Source: an uncultured Candidatus Saccharibacteria bacterium (GTDB lineage Bacteria > Patescibacteriota > Minisyncoccia > Phycocordibacterales > Phycocordibacteraceae). From it: a DNA stretch of 64,000 nucleotides. Both the position numbers and the translations under genes were made by a program. Positions within the stretch are counted from its first letter, which is position 1, and each line of letters starts with the position of its first letter. Under the pieces are notes generated by a model. That model searched no databases. It saw nothing but the letters and a program-made list of their open reading frames with translations, and had not been told where the DNA came from. Location: assembly GCA_964634305.1 (NCBI GenBank), contig CAZWLE010000001.1:78120-142119 (forward strand), read 5' to 3'. Below, one piece after another: positions 1 to 64,000 of the stretch.

Positions 1-1510
1 TAGCCCCTTCATCATCGAAGCTGTGGGTGATTTCGTGACCAATGACCGCACCAATCGCCCCATAGTTAAGAGCTGCGTCTCCGTCAGGGTCAAAGAATGG
101 TGGCTGCAAAATAGCAGCAGGGAACGTGATGTCGTTTAGGTTTGGCGCATTAAACGCATTCACAATCTGTGGTGCGCAGTACCACTCACTACGATCTACC
201 TTCTTTGGAAGTTTTCGCATCTCCCGCTTATGCTCGAATGCTGCAGAGCGCATAAGGTTGCCAATGTAGTCATCAGGACGAATCACTAGTGAGGTGTAGC
301 TGCGCCACTTATCTGGATAGCCAATCTTCCGACCCATGGCATGCAGCTTCTGTAGTGCTTTCTTTTTGGTAGGCGCACTCATCCAATCAAGATTCTTAAT
401 ACGTACCTCGTATGCCTCAAAAAGGTCATCAACAAGCGCATTCATCTTGCGCTTTGCGTGTTCAGTAAAGTGTTTACGCACATAGATACGTCCAAGAGGC
501 TCCGCAAGCGTGCTGTTTACCGCATTTAATACCCGTCGCCAGCGCGGCTTCATCGCTTTTGCGCCGGTCAAGGTTGCGCCATAGAACTGCCAGGTCTGAC
601 GTTCAAACGCAGGAGTGAGCGCACCAGCATAGTCGCTCACGAGCTGCCACTCAAGATAGAGCTTCCAATCCTCAAGAGGAATAAGCGTAAGAAGCTCATC
701 GACGCCCCTTATGAACAATGGCTGCATCACAATGAATGACGTGGCTTTGGGTGCGCCAATCTTAGTCATGAAGCGTTTCCAATCGATACCGGACGCATGC
801 TTCTGGAGCTGCGTCATATTCATTTTGTTGTACGTCTTCTCAATTTCTCGACGAGACACTTTGTCCATTGAAACTCGCGCAAGTGCTGTTTCAAGTGCCA
901 TGATGCGCTCCTGCTCATCTTTAATTGTCTTCGTGGTTCTCCCCATAAGCTTCAACATGCCTGCTACATATGCTGCGTAGGCGTTGCGAACCCGTAGAGA
1001 TTCAGGGTCATCATTGAGGTAGTACTCACAATCGGGCATGCCAAGACCGTCCTGGAAGATATGCAATATGTAGCGCGTCGTATCTTTTGAATCCTGATCA
1101 ATACCGACGCCAAACGGTGCCGAGACTCCTATTCGGCTCAGTGTGGCAGTCATGTCCATCACTTCACCACGGTGCTTAAGAGCACGAATACGGGAGATGA
1201 GGGGGAGCAGCGGTTTCAATCCAAGCTGCGTGCGTCGCTCTATATTCAATCCTGAACGAGTAAAATCACGAATCATACGCTCTGGGGTGCCCGCTTTTGG
1301 CGCAGCACCATTCTCTAACTCATCAAGAATGGCTTTCAATTTCTTGTCGGTTTCGTAGCGAAGAATAAGGAAAGACCCCCAGCGCGACTCCGCTTTCGGT
1401 ATGGGGTTTTTGTCTTGCCAGCCACCGTTCGCGTAATGATAAAAATCATCTTGTGGTCGCACTCGTGTATCCATGCCTTCGGTATCAAATCCCCATCCGC
1501 GTTTCTTCAT
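1..1510 (-). CDS. M13 family zinc metallopeptidase (neprilysin/PepO-like), N-terminal ~500 aa; C-terminus lies beyond the left edge of the window
   Basis: My translation of the reverse complement is open from an ATG (complement of 1508-1510) to the window edge. It contains HEITH (HExxH) with ...NYGAIGAVIGHEITHSFDDEG at the far left. No stop is seen because the C-terminus is off-window. Confidence 0.8.
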   Translation of the reverse strand, partial: MKKRGWGFDTEGMDTRVRPQDDFYHYANGGWQDKNPIPKAESRWGSFLILRYETDKKLKAILDELENGAAPKAGTPERMIRDFTRSGLNIERRTQLGLKPLLPLISRIRALKHRGEVMDMTATLSRIGVSAPFGVGIDQDSKDTTRYILHIFQDGLGMPDCEYYLNDDPESLRVRNAYAAYVAGMLKLMGRTTKTIKDEQERIMALETALARVSMDKVSRREIEKTYNKMNMTQLQKHASGIDWKRFMTKIGAPKATSFIVMQPLFIRGVDELLTLIPLEDWKLYLEWQLVSDYAGALTPAFERQTWQFYGATLTGAKAMKPRWRRVLNAVNSTLAEPLGRIYVRKHFTEHAKRKMNALVDDLFEAYEVRIKNLDWMSAPTKKKALQKLHAMGRKIGYPDKWRSYTSLVIRPDDYIGNLMRSAAFEHKREMRKLPKKVDRSEWYCAPQIVNAFNAPNLNDITFPAAILQPPFFDPDGDAALNYGAIGAVIGHEITHSFDDEGA

Positions 1511-1858
1511 ATAAGGAGTATAACGGAAATTGACATTGTACGCAGACTCGTGTCATATACCTTCGGGGGGCACTACGGAGTTATTCGTATGGCCTTATTC
1601 ATTGAGGTTGAAGCCGTGAACGGCGACAAGTTTTGCTTCGTTGGTGAGACTTTGAGCACCATCGAAGAGCGCGCAAAAGCAACCGGTATCGATATCTATC
1701 GGAACCGCCAGCTCATCAGCGCACAAGACCTCGCCGAATATCACATCACGCTCAATCCACGCCTCGTTCCCTCCGAACAGGAGGTTGCGTGACGGCACCG
1801 CACCTTGCTGCCGGCGTTCCGCTTCACCGCGGACGCCGGTCAGTCTTTTCATACGCGA

Positions 1859-1889
1859 TTGACAAAATCATTATTTTTGGCATTATATT
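1859..1889 (+). promoter_or_regulatory. Sigma70-like promoter (TTGACA-N17-ATTATA / N19-TATATT) directing rightward transcription toward the alaS leader
   Basis: Perfect -35 TTGACA at 1859-1864 with an AT-rich -10 at proper spacing. Confidence 0.4.
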
Positions 1890-1958
1890 TTAGTCGAAGG
1901 ACCACTTAGACCTGAGAACCCGCTATTGTGCGGAACGGTCGAACGTGATTTGAGGACA

Positions 1959-2069
1959 ATGCAGATGTATTGGATCGTGTTTGTGACTCTGTGGCTTCTT
2001 TTCATCGCTGCGCTCCTCTCAAAGAGCAAGACGATGCAAAAGGTGGCTAGGACGCTCAAACACGACTAA
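1959..2069 (+). CDS. Small hydrophobic leader peptide (36 aa, MQMYWIVFVTLWLLFIAALLSKSKTMQKVARTLKHD)
   Basis: ATG preceded by GAGGA SD at proper spacing. The peptide has a single TM-like segment. It lies between the promoter and a terminator directly upstream of alaS, and is too short for the ORF track. Confidence 0.3.
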   Translation: MQMYWIVFVTLWLLFIAALLSKSKTMQKVARTLKHD

Positions 2070-2077
2070 CGCATCAC

Positions 2078-2117
2078 CCTGTCGCGGCGCGCATGCGTCG
2101 CGGCAGGACTTTTTTAT
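2078..2117 (+). terminator. Rho-independent terminator/attenuator hairpin upstream of alaS
   Basis: CCTGTCGCGGCGC-GCAT-GCGTCGCGGCAGG forms a 13-bp GC-rich stem (two G.U), followed by ACTTTTTTAT. It ends 25 nt before the alaS ATG. Confidence 0.55.
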
Positions 2118-2141
2118 GTCTCATATGCTATCGTCTTCCGC

Positions 2142-4061
2142 ATGACAGTATCAGAGGTACGTAAGCGATATCTTGCCTTTTTCGCAGCCCGCGGCCATGT
2201 CGTGATTCCTTCGGCACCGATTGTGCCGGGCAACGACCCAACGACCCTGTTCACATCGTCAGGCATGCAGCCACTCGTGCCCTACCTCCTTGGTAAGGAC
2301 CATCCGGAGGGTAATCGCATTGTGAACTCCCAGATGAGTTTCCGTGCGGGCGATATTGAGGAAGTGGGTGACAATCGCCACACGACCTTCTTTGAAATGC
2401 TTGGTAACTGGTCACTTGGTGACTATTTCAAGAAAGAGCAGCTTCCATGGGTGTTTGAATTTCTTACCTCTAAAGAAGAGGGGCTTGGTCTCGACCCAGA
2501 AAAACTCTACGTCACAGTCTTTGCGGGAGACGCAGAAGCGAATATGCCAGAAGATGTTGAGGCAGCTGGCATTTGGAAAGAATTGTTTGCAGCAAAAGGC
2601 ATCACTGCTGAGTACGCAAATATTGGTAGTGAAGCAGAGGGTTACCAGAAAGGAATGGAGGGTAACGAACGTATCTTTGCGTACGATGCGAAGAAGAACT
2701 GGTGGAGTCGTGCTGGTGTGCCATCGAAGATGCCAGCAGGTGAGCCAGGTGGTCCTGACTCCGAGGTGTTTTATGACTTTGGTCTTCCGCACGACCCAAC
2801 GTGGGGACCAGAGTGCCACCCGAACTGTGACTGTGGTCGCTTTGTTGAGATAGGGAACTCGGTGTTCATGCAGTTTGTAAAGAATGAGGACGGTTCATTC
2901 TCAAATCTTCCTAAACAGAACGTGGACTTTGGTGGTGGTCTTGAGCGTCTTGCCTTTGCCACGATTGGTACGCCAGACGCCTTCCTTATAGATGTCTTCG
3001 ATGCACCACGTACCGTACTTGAGTCTCGTACCGGGAAGAAGTATGGAGAAGACGAAAGAGTCACTCGTTCGATGCGTATCGTGCTTGATCACATGCGCGC
3101 CGCTTCCTTTATGCTTGCCGAAGGCGTTCATCCGTCGAACACCGAAGCGGGCTATGTGCTTCGCCGCCTTATTCGTCGTGCTATTCGCGAAACAGACCGC
3201 CTTGGTGTCCACGACGCCATTCTTCCAGACGTCGCAGAAGGATACGCCGCGGTATACGCTGACCACTACCCACATCTTCAGGAAAATGCAGGAAAGATTC
3301 GTGACGAGCTCGCTAAAGAAGAGGAGCGGTTCCGTAAGACGCTCTCACAAGGTCTTAAGGAGTTTGAAAAGCTCGCAGAAAAGCGTGATGTGTCTGCAGA
3401 AGATGCCTTTGTACTCTTCACCACCTATGGCTTCCCATTTGAGTTGACCGAAGAGCTCGCTAAAGAGCGTGGCATCGCTATCGATACCGATGCGTTCGCT
3501 GCGAAAATGAAAGAGCACCAAGACACCTCACGCGCAGGTGGCGCACAGCGCTTTGCTGGTGGTCTTGCTGACCACGCAGAACAAACCGTGCGCTATCACA
3601 CTACGCACCACATCCTTCTCGCAGCGCTACAGAAGGTACTTGGTACGGAGGTAAAGCAGCGGGGAAGCAACATCACCTCAGAGCGTTTGCGTATCGACTT
3701 CGCCCATGGCGCGAAGATGACCGACGAAGAGAAAAAACAAGTCGAAGACATTGTTAACGATGTCATCTATCAAGACCTCCCGATGACTCGTTCAGTTATG
3801 CCGCGCGAAGAAGCAGAGAAACTTGGTGCTCAAATGGAGTTTGGCGTTAAGTATCCGGATATGGTGTCCGTGTATTCCCTTGGTCCCCTCGGCGCAACGG
3901 AAGCAGATCCTAAAATTGCTGAAGCGTTCTCACTTGAATTCTGTGGTGGGCCACACGTCACCAATACATCAGAGATTCACGAAGGCGGAAAGAAATTTAA
4001 GATTCTGAAAGAAGAAGCGGTTGCTGCAGGAGTACGCCGCATAAAAGCAGTAATGGCCTAA
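2142..4061 (+). CDS. alaS: Alanyl-tRNA synthetase, short form (639 aa): catalytic + tRNA-recognition + editing domains, no C-Ala domain
   Basis: The translation carries class II AlaRS motifs (FTSSGMQP, WGPECHPNCDCGRFVEIGNSVFMQF). It also has the editing-domain HxxxH (HTTHHIL) and CGGPH motifs. It ends shortly after the editing domain. Confidence 0.9.
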   Translation: MTVSEVRKRYLAFFAARGHVVIPSAPIVPGNDPTTLFTSSGMQPLVPYLLGKDHPEGNRIVNSQMSFRAGDIEEVGDNRHTTFFEMLGNWSLGDYFKKEQLPWVFEFLTSKEEGLGLDPEKLYVTVFAGDAEANMPEDVEAAGIWKELFAAKGITAEYANIGSEAEGYQKGMEGNERIFAYDAKKNWWSRAGVPSKMPAGEPGGPDSEVFYDFGLPHDPTWGPECHPNCDCGRFVEIGNSVFMQFVKNEDGSFSNLPKQNVDFGGGLERLAFATIGTPDAFLIDVFDAPRTVLESRTGKKYGEDERVTRSMRIVLDHMRAASFMLAEGVHPSNTEAGYVLRRLIRRAIRETDRLGVHDAILPDVAEGYAAVYADHYPHLQENAGKIRDELAKEEERFRKTLSQGLKEFEKLAEKRDVSAEDAFVLFTTYGFPFELTEELAKERGIAIDTDAFAAKMKEHQDTSRAGGAQRFAGGLADHAEQTVRYHTTHHILLAALQKVLGTEVKQRGSNITSERLRIDFAHGAKMTDEEKKQVEDIVNDVIYQDLPMTRSVMPREEAEKLGAQMEFGVKYPDMVSVYSLGPLGATEADPKIAEAFSLEFCGGPHVTNTSEIHEGGKKFKILKEEAVAAGVRRIKAVMA

Positions 4062-4063
4062 AG

Positions 4064-4093
4064 AATGAGGGCCCCGTTGCCGGGGCCCTCATG
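4064..4093. terminator. GC-rich hairpin between convergent alaS and the minus-strand gene (bidirectional terminator candidate)
   Basis: ATGAGGGCCCCG-TTGC-CGGGGCCCTCAT forms a perfect 12-bp stem. No clear U-tract follows. Confidence 0.4.
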
Positions 4094-4120
4094 GCCGTTC
4101 GATGCCGTAGACTGGACGTG

Positions 4121-4699
4121 CTAGTCGGCTGCAGGAGCAAGGACGATGACCGACCCGCTCAAGTCATTCGGGTTGCGCTTATCGTCGATATGCACGAGCT
4201 CATCGTCTTCGAGAAGACGTTCGCCCTGAAGGAGCTTCACGCCACCAAGGTCGAGCAATGCGCCGAACGTAAGCTCACGATTGAGACCCACCACGGCAAG
4301 CGTTTGGTCGCCGCGCTTAAACGTGACCGTCGTGTTCGCGTAGGTGTAGAGGCGGATGCTGCTCGACTCTGACGTACCGGTGTTCCCGGTATCATCACTC
4401 ACGAGCGTCATGACGTAGAGGTTCCCCGCATCGCCATCGCCGCCCTTCTTCAGATAACGCGAAAGTGCCTTGTCGAAAAGAAGCGCGACCGTTTCGGACG
4501 TAATATTGTCCAACGTGACGTTCTTGAGCACAGCGGCCGCTTGTACGACCTCTGGGTTGTCGAGAATCATCGCGAGATTGAGGTTGTGGCTCGTCCCGCC
4601 GCCGTCTTTGTAGTCGTCGATTGCTTTCTGAATAACATCCATGACATCCGTGCTCTCAAGGAGAAAAGAAATGTCGTGGGTGTTGATGTGCATGGCCAT
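4121..4699 (-). CDS. Hypothetical protein (192 aa, MAMHINTHDISFLLESTDVMDV...)
   Basis: This is a minus-strand ORF. Its start is trimmed to an internal Met so it does not overlap the divergent + gene. The upstream part of the 270-aa track ORF would overlap the 4848 gene. No recognisable domain. Confidence 0.45.
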   Translation of the reverse strand: MAMHINTHDISFLLESTDVMDVIQKAIDDYKDGGGTSHNLNLAMILDNPEVVQAAAVLKNVTLDNITSETVALLFDKALSRYLKKGGDGDAGNLYVMTLVSDDTGNTGTSESSSIRLYTYANTTVTFKRGDQTLAVVGLNRELTFGALLDLGGVKLLQGERLLEDDELVHIDDKRNPNDLSGSVIVLAPAAD

Positions 4700-4794
4700 A
4701 AGTTCTATCTCCAATAACCTGCCCGCCCCGGTGGGGATGAACAGGTGTCTGGAGACGCGATTAACGACCGGTCTGAAAATTACATTTTTTTTAC

Positions 4795-4826
4795 ATTTCG
4801 TCAAAATATGCGCTTTTTTGACGAAA
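4795..4826. promoter_or_regulatory. Perfect 11-bp inverted repeat (ATTTCGTCAAAA-N9-TTTTGACGAAA) in the divergent intergenic region; candidate operator
   Basis: Seen directly. The arms contain TTGACG halves. Flanking direct repeats TTACATTT x2 sit at 4780-4799. It lies between the divergently transcribed genes 4121..4699(-) and 4848..5975(+). Confidence 0.45.
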
Positions 4827-4847
4827 GAGTGCGTTACTATGTAGTCA

Positions 4848-5975
4848 ATGGGATTGTTTGGTGGCACTAACGCACGCTCAGTCGTGCTAATAGATGTAAG
4901 TTCTTCATCCGTACGTGCGGCGTATGCGCGCATTACGCCAAAAGCACCAGTCGCCCTTTACTACGCGATACGCGTACCTATGGAAACTGGTTCAGACACC
5001 AGCGTGTCGTCAACCGACATGCTGCGTACCCTCGATTCAGCACTCCGTGCGCTTCGCCAGGATGGTGCGCCGATACTCCATCGTCGTACGGGAAGCGGAA
5101 GTGTTGCTGCCGCCTTTGTGTCTCTTGGTGGTCCATGGCAGGACGCGTCTATACGAATAGAGACAGTAGGGGATGGTAAACCATTTACGTTTACGGCTGA
5201 CCTCCTTGAAAAGGCCAAAAAGAAGGGTGAGGTACCAAGCGGTCGTATCCGTTCAGAAGACACGATAGTAGCGACGGTATTAAATGGGTATGAGACTAAA
5301 GAACCGGTAGGAAAGAGAGCAAAAGGTGCAGAAATAATCATCCTTTCTGCGTCTATTGAAGCAGAGGTGGCTGAACTGATGCGCAAAACAATAGGTAGCT
5401 TCACGGCACACCGTGACGCACGCTTTTCTACCTTCGCTTCGCTTATTTACGAGTCAGTAGGCGCACTCTTCCCGCACGAAAAGGATTACTTAGGCCTTCG
5501 CGTGTCTGGAGAAGTGAGCGAATTGCTGTTTGTGAAGCACGGCACACCGCTTGCTTCTATTTCCATACCATCTGGTCTTAATGAATTTGTTCGTGCCGCT
5601 AAAGAAAGTGGTGTGAGTGCGTTCCCTGGGACGTCTGAAGTTGATTACACGACGCCCGGACTGTCTGAGCGCATGACGGCTGCACAAAAGAAGTGGACCG
5701 ATGCGATGATCGCATCACTCCAAGCGTTTACCGCAACCCACGCACTCCCGCGTTCACTCTTTTTGGTGACTGATCCTGAAGCACGCGCCTTCATGCATAA
5801 AGCAATAGACGTGCCGGACATTCATGCGCTCTGGCTTTCCGATGAACCACTCTCGGTTATCACCCTTGACCCATCTCATTTTGCAAAAGCCGTTGGTGGA
5901 GAAGCAGGTACGACGGAAGAAGTGCCGTTGAATATGCTTGCGCTTCTGGCACGCGAGCGTTTGGGAAAGAAATAG
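4848..5975 (+). CDS. Actin-like ATPase fold protein (PilM/FtsA-like), putative
   Basis: The N-terminal VVLIDVSSSSVRAAY resembles the PilM/FtsA phosphate-1 motif (GIDIGSSSIK). It is ~375 aa and is followed by a gene for a single-pass membrane protein. The assignment is tentative. Confidence 0.4.
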   Translation: MGLFGGTNARSVVLIDVSSSSVRAAYARITPKAPVALYYAIRVPMETGSDTSVSSTDMLRTLDSALRALRQDGAPILHRRTGSGSVAAAFVSLGGPWQDASIRIETVGDGKPFTFTADLLEKAKKKGEVPSGRIRSEDTIVATVLNGYETKEPVGKRAKGAEIIILSASIEAEVAELMRKTIGSFTAHRDARFSTFASLIYESVGALFPHEKDYLGLRVSGEVSELLFVKHGTPLASISIPSGLNEFVRAAKESGVSAFPGTSEVDYTTPGLSERMTAAQKKWTDAMIASLQAFTATHALPRSLFLVTDPEARAFMHKAIDVPDIHALWLSDEPLSVITLDPSHFAKAVGGEAGTTEEVPLNMLALLARERLGKK

Positions 5976-6057
5976 GTATCCCCGTCCCATAGTTTGCGAG
6001 GCTCCCCAAGCGGGCTACCATATCCTCATTACGGGCCTTAGTTATTCTTACGCGTAT

Positions 6058-7368
6058 ATGCCGAAAACCATTACCGACATCATCCCGCCGTCGCGTCGCA
6101 AAGCGCTGGAAGGGGAAGGAGGCGAATCAATCGCACCTCCACCGATGCCGTCCATGGATTCGTTTACAACGCCTACCACACCTCCCCCAGTACCACCGCA
6201 ACCACCGGTGCGTCCTATCCCTACCATGAGCATGGACCGTCCTTCAAAAAAGTTCCCTTGGAAACTTCTTATCGCCGCGGTTGTAGTCGTGGTGGTATCT
6301 ATTGGCGCGATGTATGCCTTCTCTGGTGCAAAAGTAACCGTTACGCCAGTCACTAATGCTATTTCAGTCACCGGTGACTTCTCTGCAACACCCTCATCAG
6401 GCGAACTACCCTTTGAGGTCATTACCGTTGAGAAAATAGGTATTCAGTCGGTACCATCAGAAGGCACCGAGACCGCAAACGACCCAGCACAGGGAACCAT
6501 TACCATCTACAACACCCAGGACAAGGTGCAGGAGCTCATTAAGAACACGCGCTTTGAGACTCCTGACGGCCTCATCTTCCGTATTCACGAGTCGATTCGC
6601 GTTCCTGCAGGCTCTACCGAGACACCGGGTACCCTCACGGCAACTGCGTACGCAGACGTTGGTGGCGAGAAGTACAACATTGGCCCAACCACGTTCACCC
6701 TCCCAGGGTTAAAGGGCTCACCAATCGCAAGTCAGGTCTACGCTAAGTCAGAAACGAATATGTCAGGTGGCTTCTCAGGTACTCGTCCATCAGTATCTCA
6801 AGCAACGAAGGACGCACAGTCCCCAAAGATTCGTGAGAGTCTCAGCAATGAACTTGCATCAGCGATTGCCGGCAGCATCCCTGAAGGCTACGTGCTTGTG
6901 CCAGGTTCTATCGCTACCTCATTTGCGCAGATGCCCGCTACCGCAGGTGACGACAACAAGTCGGTAGATGTACAGGAAAAGGGAACCGCAACCGCCATCA
7001 TCTTCCCGAACGAAGCACTCGCCAAAGCGATTGCGTACCGCACGATTGGTACCTACGCCGGTCAGGCAGCAACGGTCGATACCACCGCAAACCTCTCACT
7101 TGCGCCTAAGGACGGCAGCGTCATTGGTGCTAGCAGCGAGACCTTTGCCTTCACCTTGAGTGGCAACACGACCGTCATCTGGACCGTCGACCCAGCCAAA
7201 ATTGCAGGGTCCGTCGCAGGTAAAAGCCGCCAGGCAGCTCAGACGATTCTCGCTGGCTTCCCAGAGGTAGAGAAGGCAGTTCTGTCCCTCAAGCCGTTCT
7301 GGGCAGGCTCCATGCCAGAAGACCCTGAGGAGATTACGGTGGTCGTTGAGGCCGCCCAGGGCAAGTAA
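6058..7368 (+). CDS. Membrane-anchored protein with Pro-rich cytoplasmic N-terminus, one TM (LLIAAVVVVVVSIGAMYAF) and a large Thr/Ser/Gly-rich extracytoplasmic domain
   Basis: The ORF is trimmed to Met41 of the track ORF, the first Met after the upstream stop region. The N-terminus has a PPPVPPQPPVRP stretch. No known catalytic motifs. Confidence 0.5.
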   Translation: MPKTITDIIPPSRRKALEGEGGESIAPPPMPSMDSFTTPTTPPPVPPQPPVRPIPTMSMDRPSKKFPWKLLIAAVVVVVVSIGAMYAFSGAKVTVTPVTNAISVTGDFSATPSSGELPFEVITVEKIGIQSVPSEGTETANDPAQGTITIYNTQDKVQELIKNTRFETPDGLIFRIHESIRVPAGSTETPGTLTATAYADVGGEKYNIGPTTFTLPGLKGSPIASQVYAKSETNMSGGFSGTRPSVSQATKDAQSPKIRESLSNELASAIAGSIPEGYVLVPGSIATSFAQMPATAGDDNKSVDVQEKGTATAIIFPNEALAKAIAYRTIGTYAGQAATVDTTANLSLAPKDGSVIGASSETFAFTLSGNTTVIWTVDPAKIAGSVAGKSRQAAQTILAGFPEVEKAVLSLKPFWAGSMPEDPEEITVVVEAAQGK

Positions 7369-7382
7369 TCCGAGGTCCTTGT

Positions 7383-7411
7383 TTGACGCTCTAGGGCCTA
7401 TCTGTTACATT
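7383..7411 (+). promoter_or_regulatory. Sigma70-like promoter for the infA-rpmJ-rpsM... operon (TTGACG-N17-TACATT)
   Basis: Hexamers and spacing read directly; they lie 14 nt upstream of the infA ATG. Confidence 0.35.
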
Positions 7412-7424
7412 ATTCCGGCAGCAC

Positions 7425-7643
7425 ATGGATGAAGAGAGAGCGCAAGGAACGGCAACCGGCACCGTAGAGGAGGTGTTGCCGAATTCCCTGTTCCGGGTCC
7501 GTATGGAATCTGGAGATTTATTGCTCGCGTATCTTGCAGGCAAGATGCGTTTGCACCGAATCCGCGTCCTGGTAGGTGACTCGGTGGACCTTGTCCTCGA
7601 CCCCTACGGCGGACGCGCTCGCATCGTGAGGCGGCTCAGCTAA
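7425..7643 (+). CDS. infA: Translation initiation factor IF-1
   Basis: 72 aa with an S1-like fold. Motifs [31 protein letters not shown]...[23 protein letters not shown] match the IF-1 family. Confidence 0.85.
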
Positions 7644-7648
7644 TATTT

Positions 7649-7765
7649 ATGAAAGTACGCGCATCTATCAAAAAGCAGCAGCCGGGGGACCAAATTGTCC
7701 GCCGGAAAGGACGCTTGTACCGCATAAATAAGTTGAAGCCACGCCGTAAGGCGCGCCAGGGCTAG
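7649..7765 (+). CDS. rpmJ: Ribosomal protein L36, Cys-free (zinc-independent 'C-') form (38 aa, [38 protein letters not shown])
   Basis: It is absent from the track (<60 aa) and was read manually. It has MKVRAS...KRQG termini and sits between infA and rpsM. The usual CxxC...CxxxxH ligands are all replaced. Confidence 0.75.
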
Positions 7766-7865
7766 ATAGGTAACGAGTGCAGGGGCATTTGCAGCCTGCG
7801 CTCTTAATTCCGGGCAACCGGGAGGATATTTCAGAACTCACTTAACAAATCAGATTACCCACAGC

Positions 7866-8246
7866 ATGCGTATCGCAGGCGTCACCATTCCGGATAACAA
7901 GCAGCTCGTCTACTCACTCCCGCTCATCTACGGGATTGGTCCTACGCGTGCCCGCGATATTCTTCGCGAAGCAAAGGTAGAGACCACTCGTAAGGGCAGC
8001 GACCTCAACACTGATGAGGAGCAGCGCGTACGCTCACTCGCTGAGGCATACCTCATCGAAGGTGAGCTTCGTCGCGAAATCGCACAGAACGTTAAGCGTC
8101 TTAAGGATATTGGCGCAGCGCGCGGTACTCGCCACGCAAAGCGTCTTCCAGTAAAGGGTCAGCGCACCAAGACTAATTCCCGCACGGTCCGCGGTAACAC
8201 GCGTAAGACCATGGGTTCTGGTCGCCGCACGCTCGAGAAGACATAA
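7866..8246 (+). CDS. rpsM: 30S ribosomal protein S13
   Basis: MRIAGVTIPDNKQLVYSLPLIYGIG... with a Lys/Arg-rich C-terminal tail. Confidence 0.9.
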   Translation: MRIAGVTIPDNKQLVYSLPLIYGIGPTRARDILREAKVETTRKGSDLNTDEEQRVRSLAEAYLIEGELRREIAQNVKRLKDIGAARGTRHAKRLPVKGQRTKTNSRTVRGNTRKTMGSGRRTLEKT

Positions 8247-8270
8247 TCCCTGCTTTTTATCTAACTACCT

Positions 8271-8705
8271 ATGGGAAAGAAACGAATCATCAAGAAGAGC
8301 GGTCGTGGCCTCGATGCAGGTCGCAAGGAGCGCGCACTCGCAAAGTCGGCAAAGCGTCGCCTCGAGAAGGGTGTGCTTCATGTCGAAGCTACCTTCAACA
8401 ACACGAAGGCAGTGCTTACCGACGAAAAGGGCAATGCGGTTATGGCGTCATCAGCTGGCGCACTCGGCTTCTCCGGCGCTCGCAAGTCCACCCCGTACGC
8501 AGCCGCTAAGGTGGGTGAATTGCTTGGCGAAAAGGCCATTACGATTGGTCTTAAGGAAGCATCCGTCATCATCCGTGGTATCGGTGCTGGTCGTGAGTCT
8601 GCACTCCGCGCATTTGCCGGAAAGGGTATCGCTATCCGCGCTATCAAGGACATGACCCCGGTGCCTCACAACGGTCCTCGTGCGCCTAAGCCTCGTCGCG
8701 TCTAG
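8271..8705 (+). CDS. rpsK: 30S ribosomal protein S11
   Basis: HVEATFNNTKAVLTDEKGNAVMASSAGALGFSGARKSTPYAAA... is the S11 signature. Confidence 0.9.
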   Translation: MGKKRIIKKSGRGLDAGRKERALAKSAKRRLEKGVLHVEATFNNTKAVLTDEKGNAVMASSAGALGFSGARKSTPYAAAKVGELLGEKAITIGLKEASVIIRGIGAGRESALRAFAGKGIAIRAIKDMTPVPHNGPRAPKPRRV

Positions 8706-8719
8706 TCTCTTCTCTCACT

Positions 8720-9334
8720 ATGAAAACTATCTCTAAGTACAAGATTGCGAAGCGTCTCGGCGCTACGGTCTTCGAGAAGACCCAGTCTCAGAAGTTTGCT
8801 ATCGCTGCAGAGCGTGCAGCTAAGAACAAGAAGCGTGGCCGCGGTCGTGGACCGTCGGAATTCGGTAAGCAGCTTCTCGAGAAGCAGAAGGTACGTTTTA
8901 CGTACGGCCTCTCGGAGAAGCAGTTTAGTAACTACGTAAAGCTTGCTATGGCATCCTCAACCGTTACCCCGGTTGAAGCGATGCACCGTGCACTTGAAAT
9001 GCGTCTTGATAACCTCTGCTACCGCCTTGGTCTTGCCTCAACGCGTCGTGCTGCTCGTCAGATGGTGTCTCACGGCCACATCACGGTAAACGGCGTGAAG
9101 ACGACCATTCCTTCTCGCGCCATGCGCATCGGCGATCGTATCGCCGTGCGTGAAGGTTCGAAGGGAGCGGGCATGTTCGCGACCTTTGGGGAGAAGTTCA
9201 TGGAGCGTCCGCTTGCTTCATGGCTTACTTGGAACCCAAAGACCATGGAGGGCGGCGTCACCGAGTACCCGACGGCACAGTCGGCGGATCCGGCGGGCGA
9301 CCTCGTCGCGGTTATGTCGTTCTACAGCCGCTAA
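8720..9334 (+). CDS. rpsD: 30S ribosomal protein S4
   Basis: 204 aa with S4 N-terminal and S4 RNA-binding domains (RLDNLCYRLGLASTRRAARQMVSHGHITVNG). Confidence 0.9.
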   Translation: MKTISKYKIAKRLGATVFEKTQSQKFAIAAERAAKNKKRGRGRGPSEFGKQLLEKQKVRFTYGLSEKQFSNYVKLAMASSTVTPVEAMHRALEMRLDNLCYRLGLASTRRAARQMVSHGHITVNGVKTTIPSRAMRIGDRIAVREGSKGAGMFATFGEKFMERPLASWLTWNPKTMEGGVTEYPTAQSADPAGDLVAVMSFYSR

Positions 9335-9369
9335 TCATTTATTAACGAACAGGTAACTACGATTGAGTT

Positions 9370-10317
9370 ATGGAATACCACATCACACTTCCGTCTAAGC
9401 CCCGCGTTGTCTCTGAAGAAGGTCTCCAGGGTGTATACGAGATAGATTCACTCTATCCGGGCTACGGCCACACGCTTGGCAACTCCCTTCGCCGCATTAT
9501 TCTTTCTTCGCTCCCAGGCGCTGCTGTTACGTCGGTGAAAATCGATGACGTCGCGCATGAGTTTGCGACGATGGACGGCGTTCGCGAGTCCGTTATGGAG
9601 CTTTTGCTTAACCTCCGCCGCGTACACTTCGTCCTTCACGGCGATGAGGCACAGACCATTCGCCTTTCTGCAAAGGGTCCTAAGAAGCTTACGGCTGCTG
9701 ACCTTACGCTTCCTTCACAGGTAACGGTGTCTAATCCAGACGCGTATCTCTGTGAGATTTCTGGTAAGAACGGTATCGAGCTTGAAGCAACCATTGAGCG
9801 TGGTCTTGGCTACGTCGCTCGTGAGCAACTCACCAAGGAGAAGGTAGACATCGGCACGATTGCGCTTGATGCAACCTTCACCCCTATTCGCCGCGTTAAC
9901 TACGAAGTAGAGAACATGCGCGTTGGTGATCGCACCGACTTCAACCGCCTTCGCATTCTCATCGAGACCAACGGTACCCTCACGCCTCGTGAGGCTCTTG
10001 AGAAGTCGATTGAGACCATGATTCACCAGTTGAAGTCCGTCATCGGCTTCCAGGAAGAGACTGAATCGTCATCGTCTGATAGCGATGAAGGCGCATCTCC
10101 GGTCGTTGGCTCTGACCCAGCAAAGATGAAAATCTCTGACCTTGGTCTCTCGTCTCGCACTGCAACGGCACTTGCCGACGGCGGCGTAAAGACGGTAGCG
10201 GGTCTTCTTCGCAAGTCAGCATCTGCGCTTAAGGAGCTCGACGGCGTTGGCGACAAGGCAGTCACGGAAATCACCGAGGCGCTTGATAAGCTTGGCCTTG
10301 AGTTGAAGGGCGAATAA
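9370..10317 (+). CDS. rpoA: DNA-directed RNA polymerase alpha subunit
   Basis: 315 aa with the N-terminal dimerisation domain and C-terminal alphaCTD (KISDLGLSSRTATALADGGVKTVAGLL). Confidence 0.9.
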   Translation: MEYHITLPSKPRVVSEEGLQGVYEIDSLYPGYGHTLGNSLRRIILSSLPGAAVTSVKIDDVAHEFATMDGVRESVMELLLNLRRVHFVLHGDEAQTIRLSAKGPKKLTAADLTLPSQVTVSNPDAYLCEISGKNGIELEATIERGLGYVAREQLTKEKVDIGTIALDATFTPIRRVNYEVENMRVGDRTDFNRLRILIETNGTLTPREALEKSIETMIHQLKSVIGFQEETESSSSDSDEGASPVVGSDPAKMKISDLGLSSRTATALADGGVKTVAGLLRKSASALKELDGVGDKAVTEITEALDKLGLELKGE

Positions 10318-10327
10318 ATAATTAGGT

Positions 10328-10678
10328 ATGCGTCACCACGTTAAAGGAAGGAATCTCGGACGGCCGCGCGATCAGCGCAAGGCCCTCTTGAAGTCGCTCA
10401 CGCGCTCGCTCATTCTCCATGAGCGTATCTCAACGACCGAGGCGAAAGCCAAGGAGATACGCCCTATGGTTGAGAAGCTCGTGACCCGCGCGAAGACGGA
10501 TACGGTTGCAAACCGCCGTCTCGTGTCTTCCCGCGTCGGCGACGCAGAGGCCGTCAAGAAGCTCTTCACGGCTATTGCTCCTCGCTACAAGACTCGTGCC
10601 GGTGGCTACGTGCGCATCGTTAAGCGTGCACCACGCGCTGACGGTCGCCGCACCGCGTACATCGCATTCGTAAAGTAA
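10328..10678 (+). CDS. rplQ: 50S ribosomal protein L17
   Basis: MRHHVKGRNLGRPRDQRKALLKSL... is the L17 family. Confidence 0.9.
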   Translation: MRHHVKGRNLGRPRDQRKALLKSLTRSLILHERISTTEAKAKEIRPMVEKLVTRAKTDTVANRRLVSSRVGDAEAVKKLFTAIAPRYKTRAGGYVRIVKRAPRADGRRTAYIAFVK

Positions 10679-10682
10679 TCGT

Positions 10683-11087
10683 ATGGCTACCACTCGCATG
10701 AACAAGGACGACCGCAACCGCATCGCACATTCCGTTGCTCCACTTGAGTACACGATTGATGCTTCGGGCAAGACGCTTGGCCGCGTTGCGTCTGACGCTG
10801 CGCAGGCACTCCTTGGTAAGAAGTCCGCACACTACGTGCAGAACAAAGTGCTTCCAGTAAAAGTCACGATTACGAACGCAAAAAAGCTTAAGCTCACCGA
10901 ACAGCGTCTTGCGGAGAAGGCATACACCCGCTACACGGGTCACGTTGCCGGTCTTCGTCACTTCACGCTTCCTGAGCTCATTGCAAAGAAGGGTGTTGCT
11001 GCGGCGATTGAGAAAGCCGTCGACGGCATGATTCCACGCAACAAGCTCCGCAAGGAGCGCATGAAGCGCCTTACCATAACTGATTAA
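10683..11087 (+). CDS. rplM: 50S ribosomal protein L13
   Basis: 134 aa with L13-like composition; it is directly followed by rpsI. Confidence 0.8.
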   Translation: MATTRMNKDDRNRIAHSVAPLEYTIDASGKTLGRVASDAAQALLGKKSAHYVQNKVLPVKVTITNAKKLKLTEQRLAEKAYTRYTGHVAGLRHFTLPELIAKKGVAAAIEKAVDGMIPRNKLRKERMKRLTITD

Positions 11088-11091
11088 TACG

Positions 11092-11490
11092 ATGCCTGAT
11101 CTCGCCTACACTACCGCTGTTGGTCGCCGCAAAACGGCTACTGCACGCGTGAAGCTCGCCCCAGCAGGGAAGATGAGCGTCGTTGTTAATGGTCTTCCCG
11201 CCGACCAGTACTTCAAGACCAAAGAGCGCCAGGGGGTTACCCGTGATGCGTTCAAGGTTGAGGGTGTCGACGGCACCTTTGAGGTAACGGCAAACGTTTC
11301 TGGTGGCGGTGTTACCGCTCAAGCAGAAGCAGTCCGTATGGCTGTTGCTCGTGCACTCGAGAAACACAACGCAAACCTCCGTAAGCCACTCAAGGCTGCG
11401 GGGTACTTGAAGCGCGACCCACGCTCGGTTGAGCGTAAGAAGCCGGGTCTTTTGAAGGCTCGCAAGCGTCCATCTTGGAGTAAGCGCTAA
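11092..11490 (+). CDS. rpsI: 30S ribosomal protein S9
   Basis: 132 aa ending ...KRPSWSKR, with the GGGVTAQAEAVRMAVARAL motif. Confidence 0.9.
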   Translation: MPDLAYTTAVGRRKTATARVKLAPAGKMSVVVNGLPADQYFKTKERQGVTRDAFKVEGVDGTFEVTANVSGGGVTAQAEAVRMAVARALEKHNANLRKPLKAAGYLKRDPRSVERKKPGLLKARKRPSWSKR

Positions 11491-11526
11491 AACAAAACAC
11501 CCGCCTTTTGGCGGGTGTTTTGTTTT
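11489..11526. terminator. Bidirectional rho-independent terminator (AAAACAAAACACCCGCC-TTTTG-GCGGGTGTTTTGTTTT)
   Basis: A perfect palindromic hairpin flanked by A-tracts and T-tracts, immediately after the rpsI stop. Confidence 0.7.
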
Positions 11527-11622
11527 AGACCATTCTCATAACGTTGACAGTATGGAATAGATTTAGCATAGTGCAAAAACGATATTTCAGTACCGGAGTA
11601 CAACGCCATACAGGAGACTGAA

Positions 11623-12045
11623 ATGGCAAACATACGTGCAGAAGTAGCGACGACAGCATTGATGCTCGACCGGATGAACCCTGGCTACGCGGCCCACATC
11701 GACGTGTCGATTTTGGACTTCAACGGGCGTAATGCCCATACGTCCTGCATCTTGGCGCAGTTGCACGGCGGCAGCTATCTGGAGGGCTTGTATGTCCTCA
11801 AGGCCCGCGGCGTTTCGCAAGAAGAGCGCGAAGGCTTTTTCGCTCCCGCGGACAGCCTGTTGGTGTTCGGCCACTATCTGAGCTGGCTCGCCCCCTTTTT
11901 CGGATTCGTGGCGAACGAGCGCATGAAAGCGGCGTGGCGTTACGAAATCAAGAAACGACTTCGCAATCCGTCAGCATACCTCGTCGAGGCTCCTCCCAAG
12001 GAGCACGCCGAGCAAGTCGAAGAGCCTCACAGGCTCGCCGCCTGA
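11623..12045 (+). CDS. Hypothetical protein (140 aa), compositionally atypical (GC-rich) orphan gene
   Basis: A good AGGAG SD sits 6 nt upstream of the ATG. Local GC is visibly higher than in surrounding genes. The gene is flanked by terminator hairpins at 11489-11526 and ~12075-12112. An antisense track ORF 11587..11874 overlaps and is judged a shadow. Confidence 0.4.
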   Translation: MANIRAEVATTALMLDRMNPGYAAHIDVSILDFNGRNAHTSCILAQLHGGSYLEGLYVLKARGVSQEEREGFFAPADSLLVFGHYLSWLAPFFGFVANERMKAAWRYEIKKRLRNPSAYLVEAPPKEHAEQVEEPHRLAA

Positions 12046-12114
12046 CCTTGCATGCACTGCAATTCGCCCGCCCTTGGAGCAATCCTTGTGGCGGGCGTTG
12101 TGTATCGTATATTT

Positions 12115-12143
12115 TGACGCCCGTACTACTTTCGGGCATATTC
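12115..12143 (+). promoter_or_regulatory. Sigma70-like promoter for grpE (TTGACG-N17-CATATT). Predicted TSS coincides with the grpE ATG, so the mRNA may be leaderless
   Basis: The -10 ends 5 nt before the ATG at 12149. There is no SD. Confidence 0.35.
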
Positions 12144-12148
12144 TAGAA

Positions 12149-12694
12149 ATGAATACGAACAGCTCTCAGGATGATGTAGTAGTCGAAGCAGACGGCTCCG
12201 AGGAGCTTAGCGCAGATGACGCGAGTGAAGCATCCGGAAAAGTTGCAAAGCAGAAATCTGAGATAGAGCGCCTACGCGAAGAGAAGCAGGAATATCTCGA
12301 CGGCTGGCAGCGCGCGAAGGCGGACTATGTAAACGCGCTGAAGCGTTTTGAGGCAGAGAAGAAGGCGGCCGTTGAGCTTGGAAAAGTATTTTCAGTACAG
12401 GCATTCATTCCGGTCATGGATACCCTTGATAGGGCAGAGGCAGCAGGTGAGGTTCCTGAAGTTATGCGTGGTATTGCAAAGCAATTACATGACGCCGCAA
12501 AGACGCTCGGTCTTGAACGATTTGGCACAGTAGGCGAGGTGTTTGACCCAACACTCCACGAAGCGCTCGGCCAGGACCCTACGGAAGATAAGGAAAAGGA
12601 TGACACGGTTACAACCGTCCTCGAGGCAGGATGGCGCAGTGGCGCGCTTGTTATTCGTGCTGCAAAAGTACGTGTTGCGCATTTCGAAGGATAG
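12149..12694 (+). CDS. grpE: Nucleotide exchange factor GrpE
   Basis: Coiled-coil N-terminus plus a GrpE core (DYVNALKRFEAEKK...FIPVMDTLDRAE...WRSGALVIRAAKV). The track start at 12074 lies inside a terminator hairpin, so the start is placed at Met26. Confidence 0.85.
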   Translation: MNTNSSQDDVVVEADGSEELSADDASEASGKVAKQKSEIERLREEKQEYLDGWQRAKADYVNALKRFEAEKKAAVELGKVFSVQAFIPVMDTLDRAEAAGEVPEVMRGIAKQLHDAAKTLGLERFGTVGEVFDPTLHEALGQDPTEDKEKDDTVTTVLEAGWRSGALVIRAAKVRVAHFEG

Positions 12695-12751
12695 GTAACA
12701 AGCCCACCCGAACCCAACCTCCGGAGCGGACTTCTGTCATATCTGACGTGC

Positions 12752-12958
12752 CTATGCCCGCATTACCTGAACGGCGTAGGGTCCACTACGACTCTCAACG
12801 ATAGAGAAGACCAGTTTGTCGCCTTTCTTAAGATTGCTAAACGAAACCTCTACAAGATCATCGGAATGAAAGAAGAGTGGTTCTTTGAAGCCAACACAGC
12901 GCACAAAACCCGAGCTTCGTTCAGTGAGTTCTACAATTGTGCCTTTTTGATTTTGCAT
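12752..12958 (-). CDS. Cold-shock-domain protein paralog, divergent (RNP1 KGFGFI replaced by SGFVRCVGF)
   Basis: 68 aa, collinear with the csp gene immediately upstream. It retains ...LFFHS..L...SF..L.KGD.L.F.IVESR.GP.AV.V. Confidence 0.6.
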   Translation of the reverse strand: MQNQKGTIVELTERSSGFVRCVGFKEPLFFHSDDLVEVSFSNLKKGDKLVFSIVESRSGPYAVQVMRA

Positions 12959-13004
12959 GGGAGAGGAGTGAATGAGAAAGCGCCCATACGGGCGCTTATC
13001 TCGC

Positions 13005-13208
13005 TTAGGAAACCCGAGAGACCTTTACGGCCTTCGGACCCTTGTCGCCTTGCTCAACCTCGAACTCCAGGGTGTCGCCCTTCTGGAGGTCATCGAACGA
13101 CGCATTCACCAGCTCGTTGGAGTGGAAGAAGAGGTCCTTCTCCTGTCCTTCGATTTTGATGAATCCGAAGCCCTTATCGGTGAGACCAGCTATGATGCCT
13201 TTTTGCAT
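13005..13208 (-). CDS. cspA: Cold-shock protein CspA family
   Basis: MQKGIIAGLTDKGFGFIKIEGQEKDLFFHSNEL... carries canonical RNP1/RNP2 motifs. Confidence 0.9.
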   Translation of the reverse strand: MQKGIIAGLTDKGFGFIKIEGQEKDLFFHSNELVNASFDDLQKGDTLEFEVEQGDKGPKAVKVSRVS

Positions 13209-13926
13209 GTAGTGGTACTACAGTGAATCTAGTAACCATCAAATACAGGAGGCTGTAATCCGAAGTTCGACAAAATCGTAACCTCAGCGCTGCGGTTGAT
13301 GTTCTGAAAATATCATTTTTTATAATTTCTGTCAAATTCCTTTGGAGAGTGACCCTTCCGTTATCAGAGAGTCTTTGCTACTACTGTAGATAGCCTGTAC
13401 ATATCCACGGGCGTTTTTAGGGAGCTGCGAAATGGCTTCGAATGACGGTTGGAACATGCGTCCGATACACTGGTTCCTTCTTGTGATAGCACTTGTGGCA
13501 TTTGCTGCAGGCAGCTGGCAGATGGACGAGGCGGATCAGCATTTCCAACAAGTGGTCGAGCTAGAAATCGCTCAATAACAAACGCTCGCAACAATATACG
13601 CCGCCGGTCCTTCAGGGTTGGCGGCGTATTCTATTGACTTTTTAGGAATTTGTTATATCTTAGTATTCAGCTACAACCGTCGTAGCTTTTTGGGGATGCT
13701 GTAATGGCTGAAAAATTCATGCTCTCGATAATTACGGTTCTGGTTCTGGGTTCGCTCACGTACCACGTGTTGCGCGAAACCGACCCGACCTATGCTTCGA
13801 GGCTTGCCCAAGCCGTCTGTGCTTACGACCAAACTCTTCCGCATTGCCCACGGCAGGCGAGTTGAGCCGTAAGACCAGGCGTTACAACGGCCCGCGCTAC
13901 AGAGCGCGGGCCGTCTTGCGTCCTGC

Positions 13927-13955
13927 TTGAAACCAATCTTTGAGAAGCGTAGTAT
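13927..13955 (+). promoter_or_regulatory. Sigma70-like promoter for dnaK (TTGAAA-N17-TAGTAT)
   Basis: It lies ~60 nt upstream of the dnaK ATG. No CIRCE or HAIR element was recognised nearby. Confidence 0.35.
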
Positions 13956-14016
13956 GACCCTATACAGGGCTAGGGTTTCATCTTTTACCAATCCGCAACA
14001 CATAAGCTTTCTCTCT

Positions 14017-15894
14017 ATGGCGAAAATACTCGGCATCGATTTGGGCACGACTAATTCCGCGATGGCCATCATGGAAGGTGGCGAACCACGCGTTCTTGAG
14101 AACGCGGAAGGCGCACGCACGACTCCATCGATTGTTGCTATTGCTAAAAACGGCGAACGTCTCGTCGGTACGCTTGCAAAGCGTCAGGCAGTCACGAACC
14201 CAAAGAGCACTATTTACGGCATCAAGCGCTTTATGGGTCACCGCTTCACAGATGAGGCAGTGAGCAAGGATAAGGGCATTGTTCCGTACGAAATAAAGCA
14301 AGGACCAGATGGCGGTGTGCAGGTACACCTTGGCGATAAGGACTATCGTCCTGAAGAAGTCTCCGCGATGATTCTTGGAAAGCTGAAGGCTGATGCTGAA
14401 GCAAAGCTTGGTGAGAAAATTACCGAAGCAGTGATTACCGTTCCGGCATACTTTGACGACGCACAGCGCGCGGCTACCAAAGCCGCTGGTCAGGTCGCAG
14501 GCCTTGATGTTAAGCGCATCATCAACGAGCCAACCGCTGCGGCACTCGCGTACGGACTCAATAAAAAGAAAGATGAGAAGATTGCCGTCTACGACTTTGG
14601 TGGCGGTACCTTCGACGTCTCCATTCTTGAAGTAGGTGATGATGTCATCGAAGTAAAATCCACCGATGGCGACAGCCATATGGGTGGTCGCGATATCGAC
14701 CAGAAAATCGTCCGTTACCTTGCTGATGAGTTTAAGAAGGAGAGTGGTATTGATGTTACTAAGGACCCGCTCGCGCTTCAGCGTCTTGATGAGGGTGCAG
14801 AGAAGGCAAAGATTGAGCTCTCCTCTGCCGCAGAAACGGAAGTAAACATTCCATTCATTTCCGTTGACTCAAATGGCACGCCACAGCACCTTCTCGTGAA
14901 GCTCTCACGCGCAACGCTTGAATCGCTTGCCGAAGAGTTTGTGACGCGCTCAATGGATATCACGAAGCGCGCACTCGAGGCATCAGGCTTCAAGGCAAGC
15001 GATATCAACGAAATCATCATGGTAGGTGGTCAGACCCGCATGCCGCTCATTAAGGAAGAGGTGAAGAAGCTCTTCGGAAAGGAACCACATCTTGGTGTTA
15101 ACCCAGACGAAGTGGTAGCGATTGGCGCCGCGATTCAGGCCGGTATTCTCCAGGGTGACGTCAAAGATATTCTTCTCGTCGATGTTATTCCGCTCTCCCT
15201 CTCGATTGAAACGATGGGGGGCGTAGCGACGAAGCTTATTGAGCGCAACACCGCGATTCCAACCAGCCGCTCACAGACCTTCTCAACGGCGTCAGATAAT
15301 CAGACCTCGGTAGAGATTCATGTGACCCAAGGTGAGCGCGCCATGAGTAATGACAACAAGTCGCTTGGGCGCTTTAACCTCGACGGCATCCCACCAGCAC
15401 CACGTGGACTCCCACAGGTGGAAGTTACCTTTGATGTCGATAGTAACGGTATTCTCACCGTGAAGGCAAAAGAGAAGACCACGGGTAAGGAGCAGAGCAT
15501 CCGCATTGAAGGCTCCACCGGTCTATCAGAAGCTGACATTGAAAAGATGAAGAAGGATGCAGAGATGCATGCCGCAGACGACGCAAAGCGGAAAGACCTT
15601 GTCGACGCTAAGAACATGGCGGAACAGCTAGTCTATGCTGCAGAGAAGGCACTTAAAGAGAACGGTGACAAGATTCCGGAAGACGTTAAGAAAGATGTTG
15701 AGGACAAGATAGGCGACCTTCGTAAAGCACGTGAAGGTGAAGACCTCGACGCTATCAAGACAACAAGCGAAGCATTGTCTGCCTCCATGCAGAAGATTGG
15801 CGAGACGATGATGAAAGACCAGCCAGCAGCAGGCGATACACCACCAGAAACAGGAACGACTGATGCGGAGTTTACTGAAAAACCAAAAGAGTAA
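14017..15894 (+). CDS. dnaK: Chaperone DnaK (Hsp70)
   Basis: The start is set at [14 protein letters not shown]. Hsp70 signatures [16 protein letters not shown] and VGGQTRMP are present. The track ORF extends upstream over the promoter. Confidence 0.95.
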
Positions 15895-15901
15895 CGGCAT
15901 A

Positions 15902-15930
15902 CAAAAGAGCCCTCACCGGGCTCTTTTGTT
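15902..15930. terminator. Rho-independent terminator after dnaK (CAAAAGAGCCC-TCACC-GGGCTCTTTTG)
   Basis: A perfect 11-bp stem with a T-tract. Confidence 0.7.
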
Positions 15931-15998
15931 ACCACTGTACTCATGCTACAACGTGACTCCACGGTCCCGCGTCTCGGGACTGGCACAGGAGTGCTGAT

Positions 15999-16211
15999 AT
16001 GGAAAACTATGGTGGCTACATCGTATTGGGCATTGTAGGCATTCTCGCCATTCTCTGGGTCGTTAATGCTGCACGGGCACAATCTCGTTGCATCAATTGC
16101 GGCTGGATGGGGCGAGAATCGAGCGCTCTACGTAACGAGCCTGGTGCGCCGCCGCAGTGTCCTGACTGCCGTGGCTATCAGCTCAGACCTATGGGAGGCA
16201 AGCATGCCTGA
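15999..16211 (+). CDS. Small membrane protein with a C4 zinc-ribbon (CINCGW...CPDC)
   Basis: 70 aa: an N-terminal TM helix then a CxxC-X19-CxxC motif. Confidence 0.35.
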   Translation: MENYGGYIVLGIVGILAILWVVNAARAQSRCINCGWMGRESSALRNEPGAPPQCPDCRGYQLRPMGGKHA

Positions 16212-16404
16212 ACGCTACGCTTTCGAAGAAGTGCGCGCCATGGTTGCGACCGCGGCAGAATACTTCTCGACGCTTTCGGTGGTCGAACAATGCTTGGTGC
16301 TTGCTGCTTCCGCGGCTGTGGCACTGACTTCGGTCTCTGCGTTCGTCTACCACGAAATGGTCTCTCACCGACACCATGCACGGAGGACGCGCGTACGCTT
16401 ATGA
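16204..16404 (+). CDS. Small hypothetical membrane protein (66 aa)
   Basis: GGAGG SD 5 nt upstream of the ATG at 16204, and a hydrophobic segment. It overlaps the stop of the preceding small ORF. Confidence 0.3.
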   Translation: MPERYAFEEVRAMVATAAEYFSTLSVVEQCLVLAASAAVALTSVSAFVYHEMVSHRHHARRTRVRL

Positions 16405-16491
16405 CGACCGCTCCTAGGTCATCCTCAACCAGGCGCTTCGGCGCCTGGTTTTGTATCTCTAGAGCGCAATTTGGTATAGTGGCCTCTACCT

Positions 16492-17553
16492 ATGGCGAAG
16501 AACTACTACGACGTGCTTGGTGTCGACAAGAAGGCGACGCAGGACGACATCAAGAAGGCATTTCGCAAACTTGCCCAGAAGCACCATCCTGACAAAGGAG
16601 GTGATGAATCGGTATTCAAAGAAGTAACGGAAGCGTACGCCGTTCTTGGTGATGAGCGTAAGCGTCGAGAGTACGACTCATACGGTCAGTCATTCCCCGG
16701 CGGTGCAGGACCAGGAGGGTTTGATTTCTCAGGCTTTCAAAACGGTGCAGGTGGCGTCGAGTTTGACCTTTCTGATTTGTTCGGCGACCTCGGCGATATC
16801 TTCGGTGGCGCACGAGGGGGACGACGTGTACGCCGTGGTCGCGACATTTCTATCGATGTTGAAATCGCGTTTAAGGATTCCATCCTCGGCGTGAAGCGCT
16901 CGGTGCTCATTACTAAAATTGGTAAGTGCGATACGTGTGATGGGTCTGGCGCAAAGCCAGGTACTGAAACCATTACCTGCACCACCTGTAACGGTCAGGG
17001 AAAAATTCGTGAGACCCGAAACTCACCGCTTGGGTCGTTTACGTCAGTGCGTGCCTGTGCCGCGTGTGACGGCTCCGGAAAGGTACCAAAAGAAAAGTGT
17101 AAGAACTGTTCCGGTCATGGCATCCTCCGTAAGGAAGAAGAGGTAAAGCTTGATATCCCTGCTGGTATTGATAACGGGGAAATGATTCGTCTGCCAGGAC
17201 GCGGTGAAGCAGTGAAGGGAGGCGTAGCGGGCGACCTCTACGTAAAAGTACACGTAAAAGCACACCCAACCTTCCGCAAAGAAGGTGCCAATATCGTGAT
17301 GGAGCTTCCCGTGAAATTAACCGATGCACTCCTTGGCACCACGGTTTCTATAACGACTATTGATGACAAGGTGCTTGAAGTAAAAGTGCCGGCTATGGCA
17401 AAGACTGAAGAAACCTTGCGACTGCGTGGTAAGGGGGTAGCCTTTGGCGACGCTGCTGGTGACCTTCTGATACACGTCACCACCACACTTCCAAAGAAAC
17501 TTTCAGGAAAGGCGAAAAAGGCTATAGAAGCACTCAAAGAAGAAGGACTGTAG
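16492..17553 (+). CDS. dnaJ: Chaperone DnaJ (Hsp40)
   Basis: J-domain with HPD (KHHPDKGG), a G/F region, and four CxxCxGxG zinc-finger repeats. Confidence 0.95.
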   Translation: MAKNYYDVLGVDKKATQDDIKKAFRKLAQKHHPDKGGDESVFKEVTEAYAVLGDERKRREYDSYGQSFPGGAGPGGFDFSGFQNGAGGVEFDLSDLFGDLGDIFGGARGGRRVRRGRDISIDVEIAFKDSILGVKRSVLITKIGKCDTCDGSGAKPGTETITCTTCNGQGKIRETRNSPLGSFTSVRACAACDGSGKVPKEKCKNCSGHGILRKEEEVKLDIPAGIDNGEMIRLPGRGEAVKGGVAGDLYVKVHVKAHPTFRKEGANIVMELPVKLTDALLGTTVSITTIDDKVLEVKVPAMAKTEETLRLRGKGVAFGDAAGDLLIHVTTTLPKKLSGKAKKAIEALKEEGL

Positions 17554-17563
17554 AATAAGTCTC

Positions 17564-18394
17564 ATGGAAGGACCTCCAAAGAGAGACAAGATACCCTTGC
17601 TTCCATTTGAGGGAGAGCCGTTTTGGCATCCACGCCTTGAACCAGCAAAAGAACTCGACGTATTCGAGTTTGAATACCGCGCAGCAGAGCTATGGGCAAA
17701 ACATATTGGCGTGCCCACTATTGATGTAGTACGAGACAAAACGAATGATCTCCGCTGGGCAGCATTTTATGTTGGGTTTGATTTCAGAACAGGTAAGTAT
17801 CGGCCGGGCATTAATACTAGTGACCTCGTTGCTTCTGCATATAAGTCGTATCGCGCTATGCACGCAGAAGATACGATTCTTGAGCCATACCATGCTCCCG
17901 ATACGGCAGCGTTTGGGTGTATGAAATACGAGTTACGAGAAGCAGAAGGCTCAATAGGTATTCATTTCGATAACGCTGAGCGAGCAGTGGAAGGACCATT
18001 CTCACCAGAAGGGATTGAGCGTCGCAAACTTGAAATGCACGATTTGTTGGCAGCCGTAAAACAACGACACCCTGATATAGAAGTTGTTATGGGAAATTCG
18101 TGGCTGTATCACATCCCTGGCTACCGTTCACTATTCCCAGAAAGTTACGTTGAAAACCTTCATCCTGACCTTTCCGAAGATGAACTCAAGCGAGGATCAA
18201 CGGTATGGGGCCAATTCATTGACCGCAATAACCGTCTGAAGCGTGCAGAAGCGGATGCGTTTCTTAAAGCACTTGAGGAACTACCACCCGGTGCACCCTT
18301 TAGCGATGTATACGCTCCTAAAGGCCCCGTCTTACCACCTATGCGTGCTGAAGCACCTATCTCTGATTTTTATGAACACTACGGGATAGTGTGA
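17564..18394 (+). CDS. Hypothetical cytosolic protein (276 aa)
   Basis: A long ORF with no recognisable motif. Confidence 0.5.
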   Translation: MEGPPKRDKIPLLPFEGEPFWHPRLEPAKELDVFEFEYRAAELWAKHIGVPTIDVVRDKTNDLRWAAFYVGFDFRTGKYRPGINTSDLVASAYKSYRAMHAEDTILEPYHAPDTAAFGCMKYELREAEGSIGIHFDNAERAVEGPFSPEGIERRKLEMHDLLAAVKQRHPDIEVVMGNSWLYHIPGYRSLFPESYVENLHPDLSEDELKRGSTVWGQFIDRNNRLKRAEADAFLKALEELPPGAPFSDVYAPKGPVLPPMRAEAPISDFYEHYGIV

Positions 18395-18423
18395 TTCTCT
18401 AGCAGAGTACGCTGCTATACTAA

Positions 18424-18960
18424 ATGCTCATGGAAGGCATAGATTCTGCCGCCCTCGAGATATCGACTATCGCGACCGACGCCGCATCCAACGTGTGGCT
18501 GTGGGGAGGAAACTTTCTCGCGATTATCGTGCTCATGATTGGGCTCTTTGTATTCGCCCTTCGCAAAGGCGGCTCTGGCCTGATTGCACTCAACCTCGCC
18601 CTCTACGCAGGCTACGCACTCTATATCGTATTCCCCTACAGGGACGCGGTAATAGCTATTGGTTCAACACCACTCATTCAGGCCATACTCTCGGTCACGC
18701 TCTTTATCTTCGCAACGTTCATGCCTTTTGTGATTATTCTCAAACTCACGGCGCAGTCGTTTGGTCAGCTTTCGGTGTTTCAAAACCTACTTCTCTCGTT
18801 TGCCGCATCGTGTTTTCTCATGGTGCTCGGCTACCACGTGTTTGATATTTCAAACATTTATTCGTTCTCTGAGCCGTTGAACTACCTCTTTGCTCCTGAA
18901 GGGTACTTCTTCTACTGGTTTATTGCGCCGCTTATCGGTGTGTTCTTCCTCGCTCGATAG
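18424..18960 (+). CDS. Integral membrane protein (178 aa, ~5 TM)
   Basis: Hydrophobic periodicity; first of a run of small membrane proteins. Confidence 0.5.
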   Translation: MLMEGIDSAALEISTIATDAASNVWLWGGNFLAIIVLMIGLFVFALRKGGSGLIALNLALYAGYALYIVFPYRDAVIAIGSTPLIQAILSVTLFIFATFMPFVIILKLTAQSFGQLSVFQNLLLSFAASCFLMVLGYHVFDISNIYSFSEPLNYLFAPEGYFFYWFIAPLIGVFFLAR

Positions 18961-18961
18961 T

Positions 18962-19108
18962 ATGAAACTCGGCTTTCGTAACCTCATTATCACGCTCGGC
19001 ATCATTATGGTGCTGGCGTCAGGTTACCTTGGCGATTGGACCATCTGGATAGGGGCGCCAGTAGCATTCCTGGGAGTCATTCTTAAGTACGTGGACCGTG
19101 GGGGATAG
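18962..19108 (+). CDS. Small membrane protein (48 aa)
   Basis: Met25 of track ORF 18890..19108, chosen just after the upstream stop. Two hydrophobic helices. Confidence 0.3.
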   Translation: MKLGFRNLIITLGIIMVLASGYLGDWTIWIGAPVAFLGVILKYVDRGG

Positions 19109-19126
19109 GAGTGCTATACCACCCCT

Positions 19127-19318
19127 ATGCGCGATTTCCTTTCATTCGCCCTCCTCATAATACTTGTGGTACCCGCTGCTGCAGGGCTCCTTATTATGCT
19201 AAAAAACGAGCTTGAGATTAAAAAGAATGTTAGTGGTGGTTACGGTATTCTTGTCATTGCAGGCTTTTTCATAGTGTTTGTTATCATGCCGGTCTTTGCA
19301 TACTTCGTACGTTTTTAA
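19127..19318 (+). CDS. Small membrane protein (63 aa, 2 TM)
   Basis: Hydrophobic ORF in the same membrane-protein run. Confidence 0.35.
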   Translation: MRDFLSFALLIILVVPAAAGLLIMLKNELEIKKNVSGGYGILVIAGFFIVFVIMPVFAYFVRF

Positions 19319-19323
19319 TCCCT

Positions 19324-19878
19324 ATGTTCACAAAACTGAATGCTTGGTGGGTGCGAACACGTGCGAAGATTGGTCTCGTTGCGGTAGGGCATGGCGTCAA
19401 ACAGGTAGAGGAGGTGCTCTTTGATTGGCTTCTCTACGGCGTCATCGTGGGATATATGACTGCTTCCTATGGCATCGTGTGGGGTTCTGTCTATGCCTTT
19501 CTCGTCATGACGCCGCTTTCCGCCTTACTCTGTTGGCTCTACATCGTGTTTTACGACTGGGCAAAAATAGATTGGTTTGGGTTTGAAGCCATTAAAGATT
19601 ATAAGCAGGAGCTTGAAGGAGACGGGTGGTGGAAGCGAGTGACACGAAAAATCATGCGTATGGGAGATATACCTGCTTTTTTCATTCTCTCTATTCATGG
19701 CGACCCGTTTTGGACGACGGTGTATCTACGCCGCCATGAACATCAATATCAAGGCCTACGAGCCCGCGATTGGTGGATATTTGCGGCAAGTACACTCGTG
19801 TCTAATGCCTATTGGACGCTTCGCTGGACAGTGATTGTCGCGGTTGCACTCTACATCTGGAGCCTTATCGGCGGGTAG
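19324..19878 (+). CDS. Integral membrane protein (184 aa)
   Basis: Multiple TM segments and a Trp-rich composition. Confidence 0.5.
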   Translation: MFTKLNAWWVRTRAKIGLVAVGHGVKQVEEVLFDWLLYGVIVGYMTASYGIVWGSVYAFLVMTPLSALLCWLYIVFYDWAKIDWFGFEAIKDYKQELEGDGWWKRVTRKIMRMGDIPAFFILSIHGDPFWTTVYLRRHEHQYQGLRARDWWIFAASTLVSNAYWTLRWTVIVAVALYIWSLIGG

Positions 19879-19921
19879 TTTCCCACAGCAGAGCAGGGAA
19901 AAGGGAGTTTTTGTGGTATAT

Positions 19922-20344
19922 ATGAGCGTAATGGACCTGTCGGGCCGTCTGTTTCTTGTATTTGTAAGTGTCGCTATCGTCGCTGTTATTGGCGCGACTG
20001 GTTGGAAGTTTGTCATTGCGCGAGACTATGATGTTGTGGTTGAAGCAGCCTGTGACCCGACAGAGCAGACCTGCCACTATCGTGAGTGCTCAGAGGTATC
20101 AAACGTAGGCGATTGTCCGCCAAACGAACTCGAGTACTACCACGTGTATGTCATAAAAGCGCACGAGTTTGACACCTGCGCAGACGCATCATGCGCTGCT
20201 GAATGCGAAGCCGGCTCTATAACGTGTACGCCTATTGCGTGCGGTGATTACGAAGACGATGAATGTAGTGCCGAAGACCTCATGGCTGAAGAGACGGTGC
20301 CAGTAGAGGAGGAAAGTGCCGACACCCCTCAAGAGAGTCCGTAA
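19922..20344 (+). CDS. Membrane-anchored Cys-rich protein (10 Cys in ~90 aa) with acidic C-terminal tail
   Basis: The start is set at an internal Met after the overlap with the 19324 gene. One N-terminal TM is followed by CDPTEQTCHYRECSE...CPPNE...CADASCAAECEAGSITCTPIACGDYEDDEC. Confidence 0.45.
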   Translation: MSVMDLSGRLFLVFVSVAIVAVIGATGWKFVIARDYDVVVEAACDPTEQTCHYRECSEVSNVGDCPPNELEYYHVYVIKAHEFDTCADASCAAECEAGSITCTPIACGDYEDDECSAEDLMAEETVPVEEESADTPQESP

Positions 20345-20348
20345 CGAC

Positions 20349-21215
20349 ATGACGTCTAAAGCAATGAGCTACGTAGAAGCCTTGCTCAGACGGCTTCAAC
20401 GACAAGCATGGCACGAGACCTTAGTGCAAAATCGTGCACGCTTTGATAAGCACGTGTACACCTCGCTTCCCGACGCGATACAAGAGCTTGAACGCAGACG
20501 GGCTGACCCAAAACTTCGAGAACGTATAGAAGCAGCGCTTAACCACGACATACCCGCACCGCTTCGTACCGACCCACGAGCCGTACTCTTCCGTCAGGTC
20601 ATTACCCCCAACTACGAGACCCGTCGCTTTCTTAGCATTACGGACTCACTACCTATCAAACCCCTCTTTTTTGACCACAGTGACGACAAATACGTAGCAA
20701 ATAACGAATGGAAATATCATCTTGGGAGACTCTGTTTCTATAAAGGTCAGGACCAGAGCGGTAACGCGCAAAAAGAGTATCTAAAGATTATTGATTTCAA
20801 TGCCTATGACGGGAAGCCCATTTCAAGTGTACGCACCTTCTCTAATGAGTCGCTCGTAGATTTTCATCGTTCATTCTTTCTCTCTCGTTTCCCAGACCAC
20901 GAACAAGACTTGTTCTTTGCTTCTCCATGGATACAAAAACAGCGACTAGAAGGAAATGGCTACTACGAATCGGTACTGATGCTCTTTCTCTGTCACGGCA
21001 TCTTGTTCGAAAATTTTATGCTTGATTCCAAAGAGGCACGCTTTACACGCGATATTTTCTTGCCAGCATTTATCAAAGTACATAAGCGATTCCGCCTGAA
21101 ACCCCTCATCGTTAATCTCGAACCGACTGATATCGAAGGAGATTCGTTCTGGATGTATCACCCGTTTGAAGATAAAGCGTATGCGGAAGAACGGTTGCGT
21201 GCGCCCGTAGTATAA
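20349..21215 (+). CDS. Hypothetical protein (288 aa)
   Basis: The start is placed 5 nt after the upstream stop. No known domain. Confidence 0.45.
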   Translation: MTSKAMSYVEALLRRLQRQAWHETLVQNRARFDKHVYTSLPDAIQELERRRADPKLRERIEAALNHDIPAPLRTDPRAVLFRQVITPNYETRRFLSITDSLPIKPLFFDHSDDKYVANNEWKYHLGRLCFYKGQDQSGNAQKEYLKIIDFNAYDGKPISSVRTFSNESLVDFHRSFFLSRFPDHEQDLFFASPWIQKQRLEGNGYYESVLMLFLCHGILFENFMLDSKEARFTRDIFLPAFIKVHKRFRLKPLIVNLEPTDIEGDSFWMYHPFEDKAYAEERLRAPVV

Positions 21216-21231
21216 TTTTCGACACGGCCGT

Positions 21232-22854
21232 ATGGACGCAAACTCCTGTTTTATCCTCACACAAGACCTTCACACGGTCGTCTACTACTCCCACATCGTG
21301 CCGATGTTGTTCGCCCTCTTCCTTGCTATCTTTGCGCTCTTTAGAACGAAGGCCTCAACCCTTGCCGTTGTCTTCTTCCTCTTCACGCTCTCGTTCTCCC
21401 TCTGGCTTCTTGGCGACATGCTCACGTGGGTATCGCAGAACTACCACATCATCTATTTCACATGGTCGTGGCTTGATTTCCTCGATATCACCTTCTTTGT
21501 CCTTGGCGCATTCTTCTTTGCGCTTGTTGCACGCGGGAAGATAGCGCTCTGGGAGAAGATTGTCCTCGCTGCGCTCATGGTGCCGCCACTTGTTATTACC
21601 GCTACCGGTCACTCAGTCCTTGAGTTCAATCAGCCTATTTGTGAGGCGAGTGAAAACAGCTGGCTTGCTACCTATAAGTTTGCGGCAGAGGCAGTAGCGG
21701 TAGCATTGATGCTCTGGTCGTTCTTCCTTGGCTGGAGGAAATCCGACAAAGGTAAGCGCATCCAATTCTCCGTTATCTTCCTTGCGCTCATCCTCTTCTT
21801 TAGCGTCTTCTCGGGTACGGCCTACATTTCGTCTATCACCACTATCTACGAGATAACGCTGTACGGACTTTTCGTGCTGCCGCTCTTCCTCATCATTCTT
21901 ACCTTTGCGATTACCGACCTCCACCTCTTCCAGTTCCGGTTCGTCGGTACCCAAGTGCTCGCGTACGTACTCATCTTGATGACCGGTTCGCAGCTGCTCT
22001 TTATCGAAGACTCCTCGAACCGTGTCCTTACCCTCGTTACGATAGGTGTATCGGTCATCATTGGCTTCCTGCTTATTGAAAACGCCAAACGCGAAGCACA
22101 GGCGCGTGTACGCATTGAAGGCCTTGCGAAAGAACTGGCGCTTGCCAATGACCGCCTGAAAGAACTTGATCAGTTGAAGAGTGAATTCCTTTCCATAGCA
22201 TCCCACCAGCTCCGTGCCCCTATTACCGCCGTGCGTGGCTATGCCTCAAACATTGTTGAAGGCGAGTATGGCCCGGTACCGGATAACCTGAAAGAACCGC
22301 TTGCCACCGTGCAGGAAACCGCACGCATGATGGTTAACTCGATTGAGGACTACCTGAACATCTCTCGCATTGAACAGGGACGAATGAAGTACGAGAAGAG
22401 CGATTTCGATATTGCCGATATGGCAAAGAAGGTCGTCGAAGAACTTGGACCCCTTGCCATCAAGAAGAAACTCTCACTCGACACTTCTATTCCTGAAAAC
22501 CTGATGGTGAATGCAGATATTGGGAAGATTAAGCAGGTGGCTACTAACCTTCTTGATAACGCGATTAAATACACTGAGCAGGGTAGTGTGACCGTGAAGG
22601 TAGAGAAGATTGGCACGAACGCACGCGTCACGATACAAGACACGGGTGTTGGTCTTTCTCCAGAAGACATTGGTGGCCTCTTCGAGAAGTTCAAGCGTGC
22701 GCGTGGCGCAAATAAAGTGAACACGACAGGTACGGGTCTTGGCCTCTATGTGGCTAAGCAGCTTGTTGAAGGCAACGGTGGCAAGATTTGGGTTGAGTCC
22801 GACGGGCAAGGTAAGGGTTCTCGCTTTATCTTTGAGCTTCCGGCACTTTCTTAA
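21232..22854 (+). CDS. Sensor histidine kinase (multi-TM sensor + HisKA + HATPase_c); no adjacent response regulator
   Basis: 6-7 TM helices, an H-box (SHQLRAPITAV), an N-box (NLLDNAIKYT) and a G-box (GTGLGLYVAKQLVEGNGGKIWVES). Confidence 0.85.
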   Translation: MDANSCFILTQDLHTVVYYSHIVPMLFALFLAIFALFRTKASTLAVVFFLFTLSFSLWLLGDMLTWVSQNYHIIYFTWSWLDFLDITFFVLGAFFFALVARGKIALWEKIVLAALMVPPLVITATGHSVLEFNQPICEASENSWLATYKFAAEAVAVALMLWSFFLGWRKSDKGKRIQFSVIFLALILFFSVFSGTAYISSITTIYEITLYGLFVLPLFLIILTFAITDLHLFQFRFVGTQVLAYVLILMTGSQLLFIEDSSNRVLTLVTIGVSVIIGFLLIENAKREAQARVRIEGLAKELALANDRLKELDQLKSEFLSIASHQLRAPITAVRGYASNIVEGEYGPVPDNLKEPLATVQETARMMVNSIEDYLNISRIEQGRMKYEKSDFDIADMAKKVVEELGPLAIKKKLSLDTSIPENLMVNADIGKIKQVATNLLDNAIKYTEQGSVTVKVEKIGTNARVTIQDTGVGLSPEDIGGLFEKFKRARGANKVNTTGTGLGLYVAKQLVEGNGGKIWVESDGQGKGSRFIFELPALS

Positions 22855-22857
22855 CCT

Positions 22858-23718
22858 GTGGGGATAGAATCCAGACATTTCGACTCAGGGGTTCCAGGCA
22901 AGCGTCTCCTGGTGTTCGGCGCCATACACGGTGATGAGGTCTGTGGGCCAGCCGGTATACGGCGCATCGTTGATGAGCTCACCTCTAGAACGCTTGTTCT
23001 GCGAAGTGGTTCAGTAACACTCGTGCCGGTTGCTAACCCAGATGCCTACGAGCGCGGAGAGCGACAAATCGAAGCCGATTTGAACCGTGTCTTCAAAAAG
23101 ACAGACAATCCAGACTCGTATGAGGCACGTCTGGCAAATGAGTTGATTCAGTTAGCTGACCAGAGTGATGTGTTACTCGATTTGCATTCAAGCTCTGCGC
23201 CAGGACCAGTGAATGCCTTTCTAGACTACCCGTCCGCAGACATGGAAGCCTTTATGCTGTCTCTCCAACCGGGAACTATTATCTATGACTGGCCAAAAGT
23301 CTACGAACAACGACCTGACCTCGCGTCCTTCACAACCGAACGGTATATGCATGACCGTGGTGCTTCAGCGACCACCTTTGAATGCGGGCAACATCAGGAC
23401 GCTACGGCGCCAGACGTTGCTTACACGACCATACGACGAGCCCTTGCACACCTTGGCATAACCAATGGTGATTCTCTTTCAAAGGAGGGCAGTAAAACGA
23501 GAAAAGTCTGGATGCGAGAGGTGGTCACCTTCGACCAGGAAGGCGATGCGTTCCTTGGCTCTTGGAAGCATCTGGAGCATATCCCTAAAGGAACAGCGAT
23601 AGCAAAACGTGCTGACGGTACTGTGATTGAAGCAGGAGAGGGCTGCGTGATTATCTTCCCGTACCCAAAAGCAGAACCGGGAGATGAGTGGTTCTATCTT
23701 GGCGAACTTGAGCGTTGA
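22858..23718 (+). CDS. Succinylglutamate desuccinylase/aspartoacylase (AstE/AspA) family zinc deacylase
   Basis: GAIHGDEVCG, a DLHSSS motif and the C-terminal beta domain match the family by my recall. Confidence 0.55.
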   Translation: MGIESRHFDSGVPGKRLLVFGAIHGDEVCGPAGIRRIVDELTSRTLVLRSGSVTLVPVANPDAYERGERQIEADLNRVFKKTDNPDSYEARLANELIQLADQSDVLLDLHSSSAPGPVNAFLDYPSADMEAFMLSLQPGTIIYDWPKVYEQRPDLASFTTERYMHDRGASATTFECGQHQDATAPDVAYTTIRRALAHLGITNGDSLSKEGSKTRKVWMREVVTFDQEGDAFLGSWKHLEHIPKGTAIAKRADGTVIEAGEGCVIIFPYPKAEPGDEWFYLGELER

Positions 23719-23743
23719 CACATACCTCTAGAAAGGTTAGATT
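23715..23743 (+). promoter_or_regulatory. Sigma70-like promoter (TTGACA-N17-TAGATT) for the T-box leader
   Basis: The -35 overlaps the stop codon of the upstream gene. Predicted TSS ~23750. Confidence 0.4.
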
Positions 23744-23749
23744 AATTTC

Positions 23750-24030
23750 AGAGCAGCGTTCATCACAACTGCAACATCCTTGATTCCGGTCCCACGAAAG
23801 TGGGATTGGGCCGGAATCGCCCGCAAGGGCAGGATGGCTTCTGCGTAAGTGGAAGCCCGGTCGCTCCCGTAACCATGAGCTAACCGATGTCGGCCGCAAG
23901 GTGTCTCGAGTCGGTGAGTCCTAAGGCGCAAGCCTTAGGAGAAAAGGGTGGTACCGCGAGGATTCTCCTAAAAAAATTCCCCGCCCCTGTATGCGTCTTT
24001 TGACGTGCACATGGGCGGGGAATTTTTGTT
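23750..24030 (+). promoter_or_regulatory. T-box riboswitch leader (tRNA-sensing transcription attenuator)
   Basis: The canonical T-box sequence A-AGGGTGGTACCGCG sits at 23945-23958. The antiterminator can form as AGGG[UGGUACC]GCGAGG...CCCCGC-CCCU. It competes with the terminator AATTCCCCGCCC...GGGCGGGGAATTTTTGTTT at 23975-24030. Upstream are multiple GNRA hairpins (stem I/II region). The specifier codon is not resolved. Confidence 0.7.
23975..24030 (+). terminator. Intrinsic terminator of the T-box expression platform
   Basis: A 12-bp GC-rich stem plus a T6 tract. It overlaps the artefactual track start of the downstream ORF. Confidence 0.65.
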
Positions 24031-24091
24031 TATGGGATTCCTCACTGTGGCAGTCGTTGTGAGTGCTGCGGTTCTTTCATGGAGAGTACGT

Positions 24092-24922
24092 ATGGTTAGC
24101 ACCTTAGCAACCTTCAAAAATCGCTTCGAGGTCAAGCCTCGTTTAGCGTGGCACCTAGGGGTGGAGCGGGAACGCTTCATCACTGACAAAAAGGGCCGAA
24201 TCGTACCGTCAGCAAAGGAAATTATCGACTACATCCGGAAACAGTATCTGGGGTCGGTTAACTTCCTGAGCGGCGACGTCGCGCCCGGTCTCGGAGAGCT
24301 CATCACCTATGAACTTTCTGCGTGCCAACTAGAGTCCCGGACGATACCAGACACCCTCAAGCATCTGAAAGGACAGCTGGAACGGTGGGACAAAGATATG
24401 GCGGCTGCCTTCGAACATCTTGGGTATGTACAATCGCACATCGAGGTCGCTCCGGAAGATATGCCGCTGGACGTCTATCCCGATCCAACCGGCCGCTATC
24501 AGAAGATAGTGTCAGCTATCTCGCGCACAGCACTTCTCGCTGCGTGCCGAGTAGCTGGGACTCATATCCACGTCGGTATGCCAGACCTAGAGACGGCGCT
24601 GAAGGTATATAACTACCTGACACGTCACGTCACCGAGCTCTGCGAGATGGGTAACGGCTCTTTCGGACAACGTCTGGAGATTTATCGCCAGATGGCCCCT
24701 GACTGGAAACCAATGCCATATGAATCCTGGCAGGACTACTACGACGTAGCCTGCCGCAAAGGGTTCGTCGATGATCCTCGTCAATGCTGGACACTTATCC
24801 GTATCAGCGTGCATGGAACCATTGAATTCCGCATGTTCGGCGCGACCGATTCTATCGACCGCATCGTTTCGTGGGCCGAGCGCTGTCACGCGCTTTGCTT
24901 GGAAGCAATGAATACTCGTTAG
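24092..24922 (+). CDS. Carboxylate-amine ligase, glutamate-cysteine ligase family 2 (GCS2/YbdK-like)
   Basis: The start is moved to Met30 (GGAGAG SD) because the track start lies in the terminator hairpin. Motifs ERERFITD and GTHIHVGMPD match the family. Confidence 0.55.
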   Translation: MVSTLATFKNRFEVKPRLAWHLGVERERFITDKKGRIVPSAKEIIDYIRKQYLGSVNFLSGDVAPGLGELITYELSACQLESRTIPDTLKHLKGQLERWDKDMAAAFEHLGYVQSHIEVAPEDMPLDVYPDPTGRYQKIVSAISRTALLAACRVAGTHIHVGMPDLETALKVYNYLTRHVTELCEMGNGSFGQRLEIYRQMAPDWKPMPYESWQDYYDVACRKGFVDDPRQCWTLIRISVHGTIEFRMFGATDSIDRIVSWAERCHALCLEAMNTR

Positions 24923-25014
24923 CAGGTCGTAACTATTACCTGAGGAGGATGCGTGCGGGGCTCATAACCCCCACGCATCTTTTCATAGCAAGATACACTA
25001 TCAGCAACTTTCTT

Positions 25015-25458
25015 ATGTCACTTTACTTCGCGTATGGCTCGAATATGGATGAGACGCAAATGCGTGAGCGTTGTCCTGAATCCACGCTTCTTGGCACCGC
25101 TACGCTGCATGCTCACCGTCTCGTATTCACTATCCCTTCTCGAAAATGGGGAGGGGGATGTGCAGATATTGTTCCTGACCAAAACGCAGAGATATATGGT
25201 GTGCTATACGAACTATCCGATGCAGATTTCGCAGCGCTCGACAAGAAGGAAGGGGTATTCACGAAGAGTTATCGACGAGTATCCGTAATGGTTGAGCGTG
25301 AGAGTGAGATGGTACGTGCGGATACCTACGAGGTGGTCTCGAAGACTGAAGGATTGGCTCCTTCTATGCCGTATATCTCTCAGATAGTGAGAGCTGCGGA
25401 ACGATTTTCGTTTCCAGATTCATACCTCGTCTACCTTCGCTCCTTCACATCGACGTAG
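25015..25458 (+). CDS. Gamma-glutamyl cyclotransferase (GGCT family)
   Basis: LYFAYGSNM... closely matches the GGCT N-terminal motif (FLYFAYGSNL). It is ~147 aa. An alternative start at 24949 is possible. Confidence 0.65.
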   Translation: MSLYFAYGSNMDETQMRERCPESTLLGTATLHAHRLVFTIPSRKWGGGCADIVPDQNAEIYGVLYELSDADFAALDKKEGVFTKSYRRVSVMVERESEMVRADTYEVVSKTEGLAPSMPYISQIVRAAERFSFPDSYLVYLRSFTST

Positions 25459-25473
25459 TGCTATACTCCCGCC

Positions 25474-26721
25474 ATGACCTTGGCTGAAGAACTGAAAGCG
25501 CGTGGATTCGCGGAGCATTCCTCCGCACCTCTTGAAACTATCCTTAAGGATAAACGCTACGCATATCACGGCATGGACCCGACCGCAGACTCCTTGCATG
25601 TTGGCCACCTCGTCCCACTTCTTCTTATGAAGCGGCTCTCAGACGCAGGTCATAAGACGGTGTTCTTGGTAGGAGGCGGCACCGGCATGATAGGGGACCC
25701 GCGCGACTCGGGTGAACGCTCACTTCTTGATAAGAAGACGCTCGAACACAACAAGAAGGCACTGCGTGCTCAGCTTCAAACCCTTATGGGAAAGAAGATT
25801 GAAATGGTTGATAACGCTGACTGGCTTTCAAAGCTCGGGATGCTTGAGTTCCTCCGTGACATTGGCAAGCACTTCACGGTAAACGACTTGGTAAAGCGTG
25901 ATCTCATTCGTCGCCGTCTTGAAACACCGGACGATTCCATCTCCTACACTGAATTCACCTATGCATTGCTTCAAGGCTTTGACTTCCTTGAGCTCTTTAA
26001 GAAGAAGGGTGTTGACCTTCAGGTAGGTGGTGCAGATCAGTGGACCAACATGCTTTCCGGCGTCGACCTGGTTCGCAAGAAGCTTGGTAAAGAGGTGTTC
26101 GTGTTCACGAATCCTCTCGTCACGGACGCGAACGGCAAGAAATTCGGAAAGTCCGAAGGCAACCCTATCTGGCTCGATGGTAAAAAGACGTCGTCGTTCA
26201 AGTTCTATCAGTTCTGGATGGCGCTCCCAGACCAGGGACTTGAGACCTACCTAAAGCTCTATACGTTCCTTCCGCTTGCAGATATTGAAACCCTCATGCA
26301 AAAGCACAATGCGGCCCCACAAGATCGCGAAGCACAGGAGACCCTGGCACGTCTCGTGACCGAAATCGTGCATGGTCCTGCGGCAACCGCTGCAGCGGCA
26401 GCTGCTACCGACGCATTGTTTGGTGGTCGTGCGCTATCGTCACTGTCTTCCATCGAACGTCAGTGCCTCATCGCTGAAGCACCGACTGCGCAGATTTCTA
26501 AGGGAGACGCAGAAAAGGGATACCCTATCGCTGATGCACTCGTTGCTGGCGGTATCGTGCCGTCTAAATCTGAAGCACGTCGCGTCATTGACGCAAAAGG
26601 GGTCACGATAAACGGAAAGCCGGTTGATAGTCTCGACCCAACCGTAAAGACCGCTGACTTTGACGGGGGACTCGCTATTGTTCGCAAAGGAAAGAATCCG
26701 CTCGTGCTCGTACTGAAATAG
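25474..26721 (+). CDS. tyrS: Tyrosyl-tRNA synthetase
   Basis: Class I aaRS with HIGH-type HVGH and KMSKS-type KFGKS, plus a C-terminal S4-like domain. It is 415 aa. Confidence 0.9.
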   Translation: MTLAEELKARGFAEHSSAPLETILKDKRYAYHGMDPTADSLHVGHLVPLLLMKRLSDAGHKTVFLVGGGTGMIGDPRDSGERSLLDKKTLEHNKKALRAQLQTLMGKKIEMVDNADWLSKLGMLEFLRDIGKHFTVNDLVKRDLIRRRLETPDDSISYTEFTYALLQGFDFLELFKKKGVDLQVGGADQWTNMLSGVDLVRKKLGKEVFVFTNPLVTDANGKKFGKSEGNPIWLDGKKTSSFKFYQFWMALPDQGLETYLKLYTFLPLADIETLMQKHNAAPQDREAQETLARLVTEIVHGPAATAAAAAATDALFGGRALSSLSSIERQCLIAEAPTAQISKGDAEKGYPIADALVAGGIVPSKSEARRVIDAKGVTINGKPVDSLDPTVKTADFDGGLAIVRKGKNPLVLVLK

Positions 26722-26723
26722 CT

Positions 26724-27299
26724 ATGCCAACCGAGTGGGAGGGCGTCTTCTGGCCGATTGATAAAGATGCGGTTCGTAAAGCTCTCTCGGACGCTGGTGC
26801 CGAACTGGTGTTTCCAGAGCGCCTCATGCGCCGGGTGAATCTCTATCTTCCTGAAAGCGTCACGACGCAAGGCTTTGCTCGTGTACGGGACGAAGGCCAT
26901 CGCACCACCCTTTCTGTTAAAGATACAAGCGGTACCCGTATTGAAGACAAGAAGGAAGTACAGGTCGTCGTTGATGACTTTGATAGTGCACAAGACCTTC
27001 TTCGCGCGCTTGGCTGTAAGGACAAAAACTATCAGGAATCGACGCGTGAGCTATGGACCCTCGACGGAGCAGAGATAACCATAGACGAGTGGCCATTCCT
27101 TGAGCCACTCTGTGAAGTTGAGGCAGATTCCGAAGCATCCGTACGGGCCGTTGCTGAAAAGCTCGGGTTTGATTGGAGTACGGCTCGATTTTGTTCTGCG
27201 GATAAGCTCTACGCAGAGAAATACAATGTCCATCACACGGCCATTACGCAGGGTATCCCGCGCCTTACGTTCGATATACCGGACCCGTTCAAAAAATAA
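26724..27299 (+). CDS. Hypothetical protein, possibly CYTH-domain (CyaB/thiamine-triphosphatase-like)
   Basis: Size ~190 aa and an N-terminal EWEGVFW resembling the CYTH EIERKFL motif. The call is weak. Confidence 0.3.
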   Translation: MPTEWEGVFWPIDKDAVRKALSDAGAELVFPERLMRRVNLYLPESVTTQGFARVRDEGHRTTLSVKDTSGTRIEDKKEVQVVVDDFDSAQDLLRALGCKDKNYQESTRELWTLDGAEITIDEWPFLEPLCEVEADSEASVRAVAEKLGFDWSTARFCSADKLYAEKYNVHHTAITQGIPRLTFDIPDPFKK

Positions 27300-27325
27300 C
27301 GAAATCTGCTATACTCCTGCCGTGC

Positions 27326-27410
27326 GCGTCGGTACTCAAGTGGTCAACGAGGGTTGGCTGTAAACCAACTGGCTTTGCCTACGTAGGTTCGAATCCTACC
27401 CGGCGCACCA
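27326..27410 (+). tRNA. tRNA-Tyr (anticodon GTA), long variable arm, encoded CCA
   Basis: Folded by hand. Acceptor GCGTCGG/CCGGCGC (one G.U), D-arm, anticodon stem GTTGG/CCAAC with loop CTGTAAA, a 13-nt variable arm, T-arm GTAGG-TTCGAAT-CCTAC, and discriminator A + CCA. Confidence 0.85.
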
Positions 27411-27419
27411 ACGAAAAAT

Positions 27420-27449
27420 CCGGAGGAAGCCCTCCGGTTTTTTCTTTTG
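27420..27449 (+). terminator. Rho-independent terminator ending the T-box/tyrS/tRNA-Tyr operon (CCGGAGG-AAGC-CCTCCGG-TTTTTT)
   Basis: A perfect 7-bp GC stem plus a T6 tract. Confidence 0.75.
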
Positions 27450-27470
27450 TGTGTTATAGTCCCGCTACCT

Positions 27471-29516
27471 ATGGCACCGAAGCGCCTCGTGGCCTTCCTC
27501 TTTCTCGTTGCGTTCTGCGCGGAACCTATCACTGTCCTTGCACAGGAAGCAGTAGATTCAGTCACCACAGAACCAGCTATAGAGGAAGAGACGCCGTATG
27601 CCCCTGAGCTTCCGAGCGAGATACTCGCTACCTCAACCGAAGCGATTGCTGTAGAGGAGTCAGTAGTTGTTGAAACTGTCACGGTCGAAGAACCAGTAAC
27701 TGAGGTTCCGGTTATTGAAGGAGAGTACATTCCTGGTGAAGTGGTTGTGCAGTACGAAGACGACGTAACACCAACGGTCATTCAAACTGACGAGGGTGTT
27801 GCTGAAACAATTGCTGAGCTCTCGACCGACCCCACGATTGCGTTTGTAGAACCAAACTACGTCCGTTCTATGGATGTGCTTAGCTCAACCACGGACCCTC
27901 TCGCAGAACTCCTATGGGGACTTGAGATTACTCGCGCATCAGATGTATGGTCACGCACCACTGGCGAGGAGGTCATCATTGCGATTATTGATACGGGCGT
28001 TGACTACACGCATCCCGACCTTGCTGCCAATATGTGGAGCGATGCGAACTGTGTCGACGAGACAGGCGCAGCAATTGTGGGTGGCTGCACCAATGGATGG
28101 GACTTCGTGGATAACGATAACAACCCGATGCCCGTAAATACCGGAGGGAGCTGGTACCACGGCACTCATGTGGCTGGTACTGCTGGTGCGGTATACAACA
28201 ACGATATAGGTGTTATCGGTATGGCACCAAATGTCAAAATCATGGCGCTTCGCTTTGGTCTTGATACGGCTTCTGAAGCGAGAGCGATTGATTTTGCTCG
28301 CCGCAACGGCGCGAAGATTATCAATGCAAGCTTTAGTGGAAGTGGCACCTCAAACATTGAGCGCGAAGCTATTGAGCGCTTTGAAGCAGCGGGTGGTCTG
28401 TTTGTTGCTGCTGCAGCGAACAAATCAAACGATGCAGATGTAATTCCTGCATATCCGGCGGCATACAATCTGCCAAGCGTCATAAGTGTCGCGGCAAGCA
28501 CCGATACCGATGCCTTGGCCTCGTTTTCTAATTACGGAGCAACCTCGGTCGACCTCGCCGCTCCAGGCGTCGATATCGTAAGCACTTTTCCACTGGCGGC
28601 AGCTGAGGATTACGGCATTCTCGATGGCACCTCCATGGCAACGCCGCACGTTGCCGGTGCTGCTGCACTTCTCTGGGCGTTTAAGCCAGCACTCTCAGCA
28701 AGTGCTGTTAAGTCACTCATCCTTGATTCAGGTGACGCAGTACCAAGCCTTTCTGGAAAGACCGTATCAGGGAAGCGTCTCAACGTATTTACCGCTATCA
28801 CGAACGCCGATGAACAGCCTGTCATTACGATTACCGGTGATAACCCAACGTCACTTACGGTAGGGCAAACCTACACCGAGCTTGGCGCGACCGCATCCGA
28901 CGATGAGGATGGTGACCTCACCTCTCTTATTCAGGTTTCTGGTGCCGTAGACACCAACACGGTAGGAAATTACTCAATTACCTACACTGTTGAAGACTCT
29001 GCGGGACACGAAACGATTGCTACACGCAGCGTTGTGGTGAATGCCGTTATTTCGTCTGGTGGCGGAGGAGGAGGCGGGGGCGGTGGTGGAGGTGGCGGCT
29101 CAAAGAAGAGCAAGACCACTAAAAAGAAAGAGACAAAACAAGACAATAAAGCTGAAGAACCGCTGCCACGTGAGACACAATCGGAAGTGCGAGGTAACTC
29201 TCGTGCACCGCTTTTCTTCGTAAACCTTACCGAAGGCTCAACGGGTACTGAAGCAAAAGAATTGCAAAAGGCACTTACTAAACTCGGCTTCTACACCGGC
29301 CCTATCACTGGCTTTATGGGTCCCATGACTAAGGACGCGCTGATGCGTTATCAAACGGCACGCGGTATTCCTGCAACAGGTATAAACGATGCGGCAACGC
29401 GCGAGAAGCTCAACGCAGAGTACGAGCAGAGCGAAGCAGACCGTATGAGTTACTTACTCTCCCTTCTTTCAGAACTGCAGGCACTTCTCGCGGCAATGCG
29501 GGCACAGAGTATATAA
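27471..29516 (+). CDS. Secreted subtilisin-like serine protease (S8) with poly-Gly linker and C-terminal peptidoglycan-binding domain
   Basis: A signal peptide. Catalytic triad motifs are IDTGVD (Asp), HGTHVAGT (His) and GTSMATPHVAG (Ser). A G16 linker precedes a PG_binding_1-like LQKALTKLGFYTGPITGFMGPMTKDALMRYQ. The start is moved to Met9, after the terminator. Confidence 0.9.
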   Translation: MAPKRLVAFLFLVAFCAEPITVLAQEAVDSVTTEPAIEEETPYAPELPSEILATSTEAIAVEESVVVETVTVEEPVTEVPVIEGEYIPGEVVVQYEDDVTPTVIQTDEGVAETIAELSTDPTIAFVEPNYVRSMDVLSSTTDPLAELLWGLEITRASDVWSRTTGEEVIIAIIDTGVDYTHPDLAANMWSDANCVDETGAAIVGGCTNGWDFVDNDNNPMPVNTGGSWYHGTHVAGTAGAVYNNDIGVIGMAPNVKIMALRFGLDTASEARAIDFARRNGAKIINASFSGSGTSNIEREAIERFEAAGGLFVAAAANKSNDADVIPAYPAAYNLPSVISVAASTDTDALASFSNYGATSVDLAAPGVDIVSTFPLAAAEDYGILDGTSMATPHVAGAAALLWAFKPALSASAVKSLILDSGDAVPSLSGKTVSGKRLNVFTAITNADEQPVITITGDNPTSLTVGQTYTELGATASDDEDGDLTSLIQVSGAVDTNTVGNYSITYTVEDSAGHETIATRSVVVNAVISSGGGGGGGGGGGGGGSKKSKTTKKKETKQDNKAEEPLPRETQSEVRGNSRAPLFFVNLTEGSTGTEAKELQKALTKLGFYTGPITGFMGPMTKDALMRYQTARGIPATGINDAATREKLNAEYEQSEADRMSYLLSLLSELQALLAAMRAQSI

Positions 29517-29553
29517 AAGCGAACGCCGCGGTTGAACCGCGGCGCCCAGGCTT

Positions 29554-29682
29554 TTAACAGATTGTCGTCTGACAATACTGAGCACTCTGGTCGATTTGCT
29601 TCGGTGTGTAGAGCTGTATCACCAGCCCTGTCACCAAAACTACGACGAAGAGTATCCCAGCAAGCCTCAGATGTTCAACCAT
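29554..29682 (-). CDS. Possible small membrane protein (42 aa)
   Basis: AGGGG SD and a TTGACT...TATTAT promoter-like sequence on the minus strand. One TM helix. It is the C-terminal part of a longer, implausible track ORF. Confidence 0.2.
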   Translation of the reverse strand: MVEHLRLAGILFVVVLVTGLVIQLYTPKQIDQSAQYCQTTIC

Positions 29683-29805
29683 GATTCGCCCCTGTGCTTT
29701 GCCGCCAGCCTGCGGCAGGTATATACAGTATAATACACAAAAAGGTATAAAGTCAAGTTCTGGGGACAACGGCACCATACACAAGCATCTGCTATGCTTA
29801 CGCGC

Positions 29806-30747
29806 ATGACGGCAAAGAAAACGATGCTCACAGGCCTCCAGCCCTCGGGCGACCTCCATATTGGCAACTATTTCGGTGCACTCGCGCCGTACAAAGCAGA
29901 GTACGAGAACTACGAGAGTTGGCTCATGGTAGCTGACTACCATTCACTCACATCACTTCGCGACGCAGCGGGTCTTCGTACCAACACCCTTAACGTCGTT
30001 CGTGATTATCTTGCCGCAGGATTTGACCCTGAGAAGATAACTATCTTTAAGCAATCAGACGTTCCTGCACACACGGAACTCGCATGGATTTTCGATTGTC
30101 TCGTGACCGTGCCGTTCCTTGAGCTTGGACACGCGTATAAAGACAAGGTAGCGAAGGGTCTTGAAGCAAACGCCGGTCTCTTTACGTACCCTATGCTTAT
30201 GGCCGCTGACATTCTCCTCTATGACACCGATGTGGTTCCGGTAGGTGAGGACCAGCGTCAGCATCTTGAATACGCACGCGAAGCCGCTGCGAAGTTTAAT
30301 AATGCGTACGGCGAAACATTCAAAGAGCCCAAAGAACTCATCCTTAAAGCAGTAGGAGTGGTTCCGGGTACGGATGGCAAGAAGATGAGTAAGAGCTATG
30401 GCAACACCGTGCCGCTCTTTGGCACCCGCGATGAGCTCTCCAAAGCAGTCATGAGCATCGTTACCGACTCCTCAGGTGAGCGTCCTGAGAATGTGTATGC
30501 AATTCACGCGCTCGTTAAAAACGAAGCTGAGCTTGCTGCGCTCTACGAGGAGAAGAAGGGGAAGTACAAGGACCTCAAGGAAGCCCTTATCGAAGACCTC
30601 GATGCGTACCTTGCCCCAATGCGTGAGAAGCGTGATGCACTTTCGGATGATGACGTACGGAAGGTATTGGCTGGCGGCGCAGAGAAGGCGCGGGCAAAGA
30701 GTGAAGCAAAAATGGAAGCCGTGCGAAAGGCAGTCGGGGTTCGGTAG
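29806..30747 (+). CDS. trpS: Tryptophanyl-tRNA synthetase
   Basis: Class I aaRS motifs GNYFGAL (HIGH-like) and KMSKS (KMSKSYGN). ~313 aa. Confidence 0.9.
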   Translation: MTAKKTMLTGLQPSGDLHIGNYFGALAPYKAEYENYESWLMVADYHSLTSLRDAAGLRTNTLNVVRDYLAAGFDPEKITIFKQSDVPAHTELAWIFDCLVTVPFLELGHAYKDKVAKGLEANAGLFTYPMLMAADILLYDTDVVPVGEDQRQHLEYAREAAAKFNNAYGETFKEPKELILKAVGVVPGTDGKKMSKSYGNTVPLFGTRDELSKAVMSIVTDSSGERPENVYAIHALVKNEAELAALYEEKKGKYKDLKEALIEDLDAYLAPMREKRDALSDDDVRKVLAGGAEKARAKSEAKMEAVRKAVGVR

Positions 30748-30798
30748 ACAATCCTACGTGCGGTGCTAGCATCGTCTTGCACCATAGGGAGAAACGAT

Positions 30799-31020
30799 AT
30801 GGTACTCGTCATCGTTGGGTTTTTAGCCCTCGCGGCAAGTGGCGTCTTGTGTGGTATGGCTGCCCATCACCACGCGAATGCACAGCTTGCTGATGTCTTC
30901 CGACATGACAATCTCATGACGGAAGATGAACACAATCGCAACATCTGCCTGGCGCTTTGTGTTGTGTTCGTTCTCGTTGCGGTCGGGTGTTTCTATGGGG
31001 CATACGCCTTGAACACCTAA
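30799..31020 (+). CDS. Small membrane protein (73 aa, 2 TM)
   Basis: GGGAGAAA SD. Hydrophobic helices flank a His-rich loop. Confidence 0.4.
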   Translation: MVLVIVGFLALAASGVLCGMAAHHHANAQLADVFRHDNLMTEDEHNRNICLALCVVFVLVAVGCFYGAYALNT

Positions 31021-31086
31021 GCCCCGAAATACACACAAAGTAACGCCCGCGCAAGAACTGCGCGGGCGTGGTATTTTAGGGCCTAT

Positions 31087-32409
31087 ATGGCACGGGTACT
31101 TATAGGCGAGCTCAGCTCGCATGCGGGCGAAGATGTCTCTATCTCGGGATGGGTCGAGGTTCGTCGCGACCAGGGCAAAATGGTCTTCTTTGATTTCCGC
31201 GACCGCTCAGGCGTCGTGCAGGGTGTTGTGCTTCCAGGGAGTGCAGCAATGGATACCGCCAAGGAGTGCCGCCAGGAGTATGTCGTGCGTGTAGACGGTA
31301 CCGTTAATAAGCGTCCTGAGAAGAACGTTGTTGCTGGCAAGGTAAACGGCGATATTGAGCTCGAAGTAAAAGGCATTGAAATACTTTCCGCGGCACAAGA
31401 GCTTCCGTTTGAAAAAGATACCGACCTTAACATCGACACTCGGTTTGATTTCCGTCCGTACACTATTCGCTCAGAACGCGACCGTGATGTCTTCTCAGTA
31501 CAAGCAACCATCCTTGAGGAGTACCGCGCATCCCTTGCTCGTCAGGGCTTCACGGAATTTACCGCTCCCGCATTGGTAGGCGGCGACGCAGAGGGTGGTG
31601 CAGCTGTTTTCAAGGTTGAGTACTACAACGACAAGACGGCGTACCTTGCCACCTCACCGCAGCTCTATAAGCAGATTATGGTGGGAGCGTTTGAACGCGT
31701 ATTCACGATTGCAAAGATTTTCCGCGCCGAGAAGAGCGCTACAACCCGTCACCTCTCAGAGCTCACCCAGATGGACTTTGAAATGGGCTTTATTGAAGAC
31801 GAGCGCGACGTCATGGCTGTGCTTGAAACGACGATTCGCGACACAGTGAATGCTGTTGTTGCAAAGCATCCTGACGTCTTTGCACGTCTTGGCGCAGACG
31901 TACCGCTCCTTGGTGAGCGCTTCCCTGTACTTACTCTCGAAGAGGCACATAAAACCCTTGGTGTTGCTCCTGAAGACGACATGACTCCAGAGCATGAGCG
32001 CGCTATCTGCGAATGGGCCGCAAAGGAACACGGTTGTGACTTTGTGTTCATTACTCGCTTCCCAACAGACGCACGTGCCTTCTACACCATGAGCGCAGAA
32101 GGACCGCTCTCCAAAGGCTTTGATCTTCTCTTCCGAGGTCTTGAGATAAACTCCGGCGCACAACGTATTCACAATTACGACGACATGGTCGCTCGTATTG
32201 CCGAACGCGGTATGGACCCTAAGAAGTTCGCGTTTTACCTTCAAGCCTTTAAGTACGGTATGCCACCACACGGTGGCTGCTCAACCGGTCTTGAGCGGTT
32301 CACGATGAAGATGCTTGGTCTTGGCAACGTTAAGGAAGCATCGGCATTCCCTCGTGATATGAACCGTATCGATATCCTACTTTCGGAGACTGATAAGCCA
32401 GTCGATTAA
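31087..32409 (+). CDS. aspS: Aspartyl-tRNA synthetase, short archaeal/non-discriminating type (440 aa)
   Basis: An N-terminal OB anticodon-binding domain followed by a class II core (FRAE, GGCSTGLER). It lacks the bacterial GAD insertion. Confidence 0.9.
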   Translation: MARVLIGELSSHAGEDVSISGWVEVRRDQGKMVFFDFRDRSGVVQGVVLPGSAAMDTAKECRQEYVVRVDGTVNKRPEKNVVAGKVNGDIELEVKGIEILSAAQELPFEKDTDLNIDTRFDFRPYTIRSERDRDVFSVQATILEEYRASLARQGFTEFTAPALVGGDAEGGAAVFKVEYYNDKTAYLATSPQLYKQIMVGAFERVFTIAKIFRAEKSATTRHLSELTQMDFEMGFIEDERDVMAVLETTIRDTVNAVVAKHPDVFARLGADVPLLGERFPVLTLEEAHKTLGVAPEDDMTPEHERAICEWAAKEHGCDFVFITRFPTDARAFYTMSAEGPLSKGFDLLFRGLEINSGAQRIHNYDDMVARIAERGMDPKKFAFYLQAFKYGMPPHGGCSTGLERFTMKMLGLGNVKEASAFPRDMNRIDILLSETDKPVD

Positions 32410-32419
32410 CCTCATTCCT

Positions 32420-33382
32420 ATGCCTACTCTCAAAGAGCTCTACGCCATCGCGGTTGATGCTGGTATTGATGCTGACCCTCGTGGTCGTGAAGGGGTCGAG
32501 AAGGTACTCGCACGTCGCAAGAAGGAATACGACGGTCTCTCAGCAGCAAAACAGGCAGAGTACGACCCTGAAGACCTTTGGGACCCCTACATCGATTCCG
32601 GTATTCTCACAGGCAACCCAGATAAGGAAGTAAAGAAGGTCATGGCGGGTATCGACCTTGATACCGGCGAAGTGGCCGTTGCTGGTATTTTGAACGACCG
32701 CGGTGCAGGCATCGATGCGCTCGTCGCTCACCACCCACACGCTACCGGCTACGCTGCACTCCACGAAGTTATGGAGATGCAGGCAGAGAACATGGCGCGC
32801 TATGGCGTACCTATCAACATCGCTGAAGGTCTGATGCGTGACCGTATCGATGAAGTCGCACGTAAAATTTCTCCTCGCAATCACACTCAGGCAGTAGACG
32901 CAGCAAAGCTCCTCGACATTTCCTTCATGGCAACGCACACCATGGCAGACAACATGGTCTTCGCATTCCTTGAGGAATTGTTTGCAAAGCGTGGAGCAGA
33001 CACAGTAGGTGATGTGCTGTCCATCTTGAAGGAGATTCCTGAGTATCAGGTAGCAATGAAGACGAAGGCAGGACCAACGCTTTTCTCAGGTAGTGAGCGT
33101 AATCGCACTGGCAAGATCGCGCCGCTTGAAATCACCGGCGGTACCGAGGGTCCGCATCTTTCCTACGAAAAACTCGCACATGCCGGCGTCGGTACCATCA
33201 TCAGCATGCATGCCTCCGAGGAGCATCGTAAAGAAGCACAAAAGCATCACATCAATCTTGTGATTGCAGGCCATATGAGCTCCGACTCCATTGGTATGAA
33301 CCTCATCCTCGACCGCTTTGAGGCGAAGGGTGTTGAAATTGTCCCAACCTCCGGATTTATCCGCGTCAGCAGAAATAAGTAG
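32420..33382 (+). CDS. Nif3-like dinuclear metal centre protein
   Basis: The WD..GIL.G...EVKKV..GIDL...V...G.DALVAHHP pattern is typical of Nif3/YqfO. Confidence 0.5.
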   Translation: MPTLKELYAIAVDAGIDADPRGREGVEKVLARRKKEYDGLSAAKQAEYDPEDLWDPYIDSGILTGNPDKEVKKVMAGIDLDTGEVAVAGILNDRGAGIDALVAHHPHATGYAALHEVMEMQAENMARYGVPINIAEGLMRDRIDEVARKISPRNHTQAVDAAKLLDISFMATHTMADNMVFAFLEELFAKRGADTVGDVLSILKEIPEYQVAMKTKAGPTLFSGSERNRTGKIAPLEITGGTEGPHLSYEKLAHAGVGTIISMHASEEHRKEAQKHHINLVIAGHMSSDSIGMNLILDRFEAKGVEIVPTSGFIRVSRNK

Positions 33383-33396
33383 GGTAGGATAAAGGC

Positions 33397-34137
33397 GTGG
33401 ACGAGAACACGGTCAGCGCTTCTTCATATCAAATACGCACCCCTGCATTTGAGGGTCCATTCGCGCTTGTCCTTGAACTTATCGAAAAACGTAAGCTGCT
33501 CGTTAACGACCTCTCGCTTTCAGAGATTACCGACGATTTCATACAGCATGTTCGCTCCAAGGCAGAGTTTCCGGTTGAGGACGCGGCAGATTTCATTCAA
33601 GTAGCCGCAACACTCCTTCTCATAAAATCGAAGTCCCTTATTCCCGACCTCGAGCTTTCAGGAGAGGAAGAAGAGGACGTCGAAGACCTTAAGCGTCGTC
33701 TTGCCATGTACGAAAAGACGCGCGACGCTGCACGCCTCTTGGGACGTATCTTTGGCCGTGACCTCATGGTGTCAGCAGGGGAGCAGACACCAGAGCCTGC
33801 CTTTGGTCCGGGCAAAGATATGACCCGTGAGCAGCTTGCAAAGGCACTTCATGACGCACTTGCTGCACTGGAGAAGGAAGAAAAGCTTCCCGAAGCACGC
33901 GTTCGTCCAATGGTCACCATAGAAGAAATGATGGATAGACTTCTTGGCCGGGTGCAGAAGGCACTCAATATGTCCTTCAAAGAGTTTGCAGGTGACACCA
34001 AAGAGAAAGTGGAGGTTATCGTCTCATTCCTTGCACTGCTTGAGCTCGTGAAGCAGGGTGCTGTTGATGTACTCCAGCATGAGAGTTTTGCGGATATCCG
34101 TATTACCAATACGTCTGCCGGCGTACCACGCTATTAG
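33397..34137 (+). CDS. scpA: Segregation and condensation protein A (kleisin)
   Basis: FEGPFALVLELIEKRKLLVNDLSLSEITDDF is the N-terminal ScpA signature. Confidence 0.8.
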   Translation: MDENTVSASSYQIRTPAFEGPFALVLELIEKRKLLVNDLSLSEITDDFIQHVRSKAEFPVEDAADFIQVAATLLLIKSKSLIPDLELSGEEEEDVEDLKRRLAMYEKTRDAARLLGRIFGRDLMVSAGEQTPEPAFGPGKDMTREQLAKALHDALAALEKEEKLPEARVRPMVTIEEMMDRLLGRVQKALNMSFKEFAGDTKEKVEVIVSFLALLELVKQGAVDVLQHESFADIRITNTSAGVPRY

Positions 34138-34181
34138 TCATCCCCAGTCGTCAAGGTTGGCCGCTCTGTACAAAAGCGGTA

Positions 34182-34745
34182 TTGTGTAGCCATATGGCGC
34201 TTACTCCTCCGGCGTTGCTTGAAGCATTGCTTTTTGCGTCCGGCGAAGCCGTTTCGAAGAAAAAACTCGCAACCCTCCTTGGCGTGAAGGCGGACCTATT
34301 GGCGCAAGCAACAGATGCGCTTCGCACCTCACTTACCGGTCGTGGTCTCGCACTCATTGAGACTGACAATGACCTAGAACTTCGTACCGCTGCAGACGCG
34401 TCAGATTTTGTCATGAAGCTTCGCGAAGCCGAGCTATCCCGCGACCTTGGAAAGGCAGGTCTTGAAGTACTGGCGATTATTCTCTACCGAGGTAGCGCAA
34501 CCCGTGGAGAGGTGGACTGGGTCCGCGGTGTTAACTCGGCACAGACGATGCGGTCACTGTTGATGCGTGGACTTGTCGAGAAGACTGAGAACCAGGAAGA
34601 CGCTCGTCGCCCTCATTACAAAGCGACGGTTGATGCCCTCGCTCATCTTGGGGTAGAGAAGCGTGAACAGCTCCCAGAGTATGCCGAACTCTCAGCAGCA
34701 CTCACAAACAAAGAGACGGCAGTGGCCGAAGGAATGGACGTATGA
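34182..34745 (+). CDS. scpB: Segregation and condensation protein B
   Basis: LEALLFASGEAVSKKKLATLLGV is the winged-helix ScpB signature. Confidence 0.8.
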   Translation: MCSHMALTPPALLEALLFASGEAVSKKKLATLLGVKADLLAQATDALRTSLTGRGLALIETDNDLELRTAADASDFVMKLREAELSRDLGKAGLEVLAIILYRGSATRGEVDWVRGVNSAQTMRSLLMRGLVEKTENQEDARRPHYKATVDALAHLGVEKREQLPEYAELSAALTNKETAVAEGMDV

Positions 34746-35716
34746 GCGACACGACAAACCTAAAATCCCTCGTTGAGGAAATAGAGAACCGCCGCAAGCG
34801 CCGTGAGGCGCGACAAATGGCGCTCGCATTTCTTGCAGGTGTCGGCCTCCTTGGAGGTGGAGGGGTACTTGCGATGCATACGCTGAGTCAAAAGACAGCG
34901 CCGGTAGCATCGGTTCCAGAAACACCACGCCCAAGTGCCTTCGATGGTATCGAGCTGTCTGCTCGCGCGGCTATCGTCTATGACCTCACGACCGGTGACA
35001 TCCTGTACGAAAAGAATGCAGAGGCACAGCTTCCACTCGCATCCCTTACAAAGCTTCTTACCCTTTACGCAGCGACCGAGAGTCTTTCTGCAAAATCTCC
35101 TGTCGTTATTACTGCCAAAGCACTCGCTACCGAAGGAGAAAGTGGATTTGTTGAGGGTGATACGTTCTCTTTTGAAGATGCAGCAAAGCTTGCGGTCGTT
35201 GCCAGTAGTAACGACGCAGCAGAAGCGATAACCGAAGCCGCTACCGCCGCAGGACAGGCTTCCAACGGAACGGCACTCCTTGCCTCAGCCGCCTCAGCAA
35301 TAGGACTGACGCAGACCTACGCTCTGAACGGTACTGGTCTGGATGAGAATGGAGAAATTTCTGGTGGATACGGCTCTGCGCACGATATTGCGCTTCTTGC
35401 CGGTGCATTGCTTCGCCGTGTACCTGGCATCATGCGCGCGACGATAGACCCCACCGTAACCGCTACCTCATACACAGGCACATCCTATACGCTTAAAAAC
35501 ACCAATACGGATATTCATCACACACCGGGTCTCATGCTCTCGAAAACGGGGTACACCGACCTTGCAGGCGGGAATCTTGCCATTGTGTTTGATGCCGGTA
35601 TGGGTCACCCGGTCGCTATCGTCGTACTTGGCTCTACACGTGATGAGCGTTTTGTTGATGTGGGACGTCTTGTACGTGCAACCTCTGCCGAATTCGCCGG
35701 CCTTACGCTGCCATGA
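34742..35716 (+). CDS. D-alanyl-D-alanine carboxypeptidase (S11, PBP5/6-like), membrane-anchored
   Basis: SxxK (ASLTKL), SxN (SSND) and KTG (KTGYT) motifs are present. An N-terminal TM anchor. Translationally coupled to scpB (ATGA overlap). Confidence 0.8.
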   Translation: MSDTTNLKSLVEEIENRRKRREARQMALAFLAGVGLLGGGGVLAMHTLSQKTAPVASVPETPRPSAFDGIELSARAAIVYDLTTGDILYEKNAEAQLPLASLTKLLTLYAATESLSAKSPVVITAKALATEGESGFVEGDTFSFEDAAKLAVVASSNDAAEAITEAATAAGQASNGTALLASAASAIGLTQTYALNGTGLDENGEISGGYGSAHDIALLAGALLRRVPGIMRATIDPTVTATSYTGTSYTLKNTNTDIHHTPGLMLSKTGYTDLAGGNLAIVFDAGMGHPVAIVVLGSTRDERFVDVGRLVRATSAEFAGLTLP

Positions 35717-36789
35717 TTGAAAGCATTGCACTCTTCGACGCTGCCCGCGTCCTCGTTCCCTTCATGGCGTCATTTGCGATAGGTATTCTCATGGCGCCGC
35801 TTCTGGCTGACCTTTTGTATGAGAAGAAGGCGTGGAAGAAAAAGGCAGGGAAGGGAACCGGTATGGGAGACAACAACGGTACGCCACTCTTTGATGAACT
35901 CCATGCGGTGCGCGAGACGTCTGCACCACGTATGGGTGGCATTGTTATCTGGGGCTCCGTCGCACTCAACGCTCTCGCGTTTGTCCTTCTTGCTAACGTT
36001 TTTGACGGTAACTTTTCAACCCTACCGTTCATCACGCGCGAACAAACCTGGTTGCCGTTCTTCGCGCTCCTTGCCGGCGCCTTCGTTGGACTTATCGATG
36101 ATTTCCTAGAGGTAACACGCGGTAATGGTGGTCTTCCGCTCCCGTGGCGTCTTTTGGTCGTCACGCTTCTTGCTGGTTTTATTGGTTGGTGGTTCTACGA
36201 CAAGCTCGATATTTCTGCGGTAGGTATTCCGTTTGTAGGTCCTTTTGAGCTCGGGCTTCTGTTCATACCGTTCTTTGTGTTCGTCACCCTTGCTATTTAT
36301 GCTTCCGGCGTTATCGACGGTATTGATGGTCTTGCAGGGGGTATCTTCGCGATTATCTTCATGGCCTACGCAGGTATCGCCTTTGCACAGGAGCAGGTGA
36401 CACTCGCTGCGTTTGCGGCAGCGGTCTCTGGTGCTACCTTTGCCTTCCTTTGGTTTAATGTCCCTCCTGCACGCTTTTATCTTTCAGAGACAGGGAGCAT
36501 GGCGCTTACCTTAGCGCTTGCGGTCACGGCGTTTTCCACGGACGTACTCGGAGAAGGAGTGGGCGTAGCCGTGCTTCCAATAATTGCTCTTCCACTTACC
36601 GCAACAGTACTCACGAGTGTTCTCCAGGTGGTGTGGAAGGTAGTGTTTAAGAAAAAGCTCTTCCGTATTGCCCCTATACACCACCACTTTGAAGCACTCG
36701 GCTGGCCGTCCTACAAAGTCACGATGCGGTATTGGATTATCACCATAATTGCCGGCATCTTTGGTATTGCGATTGCGCTACTGAAGTAG
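35713..36789 (+). CDS. mraY: Phospho-N-acetylmuramoyl-pentapeptide transferase
   Basis: DD(F)LE, GIDGLAGG and PIHHHFE motifs. ~10 TM. ATGA overlap with the dac gene. Confidence 0.9.
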   Translation: MIESIALFDAARVLVPFMASFAIGILMAPLLADLLYEKKAWKKKAGKGTGMGDNNGTPLFDELHAVRETSAPRMGGIVIWGSVALNALAFVLLANVFDGNFSTLPFITREQTWLPFFALLAGAFVGLIDDFLEVTRGNGGLPLPWRLLVVTLLAGFIGWWFYDKLDISAVGIPFVGPFELGLLFIPFFVFVTLAIYASGVIDGIDGLAGGIFAIIFMAYAGIAFAQEQVTLAAFAAAVSGATFAFLWFNVPPARFYLSETGSMALTLALAVTAFSTDVLGEGVGVAVLPIIALPLTATVLTSVLQVVWKVVFKKKLFRIAPIHHHFEALGWPSYKVTMRYWIITIIAGIFGIAIALLK

Positions 36790-36856
36790 GGTTTGGTTTT
36801 CTTATACTTATCGATTTCCAGCCAATAATCTTGAATCGGTGCGTTAGAATGGGGAA

Positions 36857-37966
36857 ATGCGCCCGCTGAAAATCTCGGGAGATAGGCTCTTTTTTCTCAT
36901 CGTCGTCATTCTCGTCGTCGGTGGCGTCGCAATGTTTGCGTCGGCATCGCTTGGTCTTCTGGCACGTGCAGACGAATCTCCCCTCCGCCTTGCGTTCACG
37001 CAGCTCATGCTTGGGCTCGTGCCAGGCGTCATAGCGCTTCTTGCGCTCCGTTACATGTCTCCCAAGGCGATAGAGCGTTTTGCGCCTATTGTCTACGGAG
37101 GCGCCATTCTCCTTACGCTTCTCGTGTTTATTCCAGGCATAGGCCTCACGCTCAATGGAGCGACGCGCTGGATAAACCTTGGGTTTACTACTGTCCAGCC
37201 AGGCGAGTTCCTCAAAATAGGGGTCATCCTCATGCTTGCGTGGTGGCTTGCACGCGAACGCAGCAAACTCTCTGATTTCCGCTCTGGCCTTATCCCGTTT
37301 GGCATCATCGTGGGTCTGCCGTGTCTCATCCTCCTTGCGATGCCGAATACGTCGACCGCACTCGTTATTGGCGCGACTGCGCTTGGTATGTATCTGCTCG
37401 CGGGTGCGCCTTGGCGCGACATTCTCCTCATCATTGCTGCCGCTGCGCTCGTGCTTGCGATAGCAGTGTTCTCTCGGCCCTACCTTATGAGTCGCGTGAT
37501 GACGTATTTTGACCCTAGTCAGAACGCCCAAACCTCGAGCTACCAGATTCAACAGTCCCTTATAGCCATAGGGTCAGGCGGCATCATTGGTCGCGGGTTT
37601 GGCCAGAGCGCGCAGAAATTTAACTATCTGCCTGAGGCAGTAGGGGACTCGGTTTTTGCCGTGTACGCAGAGGAATTTGGCTTTATAGGGTCCGTCCTCC
37701 TAGTACTGCTGTTTGCAGGGTTTGCCATGCGTGGATTTGCGATAGCTGCTGACGCGTCTACTGCCTTTGGTGCCTTAGCCGCCACAGGACTAACCATGCT
37801 CATATCTATATCCGCCTTTTTAAACATAGGCGCGATGCTCGGTATCCTGCCGCTTACTGGCTTACCCTTACCGTTTGTGTCGCACGGCGGTACCGCGCTT
37901 CTTGCCGCGCTTGCCTCGGTAGGCATTATTTTGAACGTCGGCGCCCATCGAAAGAAGAAAGCCTAG
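36857..37966 (+). CDS. ftsW: SEDS-family peptidoglycan polymerase FtsW/RodA
   Basis: Multi-TM with RWINLG...QPGEFLKIGVILMLAWWLA. Confidence 0.85.
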   Translation: MRPLKISGDRLFFLIVVILVVGGVAMFASASLGLLARADESPLRLAFTQLMLGLVPGVIALLALRYMSPKAIERFAPIVYGGAILLTLLVFIPGIGLTLNGATRWINLGFTTVQPGEFLKIGVILMLAWWLARERSKLSDFRSGLIPFGIIVGLPCLILLAMPNTSTALVIGATALGMYLLAGAPWRDILLIIAAAALVLAIAVFSRPYLMSRVMTYFDPSQNAQTSSYQIQQSLIAIGSGGIIGRGFGQSAQKFNYLPEAVGDSVFAVYAEEFGFIGSVLLVLLFAGFAMRGFAIAADASTAFGALAATGLTMLISISAFLNIGAMLGILPLTGLPLPFVSHGGTALLAALASVGIILNVGAHRKKKA

Positions 37967-38003
37967 TTAGGTATTCACAATAAACATGTGGCGTTCATGA
38001 AGA

Positions 38004-38819
38004 GTGGGCAGCGGATGCTACACTTCATGGTATCTATCGGCACATGCTGGCGAACGCATGAATCTTTTTTCCCTACACAAACATGATCGTCGTATCACGC
38101 ATGTGTATTCGAATGCGACCGTACTTCCGAATCGCTATTCGTTCCGCTTGGTAAAGCGAGCGAGTGCCTACCCGGTTACTGAAACACCGCTTCCTGCGCC
38201 ATACGATATAGCGCCAATAGTAGTAAGCAGCGCACCAGAGCCCGCACCCATACCCGATGAGGCACCTGAGATAGTTACTACATTTGACGAACGTCCAGAG
38301 CTCGGAGCAAGCGTCGTTGACGACCAAAAGCGGATGTTCCTGAAGCTGGCGAGTGTCGTGGGTCTTGGCGTAGTGGCTGCCTCCGCGATTCCAGAAAAAG
38401 CGCAGGCATACGTTATGGGTAGTAGTCCTACCTCAGGCGTCGTCGGAATGAAGGATGCGACTAATACTCGTATTAATCCCGCTACTGAGGAAGCACTCCA
38501 GGCGATTCTGGAAGGTAATGCCGTATTGAAAAAGACCGTGAGTCTATCTGCGTCTGGAACTATCCATACCCCAGCCTCTGGGAAAAAAGTTCGTATCTAC
38601 AACACTAAGTTTTCACTTGATGCGAACGTTACCAGTGTCTCGTTCCGCTTTGCTTCGGGCGGAACTGATTTCGAAAAGTACATCTCGCCACGTACTGGCG
38701 GGCTGTACGGCACGAATAATCACCCGAACTACAAGGAGGGTGGGGTAGACGAGGTCGTATACTGCGTCATAAGCGGTAGCGCGAATGTGCAGATTAATAT
38801 TGATTATCTAGAGGTATAA
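38004..38819 (+). CDS. Hypothetical single-pass membrane protein; internal KR-M-F-L-K motif + hydrophobic core + AQA resembles a Tat-type signal
   Basis: DDQKRMFLKLASVVGLGVVAASAIPEKAQA occurs at residues ~100-130. The N-terminal 100 aa may be cytoplasmic, or the true start may lie downstream. Confidence 0.45.
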   Translation: MGSGCYTSWYLSAHAGERMNLFSLHKHDRRITHVYSNATVLPNRYSFRLVKRASAYPVTETPLPAPYDIAPIVVSSAPEPAPIPDEAPEIVTTFDERPELGASVVDDQKRMFLKLASVVGLGVVAASAIPEKAQAYVMGSSPTSGVVGMKDATNTRINPATEEALQAILEGNAVLKKTVSLSASGTIHTPASGKKVRIYNTKFSLDANVTSVSFRFASGGTDFEKYISPRTGGLYGTNNHPNYKEGGVDEVVYCVISGSANVQINIDYLEV

Positions 38820-38826
38820 TTTTCGT

Positions 38827-41235
38827 ATGGCTAAACGAGTCACCGAGCACACGTTCACTGGAGGTACGGTCATGTATGACGCGTATGATTCCACCAAGAC
38901 CGTTCTTGGCGATCTCATCCGTCAATACACCGGCGCTGCTTCAACAGATAAATTTGCCGGACCAGTTAAAGTTGCGGTTGCTCGCCCAAATGAAACATCA
39001 GTGGCGGTACCAGGTATCTATCCCCATGTGGTGCGGTGGGCCGATAAATCTGGGTACTACTCAACGGGTACCGTAGCAGTATCAGGAACTGCTGTAACCG
39101 GTACCAGCACTGCCTGGTTAACCGCAGGAGTACCCATCAACGCGCGTATTGGCTTTGGCACGACTGATCCTGTCGCAGTAACCACGTGGTACACCATTTC
39201 CGCCATTGCCTCAAACACCTCTATCACGATTGATACGACAGCAGGAACTATTGCGGGAGGTACGTCGTTTGTAATTGATATGAATTACAACATCGATTGG
39301 GTCTTCCTCGCTGACGCTGCGGCTGCGGCTGCCACTCGTCGTATCACCATGTTTGAATTCCGTCGTGGTACATCCGTATTTACTTGGAAGGGGTTTATCA
39401 CTCAAACCTACCCAACAGCTACTAACCACACCATAGCGGGTATGCGTGCTGTGTACGCACCCTACACAACCGGTACCGTTGCTGTATCTGGTGCAACGGT
39501 TACTGGAACGTCTACCTCCTGGAGCACTAACCGTATCAATATTGGATCGCGTATTGGCTTTGGCTCAACGGACCCTACTCAAATTTCGACCTGGTACTAC
39601 ATCAATGCCGTAGGCTCAGATACATCAATCACGATTCAAAATAACGTGACTGCGTCAGGCACGGGCGGTACTGCTTCAAACCTCACCATATCGGGCGGTA
39701 CGGCCTATGTGATTGAAGACTTGCGTGTTCTGACCTCAACAGTAAACGCCACAGCTACCAACGGCGGCCTCTTTATGACCCCTGGTCTCTCCTATGGTGA
39801 TTTCACCGCTGCCGGTACGACTATTGCCGCTGCGACAACGGTTGATAAGGTCAAAGCATGCTACTGGCTCGCTGACGCCTCAACCGTCACCAACGACGTG
39901 GCATCCGGTCTTGCTATTGACGACCAGGACAGTTGGACACAGCAGTACTGTTATGTGATTGAACGTCAAGCAGCGACAACTCCAGCAATATATAAATACA
40001 ATTTTCGTGTTGCGCTTGCCTCAATAACGTCTGGAAAAACTACTAGCGCCTTTGTACTTGCTACTGGTACTCAAAGCGTGACTGGTAACGTATCCCAAAC
40101 CAACAACGGTCGCATCGGCACGCTGCAGCATGGTCCTGGTATAGGAGTGAAATCGCTGTACTTTGCAACAACCACTCGTATCTATCGAGTCGCAGTCACG
40201 AATATTACCAACGCTTCTACGACTTTCCTTTCAGATGCTATGGTTGAAGTACCGACCGGAGGTACTAACACGTATGCTGCGACGGGTGCGTTAACAGGTG
40301 TTGAGATCTCTGACCAAATAGATCGTCTTGTCGTTACGTCGACAGGCGCTGCTGGTGTACGAAGTTATGTAACAAAGTACAACACTAACTCCGATCCGTT
40401 CGACCACATCTTCCTAGTCGATTCAAAACAGCTTGACCAATCAACTGCGGATTCTGATTCAGTTCCTCATCCAAACATTCAGGCAGGTATCATTAACGTA
40501 TGGTCTGAGGAAGGATTGACCTATATTTCTCGCACCGGTACCGCCTCAACGACGAACCATCTCTATGCAGTCCCTCTTGGCGCAGACTGGAGCTATGCGG
40601 ATGGTACGGTAAAGCAACGCCTTGTAACGCCTGAATTGGCTACCCCTAACGCCGTTAAGTATGTGCGCGCATATTTCAACAGCGCTCAGTACTTAGGTCT
40701 CGACAATCTCACCATTCCTACAGAACCAGTGCGCATGTATTACCGCACCTCGGGCATTAGTGATAACTCTGGAGCATGGACACTCATTGATCAAACAGGG
40801 GACATCACCGGAGTAGATGGGGCCGCGTCAATACAGTTTGCTCTAGAGTTCCGCGTTATTGGAACGTTCTGTCTTCCAAACCGTGTCTACAATGTCTGTG
40901 TCGTATATGAAGACGACACTACTGACAGTCACTATCAGCCGTCAGTGGCGAATTCCTCCACGGTTGATAAACGATTTGCGTGGCGCTTCTCAACCGCCTT
41001 TGGTGGCACTGTGCCAACCCTACGGGTACGTCTGTATAACGCTACATCAGGCGGTCTATTGGTTGACGACAATACAGCAAGTCCAACAGGTACGTTTGAG
41101 AAAAGCACCAACGATGGCGGAAGCTGGGGTTCCTACAACACCACTGACAAAGCAAACGACACTACCTACATTCGCTACACTCCTGCGTCCCTTGGTGACA
41201 ACATAAAAGTACGTGCGCTTTTGACTCTGGACTAA
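38827..41235 (+). CDS. Large Thr/Gly/Ser/Ala-rich beta-type protein (802 aa) with internal domain duplication; putative surface/structural protein
   Basis: Two ~150-aa repeats (TGTVAVSGTAVTGTSTAW...RIGFGTTDP...TWY.I.A..S.TSITI). No signal peptide and no catalytic motifs. Confidence 0.5.
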   Translation: MAKRVTEHTFTGGTVMYDAYDSTKTVLGDLIRQYTGAASTDKFAGPVKVAVARPNETSVAVPGIYPHVVRWADKSGYYSTGTVAVSGTAVTGTSTAWLTAGVPINARIGFGTTDPVAVTTWYTISAIASNTSITIDTTAGTIAGGTSFVIDMNYNIDWVFLADAAAAAATRRITMFEFRRGTSVFTWKGFITQTYPTATNHTIAGMRAVYAPYTTGTVAVSGATVTGTSTSWSTNRINIGSRIGFGSTDPTQISTWYYINAVGSDTSITIQNNVTASGTGGTASNLTISGGTAYVIEDLRVLTSTVNATATNGGLFMTPGLSYGDFTAAGTTIAAATTVDKVKACYWLADASTVTNDVASGLAIDDQDSWTQQYCYVIERQAATTPAIYKYNFRVALASITSGKTTSAFVLATGTQSVTGNVSQTNNGRIGTLQHGPGIGVKSLYFATTTRIYRVAVTNITNASTTFLSDAMVEVPTGGTNTYAATGALTGVEISDQIDRLVVTSTGAAGVRSYVTKYNTNSDPFDHIFLVDSKQLDQSTADSDSVPHPNIQAGIINVWSEEGLTYISRTGTASTTNHLYAVPLGADWSYADGTVKQRLVTPELATPNAVKYVRAYFNSAQYLGLDNLTIPTEPVRMYYRTSGISDNSGAWTLIDQTGDITGVDGAASIQFALEFRVIGTFCLPNRVYNVCVVYEDDTTDSHYQPSVANSSTVDKRFAWRFSTAFGGTVPTLRVRLYNATSGGLLVDDNTASPTGTFEKSTNDGGSWGSYNTTDKANDTTYIRYTPASLGDNIKVRALLTLD

Positions 41236-41238
41236 GCC

Positions 41239-41862
41239 ATGACTCCGATTACTAAGAGTGAACAGGTCGCTGATATAAAGGACTTGGTAGTCCTGACAGA
41301 TAGCGGCGAGTACGCAGATACTGATCTTATCCTCTGCGCTTCAACCGATGCGCCAACCATTGCTATTGCTCAGTATCAAGCACAATTCGTGAAGTATGGT
41401 GAAATGGTCTACCAGTTCGAAAAGCCAGAAGAGTTGGGGCAGGCTATCGTTGCACTTGATGCAGAGTCTACACATGACGCTGCGCAATTGTGGCGTGAAG
41501 AAGAGGCACGACGTATCGCACGAGAGCAGGGAACATTGACCCCTGCTGACCAAAGCCCTGCTCCTGATGCAGTCGTACCACCAGAACCTGAAGCAGAGCC
41601 ACAACCAGAAGAAGAGGTTGAATTTCTTAACGACCCGCCTGCACAAAACGCTACATCAACGCCACCGACCAGTGACCAACCGTCTGAACCGGAAATGCCA
41701 GTTATTGACGTCACTGATCCTCCTGAAGTACTAGGAACCACGACTCCTGACCTTCCACCCGTTGACCCAGACCCACTTCCACCTCCTATCACAGAGCCAG
41801 ACATTGTGCCTATTCCTGAACCAGAGGTAATAAGCAATACCAGTACTACCACTCCAGAGTAG
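41239..41862 (+). CDS. Hypothetical protein with globular N-domain and acidic Pro/Glu-rich disordered tail
   Basis: 207 aa; the tail is PEPEAEPQPEEE...PPVDPDPLPPPITEPDIVPIPEPE. Confidence 0.45.
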   Translation: MTPITKSEQVADIKDLVVLTDSGEYADTDLILCASTDAPTIAIAQYQAQFVKYGEMVYQFEKPEELGQAIVALDAESTHDAAQLWREEEARRIAREQGTLTPADQSPAPDAVVPPEPEAEPQPEEEVEFLNDPPAQNATSTPPTSDQPSEPEMPVIDVTDPPEVLGTTTPDLPPVDPDPLPPPITEPDIVPIPEPEVISNTSTTTPE

Positions 41863-41864
41863 CT

Positions 41865-42053
41865 ATGGCACTCACTGATATCAATTTCAACGAAGGTGAA
41901 GGGCAGGATTTTATCGTTGAACGACCTACCGGCACATTAGGAACACCGGTTGATATCCTTCTTACAGCAAACGCTGATGACTATCCGGTGCTTGAGACAG
42001 AACCAGTGGGTGGTGGCGGTGGGGGAGACGAAATCTTCATCATTAACGACTAA
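41865..42053 (+). CDS. Small hypothetical protein (62 aa) with G6 stretch
   Basis: A short ORF tightly packed (2-nt gap) after the previous gene. Confidence 0.3.
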   Translation: MALTDINFNEGEGQDFIVERPTGTLGTPVDILLTANADDYPVLETEPVGGGGGGDEIFIIND

Positions 42054-42076
42054 CGAGACTCTGCTATCCTACGGGC

Positions 42077-42808
42077 ATGGAGGACGCGGTCGGGTTTGCT
42101 GAAACATACGGTACCTATCTAGAGGAGCTGCGGGTTCGTCTATATCGGTTGGCTATTGTCTTTGTCGCTGCTTTTTTTATTGGCGTTGCCTCAACCGGCG
42201 TATTATTGCCATTCTTTGTACGCTTTCTTGCCATAGAGAACGTCACTATTATCACTACGTCTCCTTTTCAATTGCTTGAACTCGCCATGAATACGGGCTT
42301 CTTTGTTGCCCTTATCGTGACCATTCCGCTCGCATTTCATCAGGCATACACGTTTTTGCGCGACGGTCTTTTGCCACAAGAACGACGTATTATCTTTTTT
42401 CTGATACCGCTATCCCTAGGATTGTTTGCGGTAGGGTTCGCCTACGGTTTTGCGGTCATGTACTACGCCATACAATTCATCGCGAGTCTCAATACAACAT
42501 ATGGCATTACGAACCTATGGAGCATTACTCAGTTTATTTCCCAAATGCTCATTACCGCCGCGCTCCTTGGCTGCATTTTCCAATTCCCGGTCATTATTTC
42601 AGGCCTCGTGCGCCTTGGGGTATGTAGCGCGAACTTCCTGCGCCGTCATCGGCGAAGCGCCTATGCCTTGATATTCGTCTTCGTCGCTTTACTTCCCCCT
42701 ACCGACGGGCTATCGTTTCTTGTGATGTCCCTTCCGCTTATAGGACTATACGAGCTCACCATCATCGGTAACTCGTTTGGTCGACGGAAAGAACTCTTAA
42801 AAGCGTAA
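42077..42808 (+). CDS. tatC: Twin-arginine translocase subunit TatC
   Basis: 243 aa with 6 TM and a TatC-like topology and composition (FFV.F...G..F..P). Confidence 0.7.
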   Translation: MEDAVGFAETYGTYLEELRVRLYRLAIVFVAAFFIGVASTGVLLPFFVRFLAIENVTIITTSPFQLLELAMNTGFFVALIVTIPLAFHQAYTFLRDGLLPQERRIIFFLIPLSLGLFAVGFAYGFAVMYYAIQFIASLNTTYGITNLWSITQFISQMLITAALLGCIFQFPVIISGLVRLGVCSANFLRRHRRSAYALIFVFVALLPPTDGLSFLVMSLPLIGLYELTIIGNSFGRRKELLKA

Positions 42809-42819
42809 CCTTAGCACCT

Positions 42820-42978
42820 ATGTTTGGACTCGGTTCAAATGAGCTCATCATCATCGCAGTCATTCTTGTGCTCCTTTTTGGCGCAACAAGAATTCCTGCC
42901 CTCACTCGTGGGGTAGCGGACGCGATTCGCACGCTCCGCGGCGCATTCAAGGACGAGGACAAGAACAAGAAGGGCTAG
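42820..42978 (+). CDS. tatA: Twin-arginine translocase subunit TatA/E (52 aa)
   Basis: It is absent from the track (<60 aa). MFGLGSNELIIIAVILVLLFGATRIP has an N-terminal TM, a hinge, and an amphipathic helix (ALTRGVADAIRTLRGAF). Confidence 0.7.
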   Translation: MFGLGSNELIIIAVILVLLFGATRIPALTRGVADAIRTLRGAFKDEDKNKKG

Positions 42979-43064
42979 CGTTCGCTTGTTCAAGAACACC
43001 GCCACAGGAGCACTGTGGCGGTGTTCTTGTGTAGATGTGGAAATGATGAAGAAAAGGGGGGTGG

Positions 43065-46000
43065 GTGGGTGCTACCATAGCTACAGCCTCACGGCGGCAT
43101 TCCGTGCATATTCCATCTTTCACCACTGCACGTATTACGCGACTAAGCGCACTAGCGTTGGTTCTGTTCGCTGTACTTGCTGCAACGGCGTATGCCGCGT
43201 ATCCGCAGTACCTTCCCAACACGTCTGTCACCATCGGTGAATTTGTGTATGACGACGATTTTCAAGCAACCACCACTGCTGGCTGTACCGTCAGCGTGTA
43301 CGAGCCAGGAGGCAGTCTGTCAGTTAACGCTGCTTCTATGTCAGCTGACGCCAACAGCTGGTACTCGTACTCATTTACACCGTCCGGAGGGACGGTCGGT
43401 ATTTGGCGCACCGTCATGTCGTGTGGCTCCTCAGGAAATGGCAGTCTTATCCGTGCTGACAAGACCTTTGAGATTACCAACAACATCGTCTCATCGACCT
43501 CGGTCGCCGCACTCGTTAACACCAACACCAACACGGCCATAGCAACTGCCTCTTCTTCACTCTCAGCCACATTACCTGGGTCTATTTGGGCTTTCTCTGG
43601 AAGAACGCTGACGTCGTTTGGTACGTTGGTGTCTGACATCTGGGCAAACGGTACGCGTACGCTCACTGGTTTTGGCACGCTCGCGTCTGACGTATGGGGT
43701 GTCGCAACGAGAACGCTTACCGCTGCAACACTAAGCTCCGGTTCGCTCGCGACTCTCACTGACGTTCAGAACGCGTCGTCATCAGTAGTCACACTGGTAA
43801 ACGCCAATACTAATACAGCATCGTCATCGATAGCGTCGGTAGTAAATGCCAACACGAACGCCATTGTTGCAGTGGCATCATCCTCTCTAGCTGCGGTGAT
43901 AAATGCGAACACTAACGCATCCATCCTTACTGCTTCTACGTCACTTGGCACGTCGATTGCTTCTGTATCTACATCGATTACCAATATTCCAACAGCCGTA
44001 TGGGCATCGGGTACACGCACCCTAACCTCATTTGGCACGCTCGCGTCAGACGTATGGACGAGTGGTACGCGCACACTCACAGGCGCAGGTCTCACCTCAG
44101 GTTCACTCGCTACACAAACGGATGTGCAGAATGCATCGTCATCGGTAGTGACGCTCGTAAATGCTAATACCAACACTACCGTTAATACCGCATCCTCCTC
44201 ACTTGCGGCTGTTATTAACGCAAATACCAACCTGCAAGTCCTCACCGCATCCTCATCTCTTGGCGCATCAATTGCGGCTGTCGCATCCTCAATCACTAAT
44301 ATCCCAACGAATGTATGGGCTGCAGGTACTCGTACGCTCACGAGTTACGGCACGCTCGCGGCTGATGTGTGGACCAACGGTACGCGCACGCTTACCGGTG
44401 CCGGTCTCTCGTCTGGCTCACTTGCGACACAGTCTGACGTTCAAACTGCCTCCTCGTCACTTGGCTCAGCGGTTTCTGCAAGTACGGCGAGCGTAAATGC
44501 CAACACTAACTCCATTGTAGGTACTGCTTCGTCATCGCTCGCTGCCATCATTAACGCGAACACGAACCTTCAAGTCCTGACCGCATCAACCTCACTTGGT
44601 ACTTCGATTGCATCCGTAGCGTCTTCAATCACGAACATTCCAACCGCAGTCTGGGCTGCGGGTACCCGTACGCTCACTGGGTTTGGCACCCTTGCAGCTG
44701 ACGTCTGGACCAACGGCACGCGTACGCTTACCGGTGCGGGCCTCACGTCTGGTTCACTCGCTACACAAACGGATGTGCAGAATGCATCGTCATCGGTCGT
44801 AACGCTTGTAAATGCCAACACGAATACCACCGTTGGTACGGCATCTTCGTCGATAGCGTCTGTCGTGAATGCCAATACGAATGCACAGGTTCTTGCTGCA
44901 TCCTCGTCGCTTGGTGCAACTCTTTCAACCCTCTCAAGCTCTATATCAAACGTTCCTGCAGCCGTTTGGAATATTGCTACATCGACTCTCACCACACCAG
45001 GTTCTATCGGCAGGGTGCTTGCGCTTAACATCGATATTCCAATCTCTTCCGTTTCGGGCGGCGCTGGCATCACCGTTGCTGATATCTGGGCATATGGCGC
45101 ACGTACACTCACAAGCGCCGCACTCACCTCAGGTTCACTCGCTACACAAACGGATGTACAAAATGCCTCCTCGTCTGTCGTTACTCTTGTGAACGCAAAT
45201 ACCAACACGGCCTCCTCCTCAATCGCAGCGGTGGTGAATGGCACGATTGTTACTGCGTCGTCATCGCTTGGTTCAGCAATATCGGCAGGTACGGCAAGCG
45301 TAAATGCCAACACGAATGCAACGGTGCTGAACGCATCGTCGTCTCTTGCAACATCGATTTCTGGTATACCGGCAGCAGTATGGGCAGCTGGAACACGTAC
45401 CCTAACCTCCTTTGGTACGCTCGCAGCTGATGTATGGACGAACGGCACACGCACACTCACCGACGCTGGTCTTACTTCAGGTTCGCTTGCGACCCAATCT
45501 GATGTTCAGACCGCATCAAGCTCTCTAGGGGCTGCAGTCTCTGCAGGGACAGCAAGCGTAAATGCCAACACGAACGCAGTCGTTGGTTCCGCATCCTCTT
45601 CGCTCGCATCAGTTATCAATGCAAATACCAATCTCCAGGTACTCACCGCATCAACCTCACTTGGTACCTCTATCGCATCGGTTGCTACCTCAATCACCAA
45701 CATTCCAACCGCAGTATGGGCTGCGGGTACCCGTACGCTTACTGGATTTGGCACCCTCGCGTCTGACGTGTGGGCAGTTGGAACACGTACGCTCACGGGC
45801 GCTGGTCTTAGCTCCGGTTCACTTGCCACACAGTCTGATGTTCAGACCGCCTCCTCGTCACTTGGCTCAGCCGTTGCTGCTGGTACGGCGAGTGTGAACG
45901 CGAACACTAACAGTATCGTTGGCACCGCATCCTCCTCGATAGCAGCAGTGGTGAATGCCAATACTAACTCCGTCGTTGCCATCGCATCCTCCTCACTTGC

Positions 46001-49000
46001 CGCCGTCATTAATGCAAACACGAACGCAGCAGTCCTCACGGCTTCTACCTCACTTGGCACATCGATTGCATCCGTCGCAACGTCAATCACCAATATTCCA
46101 ACGGCCGTATGGGCCTCAGGTACTCGTTCTCTCACCACGTTTGGCACGCTCGCCTCTGATGTATGGGCCGTTGGTACACGTACCCTCACTGGCGCAGGTC
46201 TGAGCTCAGGCAGCCTTGCGACCCTTACTGACGTTCAGAACGCATCTTCATCGGTCGTAACGCTGGTTAATGCCAATACCAACACTACCGTCGGCACTGC
46301 CTCTTCATCGCTTGGTTCAGCGGTCTCTGCAGGAACCGCAAACGTGAATGCAACGGTCGCTACTGCATCGTCATCACTCGCATCAATCATTAATGCGAAC
46401 ACTAACCTTCAGGTACTGACCGCATCCTCATCTCTTGGTGCATCAATTGCGACTGTTGCGTCTTCTATAACAAATATTCCTACCAATGTATGGGCTGCAG
46501 GTACTCGTACACTCACGAGTTACGGCACCCTCGCGGCTGATGTATGGACGAACGGCACAAGAACGCTCACTGGCGCAGGTCTAAGTTCAGGTTCACTCGC
46601 AACACAATCAGACGTTCTTACTGCATCAAGCTCTCTCGGTTCAGCGGTATCTGCAGGAACCGCGAGTGTGAATGCGAATACTAATAGCGTCGTAGGCACT
46701 GCCTCGTCATCAATTGCATCGATAGTTAACGCAAACACTAATACTCAGGTCCTCACCGCCTCCACGTCACTCGGTGCTTCTATCGCATCCGTAGCGTCTT
46801 CAATCACGAACATTCCAACCGCAGTCTGGGCTGCGGGTACCCGTACGCTCACTGGGTTTGGCACCCTTGCAGCTGACGTCTGGACCAACGGCACGCGTAC
46901 GCTTACCGGTGCGGGCCTCACGTCTGGTTCACTCGCTACACAAACGGATGTGCAGAATGCATCGTCATCGGTCGTAACGCTTGTAAATGCCAACACGAAT
47001 ACCACCGTTGGTACGGCATCTTCGTCGATAGCGTCTGTCGTGAATGCCAATACGAATGCACAGGTTCTTGCTGCTTCCTCGTCTCTTGGCGCATCACTCA
47101 GCGCGCTCCCAACCGCTATTTGGGGCGTAGCAACAAGCACGTTGAATGTTCCTAACTCCATTGGTCTCGTACTCGCCACAAACATCGACCGCGCTATCTC
47201 AAGCGTTACTGGTGTGGGAGGAGGCCTCAGCGCGGCTGATGTATGGGCATACGGTACCCGCACACTCACTGGCGCATCCCTTACTTCAGGCTCACTTGCC
47301 GTTCAGTCAGATGTACTCACTGCTTCCTCATCGCTTGGTAGTGCAATTACGAATAGTCAGACCGCAATCAATAGCAATACCGACACAACGGTCGGGACGG
47401 CATCGAGCTCCATCGCTGCAGTGGTGAATGCAAACACCAACTCAGTCGTACAGGCAGCATCTTCATCGCTTGGGATTTCACTTTCCAGTCTTGCGTCAGC
47501 CGTTGCCGCGGTACCAGTAGGGGTGTGGGCAAACAGTACTCGTTCACTCACGACGTTCGGCACCCTCGCGTCTGATGTATGGGGTGTAGGTACTCGTACG
47601 TTGACCGGTGCTGGTCTCTCGTCTGGATCACTTGCAACACAAACTGACGTACAGACTGCCTCAAGCTCGGTCGCTGCAGTCGTAAACGCAAACACGAATG
47701 CTGCTATTAGCACTGCATCATCGTCAGTAGCATCAGTCGTTAATGCCAATACCAACGCGAGCGTACTAACTGCGTCTACATCGCTCGGTACATCGATCGC
47801 ATCGGTCGCAACGTCTATCACCAACATTCCAACCGCGGTCTGGGCAGCAGGCACCCGTACGCTTACTGGATTTGGCACCCTTGCAGCTGACGTCTGGACC
47901 AACGGTACGCGCACGCTTACCGGTGCCGGTCTCTCGTCTGGCTCACTTGCGACACAGTCTGATGTTCAAACAGCTTCTTCATCGCTTGGCTCAGCGGTTA
48001 CTGCCGGTACGGCGAGTGTGAACGCGAACACTAACAGTGTCGTTGGCACCGCATCCTCCTCTGTTGCGTCAGTCGTGAATGCAAACACAAACGCAACGGT
48101 TCTCGCTGCGTCATCATCTCTTGGCCTGTCCCTCTCAACGATTTCTTCGTCCATCACCGGCATCCCAACTGCGGTATGGGGCGTGGCTACCTCAACGCTT
48201 TCAACACCAGGGTCGATTGGTCGCGTACTCTCAGAAAACATCGACATTCCACTCTCTACTATTTCAGGTGGGGGAGGAGCTACCGCAGCTGACATCTGGG
48301 CGTACGGCGCACGCACACTCACAAGCGCTGCGCTCACGTCAGGCGCTATCGCTACCCAAAGCGACATACAGACCGCATCGTCATCTATCGCTGCAGTCGT
48401 GAATACGAATACGTTCACGACGGTCTCTAATGCGTCGTCATCCATTGCTGCAGTCGTTAATACAAACACGGTCGCTGCAGTACAAACTGCTTCAACCTCT
48501 CTCGGTGCTTCAATTTCAAATATTCCAAACGCGGTATGGAGTGCAAGTACCAGAACCCTCACGTCGTTTGGCACCTTGGTTAACGACATATGGAACTTCG
48601 CAACGCGTACACTCACGACCAGTACATCAGCAACCTGGAGTATGTCGCTCTCTGGCTCTAAGAATGTTCTTGCAGGTACGGCATATCGCGCCACGGTAAC
48701 GCTTTCAAATGACGGAAATCTTGAAGACCCATTGGCTGCACCAACGATTACGATTTATGACAGCAATCGTGCAGCCGTCGTCACTAATGCTGCAATGACG
48801 CATGCAGGTACTGGTATCTATCAGTACACGCTCACTACCTCAGGCAGTGCATCGGAAGGTGCATGGGAAGCACTCGTTACCTCAAACGTTGAGAGCGGAA
48901 AGACGCTCACGAGTTCTGAGTTCTTCACGCTCTCAACCGCACCAGCGCAGGTGCTCATCCAGTCGATGGCATCCACCACCGTGCCAAACATTGCCGCAAA

Positions 49001-49487
49001 CATTCGTATCACAAACGAAGGTAACGTCGATTACGAATACCAGTACGAGTGGTGTGTGGTATCTACGATTGGTAACGCCTGTGGTGGGGGAGACGACATC
49101 TACTACGCATCAGCTGCCAAACTCATTGAGACGGGACAAAACTTTGATACCACGCTCACCGCAACCGTACCGCTTACCGGTACCTACTACTTCAAGACGG
49201 TCGTCTATTTCGGTGCTGAATCGTCTGGCGCCTCACGTCAGTTCACTGCAACGGCTGGCAGCACCGGTGGTGGTGGAGGCGGTGGTGGAAGCGGTAGTTG
49301 TGATGACAACCGTGAAGACGCTGACCTTAACTGTGACGGCAAGGTAAATGCCATCGACTTCTCGATTCTTCTAGCGTTCTGGAAGACAGAGCCACCGTTC
49401 CGTAATCCGGGGGTTGACCTCAATAATGACGGCAAAGTGGATGCTATCGACTTCTCGATACTTCTCTACCGCTGGGAACGCAATTAA
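43065..49487 (+). CDS. Giant repetitive surface protein (2140 aa): RR-containing signal/anchor, ~1900 aa of Ala/Ser/Thr/Asn-rich tandem repeats, Gly-rich linker, C-terminal type-I dockerin
   Basis: GTG start after an AAAAGGGGGG tract. The N-terminus is ASRRHSV + LSALALVLFAVLAATAYA. Repeats carry VNANTN / WAAGTRTLTGFGTLAADVW motifs. The C-terminus has duplicated Ca-binding segments DLNCDGKVNAIDFSILL / DLNNDGKVDAIDFSILL. Confidence 0.8.
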   Translation: MGATIATASRRHSVHIPSFTTARITRLSALALVLFAVLAATAYAAYPQYLPNTSVTIGEFVYDDDFQATTTAGCTVSVYEPGGSLSVNAASMSADANSWYSYSFTPSGGTVGIWRTVMSCGSSGNGSLIRADKTFEITNNIVSSTSVAALVNTNTNTAIATASSSLSATLPGSIWAFSGRTLTSFGTLVSDIWANGTRTLTGFGTLASDVWGVATRTLTAATLSSGSLATLTDVQNASSSVVTLVNANTNTASSSIASVVNANTNAIVAVASSSLAAVINANTNASILTASTSLGTSIASVSTSITNIPTAVWASGTRTLTSFGTLASDVWTSGTRTLTGAGLTSGSLATQTDVQNASSSVVTLVNANTNTTVNTASSSLAAVINANTNLQVLTASSSLGASIAAVASSITNIPTNVWAAGTRTLTSYGTLAADVWTNGTRTLTGAGLSSGSLATQSDVQTASSSLGSAVSASTASVNANTNSIVGTASSSLAAIINANTNLQVLTASTSLGTSIASVASSITNIPTAVWAAGTRTLTGFGTLAADVWTNGTRTLTGAGLTSGSLATQTDVQNASSSVVTLVNANTNTTVGTASSSIASVVNANTNAQVLAASSSLGATLSTLSSSISNVPAAVWNIATSTLTTPGSIGRVLALNIDIPISSVSGGAGITVADIWAYGARTLTSAALTSGSLATQTDVQNASSSVVTLVNANTNTASSSIAAVVNGTIVTASSSLGSAISAGTASVNANTNATVLNASSSLATSISGIPAAVWAAGTRTLTSFGTLAADVWTNGTRTLTDAGLTSGSLATQSDVQTASSSLGAAVSAGTASVNANTNAVVGSASSSLASVINANTNLQVLTASTSLGTSIASVATSITNIPTAVWAAGTRTLTGFGTLASDVWAVGTRTLTGAGLSSGSLATQSDVQTASSSLGSAVAAGTASVNANTNSIVGTASSSIAAVVNANTNSVVAIASSSLAAVINANTNAAVLTASTSLGTSIASVATSITNIPTAVWASGTRSLTTFGTLASDVWAVGTRTLTGAGLSSGSLATLTDVQNASSSVVTLVNANTNTTVGTASSSLGSAVSAGTANVNATVATASSSLASIINANTNLQVLTASSSLGASIATVASSITNIPTNVWAAGTRTLTSYGTLAADVWTNGTRTLTGAGLSSGSLATQSDVLTASSSLGSAVSAGTASVNANTNSVVGTASSSIASIVNANTNTQVLTASTSLGASIASVASSITNIPTAVWAAGTRTLTGFGTLAADVWTNGTRTLTGAGLTSGSLATQTDVQNASSSVVTLVNANTNTTVGTASSSIASVVNANTNAQVLAASSSLGASLSALPTAIWGVATSTLNVPNSIGLVLATNIDRAISSVTGVGGGLSAADVWAYGTRTLTGASLTSGSLAVQSDVLTASSSLGSAITNSQTAINSNTDTTVGTASSSIAAVVNANTNSVVQAASSSLGISLSSLASAVAAVPVGVWANSTRSLTTFGTLASDVWGVGTRTLTGAGLSSGSLATQTDVQTASSSVAAVVNANTNAAISTASSSVASVVNANTNASVLTASTSLGTSIASVATSITNIPTAVWAAGTRTLTGFGTLAADVWTNGTRTLTGAGLSSGSLATQSDVQTASSSLGSAVTAGTASVNANTNSVVGTASSSVASVVNANTNATVLAASSSLGLSLSTISSSITGIPTAVWGVATSTLSTPGSIGRVLSENIDIPLSTISGGGGATAADIWAYGARTLTSAALTSGAIATQSDIQTASSSIAAVVNTNTFTTVSNASSSIAAVVNTNTVAAVQTASTSLGASISNIPNAVWSASTRTLTSFGTLVNDIWNFATRTLTTSTSATWSMSLSGSKNVLAGTAYRATVTLSNDGNLEDPLAAPTITIYDSNRAAVVTNAAMTHAGTGIYQYTLTTSGSASEGAWEALVTSNVESGKTLTSSEFFTLSTAPAQVLIQSMASTTVPNIAANIRITNEGNVDYEYQYEWCVVSTIGNACGGGDDIYYASAAKLIETGQNFDTTLTATVPLTGTYYFKTVVYFGAESSGASRQFTATAGSTGGGGGGGGSGSCDDNREDADLNCDGKVNAIDFSILLAFWKTEPPFRNPGVDLNNDGKVDAIDFSILLYRWERN
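43500..48600 (+). repeat. Intragenic tandem repeat array (unit ~110 aa / ~330 bp, higher-order period ~2175 bp) including ~290-bp identical copies at 44610-44899 and 46785-47074
   Basis: Checked by direct comparison of nucleotide lines. Other copies are ~80-90% identical. The many antisense track ORFs here are repeat artefacts. Confidence 0.8.
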
Positions 49488-49489
49488 CT

Positions 49490-50323
49490 ATGAGACCTTT
49501 CCTTATCGCTCTTCTGCTTCTTCTCATCGCGCCAAGCGCGCATGCTGCGCGTGTTGAAGTGACGCCGTCCGTAAGCGAAGCGGCACCAGGTCAATCATTC
49601 ACTCTTACGGTCGTCTTGTTTGCTGACGAGACCGCGGTGAACGTTGCCGAAGGAAGGATTCTTATTCCTGAAGGCGTCCATGTAGATGCGGCAAGTGTTG
49701 CCGGTGCTGCGTTTACGCTCTGGCCCTCTCCACCTTCTTACTCTCCCGTTGAAAACGCTGTCCTGTTCTCAGGAGGCGTCCCTGGCGGTATTGCAGGCAG
49801 AACATCAGGTACGCTATTTACGATACGCGCTCGTGCGGATGAAGCAGGTTCGTACGTGTTCTCACCACGCGCCGTCAACGCATATCTTGATGATGGAAAA
49901 GGTACGTTGGATTCCGTCACTACTTCGTCAGCCGTGGTGTCAGTGCATGAGGGCGCATCAGCACCAGCCGGTGTCGATCAAGCAAAGGAACCACTCTCTG
50001 CCGCGATTGGTAGTGACCCATCACTCTTTGACGGTAAATACTTTGTTGCCTTTTATGGTGGCGACCGAGGTAACGGCATCCTTCGCTACGAAGTGAAGGA
50101 AGGTGTCTTTGGTAGCTTTGTTGACGCTGGACGCTACTACGTACTCGAAGACCAATCGCTTGGGCGCCAGATTACGATTCGCGCGATAGACGCTGAGGGT
50201 GTCGCTGCAGAGAAGGTACTTGCCGCAGAACGTGGTATTCCTGCCTGGGTCTTCATCGCCGGTGCCATCTTCCTCGCCCTTGCTCTCTGGCGCCTCATCC
50301 GCCGCATGCGCAGCCGCGTATGA
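49490..50323 (+). CDS. Cohesin-like domain protein, Sec signal peptide, C-terminal TM anchor
   Basis: Signal is MRPFLIALLLLLIAPSAHA. The cohesin-like pattern is VEVTPSVSEAAPGQSFTLTVVL...NVAEGRILIPEGVHV. The C-terminus is WVFIAGAIFLALALW + RRMRSR. Confidence 0.55.
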   Translation: MRPFLIALLLLLIAPSAHAARVEVTPSVSEAAPGQSFTLTVVLFADETAVNVAEGRILIPEGVHVDAASVAGAAFTLWPSPPSYSPVENAVLFSGGVPGGIAGRTSGTLFTIRARADEAGSYVFSPRAVNAYLDDGKGTLDSVTTSSAVVSVHEGASAPAGVDQAKEPLSAAIGSDPSLFDGKYFVAFYGGDRGNGILRYEVKEGVFGSFVDAGRYYVLEDQSLGRQITIRAIDAEGVAAEKVLAAERGIPAWVFIAGAIFLALALWRLIRRMRSRV

Positions 50324-51783
50324 AAAAGCTCCTCGCACTCACCCTCGCACTCTTTCTTCTAGCGCCGTCAGCGTTTGCGGCGAGCATGAGCGTGCTGCCG
50401 GCAGGACGGAATGTTAATGCCGGTGACCTCGTGACTGCACGCGTCTCTATTAATACGAGCGGGGTAGCAATTAACCAAGCAGAAGCAACGCTTCGTTTTC
50501 CTACCGATGTTCTGGAAGTAGTCTCAGTGTCAAAGTCGTCGTCTATCTTCTCACTCTGGGTTGAAGAGCCAACCTATTCAAATACCGCAGGTACCGTTTC
50601 TTTTAATGGTGGTGTCCCAACCCCTGGCTACACCGGAAGCGACGGTGCGGTTGTCTCCGTCACTTTTCATGCAAAGACAGCAGGGACGGCGAGCCTTCTC
50701 CTGTCCGATGCAGCGGTGCGCGCAAACGACGGGCGAGGAACGGATGTTCTGTCCAGCTGGAGTGGGGCAACGATAACCGTAACCGCTGTCACTACGCCTG
50801 CGCCGCTTCCTGCTGCACCGACGCCGACGCCTAGCCCTACGCCGACCCCAACACCAGCTCCAATACCGTCTGACACCTCTGCAACCATTTCCTCGCTGAC
50901 GCACCCAAGTCAGGACATGTGGTATGCAAACGCGAATCCGACCGTACGCTGGAGCCTGCCACGTGGCGCCACCTCCGTACAAGTCATCGTTTCTTCTGAC
51001 CAAGATGCAGTCCCTACCGTCACCCACGCCGCATCGGTGACCGAACGAAAGATTGAGAATCTTGCAGACGGCACCTCGTACTTCAATCTTCGCTACCGCA
51101 CAGGTAGTACGTGGAGTGACCTGTATACCTTCCGTCTCAATATCGATACCGCACCACCAGAAGCGATGACGCACTCGTTTGTATATGACGAAGCATCACG
51201 TGAGCTCATGATTGCGCTTGCGGCAAGCGATGAGACGTCAGGTATCGCAAGCTACGAGCTCACGATTGACAAAGACGCTCCGGTATCACTTCGCGCTGAA
51301 GCGTTTGCGGAAGGTACCTACGGGTATCCGGTTGATGAACCAGGTCTCCACACCGTCTCACTCGCCATTATTGATAAAGCAGGGAATCGTCTCACGATAC
51401 CGGGCTCCTTCATGGTTCCGGTTTCCGTCCTCGACACGCCACTCGTCTCGTTCGGCTTCTTCAATATCACCTTGCTCGGCGCACTCCTCTTCATGGGCCT
51501 CATCTCCATACTTTCTCTCCTCGTTGCCGCTACTGCGCTCTGGCGTCCGCACCAGAAGCCAAAGAAAGCTGCATCTCCGGTAAAGGGTCGTGCGTCAAAA
51601 GAGATAGTCCGTCAGGCATTCGATATCTTGCGCCAAGACCTTGATACGAATGTAGGCGTAGCACAGAAGATACGAGACGGTAAGCCGCTCACCGCTGAAG
51701 ATGAGGCTGCGGGCCGCACCATGCGTAAAAACCTTGATGACTTCGAGCGTTACCTCAACGAGGAGGCAAACCTCTCCAAGTAG
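50320..51783 (+). CDS. Cohesin-like domain protein with Pro/Thr linker, Ig/FN3-like middle domains, C-terminal TM anchor and cytoplasmic tail
   Basis: Signal is MKKLLALTLALFLLAPSAFA. The cohesin-like N-domain is NVNAGDLVTARVSINTSGVAINQAEATLRFPTDVLEVVSV. A TPTPSPTPTPTP linker and a TM (LLGALLFMGLISILSLLVAATALW) follow. Confidence 0.55.
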   Translation: MKKLLALTLALFLLAPSAFAASMSVLPAGRNVNAGDLVTARVSINTSGVAINQAEATLRFPTDVLEVVSVSKSSSIFSLWVEEPTYSNTAGTVSFNGGVPTPGYTGSDGAVVSVTFHAKTAGTASLLLSDAAVRANDGRGTDVLSSWSGATITVTAVTTPAPLPAAPTPTPSPTPTPTPAPIPSDTSATISSLTHPSQDMWYANANPTVRWSLPRGATSVQVIVSSDQDAVPTVTHAASVTERKIENLADGTSYFNLRYRTGSTWSDLYTFRLNIDTAPPEAMTHSFVYDEASRELMIALAASDETSGIASYELTIDKDAPVSLRAEAFAEGTYGYPVDEPGLHTVSLAIIDKAGNRLTIPGSFMVPVSVLDTPLVSFGFFNITLLGALLFMGLISILSLLVAATALWRPHQKPKKAASPVKGRASKEIVRQAFDILRQDLDTNVGVAQKIRDGKPLTAEDEAAGRTMRKNLDDFERYLNEEANLSK

Positions 51784-51813
51784 GAGAGGGGGCGCGTGCT
51801 ATCATGCCCGCAC

Positions 51814-52968
51814 ATGAAGATAGTTTTCGCCGGCGGAGCCACAGGTGGTCACTTCTACCCCCTTATTGCAGTCGCTGAAGAGGTCCGCGCACTCGCACGC
51901 GAACGACAGCTTATTGAGCCGAAGCTCTACTATCTTGCGCCTACCACGTTTGATACAGAGGCACTCTTTGAGAACGAAATTACTTTTATCCCCTGTCCTG
52001 CAGGGAAGTGGCGTCGCTATTTCTCCCTCCAAAACTACACCGACCTTTTTGTAACCCTTGGCGGCTGCATTTCAGCCGTTATGACACTGTTCTCGATATA
52101 TCCGGATGTCGTCTTTAGTAAGGGAGGGTATGCATCAGTGCCCGTAGTGCTTGCGGCACGTCTTCTACGCATTCCGGTCATCATTCACGAATCAGATGTA
52201 GAGCCAGGACGTGCAAACCTTCTCGCTGCCTCATTTGCGTACCGTATTGCGGTGACTTTTGATAAAACGACGACGTACTTCCCAGAAAAAGTACGCGGAA
52301 AGGTCGCACGTACCGGTATTCCCATTCGCAGCGCGCTTCGTCATCCCGTAGCAGAAGGTGCGCGCGAAGAACTACGCCTCGACCCGAACGTTCCTACCAT
52401 TCTTATTTTGGGTGGGTCATCTGGCGCACAGAAGATTAACGAAGTAGTGCTTTCAGGTCTTTCCGAACTGGTTGATACCGCAAATATCATTCATCAAACG
52501 GGACGCGACCTCTATACCGGCGTCGCCGGTGCCGCAAAAGTGATTCTTGAGAAAAGCGCGAACGCTGGTCGCTATCACGCCTTCCCATACCTCAACTCAC
52601 TCTCTATGCGCCGCGCGTCTGGTGCTGCAGACCTTGTCGTATCCCGCGCTGGTATGACGGCAGTTGCCGAGATTTCTATCTGGGGTAAGCCAGCTATTCT
52701 CATTCCGATTCCCGAGTCGGTAAGCCATGACCAACGCACCAACGCATACGCATATGCGCACACGGGTGCGGCGAGTGTGCTCGAAGAGCAGAACCTCTCG
52801 CCACACGTCCTCGTGTCTGAAGCTCGTCGCATCCTTGGTGACGCAAATGTGCGCAGCGCCATGAGTGCCGCGAGCGCAACCTTCGCGAACGTTGAGGCTG
52901 GGAAGATTATTGCTGAAGAACTTATTGCGCTTGGTTTGTCCCACGAACCACAGGCAAAAAACTTCTAA
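51814..52968 (+). CDS. murG: UDP-N-acetylglucosamine--N-acetylmuramyl-(pentapeptide) pyrophosphoryl-undecaprenol N-acetylglucosamine transferase
   Basis: MKIVFAGGATGGHFYP is the G-loop, and the GT28 C-terminal domain is present. The start is set at Met7 of the track ORF. Confidence 0.85.
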   Translation: MKIVFAGGATGGHFYPLIAVAEEVRALARERQLIEPKLYYLAPTTFDTEALFENEITFIPCPAGKWRRYFSLQNYTDLFVTLGGCISAVMTLFSIYPDVVFSKGGYASVPVVLAARLLRIPVIIHESDVEPGRANLLAASFAYRIAVTFDKTTTYFPEKVRGKVARTGIPIRSALRHPVAEGAREELRLDPNVPTILILGGSSGAQKINEVVLSGLSELVDTANIIHQTGRDLYTGVAGAAKVILEKSANAGRYHAFPYLNSLSMRRASGAADLVVSRAGMTAVAEISIWGKPAILIPIPESVSHDQRTNAYAYAHTGAASVLEEQNLSPHVLVSEARRILGDANVRSAMSAASATFANVEAGKIIAEELIALGLSHEPQAKNF

Positions 52969-52969
52969 T

Positions 52970-53752
52970 ATGGCAAAGGAGAAATATCCGAAGAGCAGTG
53001 TATACCGACACAATCGAGACATGTTAGAGGAGCGCGCAAGAAATGCTACGGACGTATTTCGGGAAGGAAAGGCATGGATGTCGCATAAGGAACGTGCTGA
53101 GATGATTACTGACATGTTCGGTTCAGGGGTGCGTCCAGAAAAACTGAGTGATGACGAACTCAACGACATCATCGATTACGTTGAGTTCCTTTCGAAAAGA
53201 ACCGGGGCGGCAGCGCTACATTCCAAGAAGTTTCGTTCAGAAGTAGATGAGGGTTCAACACAAAACGCTCTGGAGAAATGGTCTCCTACAAGATCAGGCA
53301 TGATTGGCCATGACGCTATGCATGGTATGTGGGCCTGGCTTCGCTCAGGTGGACTGTCATTTGCACCAGGGTTTATCGACCAACCAGACGAGGAGGGAGA
53401 CAACATTGCATGGATGGAGGAACGCTACACAGAGCTTTTAAGTGATAACTTTTTTGACCTGCGCGAAGCATTCATGGCCGACGGCGTTGATGCTTCACCG
53501 GACCCTGTACGAAGAGCACTACTCATATGGGAAAACAGCTATGGTGAACCGGAGCGGTCAGCGTATATGACAGAACATCGGATGCCGGAATTAGTAGCTA
53601 TGGCACGTAATCTGTATGCCGAGATGAAAAAGCATGGGGATGGAAACATAGACCCGTATTTTGCGTTGCGAGAATTTCAGAGAACCATGAAGCCAGTCCT
53701 CGAACGTTTACGTCGTGCACGTAAGCGTGGTCAAGAGGCGGTCCTGGATTGA
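52970..53752 (+). CDS. Hypothetical protein, 'EKYPKS' family paralog A
   Basis: MAKEKYPKSSVYRHN... with GHDAMHGMWAWL. It is paralogous to 56440..57249. The start is at Met36 of the track ORF, just after the murG stop. Confidence 0.5.
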   Translation: MAKEKYPKSSVYRHNRDMLEERARNATDVFREGKAWMSHKERAEMITDMFGSGVRPEKLSDDELNDIIDYVEFLSKRTGAAALHSKKFRSEVDEGSTQNALEKWSPTRSGMIGHDAMHGMWAWLRSGGLSFAPGFIDQPDEEGDNIAWMEERYTELLSDNFFDLREAFMADGVDASPDPVRRALLIWENSYGEPERSAYMTEHRMPELVAMARNLYAEMKKHGDGNIDPYFALREFQRTMKPVLERLRRARKRGQEAVLD

Positions 53753-53779
53753 TAGCGACCGCTCCGGCATACTGTCTCT

Positions 53780-55096
53780 ATGTCCGTCGTTACCCGTATC
53801 CCGCCCTCGCCAACCGGCCGTTTCCATATTGGAACAGCGCGTACGGCACTCTTCAACTATCTATACGCCCGTAAAATGGGTGGAAAGTTCTTGTTCCGTA
53901 TTGAGGATACCGATAAGGAGCGCAGCACCAAGGAGCATGAACAGAACATCATCGACGGTCTTGCATGGCTTGGTCTTGAGCATGACGGTGAGATAGTGCG
54001 TCAGTCGGAGCGTGCAGAGCGCCACGCCGAGCTGCTTCGTAAACTCGTTGCTGAAGACAAGGCATACATATCAAAAGAGGCGAGTGCAAAGGTGGAAGGA
54101 GCAGAAGTAGAAGTGGTACGTCTTCGTAACATCGGTCGTTCTATAACCTTTAATGATGAAATTCGTGGCAACATTACGTTTGATACGACTGAACTCTCAG
54201 ATTTTGTTATTGGTCGCTCTATAGACGACCCGCTGTATCACTTTGCCGTTGTCGTCGATGACGCTGACATGGGTGTTACCCATGTCATTCGTGGGGAAGA
54301 CCATATTTCAAACACGCCACGCCAAATTCTTATTCAGGAAGCGCTTGGTCTCTCACGTCCTACCTACGCGCATCTTCCCCTTATTCTTGCGCCTGATCGC
54401 TCAAAGATGAGTAAGCGTCATGGCGCCGTTGCGCTCTCTGAATACAAAGAGCAAGGCTTTGTACCAGAAGGCATCATTAACTATCTCGCGCTCTTAGGCT
54501 GGGGACCGGGTGACGATAGAGAGGATTTCTCACTTTCTGAGCTCGTTGAAGCATTTGATTTATCGAATGTACACAAATCAGGCGCTGTATTCGACATGGT
54601 GAAGTTCAAGTCGGTTAATCATCGTTGGCTTCGCAAACTCTCTGATGAGGAGTATCTCTCACTCGGCGGCTTTGCAACCGATGAGACCACGCTCAAGGCA
54701 GTCCCTCTTATGAAGGACCGTGCGACGACCTTTGGTGAGGCACGAACCATGCTCGAAACGGAACTTGGATTCCTATTTGCAGCCCCAACGCCTGACCCTA
54801 CTATCCTCAAGGCTAAAGAGGGTCCACTGGGGGCAAAAGAGGCTCTGGAGGCCGTTCTTGGAGCTATAGAAGGCCTTCCGGAGGGCGTTTCTGCTGAGAA
54901 AGTGAAGGAAGTTCTCATGCCGCTTGCCGATGCTGAGGAGGCAAAAGGGAAGGGGGGACGAGGTGCAGTGCTTTGGCCTACTCGCTACGCTCTTTCAGGT
55001 CAGGAGCGGTCACCAGACCCCTTCACACTCGTCTCCATTCTCGGTGTCACTGAGAGCGCATCGCGTCTCAAAACCGCCCTTGCTATACTTTCCTAA
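53780..55096 (+). CDS. gltX: Glutamyl-tRNA synthetase (GluRS/GlxRS)
   Basis: PSPTGRFHIGTARTALFNY is the HIGH region and SKMSKRHG is the KMSKS region. 438 aa. Confidence 0.85.
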   Translation: MSVVTRIPPSPTGRFHIGTARTALFNYLYARKMGGKFLFRIEDTDKERSTKEHEQNIIDGLAWLGLEHDGEIVRQSERAERHAELLRKLVAEDKAYISKEASAKVEGAEVEVVRLRNIGRSITFNDEIRGNITFDTTELSDFVIGRSIDDPLYHFAVVVDDADMGVTHVIRGEDHISNTPRQILIQEALGLSRPTYAHLPLILAPDRSKMSKRHGAVALSEYKEQGFVPEGIINYLALLGWGPGDDREDFSLSELVEAFDLSNVHKSGAVFDMVKFKSVNHRWLRKLSDEEYLSLGGFATDETTLKAVPLMKDRATTFGEARTMLETELGFLFAAPTPDPTILKAKEGPLGAKEALEAVLGAIEGLPEGVSAEKVKEVLMPLADAEEAKGKGGRGAVLWPTRYALSGQERSPDPFTLVSILGVTESASRLKTALAILS

Positions 55097-56436
55097 TGCG
55101 GAATTACGTCCTTTCACTCTCATTCCTCCTTGTACTCCTTGCCTGTGTCTCGTTAGCGCCGATTGGTACGCGCGCTGATTCTGTTGATGATATTAAGCGT
55201 CAGATTGAGGAAATCAACCGTCAGCGAGCAGAACTAGACGAAGAAATTGCGGCGTATCAGCGGCAACTTGATGTGCTTGGGGGTCAGCGTCAGACGCTGC
55301 AGGGCGCCATTCAAACCCTCGACGTATCACGCAACAAGACTGCCGCGCAAATTAAAGATATTCAAAAGAAGATTGCAGGAGCGACCCTTAAGCTCTCAGA
55401 ACTTTCCATAGAGATAACGGACAAAGAGGCATCCATTGCGCTCGACCAAGCAGCCGTTGCTGCCTCACTCCGGGACGTTGATGCAGCCGATGACATTTCA
55501 CTCATTGAGCAACTTCTTTCCTCAGATGATATTGCTGACGCCTGGGAACGCATTGATCAACTGTCCGCACTTACAGAAGCGCTTGGCACTCATGCTGCCA
55601 TCCTTTCCGATGCAAAAGTCGTACTCCGCGGTCAACATGAAGCGGTGTCCTCCACTAAAAAAGACCTTTCGTCTGCAAACGTAGAGCTTGATAGTCAAAA
55701 GAAAGCGCTGGACGTACAAAAAGCAGAGAAGGCAACCCTTCTCTCGCAGACACAGTCAGCAGAGAGTCAGTACCAAGCGCTCATAGCTGAGAAACGCCGG
55801 CAACAAGCGCAGTTTGAATCTGAACTCTCACAGCTTGAAGATAGTCTCAACATTTCTATCGATTCCTCAATTATTGCGTCAGCCGGCTCAGGTGTGTTGC
55901 GCTGGCCATTCTCGGAGAATTTTATGCTGGGCTGTGAAGGGAAATTAGGCGCGCTCGGCAACCCTTTCTGTGTTACGCAGTACTTTGGCAACACCTCATT
56001 CTCGACCGCAAACCCCCAGATATATAACGGTTCAGGCCATAACGGCATCGATATAGGTGCACCAAGTGGCACACCCCTTCTTGCGGCACTTGGCGGCACC
56101 GTTATGGACACCGGTAATACTGATGCTGTTCCTGGTTGTTACTCTTTTGGTAAATGGGTACTTATTAAACACGCGAACGGTATCGCTACGCTCTATGCCC
56201 ATCTCTCCTCTATTCAAGCAACGCGTGGACAGGCCGTTTCAAGTGGTGATGTCATTGGGTACTCTGGTATGACTGGTTATGCGACCGGCCCTCATCTTCA
56301 CTTTGCCGTATATGCATCTCAAGGCGTGCAGGTCATGAGTCTTGCTGAGTACCGTGGTGCCACCTCTCCGTGTGCGACGGCAAAAATGCCGGTTGCACCA
56401 AAAGACGCATATCTTAATCCGATGTCGTATCTCTAA
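55096..56436 (+). CDS. M23 family peptidoglycan metalloendopeptidase with long N-terminal coiled coil (EnvC/LytM-like)
   Basis: Signal/TM, ~250 aa of coiled coil, then GHNGIDIGAPSGTPLLAALGGTV...HLHFAVY (HxxxD / HxH motifs). Confidence 0.8.
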   Translation: MRNYVLSLSFLLVLLACVSLAPIGTRADSVDDIKRQIEEINRQRAELDEEIAAYQRQLDVLGGQRQTLQGAIQTLDVSRNKTAAQIKDIQKKIAGATLKLSELSIEITDKEASIALDQAAVAASLRDVDAADDISLIEQLLSSDDIADAWERIDQLSALTEALGTHAAILSDAKVVLRGQHEAVSSTKKDLSSANVELDSQKKALDVQKAEKATLLSQTQSAESQYQALIAEKRRQQAQFESELSQLEDSLNISIDSSIIASAGSGVLRWPFSENFMLGCEGKLGALGNPFCVTQYFGNTSFSTANPQIYNGSGHNGIDIGAPSGTPLLAALGGTVMDTGNTDAVPGCYSFGKWVLIKHANGIATLYAHLSSIQATRGQAVSSGDVIGYSGMTGYATGPHLHFAVYASQGVQVMSLAEYRGATSPCATAKMPVAPKDAYLNPMSYL

Positions 56437-56439
56437 GAC

Positions 56440-57249
56440 ATGAGCGAAAAGTATCCAAAGAGCGGCCTGTATCGCGAGCACAAGGCGGAAGTACAGGAGT
56501 ATGCAAAGGAACGATACGAGCGGTTTACGCATAATCTGGACGGCGAGCTTCAGAGGATGTTTGGTAAGAACATCAATCTCGAAACAGTCACGGAAGAACA
56601 ACGCGAGAGTATCTGCCTCATCGCCAAGTACGCCTTACAACGACTTGTTGGTGGAGCGCTCTATTCTAAATATCATGACGGGCCTGGAACGCTTGGGGAA
56701 GCGGTAGACCATGTCATTCGCGAGGACGACGTCGGTCATGACATTATGCATGCGATGGTCGCGGGCATGATGAATGAAAATCGCTCGCACGTTCCTGTGT
56801 ACGCCACGACATCTGCTAATGGTATGGTTGACCGCAAGGTACACTCGTATGAGCAACTCGAGGAGGCATACGTGGGCTTGTTCGAACATATGACTTCGCT
56901 CGCAAGCTCCCTCAAAGAGATGGTTGGCAATCCACAGAAGCTGGAGCAGGGTCTTAAAGATGCACGAATTTCATTCCATGAACGACAAGAACTACGTCGT
57001 CTTGCTAAGAAAAATCCTGGGCTCTTTTTTATGCAGTATTGGGAGAAAACGGATTTCATAGGCGGCAGCCCTGCGCAAAGCAGCTTCCGCGCGGCTCATC
57101 GCGCCCCTGCGATAGCTGAGGTTATGAGCCATTTGTACGAACATACGAAGAATGGTGCGCTCAACCCTAATTTCCCGCTCACTGAGTTCCTACGCATCCA
57201 CGAGCCACTAGTCACTCGTCTACGCGCTAAGCCTAACGCTAGCGAATAA
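56440..57249 (+). CDS. Hypothetical protein, 'EKYPKS' family paralog B
   Basis: MSEKYPKSGLYREHK... with GHDIMHAMVAGM. Paralogous to 52970..53752. Confidence 0.5.
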   Translation: MSEKYPKSGLYREHKAEVQEYAKERYERFTHNLDGELQRMFGKNINLETVTEEQRESICLIAKYALQRLVGGALYSKYHDGPGTLGEAVDHVIREDDVGHDIMHAMVAGMMNENRSHVPVYATTSANGMVDRKVHSYEQLEEAYVGLFEHMTSLASSLKEMVGNPQKLEQGLKDARISFHERQELRRLAKKNPGLFFMQYWEKTDFIGGSPAQSSFRAAHRAPAIAEVMSHLYEHTKNGALNPNFPLTEFLRIHEPLVTRLRAKPNASE

Positions 57250-57406
57250 ATGAGTGCTCAATCTGCTCAATCGTTGTTAGTGAGACAGGCCAGCAGTAGC
57301 TACACATACCACCCTGGAAGGTGTGGCCACGCACACACGTCTTTGAATCAGCGGGAAATGCCATAGCCGCACCTTACTGCAGACCTTATGAGGCCTGCAT
57401 GAATGA

Positions 57407-58084
57407 CTAAGGCATGTCGCGTAGTCGCCAGAGGATACGACAGGCCGTACTTCGGTGAGGTGACCATTGTGCTGCAACCGTTTCGTATACCTCTCGCTTG
57501 GAGTCTTTAGGAATGCCATAGAGCGTCTCCATCGAACGAATGAGACCAAGGTCACGTGCAGAAAAAATATCGGGGTGTCCAAGACCAAACATAAGAAACA
57601 TTTCAGCCGTCCATTGCCCAATACCCCATACTGCGGTTAATGCTTCGATAGCCTGTTCTGGTGACTGTTTCCGTAACCCCGAGAGACGCAGGCCATTAGT
57701 CACGGCACGCGCAAGTTCTTTCAAGGTTTTTGCCTTCGCGGCGGAAAGGCCTGCCGTGCGCATGCGGGGCAGGGGAGCAGCAAGGACAGAGGCTGGCGTT
57801 ACCCTTCCACCACACACTATTTCAAGCCGCTTCCAAATAGTGTCTGACGCTTTGACCGAAAGCTGTTGTGAGACCACTGACTCCGCAAGGGAAGCGAACA
57901 GACGGTCACCGCTACGCGGTGCCGACCGTTTAGCGAGCATCTTACGAACCCGTTTGCCCGCGGTATAGAACACTGGGTCCACCTTTTTATAGTGCAGAAA
58001 TGCAGCGTCCAGGTCATCCATAGCGTCGCTATTATACCCATGACCGCAAGGAACAGGGCGGGTCTCTCGGGCTATAATCCCCAT
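57407..58084 (-). CDS. HhH-GPD base-excision DNA glycosylase (AlkA / 3-methyladenine glycosylase II-like)
   Basis: Helix-hairpin-helix + Gly/Pro + Asp: WGIGQWTAEMFLMFGLGHPDIFSARDLGL. Confidence 0.7.
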   Translation of the reverse strand: MGIIARETRPVPCGHGYNSDAMDDLDAAFLHYKKVDPVFYTAGKRVRKMLAKRSAPRSGDRLFASLAESVVSQQLSVKASDTIWKRLEIVCGGRVTPASVLAAPLPRMRTAGLSAAKAKTLKELARAVTNGLRLSGLRKQSPEQAIEALTAVWGIGQWTAEMFLMFGLGHPDIFSARDLGLIRSMETLYGIPKDSKREVYETVAAQWSPHRSTACRILWRLRDMP

Positions 58085-58086
58085 AT

Positions 58087-58284
58087 ATGCTCCACCTTAT
58101 CGTGTGGGTCGTCATCGGACTCCTGGCGCTCTCCTTCTTTGGCATATCGCTTCGCGCTATCGCGAACTCACCAACCAGCCAGGACAATATGTCGTTCCTG
58201 GTCGACACTCTTCGAATTGGCTGGGATTATCTTGAGGCGTGGGTAACGACTCTCATCTCAGGCTTTACTGACCTTGGTCAATAA
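58087..58284 (+). CDS. Small membrane protein (65 aa)
   Basis: Two hydrophobic helices. It lies divergent from the glycosylase gene. Confidence 0.35.
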   Translation: MLHLIVWVVIGLLALSFFGISLRAIANSPTSQDNMSFLVDTLRIGWDYLEAWVTTLISGFTDLGQ

Positions 58285-58285
58285 T

Positions 58286-58531
58286 ATGGAAGAAGAGCGC
58301 CGCAAGATAACAATACTGGTGCCAAAAGAAGCGGAACCAACCTTTGCAAACGCAACGCAGGTTATGGTCTCCGATGACTCCGTCATCGTTCAGTTTGCAT
58401 TCGTTCGTCCAGCTGCAACGAGCGGTCAACTGCTTTCTGAAGTAGTGATGTCTCCAAAACATGCGATTGAATTTAAGCGGGCACTTGATGAGACCATCAA
58501 GAAGCATTTCACCCGCCATCTCGAGAACTAG
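58286..58531 (+). CDS. DUF3467-like small protein
   Basis: The pattern ...NATQVMVSDDSVIVQFAFVRP...VVMSPKHAIEFKRALDETIKKH matches my recall of the DUF3467 family. Start at Met5 of the track ORF. Confidence 0.45.
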   Translation: MEEERRKITILVPKEAEPTFANATQVMVSDDSVIVQFAFVRPAATSGQLLSEVVMSPKHAIEFKRALDETIKKHFTRHLEN

Positions 58532-58567
58532 ACAAATACGTTTTTAGTGCTATGATTTACATTAACC

Positions 58568-60598
58568 ATGCCTGACGGATTCAATCGACCTCCCAAGGTA
58601 CAGCGCGCTGAGGCGATACGGGTCGAACCCGTGCAGGAACAACCTCCACAAGAACTTTCGATTGACTCAAAACCAAAAACTCCTCGTAAGAAAGCTGATG
58701 CTGCTCAGCAAACCGTTATTCTTCGTGAGCGCTTGCAGAAACGCCGCAAGGTAAGTAAACGCGAGAGAGAACTTATGACGCCTGAGGAAATTAAGGCGGA
58801 AGATGACGCTCAAAGTCAGAACAGAGATGCACGAAAAGAGCGTGCGGCTAAGCATGCCAAAACCACGGCATGGGGCGTAGCAGGCGTTGCATACCAATCT
58901 CAACTTGGCAGAAAAGCTCCAAAAGAAAAAATAAAGGTAGTAGCAAGGAAACAGCTCGAAAAACTAGCGACCTTGAAGAAGTTCGAGGAAACACAGATAC
59001 GTGCAGTAGACGAAGGTACGTTGACCGAAGAACAAGCAAATTTGAACATCGAGAATGCGCGGGGAATATGGCGTGAGACTGTCCGACTCGAGGAAGAGCG
59101 AGCACATCTTTCGCACGGCGGCATATTTAGCATTGCGTACCAAACCGGACTTCGCGGTGCAGAGGAAGATCTTAGTGCAATAGCGAACAAAATTCGTACC
59201 TCGCTTGGTTTTTCTCCATCAAAAGAACGTCGTCCGCAGAAGAGTCCATTTGAATCATCAATTAAGAACATGCTGTTCTCGACGCTTGCACTCTTTCAGG
59301 GACTAAATACCGCTGATGCTATCCGTTACAAAACGGACCCATTGGCCCCACAAGCATACGCAGGCGCACCAAGTGAGAGCGGACCTCGGATGATAGACGG
59401 AGTAGCAACGGTTGTGCTAAGCGATACAGCGCATTCGCCGTTTGCGGAACTTATCAAAGAACGTGGTTCATTGGAGCTCTCAAATTTTTACTTCCAACGA
59501 CCAGATAGGGGCATTTTCCGTACTTTCAGTGTGAATGAAAATACAGTCGCCACATTTGCTCCATACGAGTCACTTGAGAGATTATGGAAAGTCAAGCGCG
59601 AGAATCAAATCTCTGATGGTGTGGCAGCAAACCTTGGCTCCGAAATCTTCCTACAGCGTTGGCGCGATGCGGAAGCGCGTGGTGATTTGCATCGTTCAAG
59701 TCTCGATTTGGAAATGACTCGAAGCTACGGTCTTCTTGAAGGTGTGACTTCTACTGAAGCAGTGCTTAAGAATTTTGATTGGCAACGCTTCGCTGAAGAC
59801 CAATCGATAAGTGAGGAAAATCTGAGACTCATTCAAGCTCTTTCCGAACTCATAACACCGGTAATGATTGAATCAATCTTCCTCACTGAAATCATGCCTC
59901 ATAGCAGCGACGGTGCACTAAATGCAGCGATGTACGATTTCGTCCTTATCTACGGTGGTAGAGCCTATGTCTCTGCAATACCAGCACTTGGTGATGCTTA
60001 CATGTCCGTAGGTCCATCACAGGCAACCACATTTGTTACCGGTCCTAACCGGAGCACCGGCATTATGAGTCGATACATGAGCCCCGAAGCGTTCCGTCTC
60101 CTTAGATTGCCAACCTCCTATGAAGCAACAGACTCGGAGGAATATAAGACAGAAATAGCCATGAGTCCGGAGATTATTCTCTCCATCGCTGAGCACCGCA
60201 CTCTAACGCTTCTTAACGGAATGTGGAATATCGTTGCCTACACACAGAGCGGCGGAAATGCCCGTGAAGGACTCGAGCTTATCTTAGAAGAAGCAGAAAA
60301 TGGAGACCGCCGCACCGCACTTACTCGTCTCGCAGAATTGTTGGGAGAGTCGCACAATCACTCAGTTAAGACTGAAAGTGCTCTGCGCGCATTTGCCGAA
60401 AGAGGGGATATCACCGCCTCTCTTCCAAGCTTCACGTCTGATGATGCAATTGCTGAGTATGGAAGACGTATGCAGGGTAACTTTCCGGTCCTCTACGACC
60501 GATACAGCTATCTGGATAACCCCGAGACCCGACGTGCTATCCGTGAAGGGACGGTAACCGTTGCTGGGTCCTCGAGCCCTGCGAATAGGGCTCGATAG
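58568..60598 (+). CDS. Hypothetical protein (676 aa) with basic Lys/Arg-rich N-terminal region
   Basis: A long ORF with no recognisable motifs. Confidence 0.5.
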   Translation: MPDGFNRPPKVQRAEAIRVEPVQEQPPQELSIDSKPKTPRKKADAAQQTVILRERLQKRRKVSKRERELMTPEEIKAEDDAQSQNRDARKERAAKHAKTTAWGVAGVAYQSQLGRKAPKEKIKVVARKQLEKLATLKKFEETQIRAVDEGTLTEEQANLNIENARGIWRETVRLEEERAHLSHGGIFSIAYQTGLRGAEEDLSAIANKIRTSLGFSPSKERRPQKSPFESSIKNMLFSTLALFQGLNTADAIRYKTDPLAPQAYAGAPSESGPRMIDGVATVVLSDTAHSPFAELIKERGSLELSNFYFQRPDRGIFRTFSVNENTVATFAPYESLERLWKVKRENQISDGVAANLGSEIFLQRWRDAEARGDLHRSSLDLEMTRSYGLLEGVTSTEAVLKNFDWQRFAEDQSISEENLRLIQALSELITPVMIESIFLTEIMPHSSDGALNAAMYDFVLIYGGRAYVSAIPALGDAYMSVGPSQATTFVTGPNRSTGIMSRYMSPEAFRLLRLPTSYEATDSEEYKTEIAMSPEIILSIAEHRTLTLLNGMWNIVAYTQSGGNAREGLELILEEAENGDRRTALTRLAELLGESHNHSVKTESALRAFAERGDITASLPSFTSDDAIAEYGRRMQGNFPVLYDRYSYLDNPETRRAIREGTVTVAGSSSPANRAR

Positions 60599-60708
60599 GC
60601 TTCATTACAGCCGTAATATGAAGTTCTTCATAATTCCTTCAGGGGTCTAGAGCTATTGTGCGCCAGTCCTTCGAGGAGGACCGTAATTCGAACAACACCC
60701 TAAATTCC

Positions 60709-60921
60709 ATGAAAAAGCTGATTCTTGCTCTCGGTATCGCGGCGGCAGCCGTTCCTGGTCTTGCTTCCGCAGCTACGTACGCGTACGTGAACACGGCAGG
60801 CGAGGTGATGACGATGGAGGCAGCTACCGCTGAGGTAGCCCTCACGACCGCCCCGAACCTCCATTTGCGTAGTGGCGTTATGCTCGTCGGTGACGACGAT
60901 GCTGACGTCATCGGCAACTAA
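60709..60921 (+). CDS. Small secreted protein (70 aa) with signal peptide
   Basis: MKKLILALGIAAAAVPGLASA followed by an acidic C-terminus. Start at Met18 of the track ORF. Confidence 0.4.
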   Translation: MKKLILALGIAAAAVPGLASAATYAYVNTAGEVMTMEAATAEVALTTAPNLHLRSGVMLVGDDDADVIGN

Positions 60922-60942
60922 GAGCCGTACAGGCCATAGTAA

Positions 60943-60981
60943 TGAAAGGTCCCGGAGCGTGCTGCGCTTCGGGACCTTTCA
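60943..60981. terminator. Stable hairpin (GAAAGGTCCCG...CGGGACCTTTC) between convergent/adjacent genes
   Basis: An 11-bp perfect stem with no strong U-tract. Confidence 0.4.
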
Positions 60982-61033
60982 TGAAGAACGACCATAGGTC
61001 GCTCATAATCGATTTCCTCTCTATACTTTACGC

Positions 61034-61834
61034 ATGACTACAAAACTGATTATCCCTGTGCTTGCACTCACATTCCTCATGCCAGGCGCCGTCTTTGCTG
61101 CTGACGGCAGCTTCGACGAGAAGACGCTCACCACTGATATCAAAAAGCCGACCGTAACGGGAGAAGCTGAAGATGTAAAAACGGTACGCATTCTTATTGA
61201 GAACAAAGAAGGGAAGGATATGTTCCGCAGCAACAAAATTACCGTTAAGAAAGGGGAGTGGAAGACAAAGATTTCCAAGGACCTCCCTGCCGGTACGTAC
61301 GACATAACGTTGTATGGGCCTAAAGGAGTGAGCAAGCAAACGTTGGCTAAAGACGAATTCGTCGTCAATCCAAAAGGTGTTGCTGCTGGTTCAACCATTG
61401 CAGGTGGTACGTTGAATGTCTCGTCCGTTCCGCTTCTTATGGGCGGCACCGCATCACGTGGCGCATCTATTCCGGTCGCCTACGTTAAAGTCTCAAACCC
61501 TGGAAAGAAAGTAGCTGCCATTACTGGCTTTCGTCTGAGCGAAACAGGCACCGCACCTGAAGATAAGGTCGTCATCGGATTCTCAACGAGCGATGATAAG
61601 GGCGGCTCACGAACGACGACGTATACAACCTTCAAAAGTGGTTACGCACTCGTCCCGCTGGCAGCAACGATTGAGCCAGGCACGTTCAAGATTTTCACCA
61701 TCAAAGCAATCATGGGCGGCGCTGATTCCTACTACGGAAAGAAGCTCCAGATTGATGTCGCAGGTGTTGGTTCGGCAGGTACCGTCAACGGAACATTCCC
61801 AATGAAGGGCACGACCTTCACCCTCATTTACTAG
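61034..61834 (+). CDS. Secreted hypothetical protein (266 aa), likely beta-sandwich domains
   Basis: Signal peptide MTTKLIIPVLALTFLMPGAVFA; Lys/Thr/Gly-rich. Confidence 0.5.
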   Translation: MTTKLIIPVLALTFLMPGAVFAADGSFDEKTLTTDIKKPTVTGEAEDVKTVRILIENKEGKDMFRSNKITVKKGEWKTKISKDLPAGTYDITLYGPKGVSKQTLAKDEFVVNPKGVAAGSTIAGGTLNVSSVPLLMGGTASRGASIPVAYVKVSNPGKKVAAITGFRLSETGTAPEDKVVIGFSTSDDKGGSRTTTYTTFKSGYALVPLAATIEPGTFKIFTIKAIMGGADSYYGKKLQIDVAGVGSAGTVNGTFPMKGTTFTLIY

Positions 61835-61844
61835 TCCCCTCCTA

Positions 61845-61930
61845 GATAAAAAACGGCCCACTCTCTAGGTTTTTTATCTCGTTCTCGCGATGCCGAGATA
61901 AAAAGAGCGCCGCCTTTACGGGCGGCGCTC
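61845..61930. terminator. Three consecutive hairpins (GATAAAAAAC/GTTTTTTATC; TTTATCTCG/CGAGATAAA; GAGCGCCGCC/GGCGGCGCTC): compound terminator
   Basis: Read directly. The first two share a strand, as alternative structures. Confidence 0.5.
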
Positions 61931-62554
61931 GCTTAAGTTTGCTGTTACTTGCCTGAGTTGACGAAGGCTCAGAACACCAGTCGCGCTGGATGTCGAGTTC
62001 TTGGCACTGAAGGGCTAACACCTAGCCGCCCAGCCCTAAAGGCCGCACCGAGCCTTCGCCAAGACAAATATAGCCTATATATGAGGCATTTCAACTATAT
62101 ATACATCTATGACTTCCCCGGTTTTAGAGAAAAGCGGGGAAGTGGTCTATAGACGAATCCCTCTAAGATTCTGATTTCGAGTCGTGAGGGAAGTATGGAA
62201 AATAATTTCTATACAGATACGCATGCATATGGGCGCACACTAAAAAGAATCCGAAGGGGAAGTACCTTCAAAAAGAATCAGAGGCCGCTCCTTACCTACG
62301 CCTCAGGATATGCTTCGTAAAAGATATATTGTGCGAAGCATATAGTTTTGAGTTGGACAGCCCTGAACCCAGCTTTAAAGCCCTGCTCCCTATCTCGATA
62401 TCTCACTCACTTCCCGCTCGTCGTCTATCAAAACTTTTTCCGTTACTGCGTAATAAATTGTTTTTACATTTTCGACCACTTCCCCGGACCAGGGTAGTGG
62501 AGCAGCGGGGAGGAGCTAAATCGTAAACGAGTCAGACTCAAATACCTGACTCCC

Positions 62555-63340
62555 CTACCCTAGCGATATCTTCTCGTTTGTAAGATTTTGATATATGCGC
62601 TTGAAATTCTGTAAATCGTTTTTATCACCAGGACCAAGATGTTTGTAATTCGCACGAATCCACAAGCCCATGTCTTCCCATAACCTTTGAAGTTCAGGAG
62701 GCAGGTGGGCACGATGTTTTTGCCGTTCGTCTGATAATGCATAGAACATAATGAAAGAGCCTCCTTGTTTCCTTCTCATCTGCATTCGACGATTTCGCGC
62801 TACATCACTTTCCGTAGGAGTGCTGTCAGTAACGGGAATCGAGGCTGAACGCATCGCTTCCGCTATGTAGTGCGTATCTCTTACCATAAGCTCAATCAAC
62901 AGCTCCCGAAAAGCTTCATCTCGAACGTTCGGACCTTCTCTATAGAAAAAAGCTTGCTCCACCAACGCTCTATATTCTGCAGTGAGATTGGTCTTTCCTG
63001 AGGTATCGGTCATGGAGACGGCATGAGCCTTGCTTCCCGTAAACTGATGAACCTTCTTTAAGGTCGCATCGAAATATGGTTCACCGACAAACTCTTCTGG
63101 AGCAGACTTACTATAGCGAATAACAGCCTCGGCGAGAGACGGGTCGTTTGCAATCATGGCCCCGTATGCTTTCCGCTGAACCTCATGTTGTCCTTGTCCT
63201 ATCTGGAATGCCCAGAACACTATCTCAGAGACACGTTCAGCGTCGCTTATCGCTTCCTTACGCTCGTACTTTCCTTCTGGCGACCGGAGCGGAAACTTCT
63301 GATTATTAAGGAGCTTCGAAAATATCCCTCCTTCTCTCAT
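62555..63340 (-). CDS. Hypothetical protein (~261 aa)
   Basis: A minus-strand ORF. The start is placed at Met16, 1 nt after the stop of the upstream LOG gene. The alternative Met1 at 63385 overlaps the LOG gene by 44 nt. Confidence 0.5.
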   Translation of the reverse strand: MREGGIFSKLLNNQKFPLRSPEGKYERKEAISDAERVSEIVFWAFQIGQGQHEVQRKAYGAMIANDPSLAEAVIRYSKSAPEEFVGEPYFDATLKKVHQFTGSKAHAVSMTDTSGKTNLTAEYRALVEQAFFYREGPNVRDEAFRELLIELMVRDTHYIAEAMRSASIPVTDSTPTESDVARNRRMQMRRKQGGSFIMFYALSDERQKHRAHLPPELQRLWEDMGLWIRANYKHLGPGDKNDLQNFKRIYQNLTNEKISLG

Positions 63341-63341
63341 A

Positions 63342-63944
63342 TCAACATTGAACGTTCTTGACGATATAGTCGTACGCCTCGTCAACCGAGTCCACGAGAT
63401 GGAAGATATCCATATCTTCTGGGTTTATCGCCTTGTTCTTCTCAAGGAGTGTCGTCTTTATAAACTGCATAAGCGGCTCCCAATACTCCTTTCCGTAGAT
63501 GACGATAGGAATCTTCCGAATCTTCTTGGTCTGCACGAGCGTCACTATTTCAAAAAACTCATCGAGCGTGCCAAATCCTCCTGGAAAGAAGACATAGACT
63601 TCAGACGCGAACGCGAGCATCGTCTTGCGTGCAAAGAAGTGATCGAACGTAAGCGTCTCTGTTAGGTACCCATTTGCGGCCTGCGGCTCGCCAAGACGAA
63701 TATTGAGGCCCACAGAGGTACCACCCACCTCATGTGCACCCTTGTTAGCCGCCTCCATAATGCCCGCTGCCCCACCGGTAATGACTGCAAAACCCTTCTT
63801 TGCAAGCTGGCCAGCGAGAGCTGTTGCAGACTCGTAGTACTGCCCTGCAAACGTTGTACGAGTAGACCCAAAGAACGTCACCGCAGTGCCGTACTTTTTG
63901 AGCAGGTCGAACCCTTCAACGAACTCGGACATTATTTTAAACAC
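63342..63944 (-). CDS. LOG family protein (cytokinin riboside 5'-monophosphate phosphoribohydrolase / TIGR00730)
   Basis: GGAAGIMEAANKGA and the PGGFGTLDEFFE motif (PGGxGTxxE). Confidence 0.8.
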   Translation of the reverse strand: MFKIMSEFVEGFDLLKKYGTAVTFFGSTRTTFAGQYYESATALAGQLAKKGFAVITGGAAGIMEAANKGAHEVGGTSVGLNIRLGEPQAANGYLTETLTFDHFFARKTMLAFASEVYVFFPGGFGTLDEFFEIVTLVQTKKIRKIPIVIYGKEYWEPLMQFIKTTLLEKNKAINPEDMDIFHLVDSVDEAYDYIVKNVQC

Positions 63945-64000
63945 GCGCCACGGTTCGAGTTCGCGTGGCTTACAAACGAGTGGTTCAGGCGCCGCCGGTA

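Follow-up and report, generated by a model that had tools for sequence, protein, structure and literature searches.

A candidate non-cellulosomal cohesin-dockerin display cassette with membrane-anchored cohesins in Paceibacteria

Gene organization of the locus

The window considered here, a stretch of 64,000 nucleotides (64 kb), carries three consecutive genes on the plus strand, the first of which (43065..49487) is an ORF coding for a secreted giant protein of 2140 aa, the putative cargo. It is followed by the ORFs of a short cohesin anchor of 277 aa, P1 (49490..50323, plus strand), and of a long cohesin anchor of 487 aa, P2 (50320..51783, plus strand), whose AF2 models presented pLDDT values of 89 and 86, respectively. 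The ORF list confirmed the coordinates and strand that an earlier note had assigned to both cohesin genes, as well as their 4-nt overlap (50320..50323, plus strand). The sequence at this junction reads ...cgc gtATGAaa..., so that the ATG of P2 lies at 50320-50322 and the TGA of P1 at 50321-50323. The TAA stop codon of the giant gene and the ATG of P1 are 2 nt apart, and the dockerin frame differs from the P1 frame. Upstream of the giant gene, tatC (42077-42808, plus strand, identified by Pfam TatC) and tatA (42820-42978, plus strand, an ORF) were found, both of which are frequent upstream neighbours of these three genes. Only one dockerin and two cohesins were detected in the 64-kb window, carried by the giant protein and by P1 and P2.

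Architecture and membrane anchoring of P1 and P2

P1 starts with a Sec-type signal peptide (residues 1-19; 49490..49546, plus strand), MRPFLIALLLLLIAPSAHA, predicted from its letters to be cleaved after AHA and before an alanine, and containing neither Cys nor a twin arginine; A19 was nearly invariant in the family alignment (the family comprises approximately 44 homologues), and the model placed a helix at residues 2-11. The cohesin domain follows at residues 20-155 (49547..49954, plus strand). The earlier note had recognized this N-terminal domain and overlooked that a further, Ig-like domain lies close to the membrane (residues ~165-245; 49982..50224, plus strand). This domain is DUF7743-like and preserves the motif DPSLFDGKYF...SGI..YEVKEG across the family alignment. 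Profile-profile alignment revealed its homology to P2 residues 276-356, and DUF7743 matches were obtained in 7 of 39 P1-family members. A short form of approximately 200 aa, devoid of this Ig domain, occurred at 18 loci. The C-terminus of P1 is composed of a TM helix (residues 252-270) and the basic tail RRMRSRV (271-277), together spanning 50243..50320 (plus strand) and modelled as a helix at residues 252-276.

The signal peptide of P2 (residues 1-20), predicted to be MKKLLALTLALFLLAPSAFA followed by an alanine, likewise lacks Cys and a twin arginine. It precedes the cohesin domain (residues 21-155; 50380..50784, plus strand), a disordered Pro/Thr-rich linker (156-187; 50785..50880, plus strand), which in the AF2 model was without secondary structure and fell below pLDDT 50 over residues 173-184, and a stalk (50881..51417, plus strand) formed by an FN3-like domain (188-275) and an Ig-like domain similar to DUF7743/Big_13 (276-366). 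The linker and the two Ig/FN3-like domains had been proposed from sequence, and the model strands, the fold matches of the stalk (tandem FN3; the cohesin+FN3 structure 2w1n) and the Pfam matches of the family (DUF7743 in 20/43 members, Big_13 in 15/43) all agreed with this proposal. The P2 family comprises at least 178 homologues and relatives in 209 GTDB species-representative genomes.

A TM helix with a basic tail had been claimed for both C-termini, which held for P1 and fell short for P2. In the latter, the modelled TM helix (residues 385-412; 51472..51555, plus strand) is directly followed by the basic stretch RPHQKPKKAASPVKGRASK and then by a predicted helical hairpin (420-452 and 459-486) within the predicted cytoplasmic region (51556..51780, plus strand), with L457 and E461 nearly invariant in the family. 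This conserved hairpin of approximately 70 residues indicates that the end of P2 is not a mere tail.

The prediction of Sec signal peptides on both proteins was reinforced by the alignments, in which the A-x-A alanines were invariant or nearly so in both families, and the anchor proved to be sortase-independent, as had been suggested. A TM helix followed by a Lys/Arg tail was present at the C-terminus of 73/73 P1-like proteins, only one of which carried LPxTG. A search of the same 73 C-termini for sortase, exosortase or archaeosortase signals yielded LPxT[GASN] in one, PEP in one and PGF in two, with no conserved motif, and a cleaved sorting signal cannot be reconciled with the cytoplasmic domain of approximately 75 aa after the P2 TM helix. 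SLH anchoring was also discarded, as no SLH family appeared among the Pfam matches of P1, P2 or their family members.

Cohesin identity of the N-terminal domains

The cohesin fold postulated for both N-terminal domains was upheld by fold recognition, which assigned no unrelated beta-sandwich to them. P2 matched Pfam Cohesin (PF00963) over residues 31-133 with 29.3 bits (gathering score of 24.1; E=1.1e-6), and the same family was matched at E<=0.01 in 19 of 43 P2-family members. For the P1 of the window no direct Pfam Cohesin match was obtained; matches were found in 6/39 members of its family (best E=9.5e-12). When P1 and P2 were compared with the PDB by phmmer, nothing above noise was returned (antibody light chains and one Pro-rich match of low complexity), and the P1-family profile weakly reached Ruminococcus flavefaciens cohesins (E=0.0055), so that a fold comparison was needed. 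In the Foldseek searches with the P1 and P2 models, cohesins were the best matches, with TM scores of 0.70-0.78, and the predicted nine-stranded flattened beta-sandwich was superimposable on solved cohesins; the identity between the P2 cohesin and type I cohesins in these alignments was 20-22%.

The two N-terminal domains were also similar to each other, well above what chance would give, both in BLASTP (E=2e-10, 34% identity over 128 aa) and in the profile-profile comparison by hhalign (E=7.9e-45), and on the evidence of these sequences P1 and P2 are paralogues. The literal cohesin pattern read from them in the earlier note was matched only loosely, since P2 presents AG instead of PG and P1 presents F instead of V, and the positions conserved at 90% or more in both cohesin families were a strand-3 N, S..W...P, F.GG.P.G and (N)DG.GT. 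Type II cohesins are distinguished by an extra alpha-helix and beta-flaps, and their dockerins are preceded by an X-module. An assignment to this type was rejected, as the cohesin models of P1 and P2 consisted entirely of strands and their TM scores to type II structures were approximately 0.55-0.60 versus 0.70-0.78 to type I.

The giant cargo protein and its dockerin

The giant protein begins with a signal peptide and an MG2-like module (IGEFVYDDDF.ATTT..C) conserved across loci, followed by a long repetitive body rich in Thr/Ser/Ala/Asn and by MG2-like Ig domains, the Pfam MG2 match being sub-threshold; no DNA tandem repeats of period <=500 and score >=200 were detected in its gene by TRF. 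Near the C-terminus, a Gly-rich linker, GGGGGGGGSGS (residues ~2068-2078; 49266..49298, plus strand), leads to a type I-like dockerin (residues 2087-2140; 49323..49484, plus strand), with 34.5 bits to Pfam Dockerin_1 (PF00404; gathering score of 22.9). Type I dockerins are made of tandem segments of approximately 22 residues, each with a Ca loop of the form D1, N3, D5, N/D9, D12, followed by a helix. The dockerin of the giant protein presents this tandem duplication, with two EF-hand-like loops and their helices, DLNCDGKVNAIDFSILLAFWKT and DLNNDGKVDAIDFSILLYRWER, in which the Ca loops are DLNCDGKVNAID and DLNNDGKVDAID. Across 72 loci, the Ca-ligand positions were conserved in 92% or more, and both SVDFSILL helices were also kept. 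A poly-Gly run preceded the dockerin in 4/4 aligned loci, and an X-module dockerin was dismissed because this linker, not an X-module, stands ahead of the domain. Used alone as a homology query, the 59-aa dockerin retrieved only six short fragments.

In each of the 14 cargo proteins tested, the C-terminus matched Dockerin_1 with a score exceeding the gathering threshold. The cargo proteins ranged from 304 to more than 5500 aa, with unrelated bodies composed of FN3 arrays, Gly-rich repeats or Thr/Ser-rich repeats. No catalytic Pfam domain was found in the 14 dockerin-bearing cargos, which contained only MG2-like and fn3 domains and unannotated repeats.

Synteny and the proposed display cassette

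The loci examined were the best 80 P2 matches, 77 of which were evaluable, and only four sequences went into the dockerin HMM. The order dockerin-ending protein, P1-like protein, P2-like protein, with gaps of a few nt, was observed in 74/77 evaluable loci, the P1-like gene always being placed between the dockerin gene and P2; in the other three (L018, L023 and L054), the P2 relative had neither a dockerin nor P1 close by. The median spacing was 3 nt between the dockerin gene and P1 and –4 nt between P1 and P2, and 68% of the P1/P2 junctions overlapped (72 loci). This synteny lends strong and independent support to the earlier proposal that P1 and P2 are candidate receptors for the upstream dockerin, a wording that has the right strength, since physical binding, its stoichiometry and the cohesin used are what we infer.

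Given the genuine cohesin tips of P1 and P2 and their near-constant position after a dockerin-bearing giant, the three genes most likely encode a snap-on tether. We consider it probable (roughly 70%) that in this Parcubacteria/Paceibacteria bacterium they constitute a non-cellulosomal cassette for surface display through cohesin-dockerin contacts. In this model, the giant protein would be exported with its Ca2+-binding type I-like dockerin at the extreme C-terminus, behind the flexible poly-Gly linker, while P1 and P2 would be exported by Sec, lose their signal peptides and be retained in the cytoplasmic membrane as type I proteins (N-out, C-in), by a single TM helix each. The stalks would hold the N-terminal cohesins off the membrane, that of P1 being short, with one Ig-like domain, and that of P2 long, with Ig-like and FN3-like domains and a Pro/Thr linker of approximately 30 residues that together could plausibly span the wall. 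The dockerin would plug into one or both cohesins, tethering the giant protein non-covalently to the cell, so that the Coh-Doc tether would stand in for SLH or sortase anchoring; the cargo would be a fast-diversifying non-enzymatic fibre, likely an adhesin, and the tight, often overlapping gene spacing would favour co-expression. Points that count against the cassette reading are the presence of two cohesins per dockerin, the weak link of P1 to known cohesins at the sequence level, the three loci with P2 relatives alone, and a weak mirror-tree signal that favours P1 over the better-conserved P2 cohesin.

Sequence constraint and alternative roles of the cohesins

The modules of the cassette diverged to different extents, with mean pairwise distances of 0.34 for the dockerin, 0.48 for the P2 cohesin, 0.65 for the P2 stalk, 0.68 for the P1 cohesin and 0.71 for the cytoplasmic part of P2, the dockerin and the P2 cohesin thus being the two most constrained modules, which speaks in favour of the cassette. 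The much stronger conservation of the P2 cohesin relative to that of P1 (0.48 vs 0.68) is what would be expected if one cohesin alone, most likely P2, were the dockerin receptor, with P1, or its form of approximately 200 aa, binding another ligand, acting as a cap or regulating occupancy. The variable architecture of P1, including the 18 loci with the Ig-less form, points in the same direction, as does the known behaviour of canonical type I dockerins, which have a dual-binding mode and take one cohesin at a time. However, the identical set of conserved residues in both cohesin families and the constant placement of a P1-like gene between the dockerin gene and P2 (74/77 loci) speak against a single receptor. 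Moreover, in mirror-tree comparisons, whose signal was weak and conflicting, the divergence of the dockerin was better tracked by the P1 cohesin (partial r of 0.30) than by the P2 cohesin (0.13). A single receptor is clearly less likely than not.

The same measurements bear on the idea that these cohesin folds recognize something other than the dockerin, be it a glycan, the cell wall or the surface of a host or partner cell, in which case gene adjacency would reflect co-function and the dockerin would be a Ca- or carbohydrate-binding end module. The review context quoted in PMC9012536 notes that many non-cellulosomal cohesins and dockerins were without a demonstrated partner, and the P1 of the window had no direct Pfam match. 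This possibility is nonetheless quite improbable, considering that all top structural matches were dockerin-binding cohesins, that the constraint was concentrated on the dockerin and the P2 cohesin, that in 96% of loci one dockerin was accompanied by the only cohesins in its neighbourhood, and that the adjacent cohesin/dockerin pair of Cellulosilyticum lentocellum forms a complex (PMC13487519).

A larger conserved module, U1-U2-U3-TatC-TatA-Doc-P1-P2, was frequent around the cassette, and U1-U3 gave no sequence matches in Pfam, NCBIfam or PDB. TatA adjoined the dockerin gene in 19/34 loci with a complete dockerin gene. In Tat substrates, a motif of the form S/T-R-R-x-F-L-K sits immediately ahead of the hydrophobic signal-peptide core. 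The cargo of the window has SRRHSV approximately 20 residues ahead of the signal-peptide h-region, and RR was present in the cargo n-region in approximately 8 of the 19 TatA-adjacent loci and absent in the rest; no RR was found in P1 or P2, and U1 carries a better Tat-like motif than the giant protein. That the giant protein is a Tat substrate is rather unlikely. The frequent occurrence of the module, together with a conserved P2 hairpin that would be superfluous for a passive anchor, could be accommodated by P1 and P2 acting as export or assembly factors that capture the dockerin transiently at the membrane, maybe with TatAC and U1-U3, before its hand-over or release. Against such a role stand the limited TatA adjacency and the few twin-arginine cargos among those loci, the typically very tight and long-lived nature of cohesin-dockerin bonds, and the distal position of the cohesin on an Ig/FN3/PT stalk, which fits display rather than chaperoning, and we regard it as very unlikely.

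A bolder extension of the display cassette is that the eight-gene Paceibacteria module (U1-U2-U3-TatC-TatA-cargo-P1-P2) builds a new surface appendage, in which an internally symmetric dockerin would bridge both cohesins as a hetero-trimeric clamp, one helix face each, the different stalk lengths would determine how the base of the fibre is arranged, and the P2 hairpin would link the fibre with the inside of the cell, transmitting signals or force in episymbiotic attachment. It is put forward as a speculation that is unlikely to hold.

Relation to known cohesin-dockerin systems

To our knowledge, no lineage-wide three-gene operon with TM-anchored cohesins is known among non-cellulosomal cohesins. 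A cellulosome was ruled out at this locus, as there is no multi-cohesin scaffoldin (P1 and P2 have one cohesin each), no CAZyme cargo and no CBM, the CBM26 match of the giant protein (E=0.16) being far below the cut-off. Among the closest known systems are the cellulosomal single-cohesin anchors, such as OlpA, OlpC (PDB 3ul4, 4dh2) and SdbA/OlpB of Clostridium thermocellum and ScaE of R. flavefaciens (2zf9). These cohesins were among the best structural matches of P1 and P2, and in these systems, as proposed here, a protein attached to the cell uses the cohesin at its N-terminus to bind the dockerin that ends a secreted protein, which is thereby tethered. The differences are that P1 and P2 have a single TM helix where the cellulosomal anchors use SLH repeats or sortase LPXTG signals, that their cargo is a giant, non-enzymatic repeat protein instead of a scaffoldin or CAZyme, that two paralogous anchors accompany each dockerin, and that the host belongs to a lineage of ultrasmall Patescibacteria.

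Outside cellulosomes, cohesins and dockerins have been described in Archaeoglobus fulgidus (2xdh), in C. perfringens (the cohesin+FN3 of GH84C/NagJ, 2w1n) and in ANME archaea (PMC9012536), where, in contrast to the TM-anchored P1 and P2, the cohesins reside in soluble enzymes or in S-layer- or cytochrome-associated proteins; the identity of P1 and P2 to the 2xdh/2w1n-type cohesins was only 11-18%. The ClcC/ClcD pair of C. lentocellum, encoded by adjacent dockerin and cohesin genes and experimentally shown to form a heterodimer (PMC13487519), sets a precedent for adjacent Coh/Doc genes as partners. It differs from the present cassette in that it enhances cellulase activity and includes one cohesin, with neither a TM-anchored paralogous pair nor a giant structural cargo. 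In the Saccharibacterium Southlakia epibionticum, the dockerin-domain envelope protein SEML1_0315 was reported as essential (PMC10633639) and resembles the giant cargo in being a dockerin-bearing, Ig/FN3-rich envelope protein of a CPR bacterium. Its host, however, belongs to a CPR class different from that of the Paceibacteria cassette, and the SEML1_0315 gene, which neighbours genes for an alpha/beta hydrolase and a tRNA, has no cohesin genes next to it, for which reason an equivalence of the two systems was discarded. The cassette was not described in the searchable literature on dockerins or cohesins in Parcubacteria, CPR or Patescibacteria.

Patescibacteria (CPR) account for much of bacterial diversity, and a life attached to other cells is thought to be typical of them. 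The proposed TM-anchored, non-cellulosomal cohesin-dockerin display cassette is conserved across Paceibacteria, with P2 relatives in at least 209 species-level genomes, combining a strongly conserved dockerin and two membrane-anchored cohesins with cargo bodies of approximately 300 to more than 5500 residues. It offers a concrete candidate for the anchoring mechanism of giant, fast-evolving surface proteins in Parcubacteria-type lineages, which can be cheaply tested because the modules are small and recombinantly expressible, and it would extend cohesin-dockerin biology to plain TM-anchored, non-enzymatic display. A recombinant cohesin could, moreover, be used as an affinity reagent for labelling or pulling down the native giant proteins, or whole cells, from enrichments of uncultivated bacteria. 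Some members of the cassette already carry domain-based labels at NCBI.

Cohesin identity of the two genes downstream of the dockerin gene

The giant protein, a secreted repeat protein of 2140 aa with a C-terminal dockerin, is encoded on the + strand (43065-49487) directly upstream of the short cohesin anchor P1 (49490-50323, + strand, 277 aa), which is followed by the long cohesin anchor P2 (50320-51783, + strand, 487 aa). Reading of the junctions base by base revealed that 2 nt separated the TAA stop of the giant gene from the P1 ATG, and that the 4-nt P1/P2 overlap reported in the earlier note was the tetranucleotide ATGA at 50320-50323, common to the P1 TGA and the P2 ATG. The gene spacing of the cassette is operon-like: in related loci, with start codons set heuristically, the median distance was 3 nt between dockerin stop and P1 start and –4 nt between P1 and P2, and 92% of the junctions fell within 30 nt.

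The proposal that P1 and P2 are secreted, membrane-anchored cohesin proteins was confirmed, with minor corrections. Pfam Cohesin (PF00963) matched P2 residues 31-133 with 29.3 bits against a curated cut-off of 24.1; the Pfam search gave no direct Cohesin match for the window P1, and 6 of the 39 P1-family members were matched independently (best E=9.5e-12). The two N-domains are clearly paralogous by sequence (BLASTP E=2e-10, 34% identity over 128 aa), and the profiles of both families aligned with an hhalign probability of 100% (E=7.9e-45). AlphaFold2 on the family alignments produced confident models (pLDDT 89 for P1 and 86 for P2), which Foldseek matched to type I cohesins with TM 0.70-0.78, P2 sharing 20-22% sequence identity with the cohesins of C. 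acetobutylicum and C. cellulolyticum. Both models had the cohesin+FN3 double module 2w1n as their top match, while type II cohesins matched less well (TM ~0.55-0.60) and their characteristic helix and flaps were absent from both. Pfam, profile and fold evidence therefore identified the N-domains as cohesins, and not as members of an unrelated beta-sandwich family. Some members already bore the NCBI pipeline names 'cohesin domain-containing protein' and 'dockerin type I domain-containing protein'.

Domain architecture and membrane anchoring

Both proteins start with a predicted Sec-type signal peptide of textbook form, as had been noted, read as MRPFLIALLLLLIAPSAHA before A in P1 (residues 1-19) and as MKKLLALTLALFLLAPSAFA before A in P2 (residues 1-20); lipobox Cys and twin arginine were absent from both, and in each family the alanines of A-x-A were invariant or nearly so. 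In P1, the cohesin (residues 20-155) and a short linker precede an Ig-like domain (residues ~165-245) with the conserved motif DPSLFDGKYF...SGI..YEVKEG, matched by DUF7743 in 7 of 39 family members and overlooked in the earlier note. The Pro/Thr linker and Ig/FN3-like domains that it had described in P2 were all recovered: the cohesin (residues 21-155) is followed by the disordered linker (156-187), an FN3-like domain (188-275) and an Ig-like DUF7743/Big_13-like domain (276-366). According to hhalign, P2 corresponds to P1 into which a linker and an FN3 domain have been inserted, with an extra cytoplasmic extension.

A C-terminal TM helix with a basic tail, previously assigned to both proteins, was found in P1 (residues 252-270, then RRMRSRV); in P2, the TM helix (residues 385-412) and a basic stretch precede a conserved cytoplasmic helical hairpin (residues 420-486), so that its end is not a mere helix and tail. 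The post-TM region of P2 (51556-51780, residues 413-487) carries the hairpin consensus ...DLEKHL..L..AR..R.LT.EE..L......NL.DLERYL, with L457 and E461 nearly invariant; such a hairpin would not be needed by a passive anchor. In related loci, all 73 P1-like proteins ended in a strongly hydrophobic 19-mer and, after it, 3-19 residues that were mostly Lys/Arg, which reads as a plain type I TM helix in agreement with the positive-inside rule. No conserved sortase, exosortase or archaeosortase motif was detected among these 73 C-termini, and LPxTG occurred in only one, as expected of the sortase-independent anchor originally suggested.

The dockerin and its variable cargo

Pfam Dockerin_1 matched the last 54 residues of the giant protein (34.5 bits, cut-off 22.9), where two near-identical segments, DLNCDGKVNAIDFSILLAFWKT and DLNNDGKVDAIDFSILLYRWER, occupy the extreme C-terminus behind a poly-Gly linker. 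The consensus over 72 related loci was ADFNGDGKVNSVDFSILLAFWKT.PPF.NP.VDINKDGKVDSVDFSILLYQWG, with EF-hand ligand positions conserved in at least 92% of the sequences and a separate conserved tail for each repeat (AFWKT vs YQWG). Two cysteines border the dockerin start (SGSCDDNREDADLNCDG, 49299-49340, giant residues ~2079-2092); across the 72 loci, a Cys was found at loop position 4 of repeat 1 in 17 and just before repeat 2 in 25, and these residues may form a disulfide in some lineages.

Similarly, Dockerin_1 was above cut-off at the C-terminus of all 14 cargo proteins (the giant protein and its counterparts) tested with Pfam, which detected no catalytic domain in them. The cargo proteins, from 304 to >5500 aa long, share a signal peptide and the N-terminal module IGEFVYDDDF.ATTT..C, their bodies being otherwise unrelated: FN3 arrays, Gly-rich repeats, Thr/Ser/Ala/Asn-rich repeats or MG2-like Ig domains. 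For example, FN3 arrays were seen in L002 and L058 and GGxGG-type Gly-rich repeats in L036 and L058, and the window cargo (43065-49487) consists of ~170-aa Thr/Ser/Ala/Asn-rich repeats, TRF detecting no tandem repeat of period <=500 at the DNA level in its gene. Cargo bodies are thus extremely diverse among relatives, the N-terminal module and the dockerin remaining conserved.

Distribution of the cassette

The window belongs to a genome of Parcubacteria/Paceibacteria type, and P1/P2 homologues all came from MAGs of this type. P2 relatives were present in 209 GTDB species-representative genomes. Eighty-one non-redundant related loci and the window were scanned with HMMs of the dockerin, the P1 and P2 families, TatC and TatA; in 5 of these 82 the upstream sequence was too short, so that 77 could be evaluated. 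A dockerin protein was followed by a P1-like and then a P2-like protein in 56 loci and by a short P1 and then a P2-like protein in 18. The short P1 comprises ~200 aa and lacks the Ig domain, but has the signal peptide, cohesin, TM helix and basic tail. In all, 74 of the 77 loci (96%) held the triad. This synteny considerably strengthened the case for P1 and P2 as candidate dockerin receptors. Moreover, the HMM scan revealed no other dockerin or cohesin in the whole 64-kb window beyond the three cassette genes.

In the three remaining loci (L018, L023 and L054), a P2 relative occurred alone, neither a dockerin gene nor P1 lying in its vicinity; tatC and three tatA copies directly preceded it in L018 and L023. 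L023 and L065 carried two tandem P2 paralogues. In several MAGs titled 'Flavobacteriaceae', 'Gammaproteobacteria' or 'Candidatus Saccharibacteria' (L045, L078 and many other loci), the cassette and its neighbourhood look Paceibacteria-like, and these titles probably reflect erroneous binning or labelling of the source records.

Constraint on the modules and proposed mechanism

Mean pairwise distances over 73 triads were lowest for the dockerin (0.34) and the P2 cohesin (0.48), which are therefore the two most constrained modules, followed by the Ig/FN3 stalk of P2 (0.65), the P1 cohesin (0.68) and the cytoplasmic part of P2 (0.71). Such low divergence of dockerin and P2 cohesin is as expected of an interface maintained while its surroundings drift. 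In the mirror-tree analysis, where phylogenetic confounding was only partly controlled, dockerin divergence gave weak correlations, tighter with the P1 cohesin (partial r 0.30) than with the P2 cohesin (0.13). The 8-3-6-5 sheet of cohesins is the dockerin-binding face in solved complexes. Residues conserved at 90% or more in both cohesin families, namely the Asn of strand 3 and the motifs S..W...P (around strand 5), F.GG.P.G (following strand 6) and (N)DG.GT (following strand 8), would lie on or beside this sheet, as placed by strand numbering and not by superposition.

For cohesin-dockerin binding, its stoichiometry and its biological role, we infer that the giant protein would be exported and its dockerin would dock in a Ca-dependent manner on the cohesin of P1, P2 or both, these being held in the membrane by their TM helices with the cohesins facing outward on stalks of two lengths. 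The outcome would be a hypervariable surface fibre, probably an adhesin, tethered non-covalently. The occurrence of two cohesins per dockerin could reflect a choice between two anchoring heights, the bridging of both cohesins by a dual-face dockerin, or a different job for one of them. The domain identities, observed here together with architecture and linkage, were already known in themselves; the novelty lies at the level of the system, a lineage-wide TM-anchored cohesin pair with a dockerin-tagged variable giant protein in Paceibacteria.

Relation to known systems

The logic of the cassette resembles that of the single-cohesin anchoring proteins of cellulosomes (OlpA, OlpC, ScaE). A cellulosome was rejected for lack of a multi-cohesin scaffoldin, CAZyme cargo, a CBM and an SLH or sortase anchor. 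The cassette belongs with non-cellulosomal cohesin-dockerin systems, such as those of A. fulgidus, C. perfringens and ANME archaea (PMC9012536). In C. lentocellum, an adjacent single cohesin/single dockerin gene pair has recently been demonstrated to form a complex, a useful precedent for adjacent genes of this kind as partners (PMC13487519). A dockerin-domain protein of a Saccharibacterium (CPR) was reported as essential (PMC10633639), although, unlike the cassette, it has no cohesin neighbours. A full-text literature search of incomplete coverage found no paper describing the cassette.

Genomic setting and the upstream module

At 36857-52968 of the window, as in L003, the cassette and its upstream genes lie in a division/cell-wall cluster between ftsW and murG, whereas the downstream neighbours in L001 and L002 are quite different (two-component system and cytochrome oxidase genes); therefore, the module behaves as a self-contained, relocatable block. 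Three unannotated genes, U1 (38004-38819), U2 (38827-41235; 802 aa, Thr/Ala/Gly-rich and internally repetitive, lacking an obvious signal peptide) and U3 (41239-41862; with an acidic, Pro-rich tail), precede tatC-tatA and the cassette, forming the eight-gene module U1-U2-U3-TatC-TatA-Doc-P1-P2. The same order was seen in L003, L006, L033, L039, L040, L042, L053, L055 and L081, that is, in at least nine loci with complete sets, ~5 more being partial. None of the three had a Pfam, NCBIfam or PDB sequence match.

U1 contains QKRMFLKLASVVGLGVVAASAIPEKAQA followed by YVMG (~38325-38420, residues ~108-136), a KR variant of the twin-arginine motif S/T-R-R-x-F-L-K with an h-region and A-x-A. Since this lies ~108 residues into the longest ORF and homologues have ~200 aa, the true start is probably downstream. 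The adjacent tatCA may be explained by U1, instead of the giant protein, as the Tat substrate. Of 34 loci with a complete dockerin gene, 19 had the tatC-tatA pair (42077-42978 in the window) directly upstream of it, and two or three tandem tatA copies were present in several loci (L015, L018, L023, L027, L033, L059 and L081).
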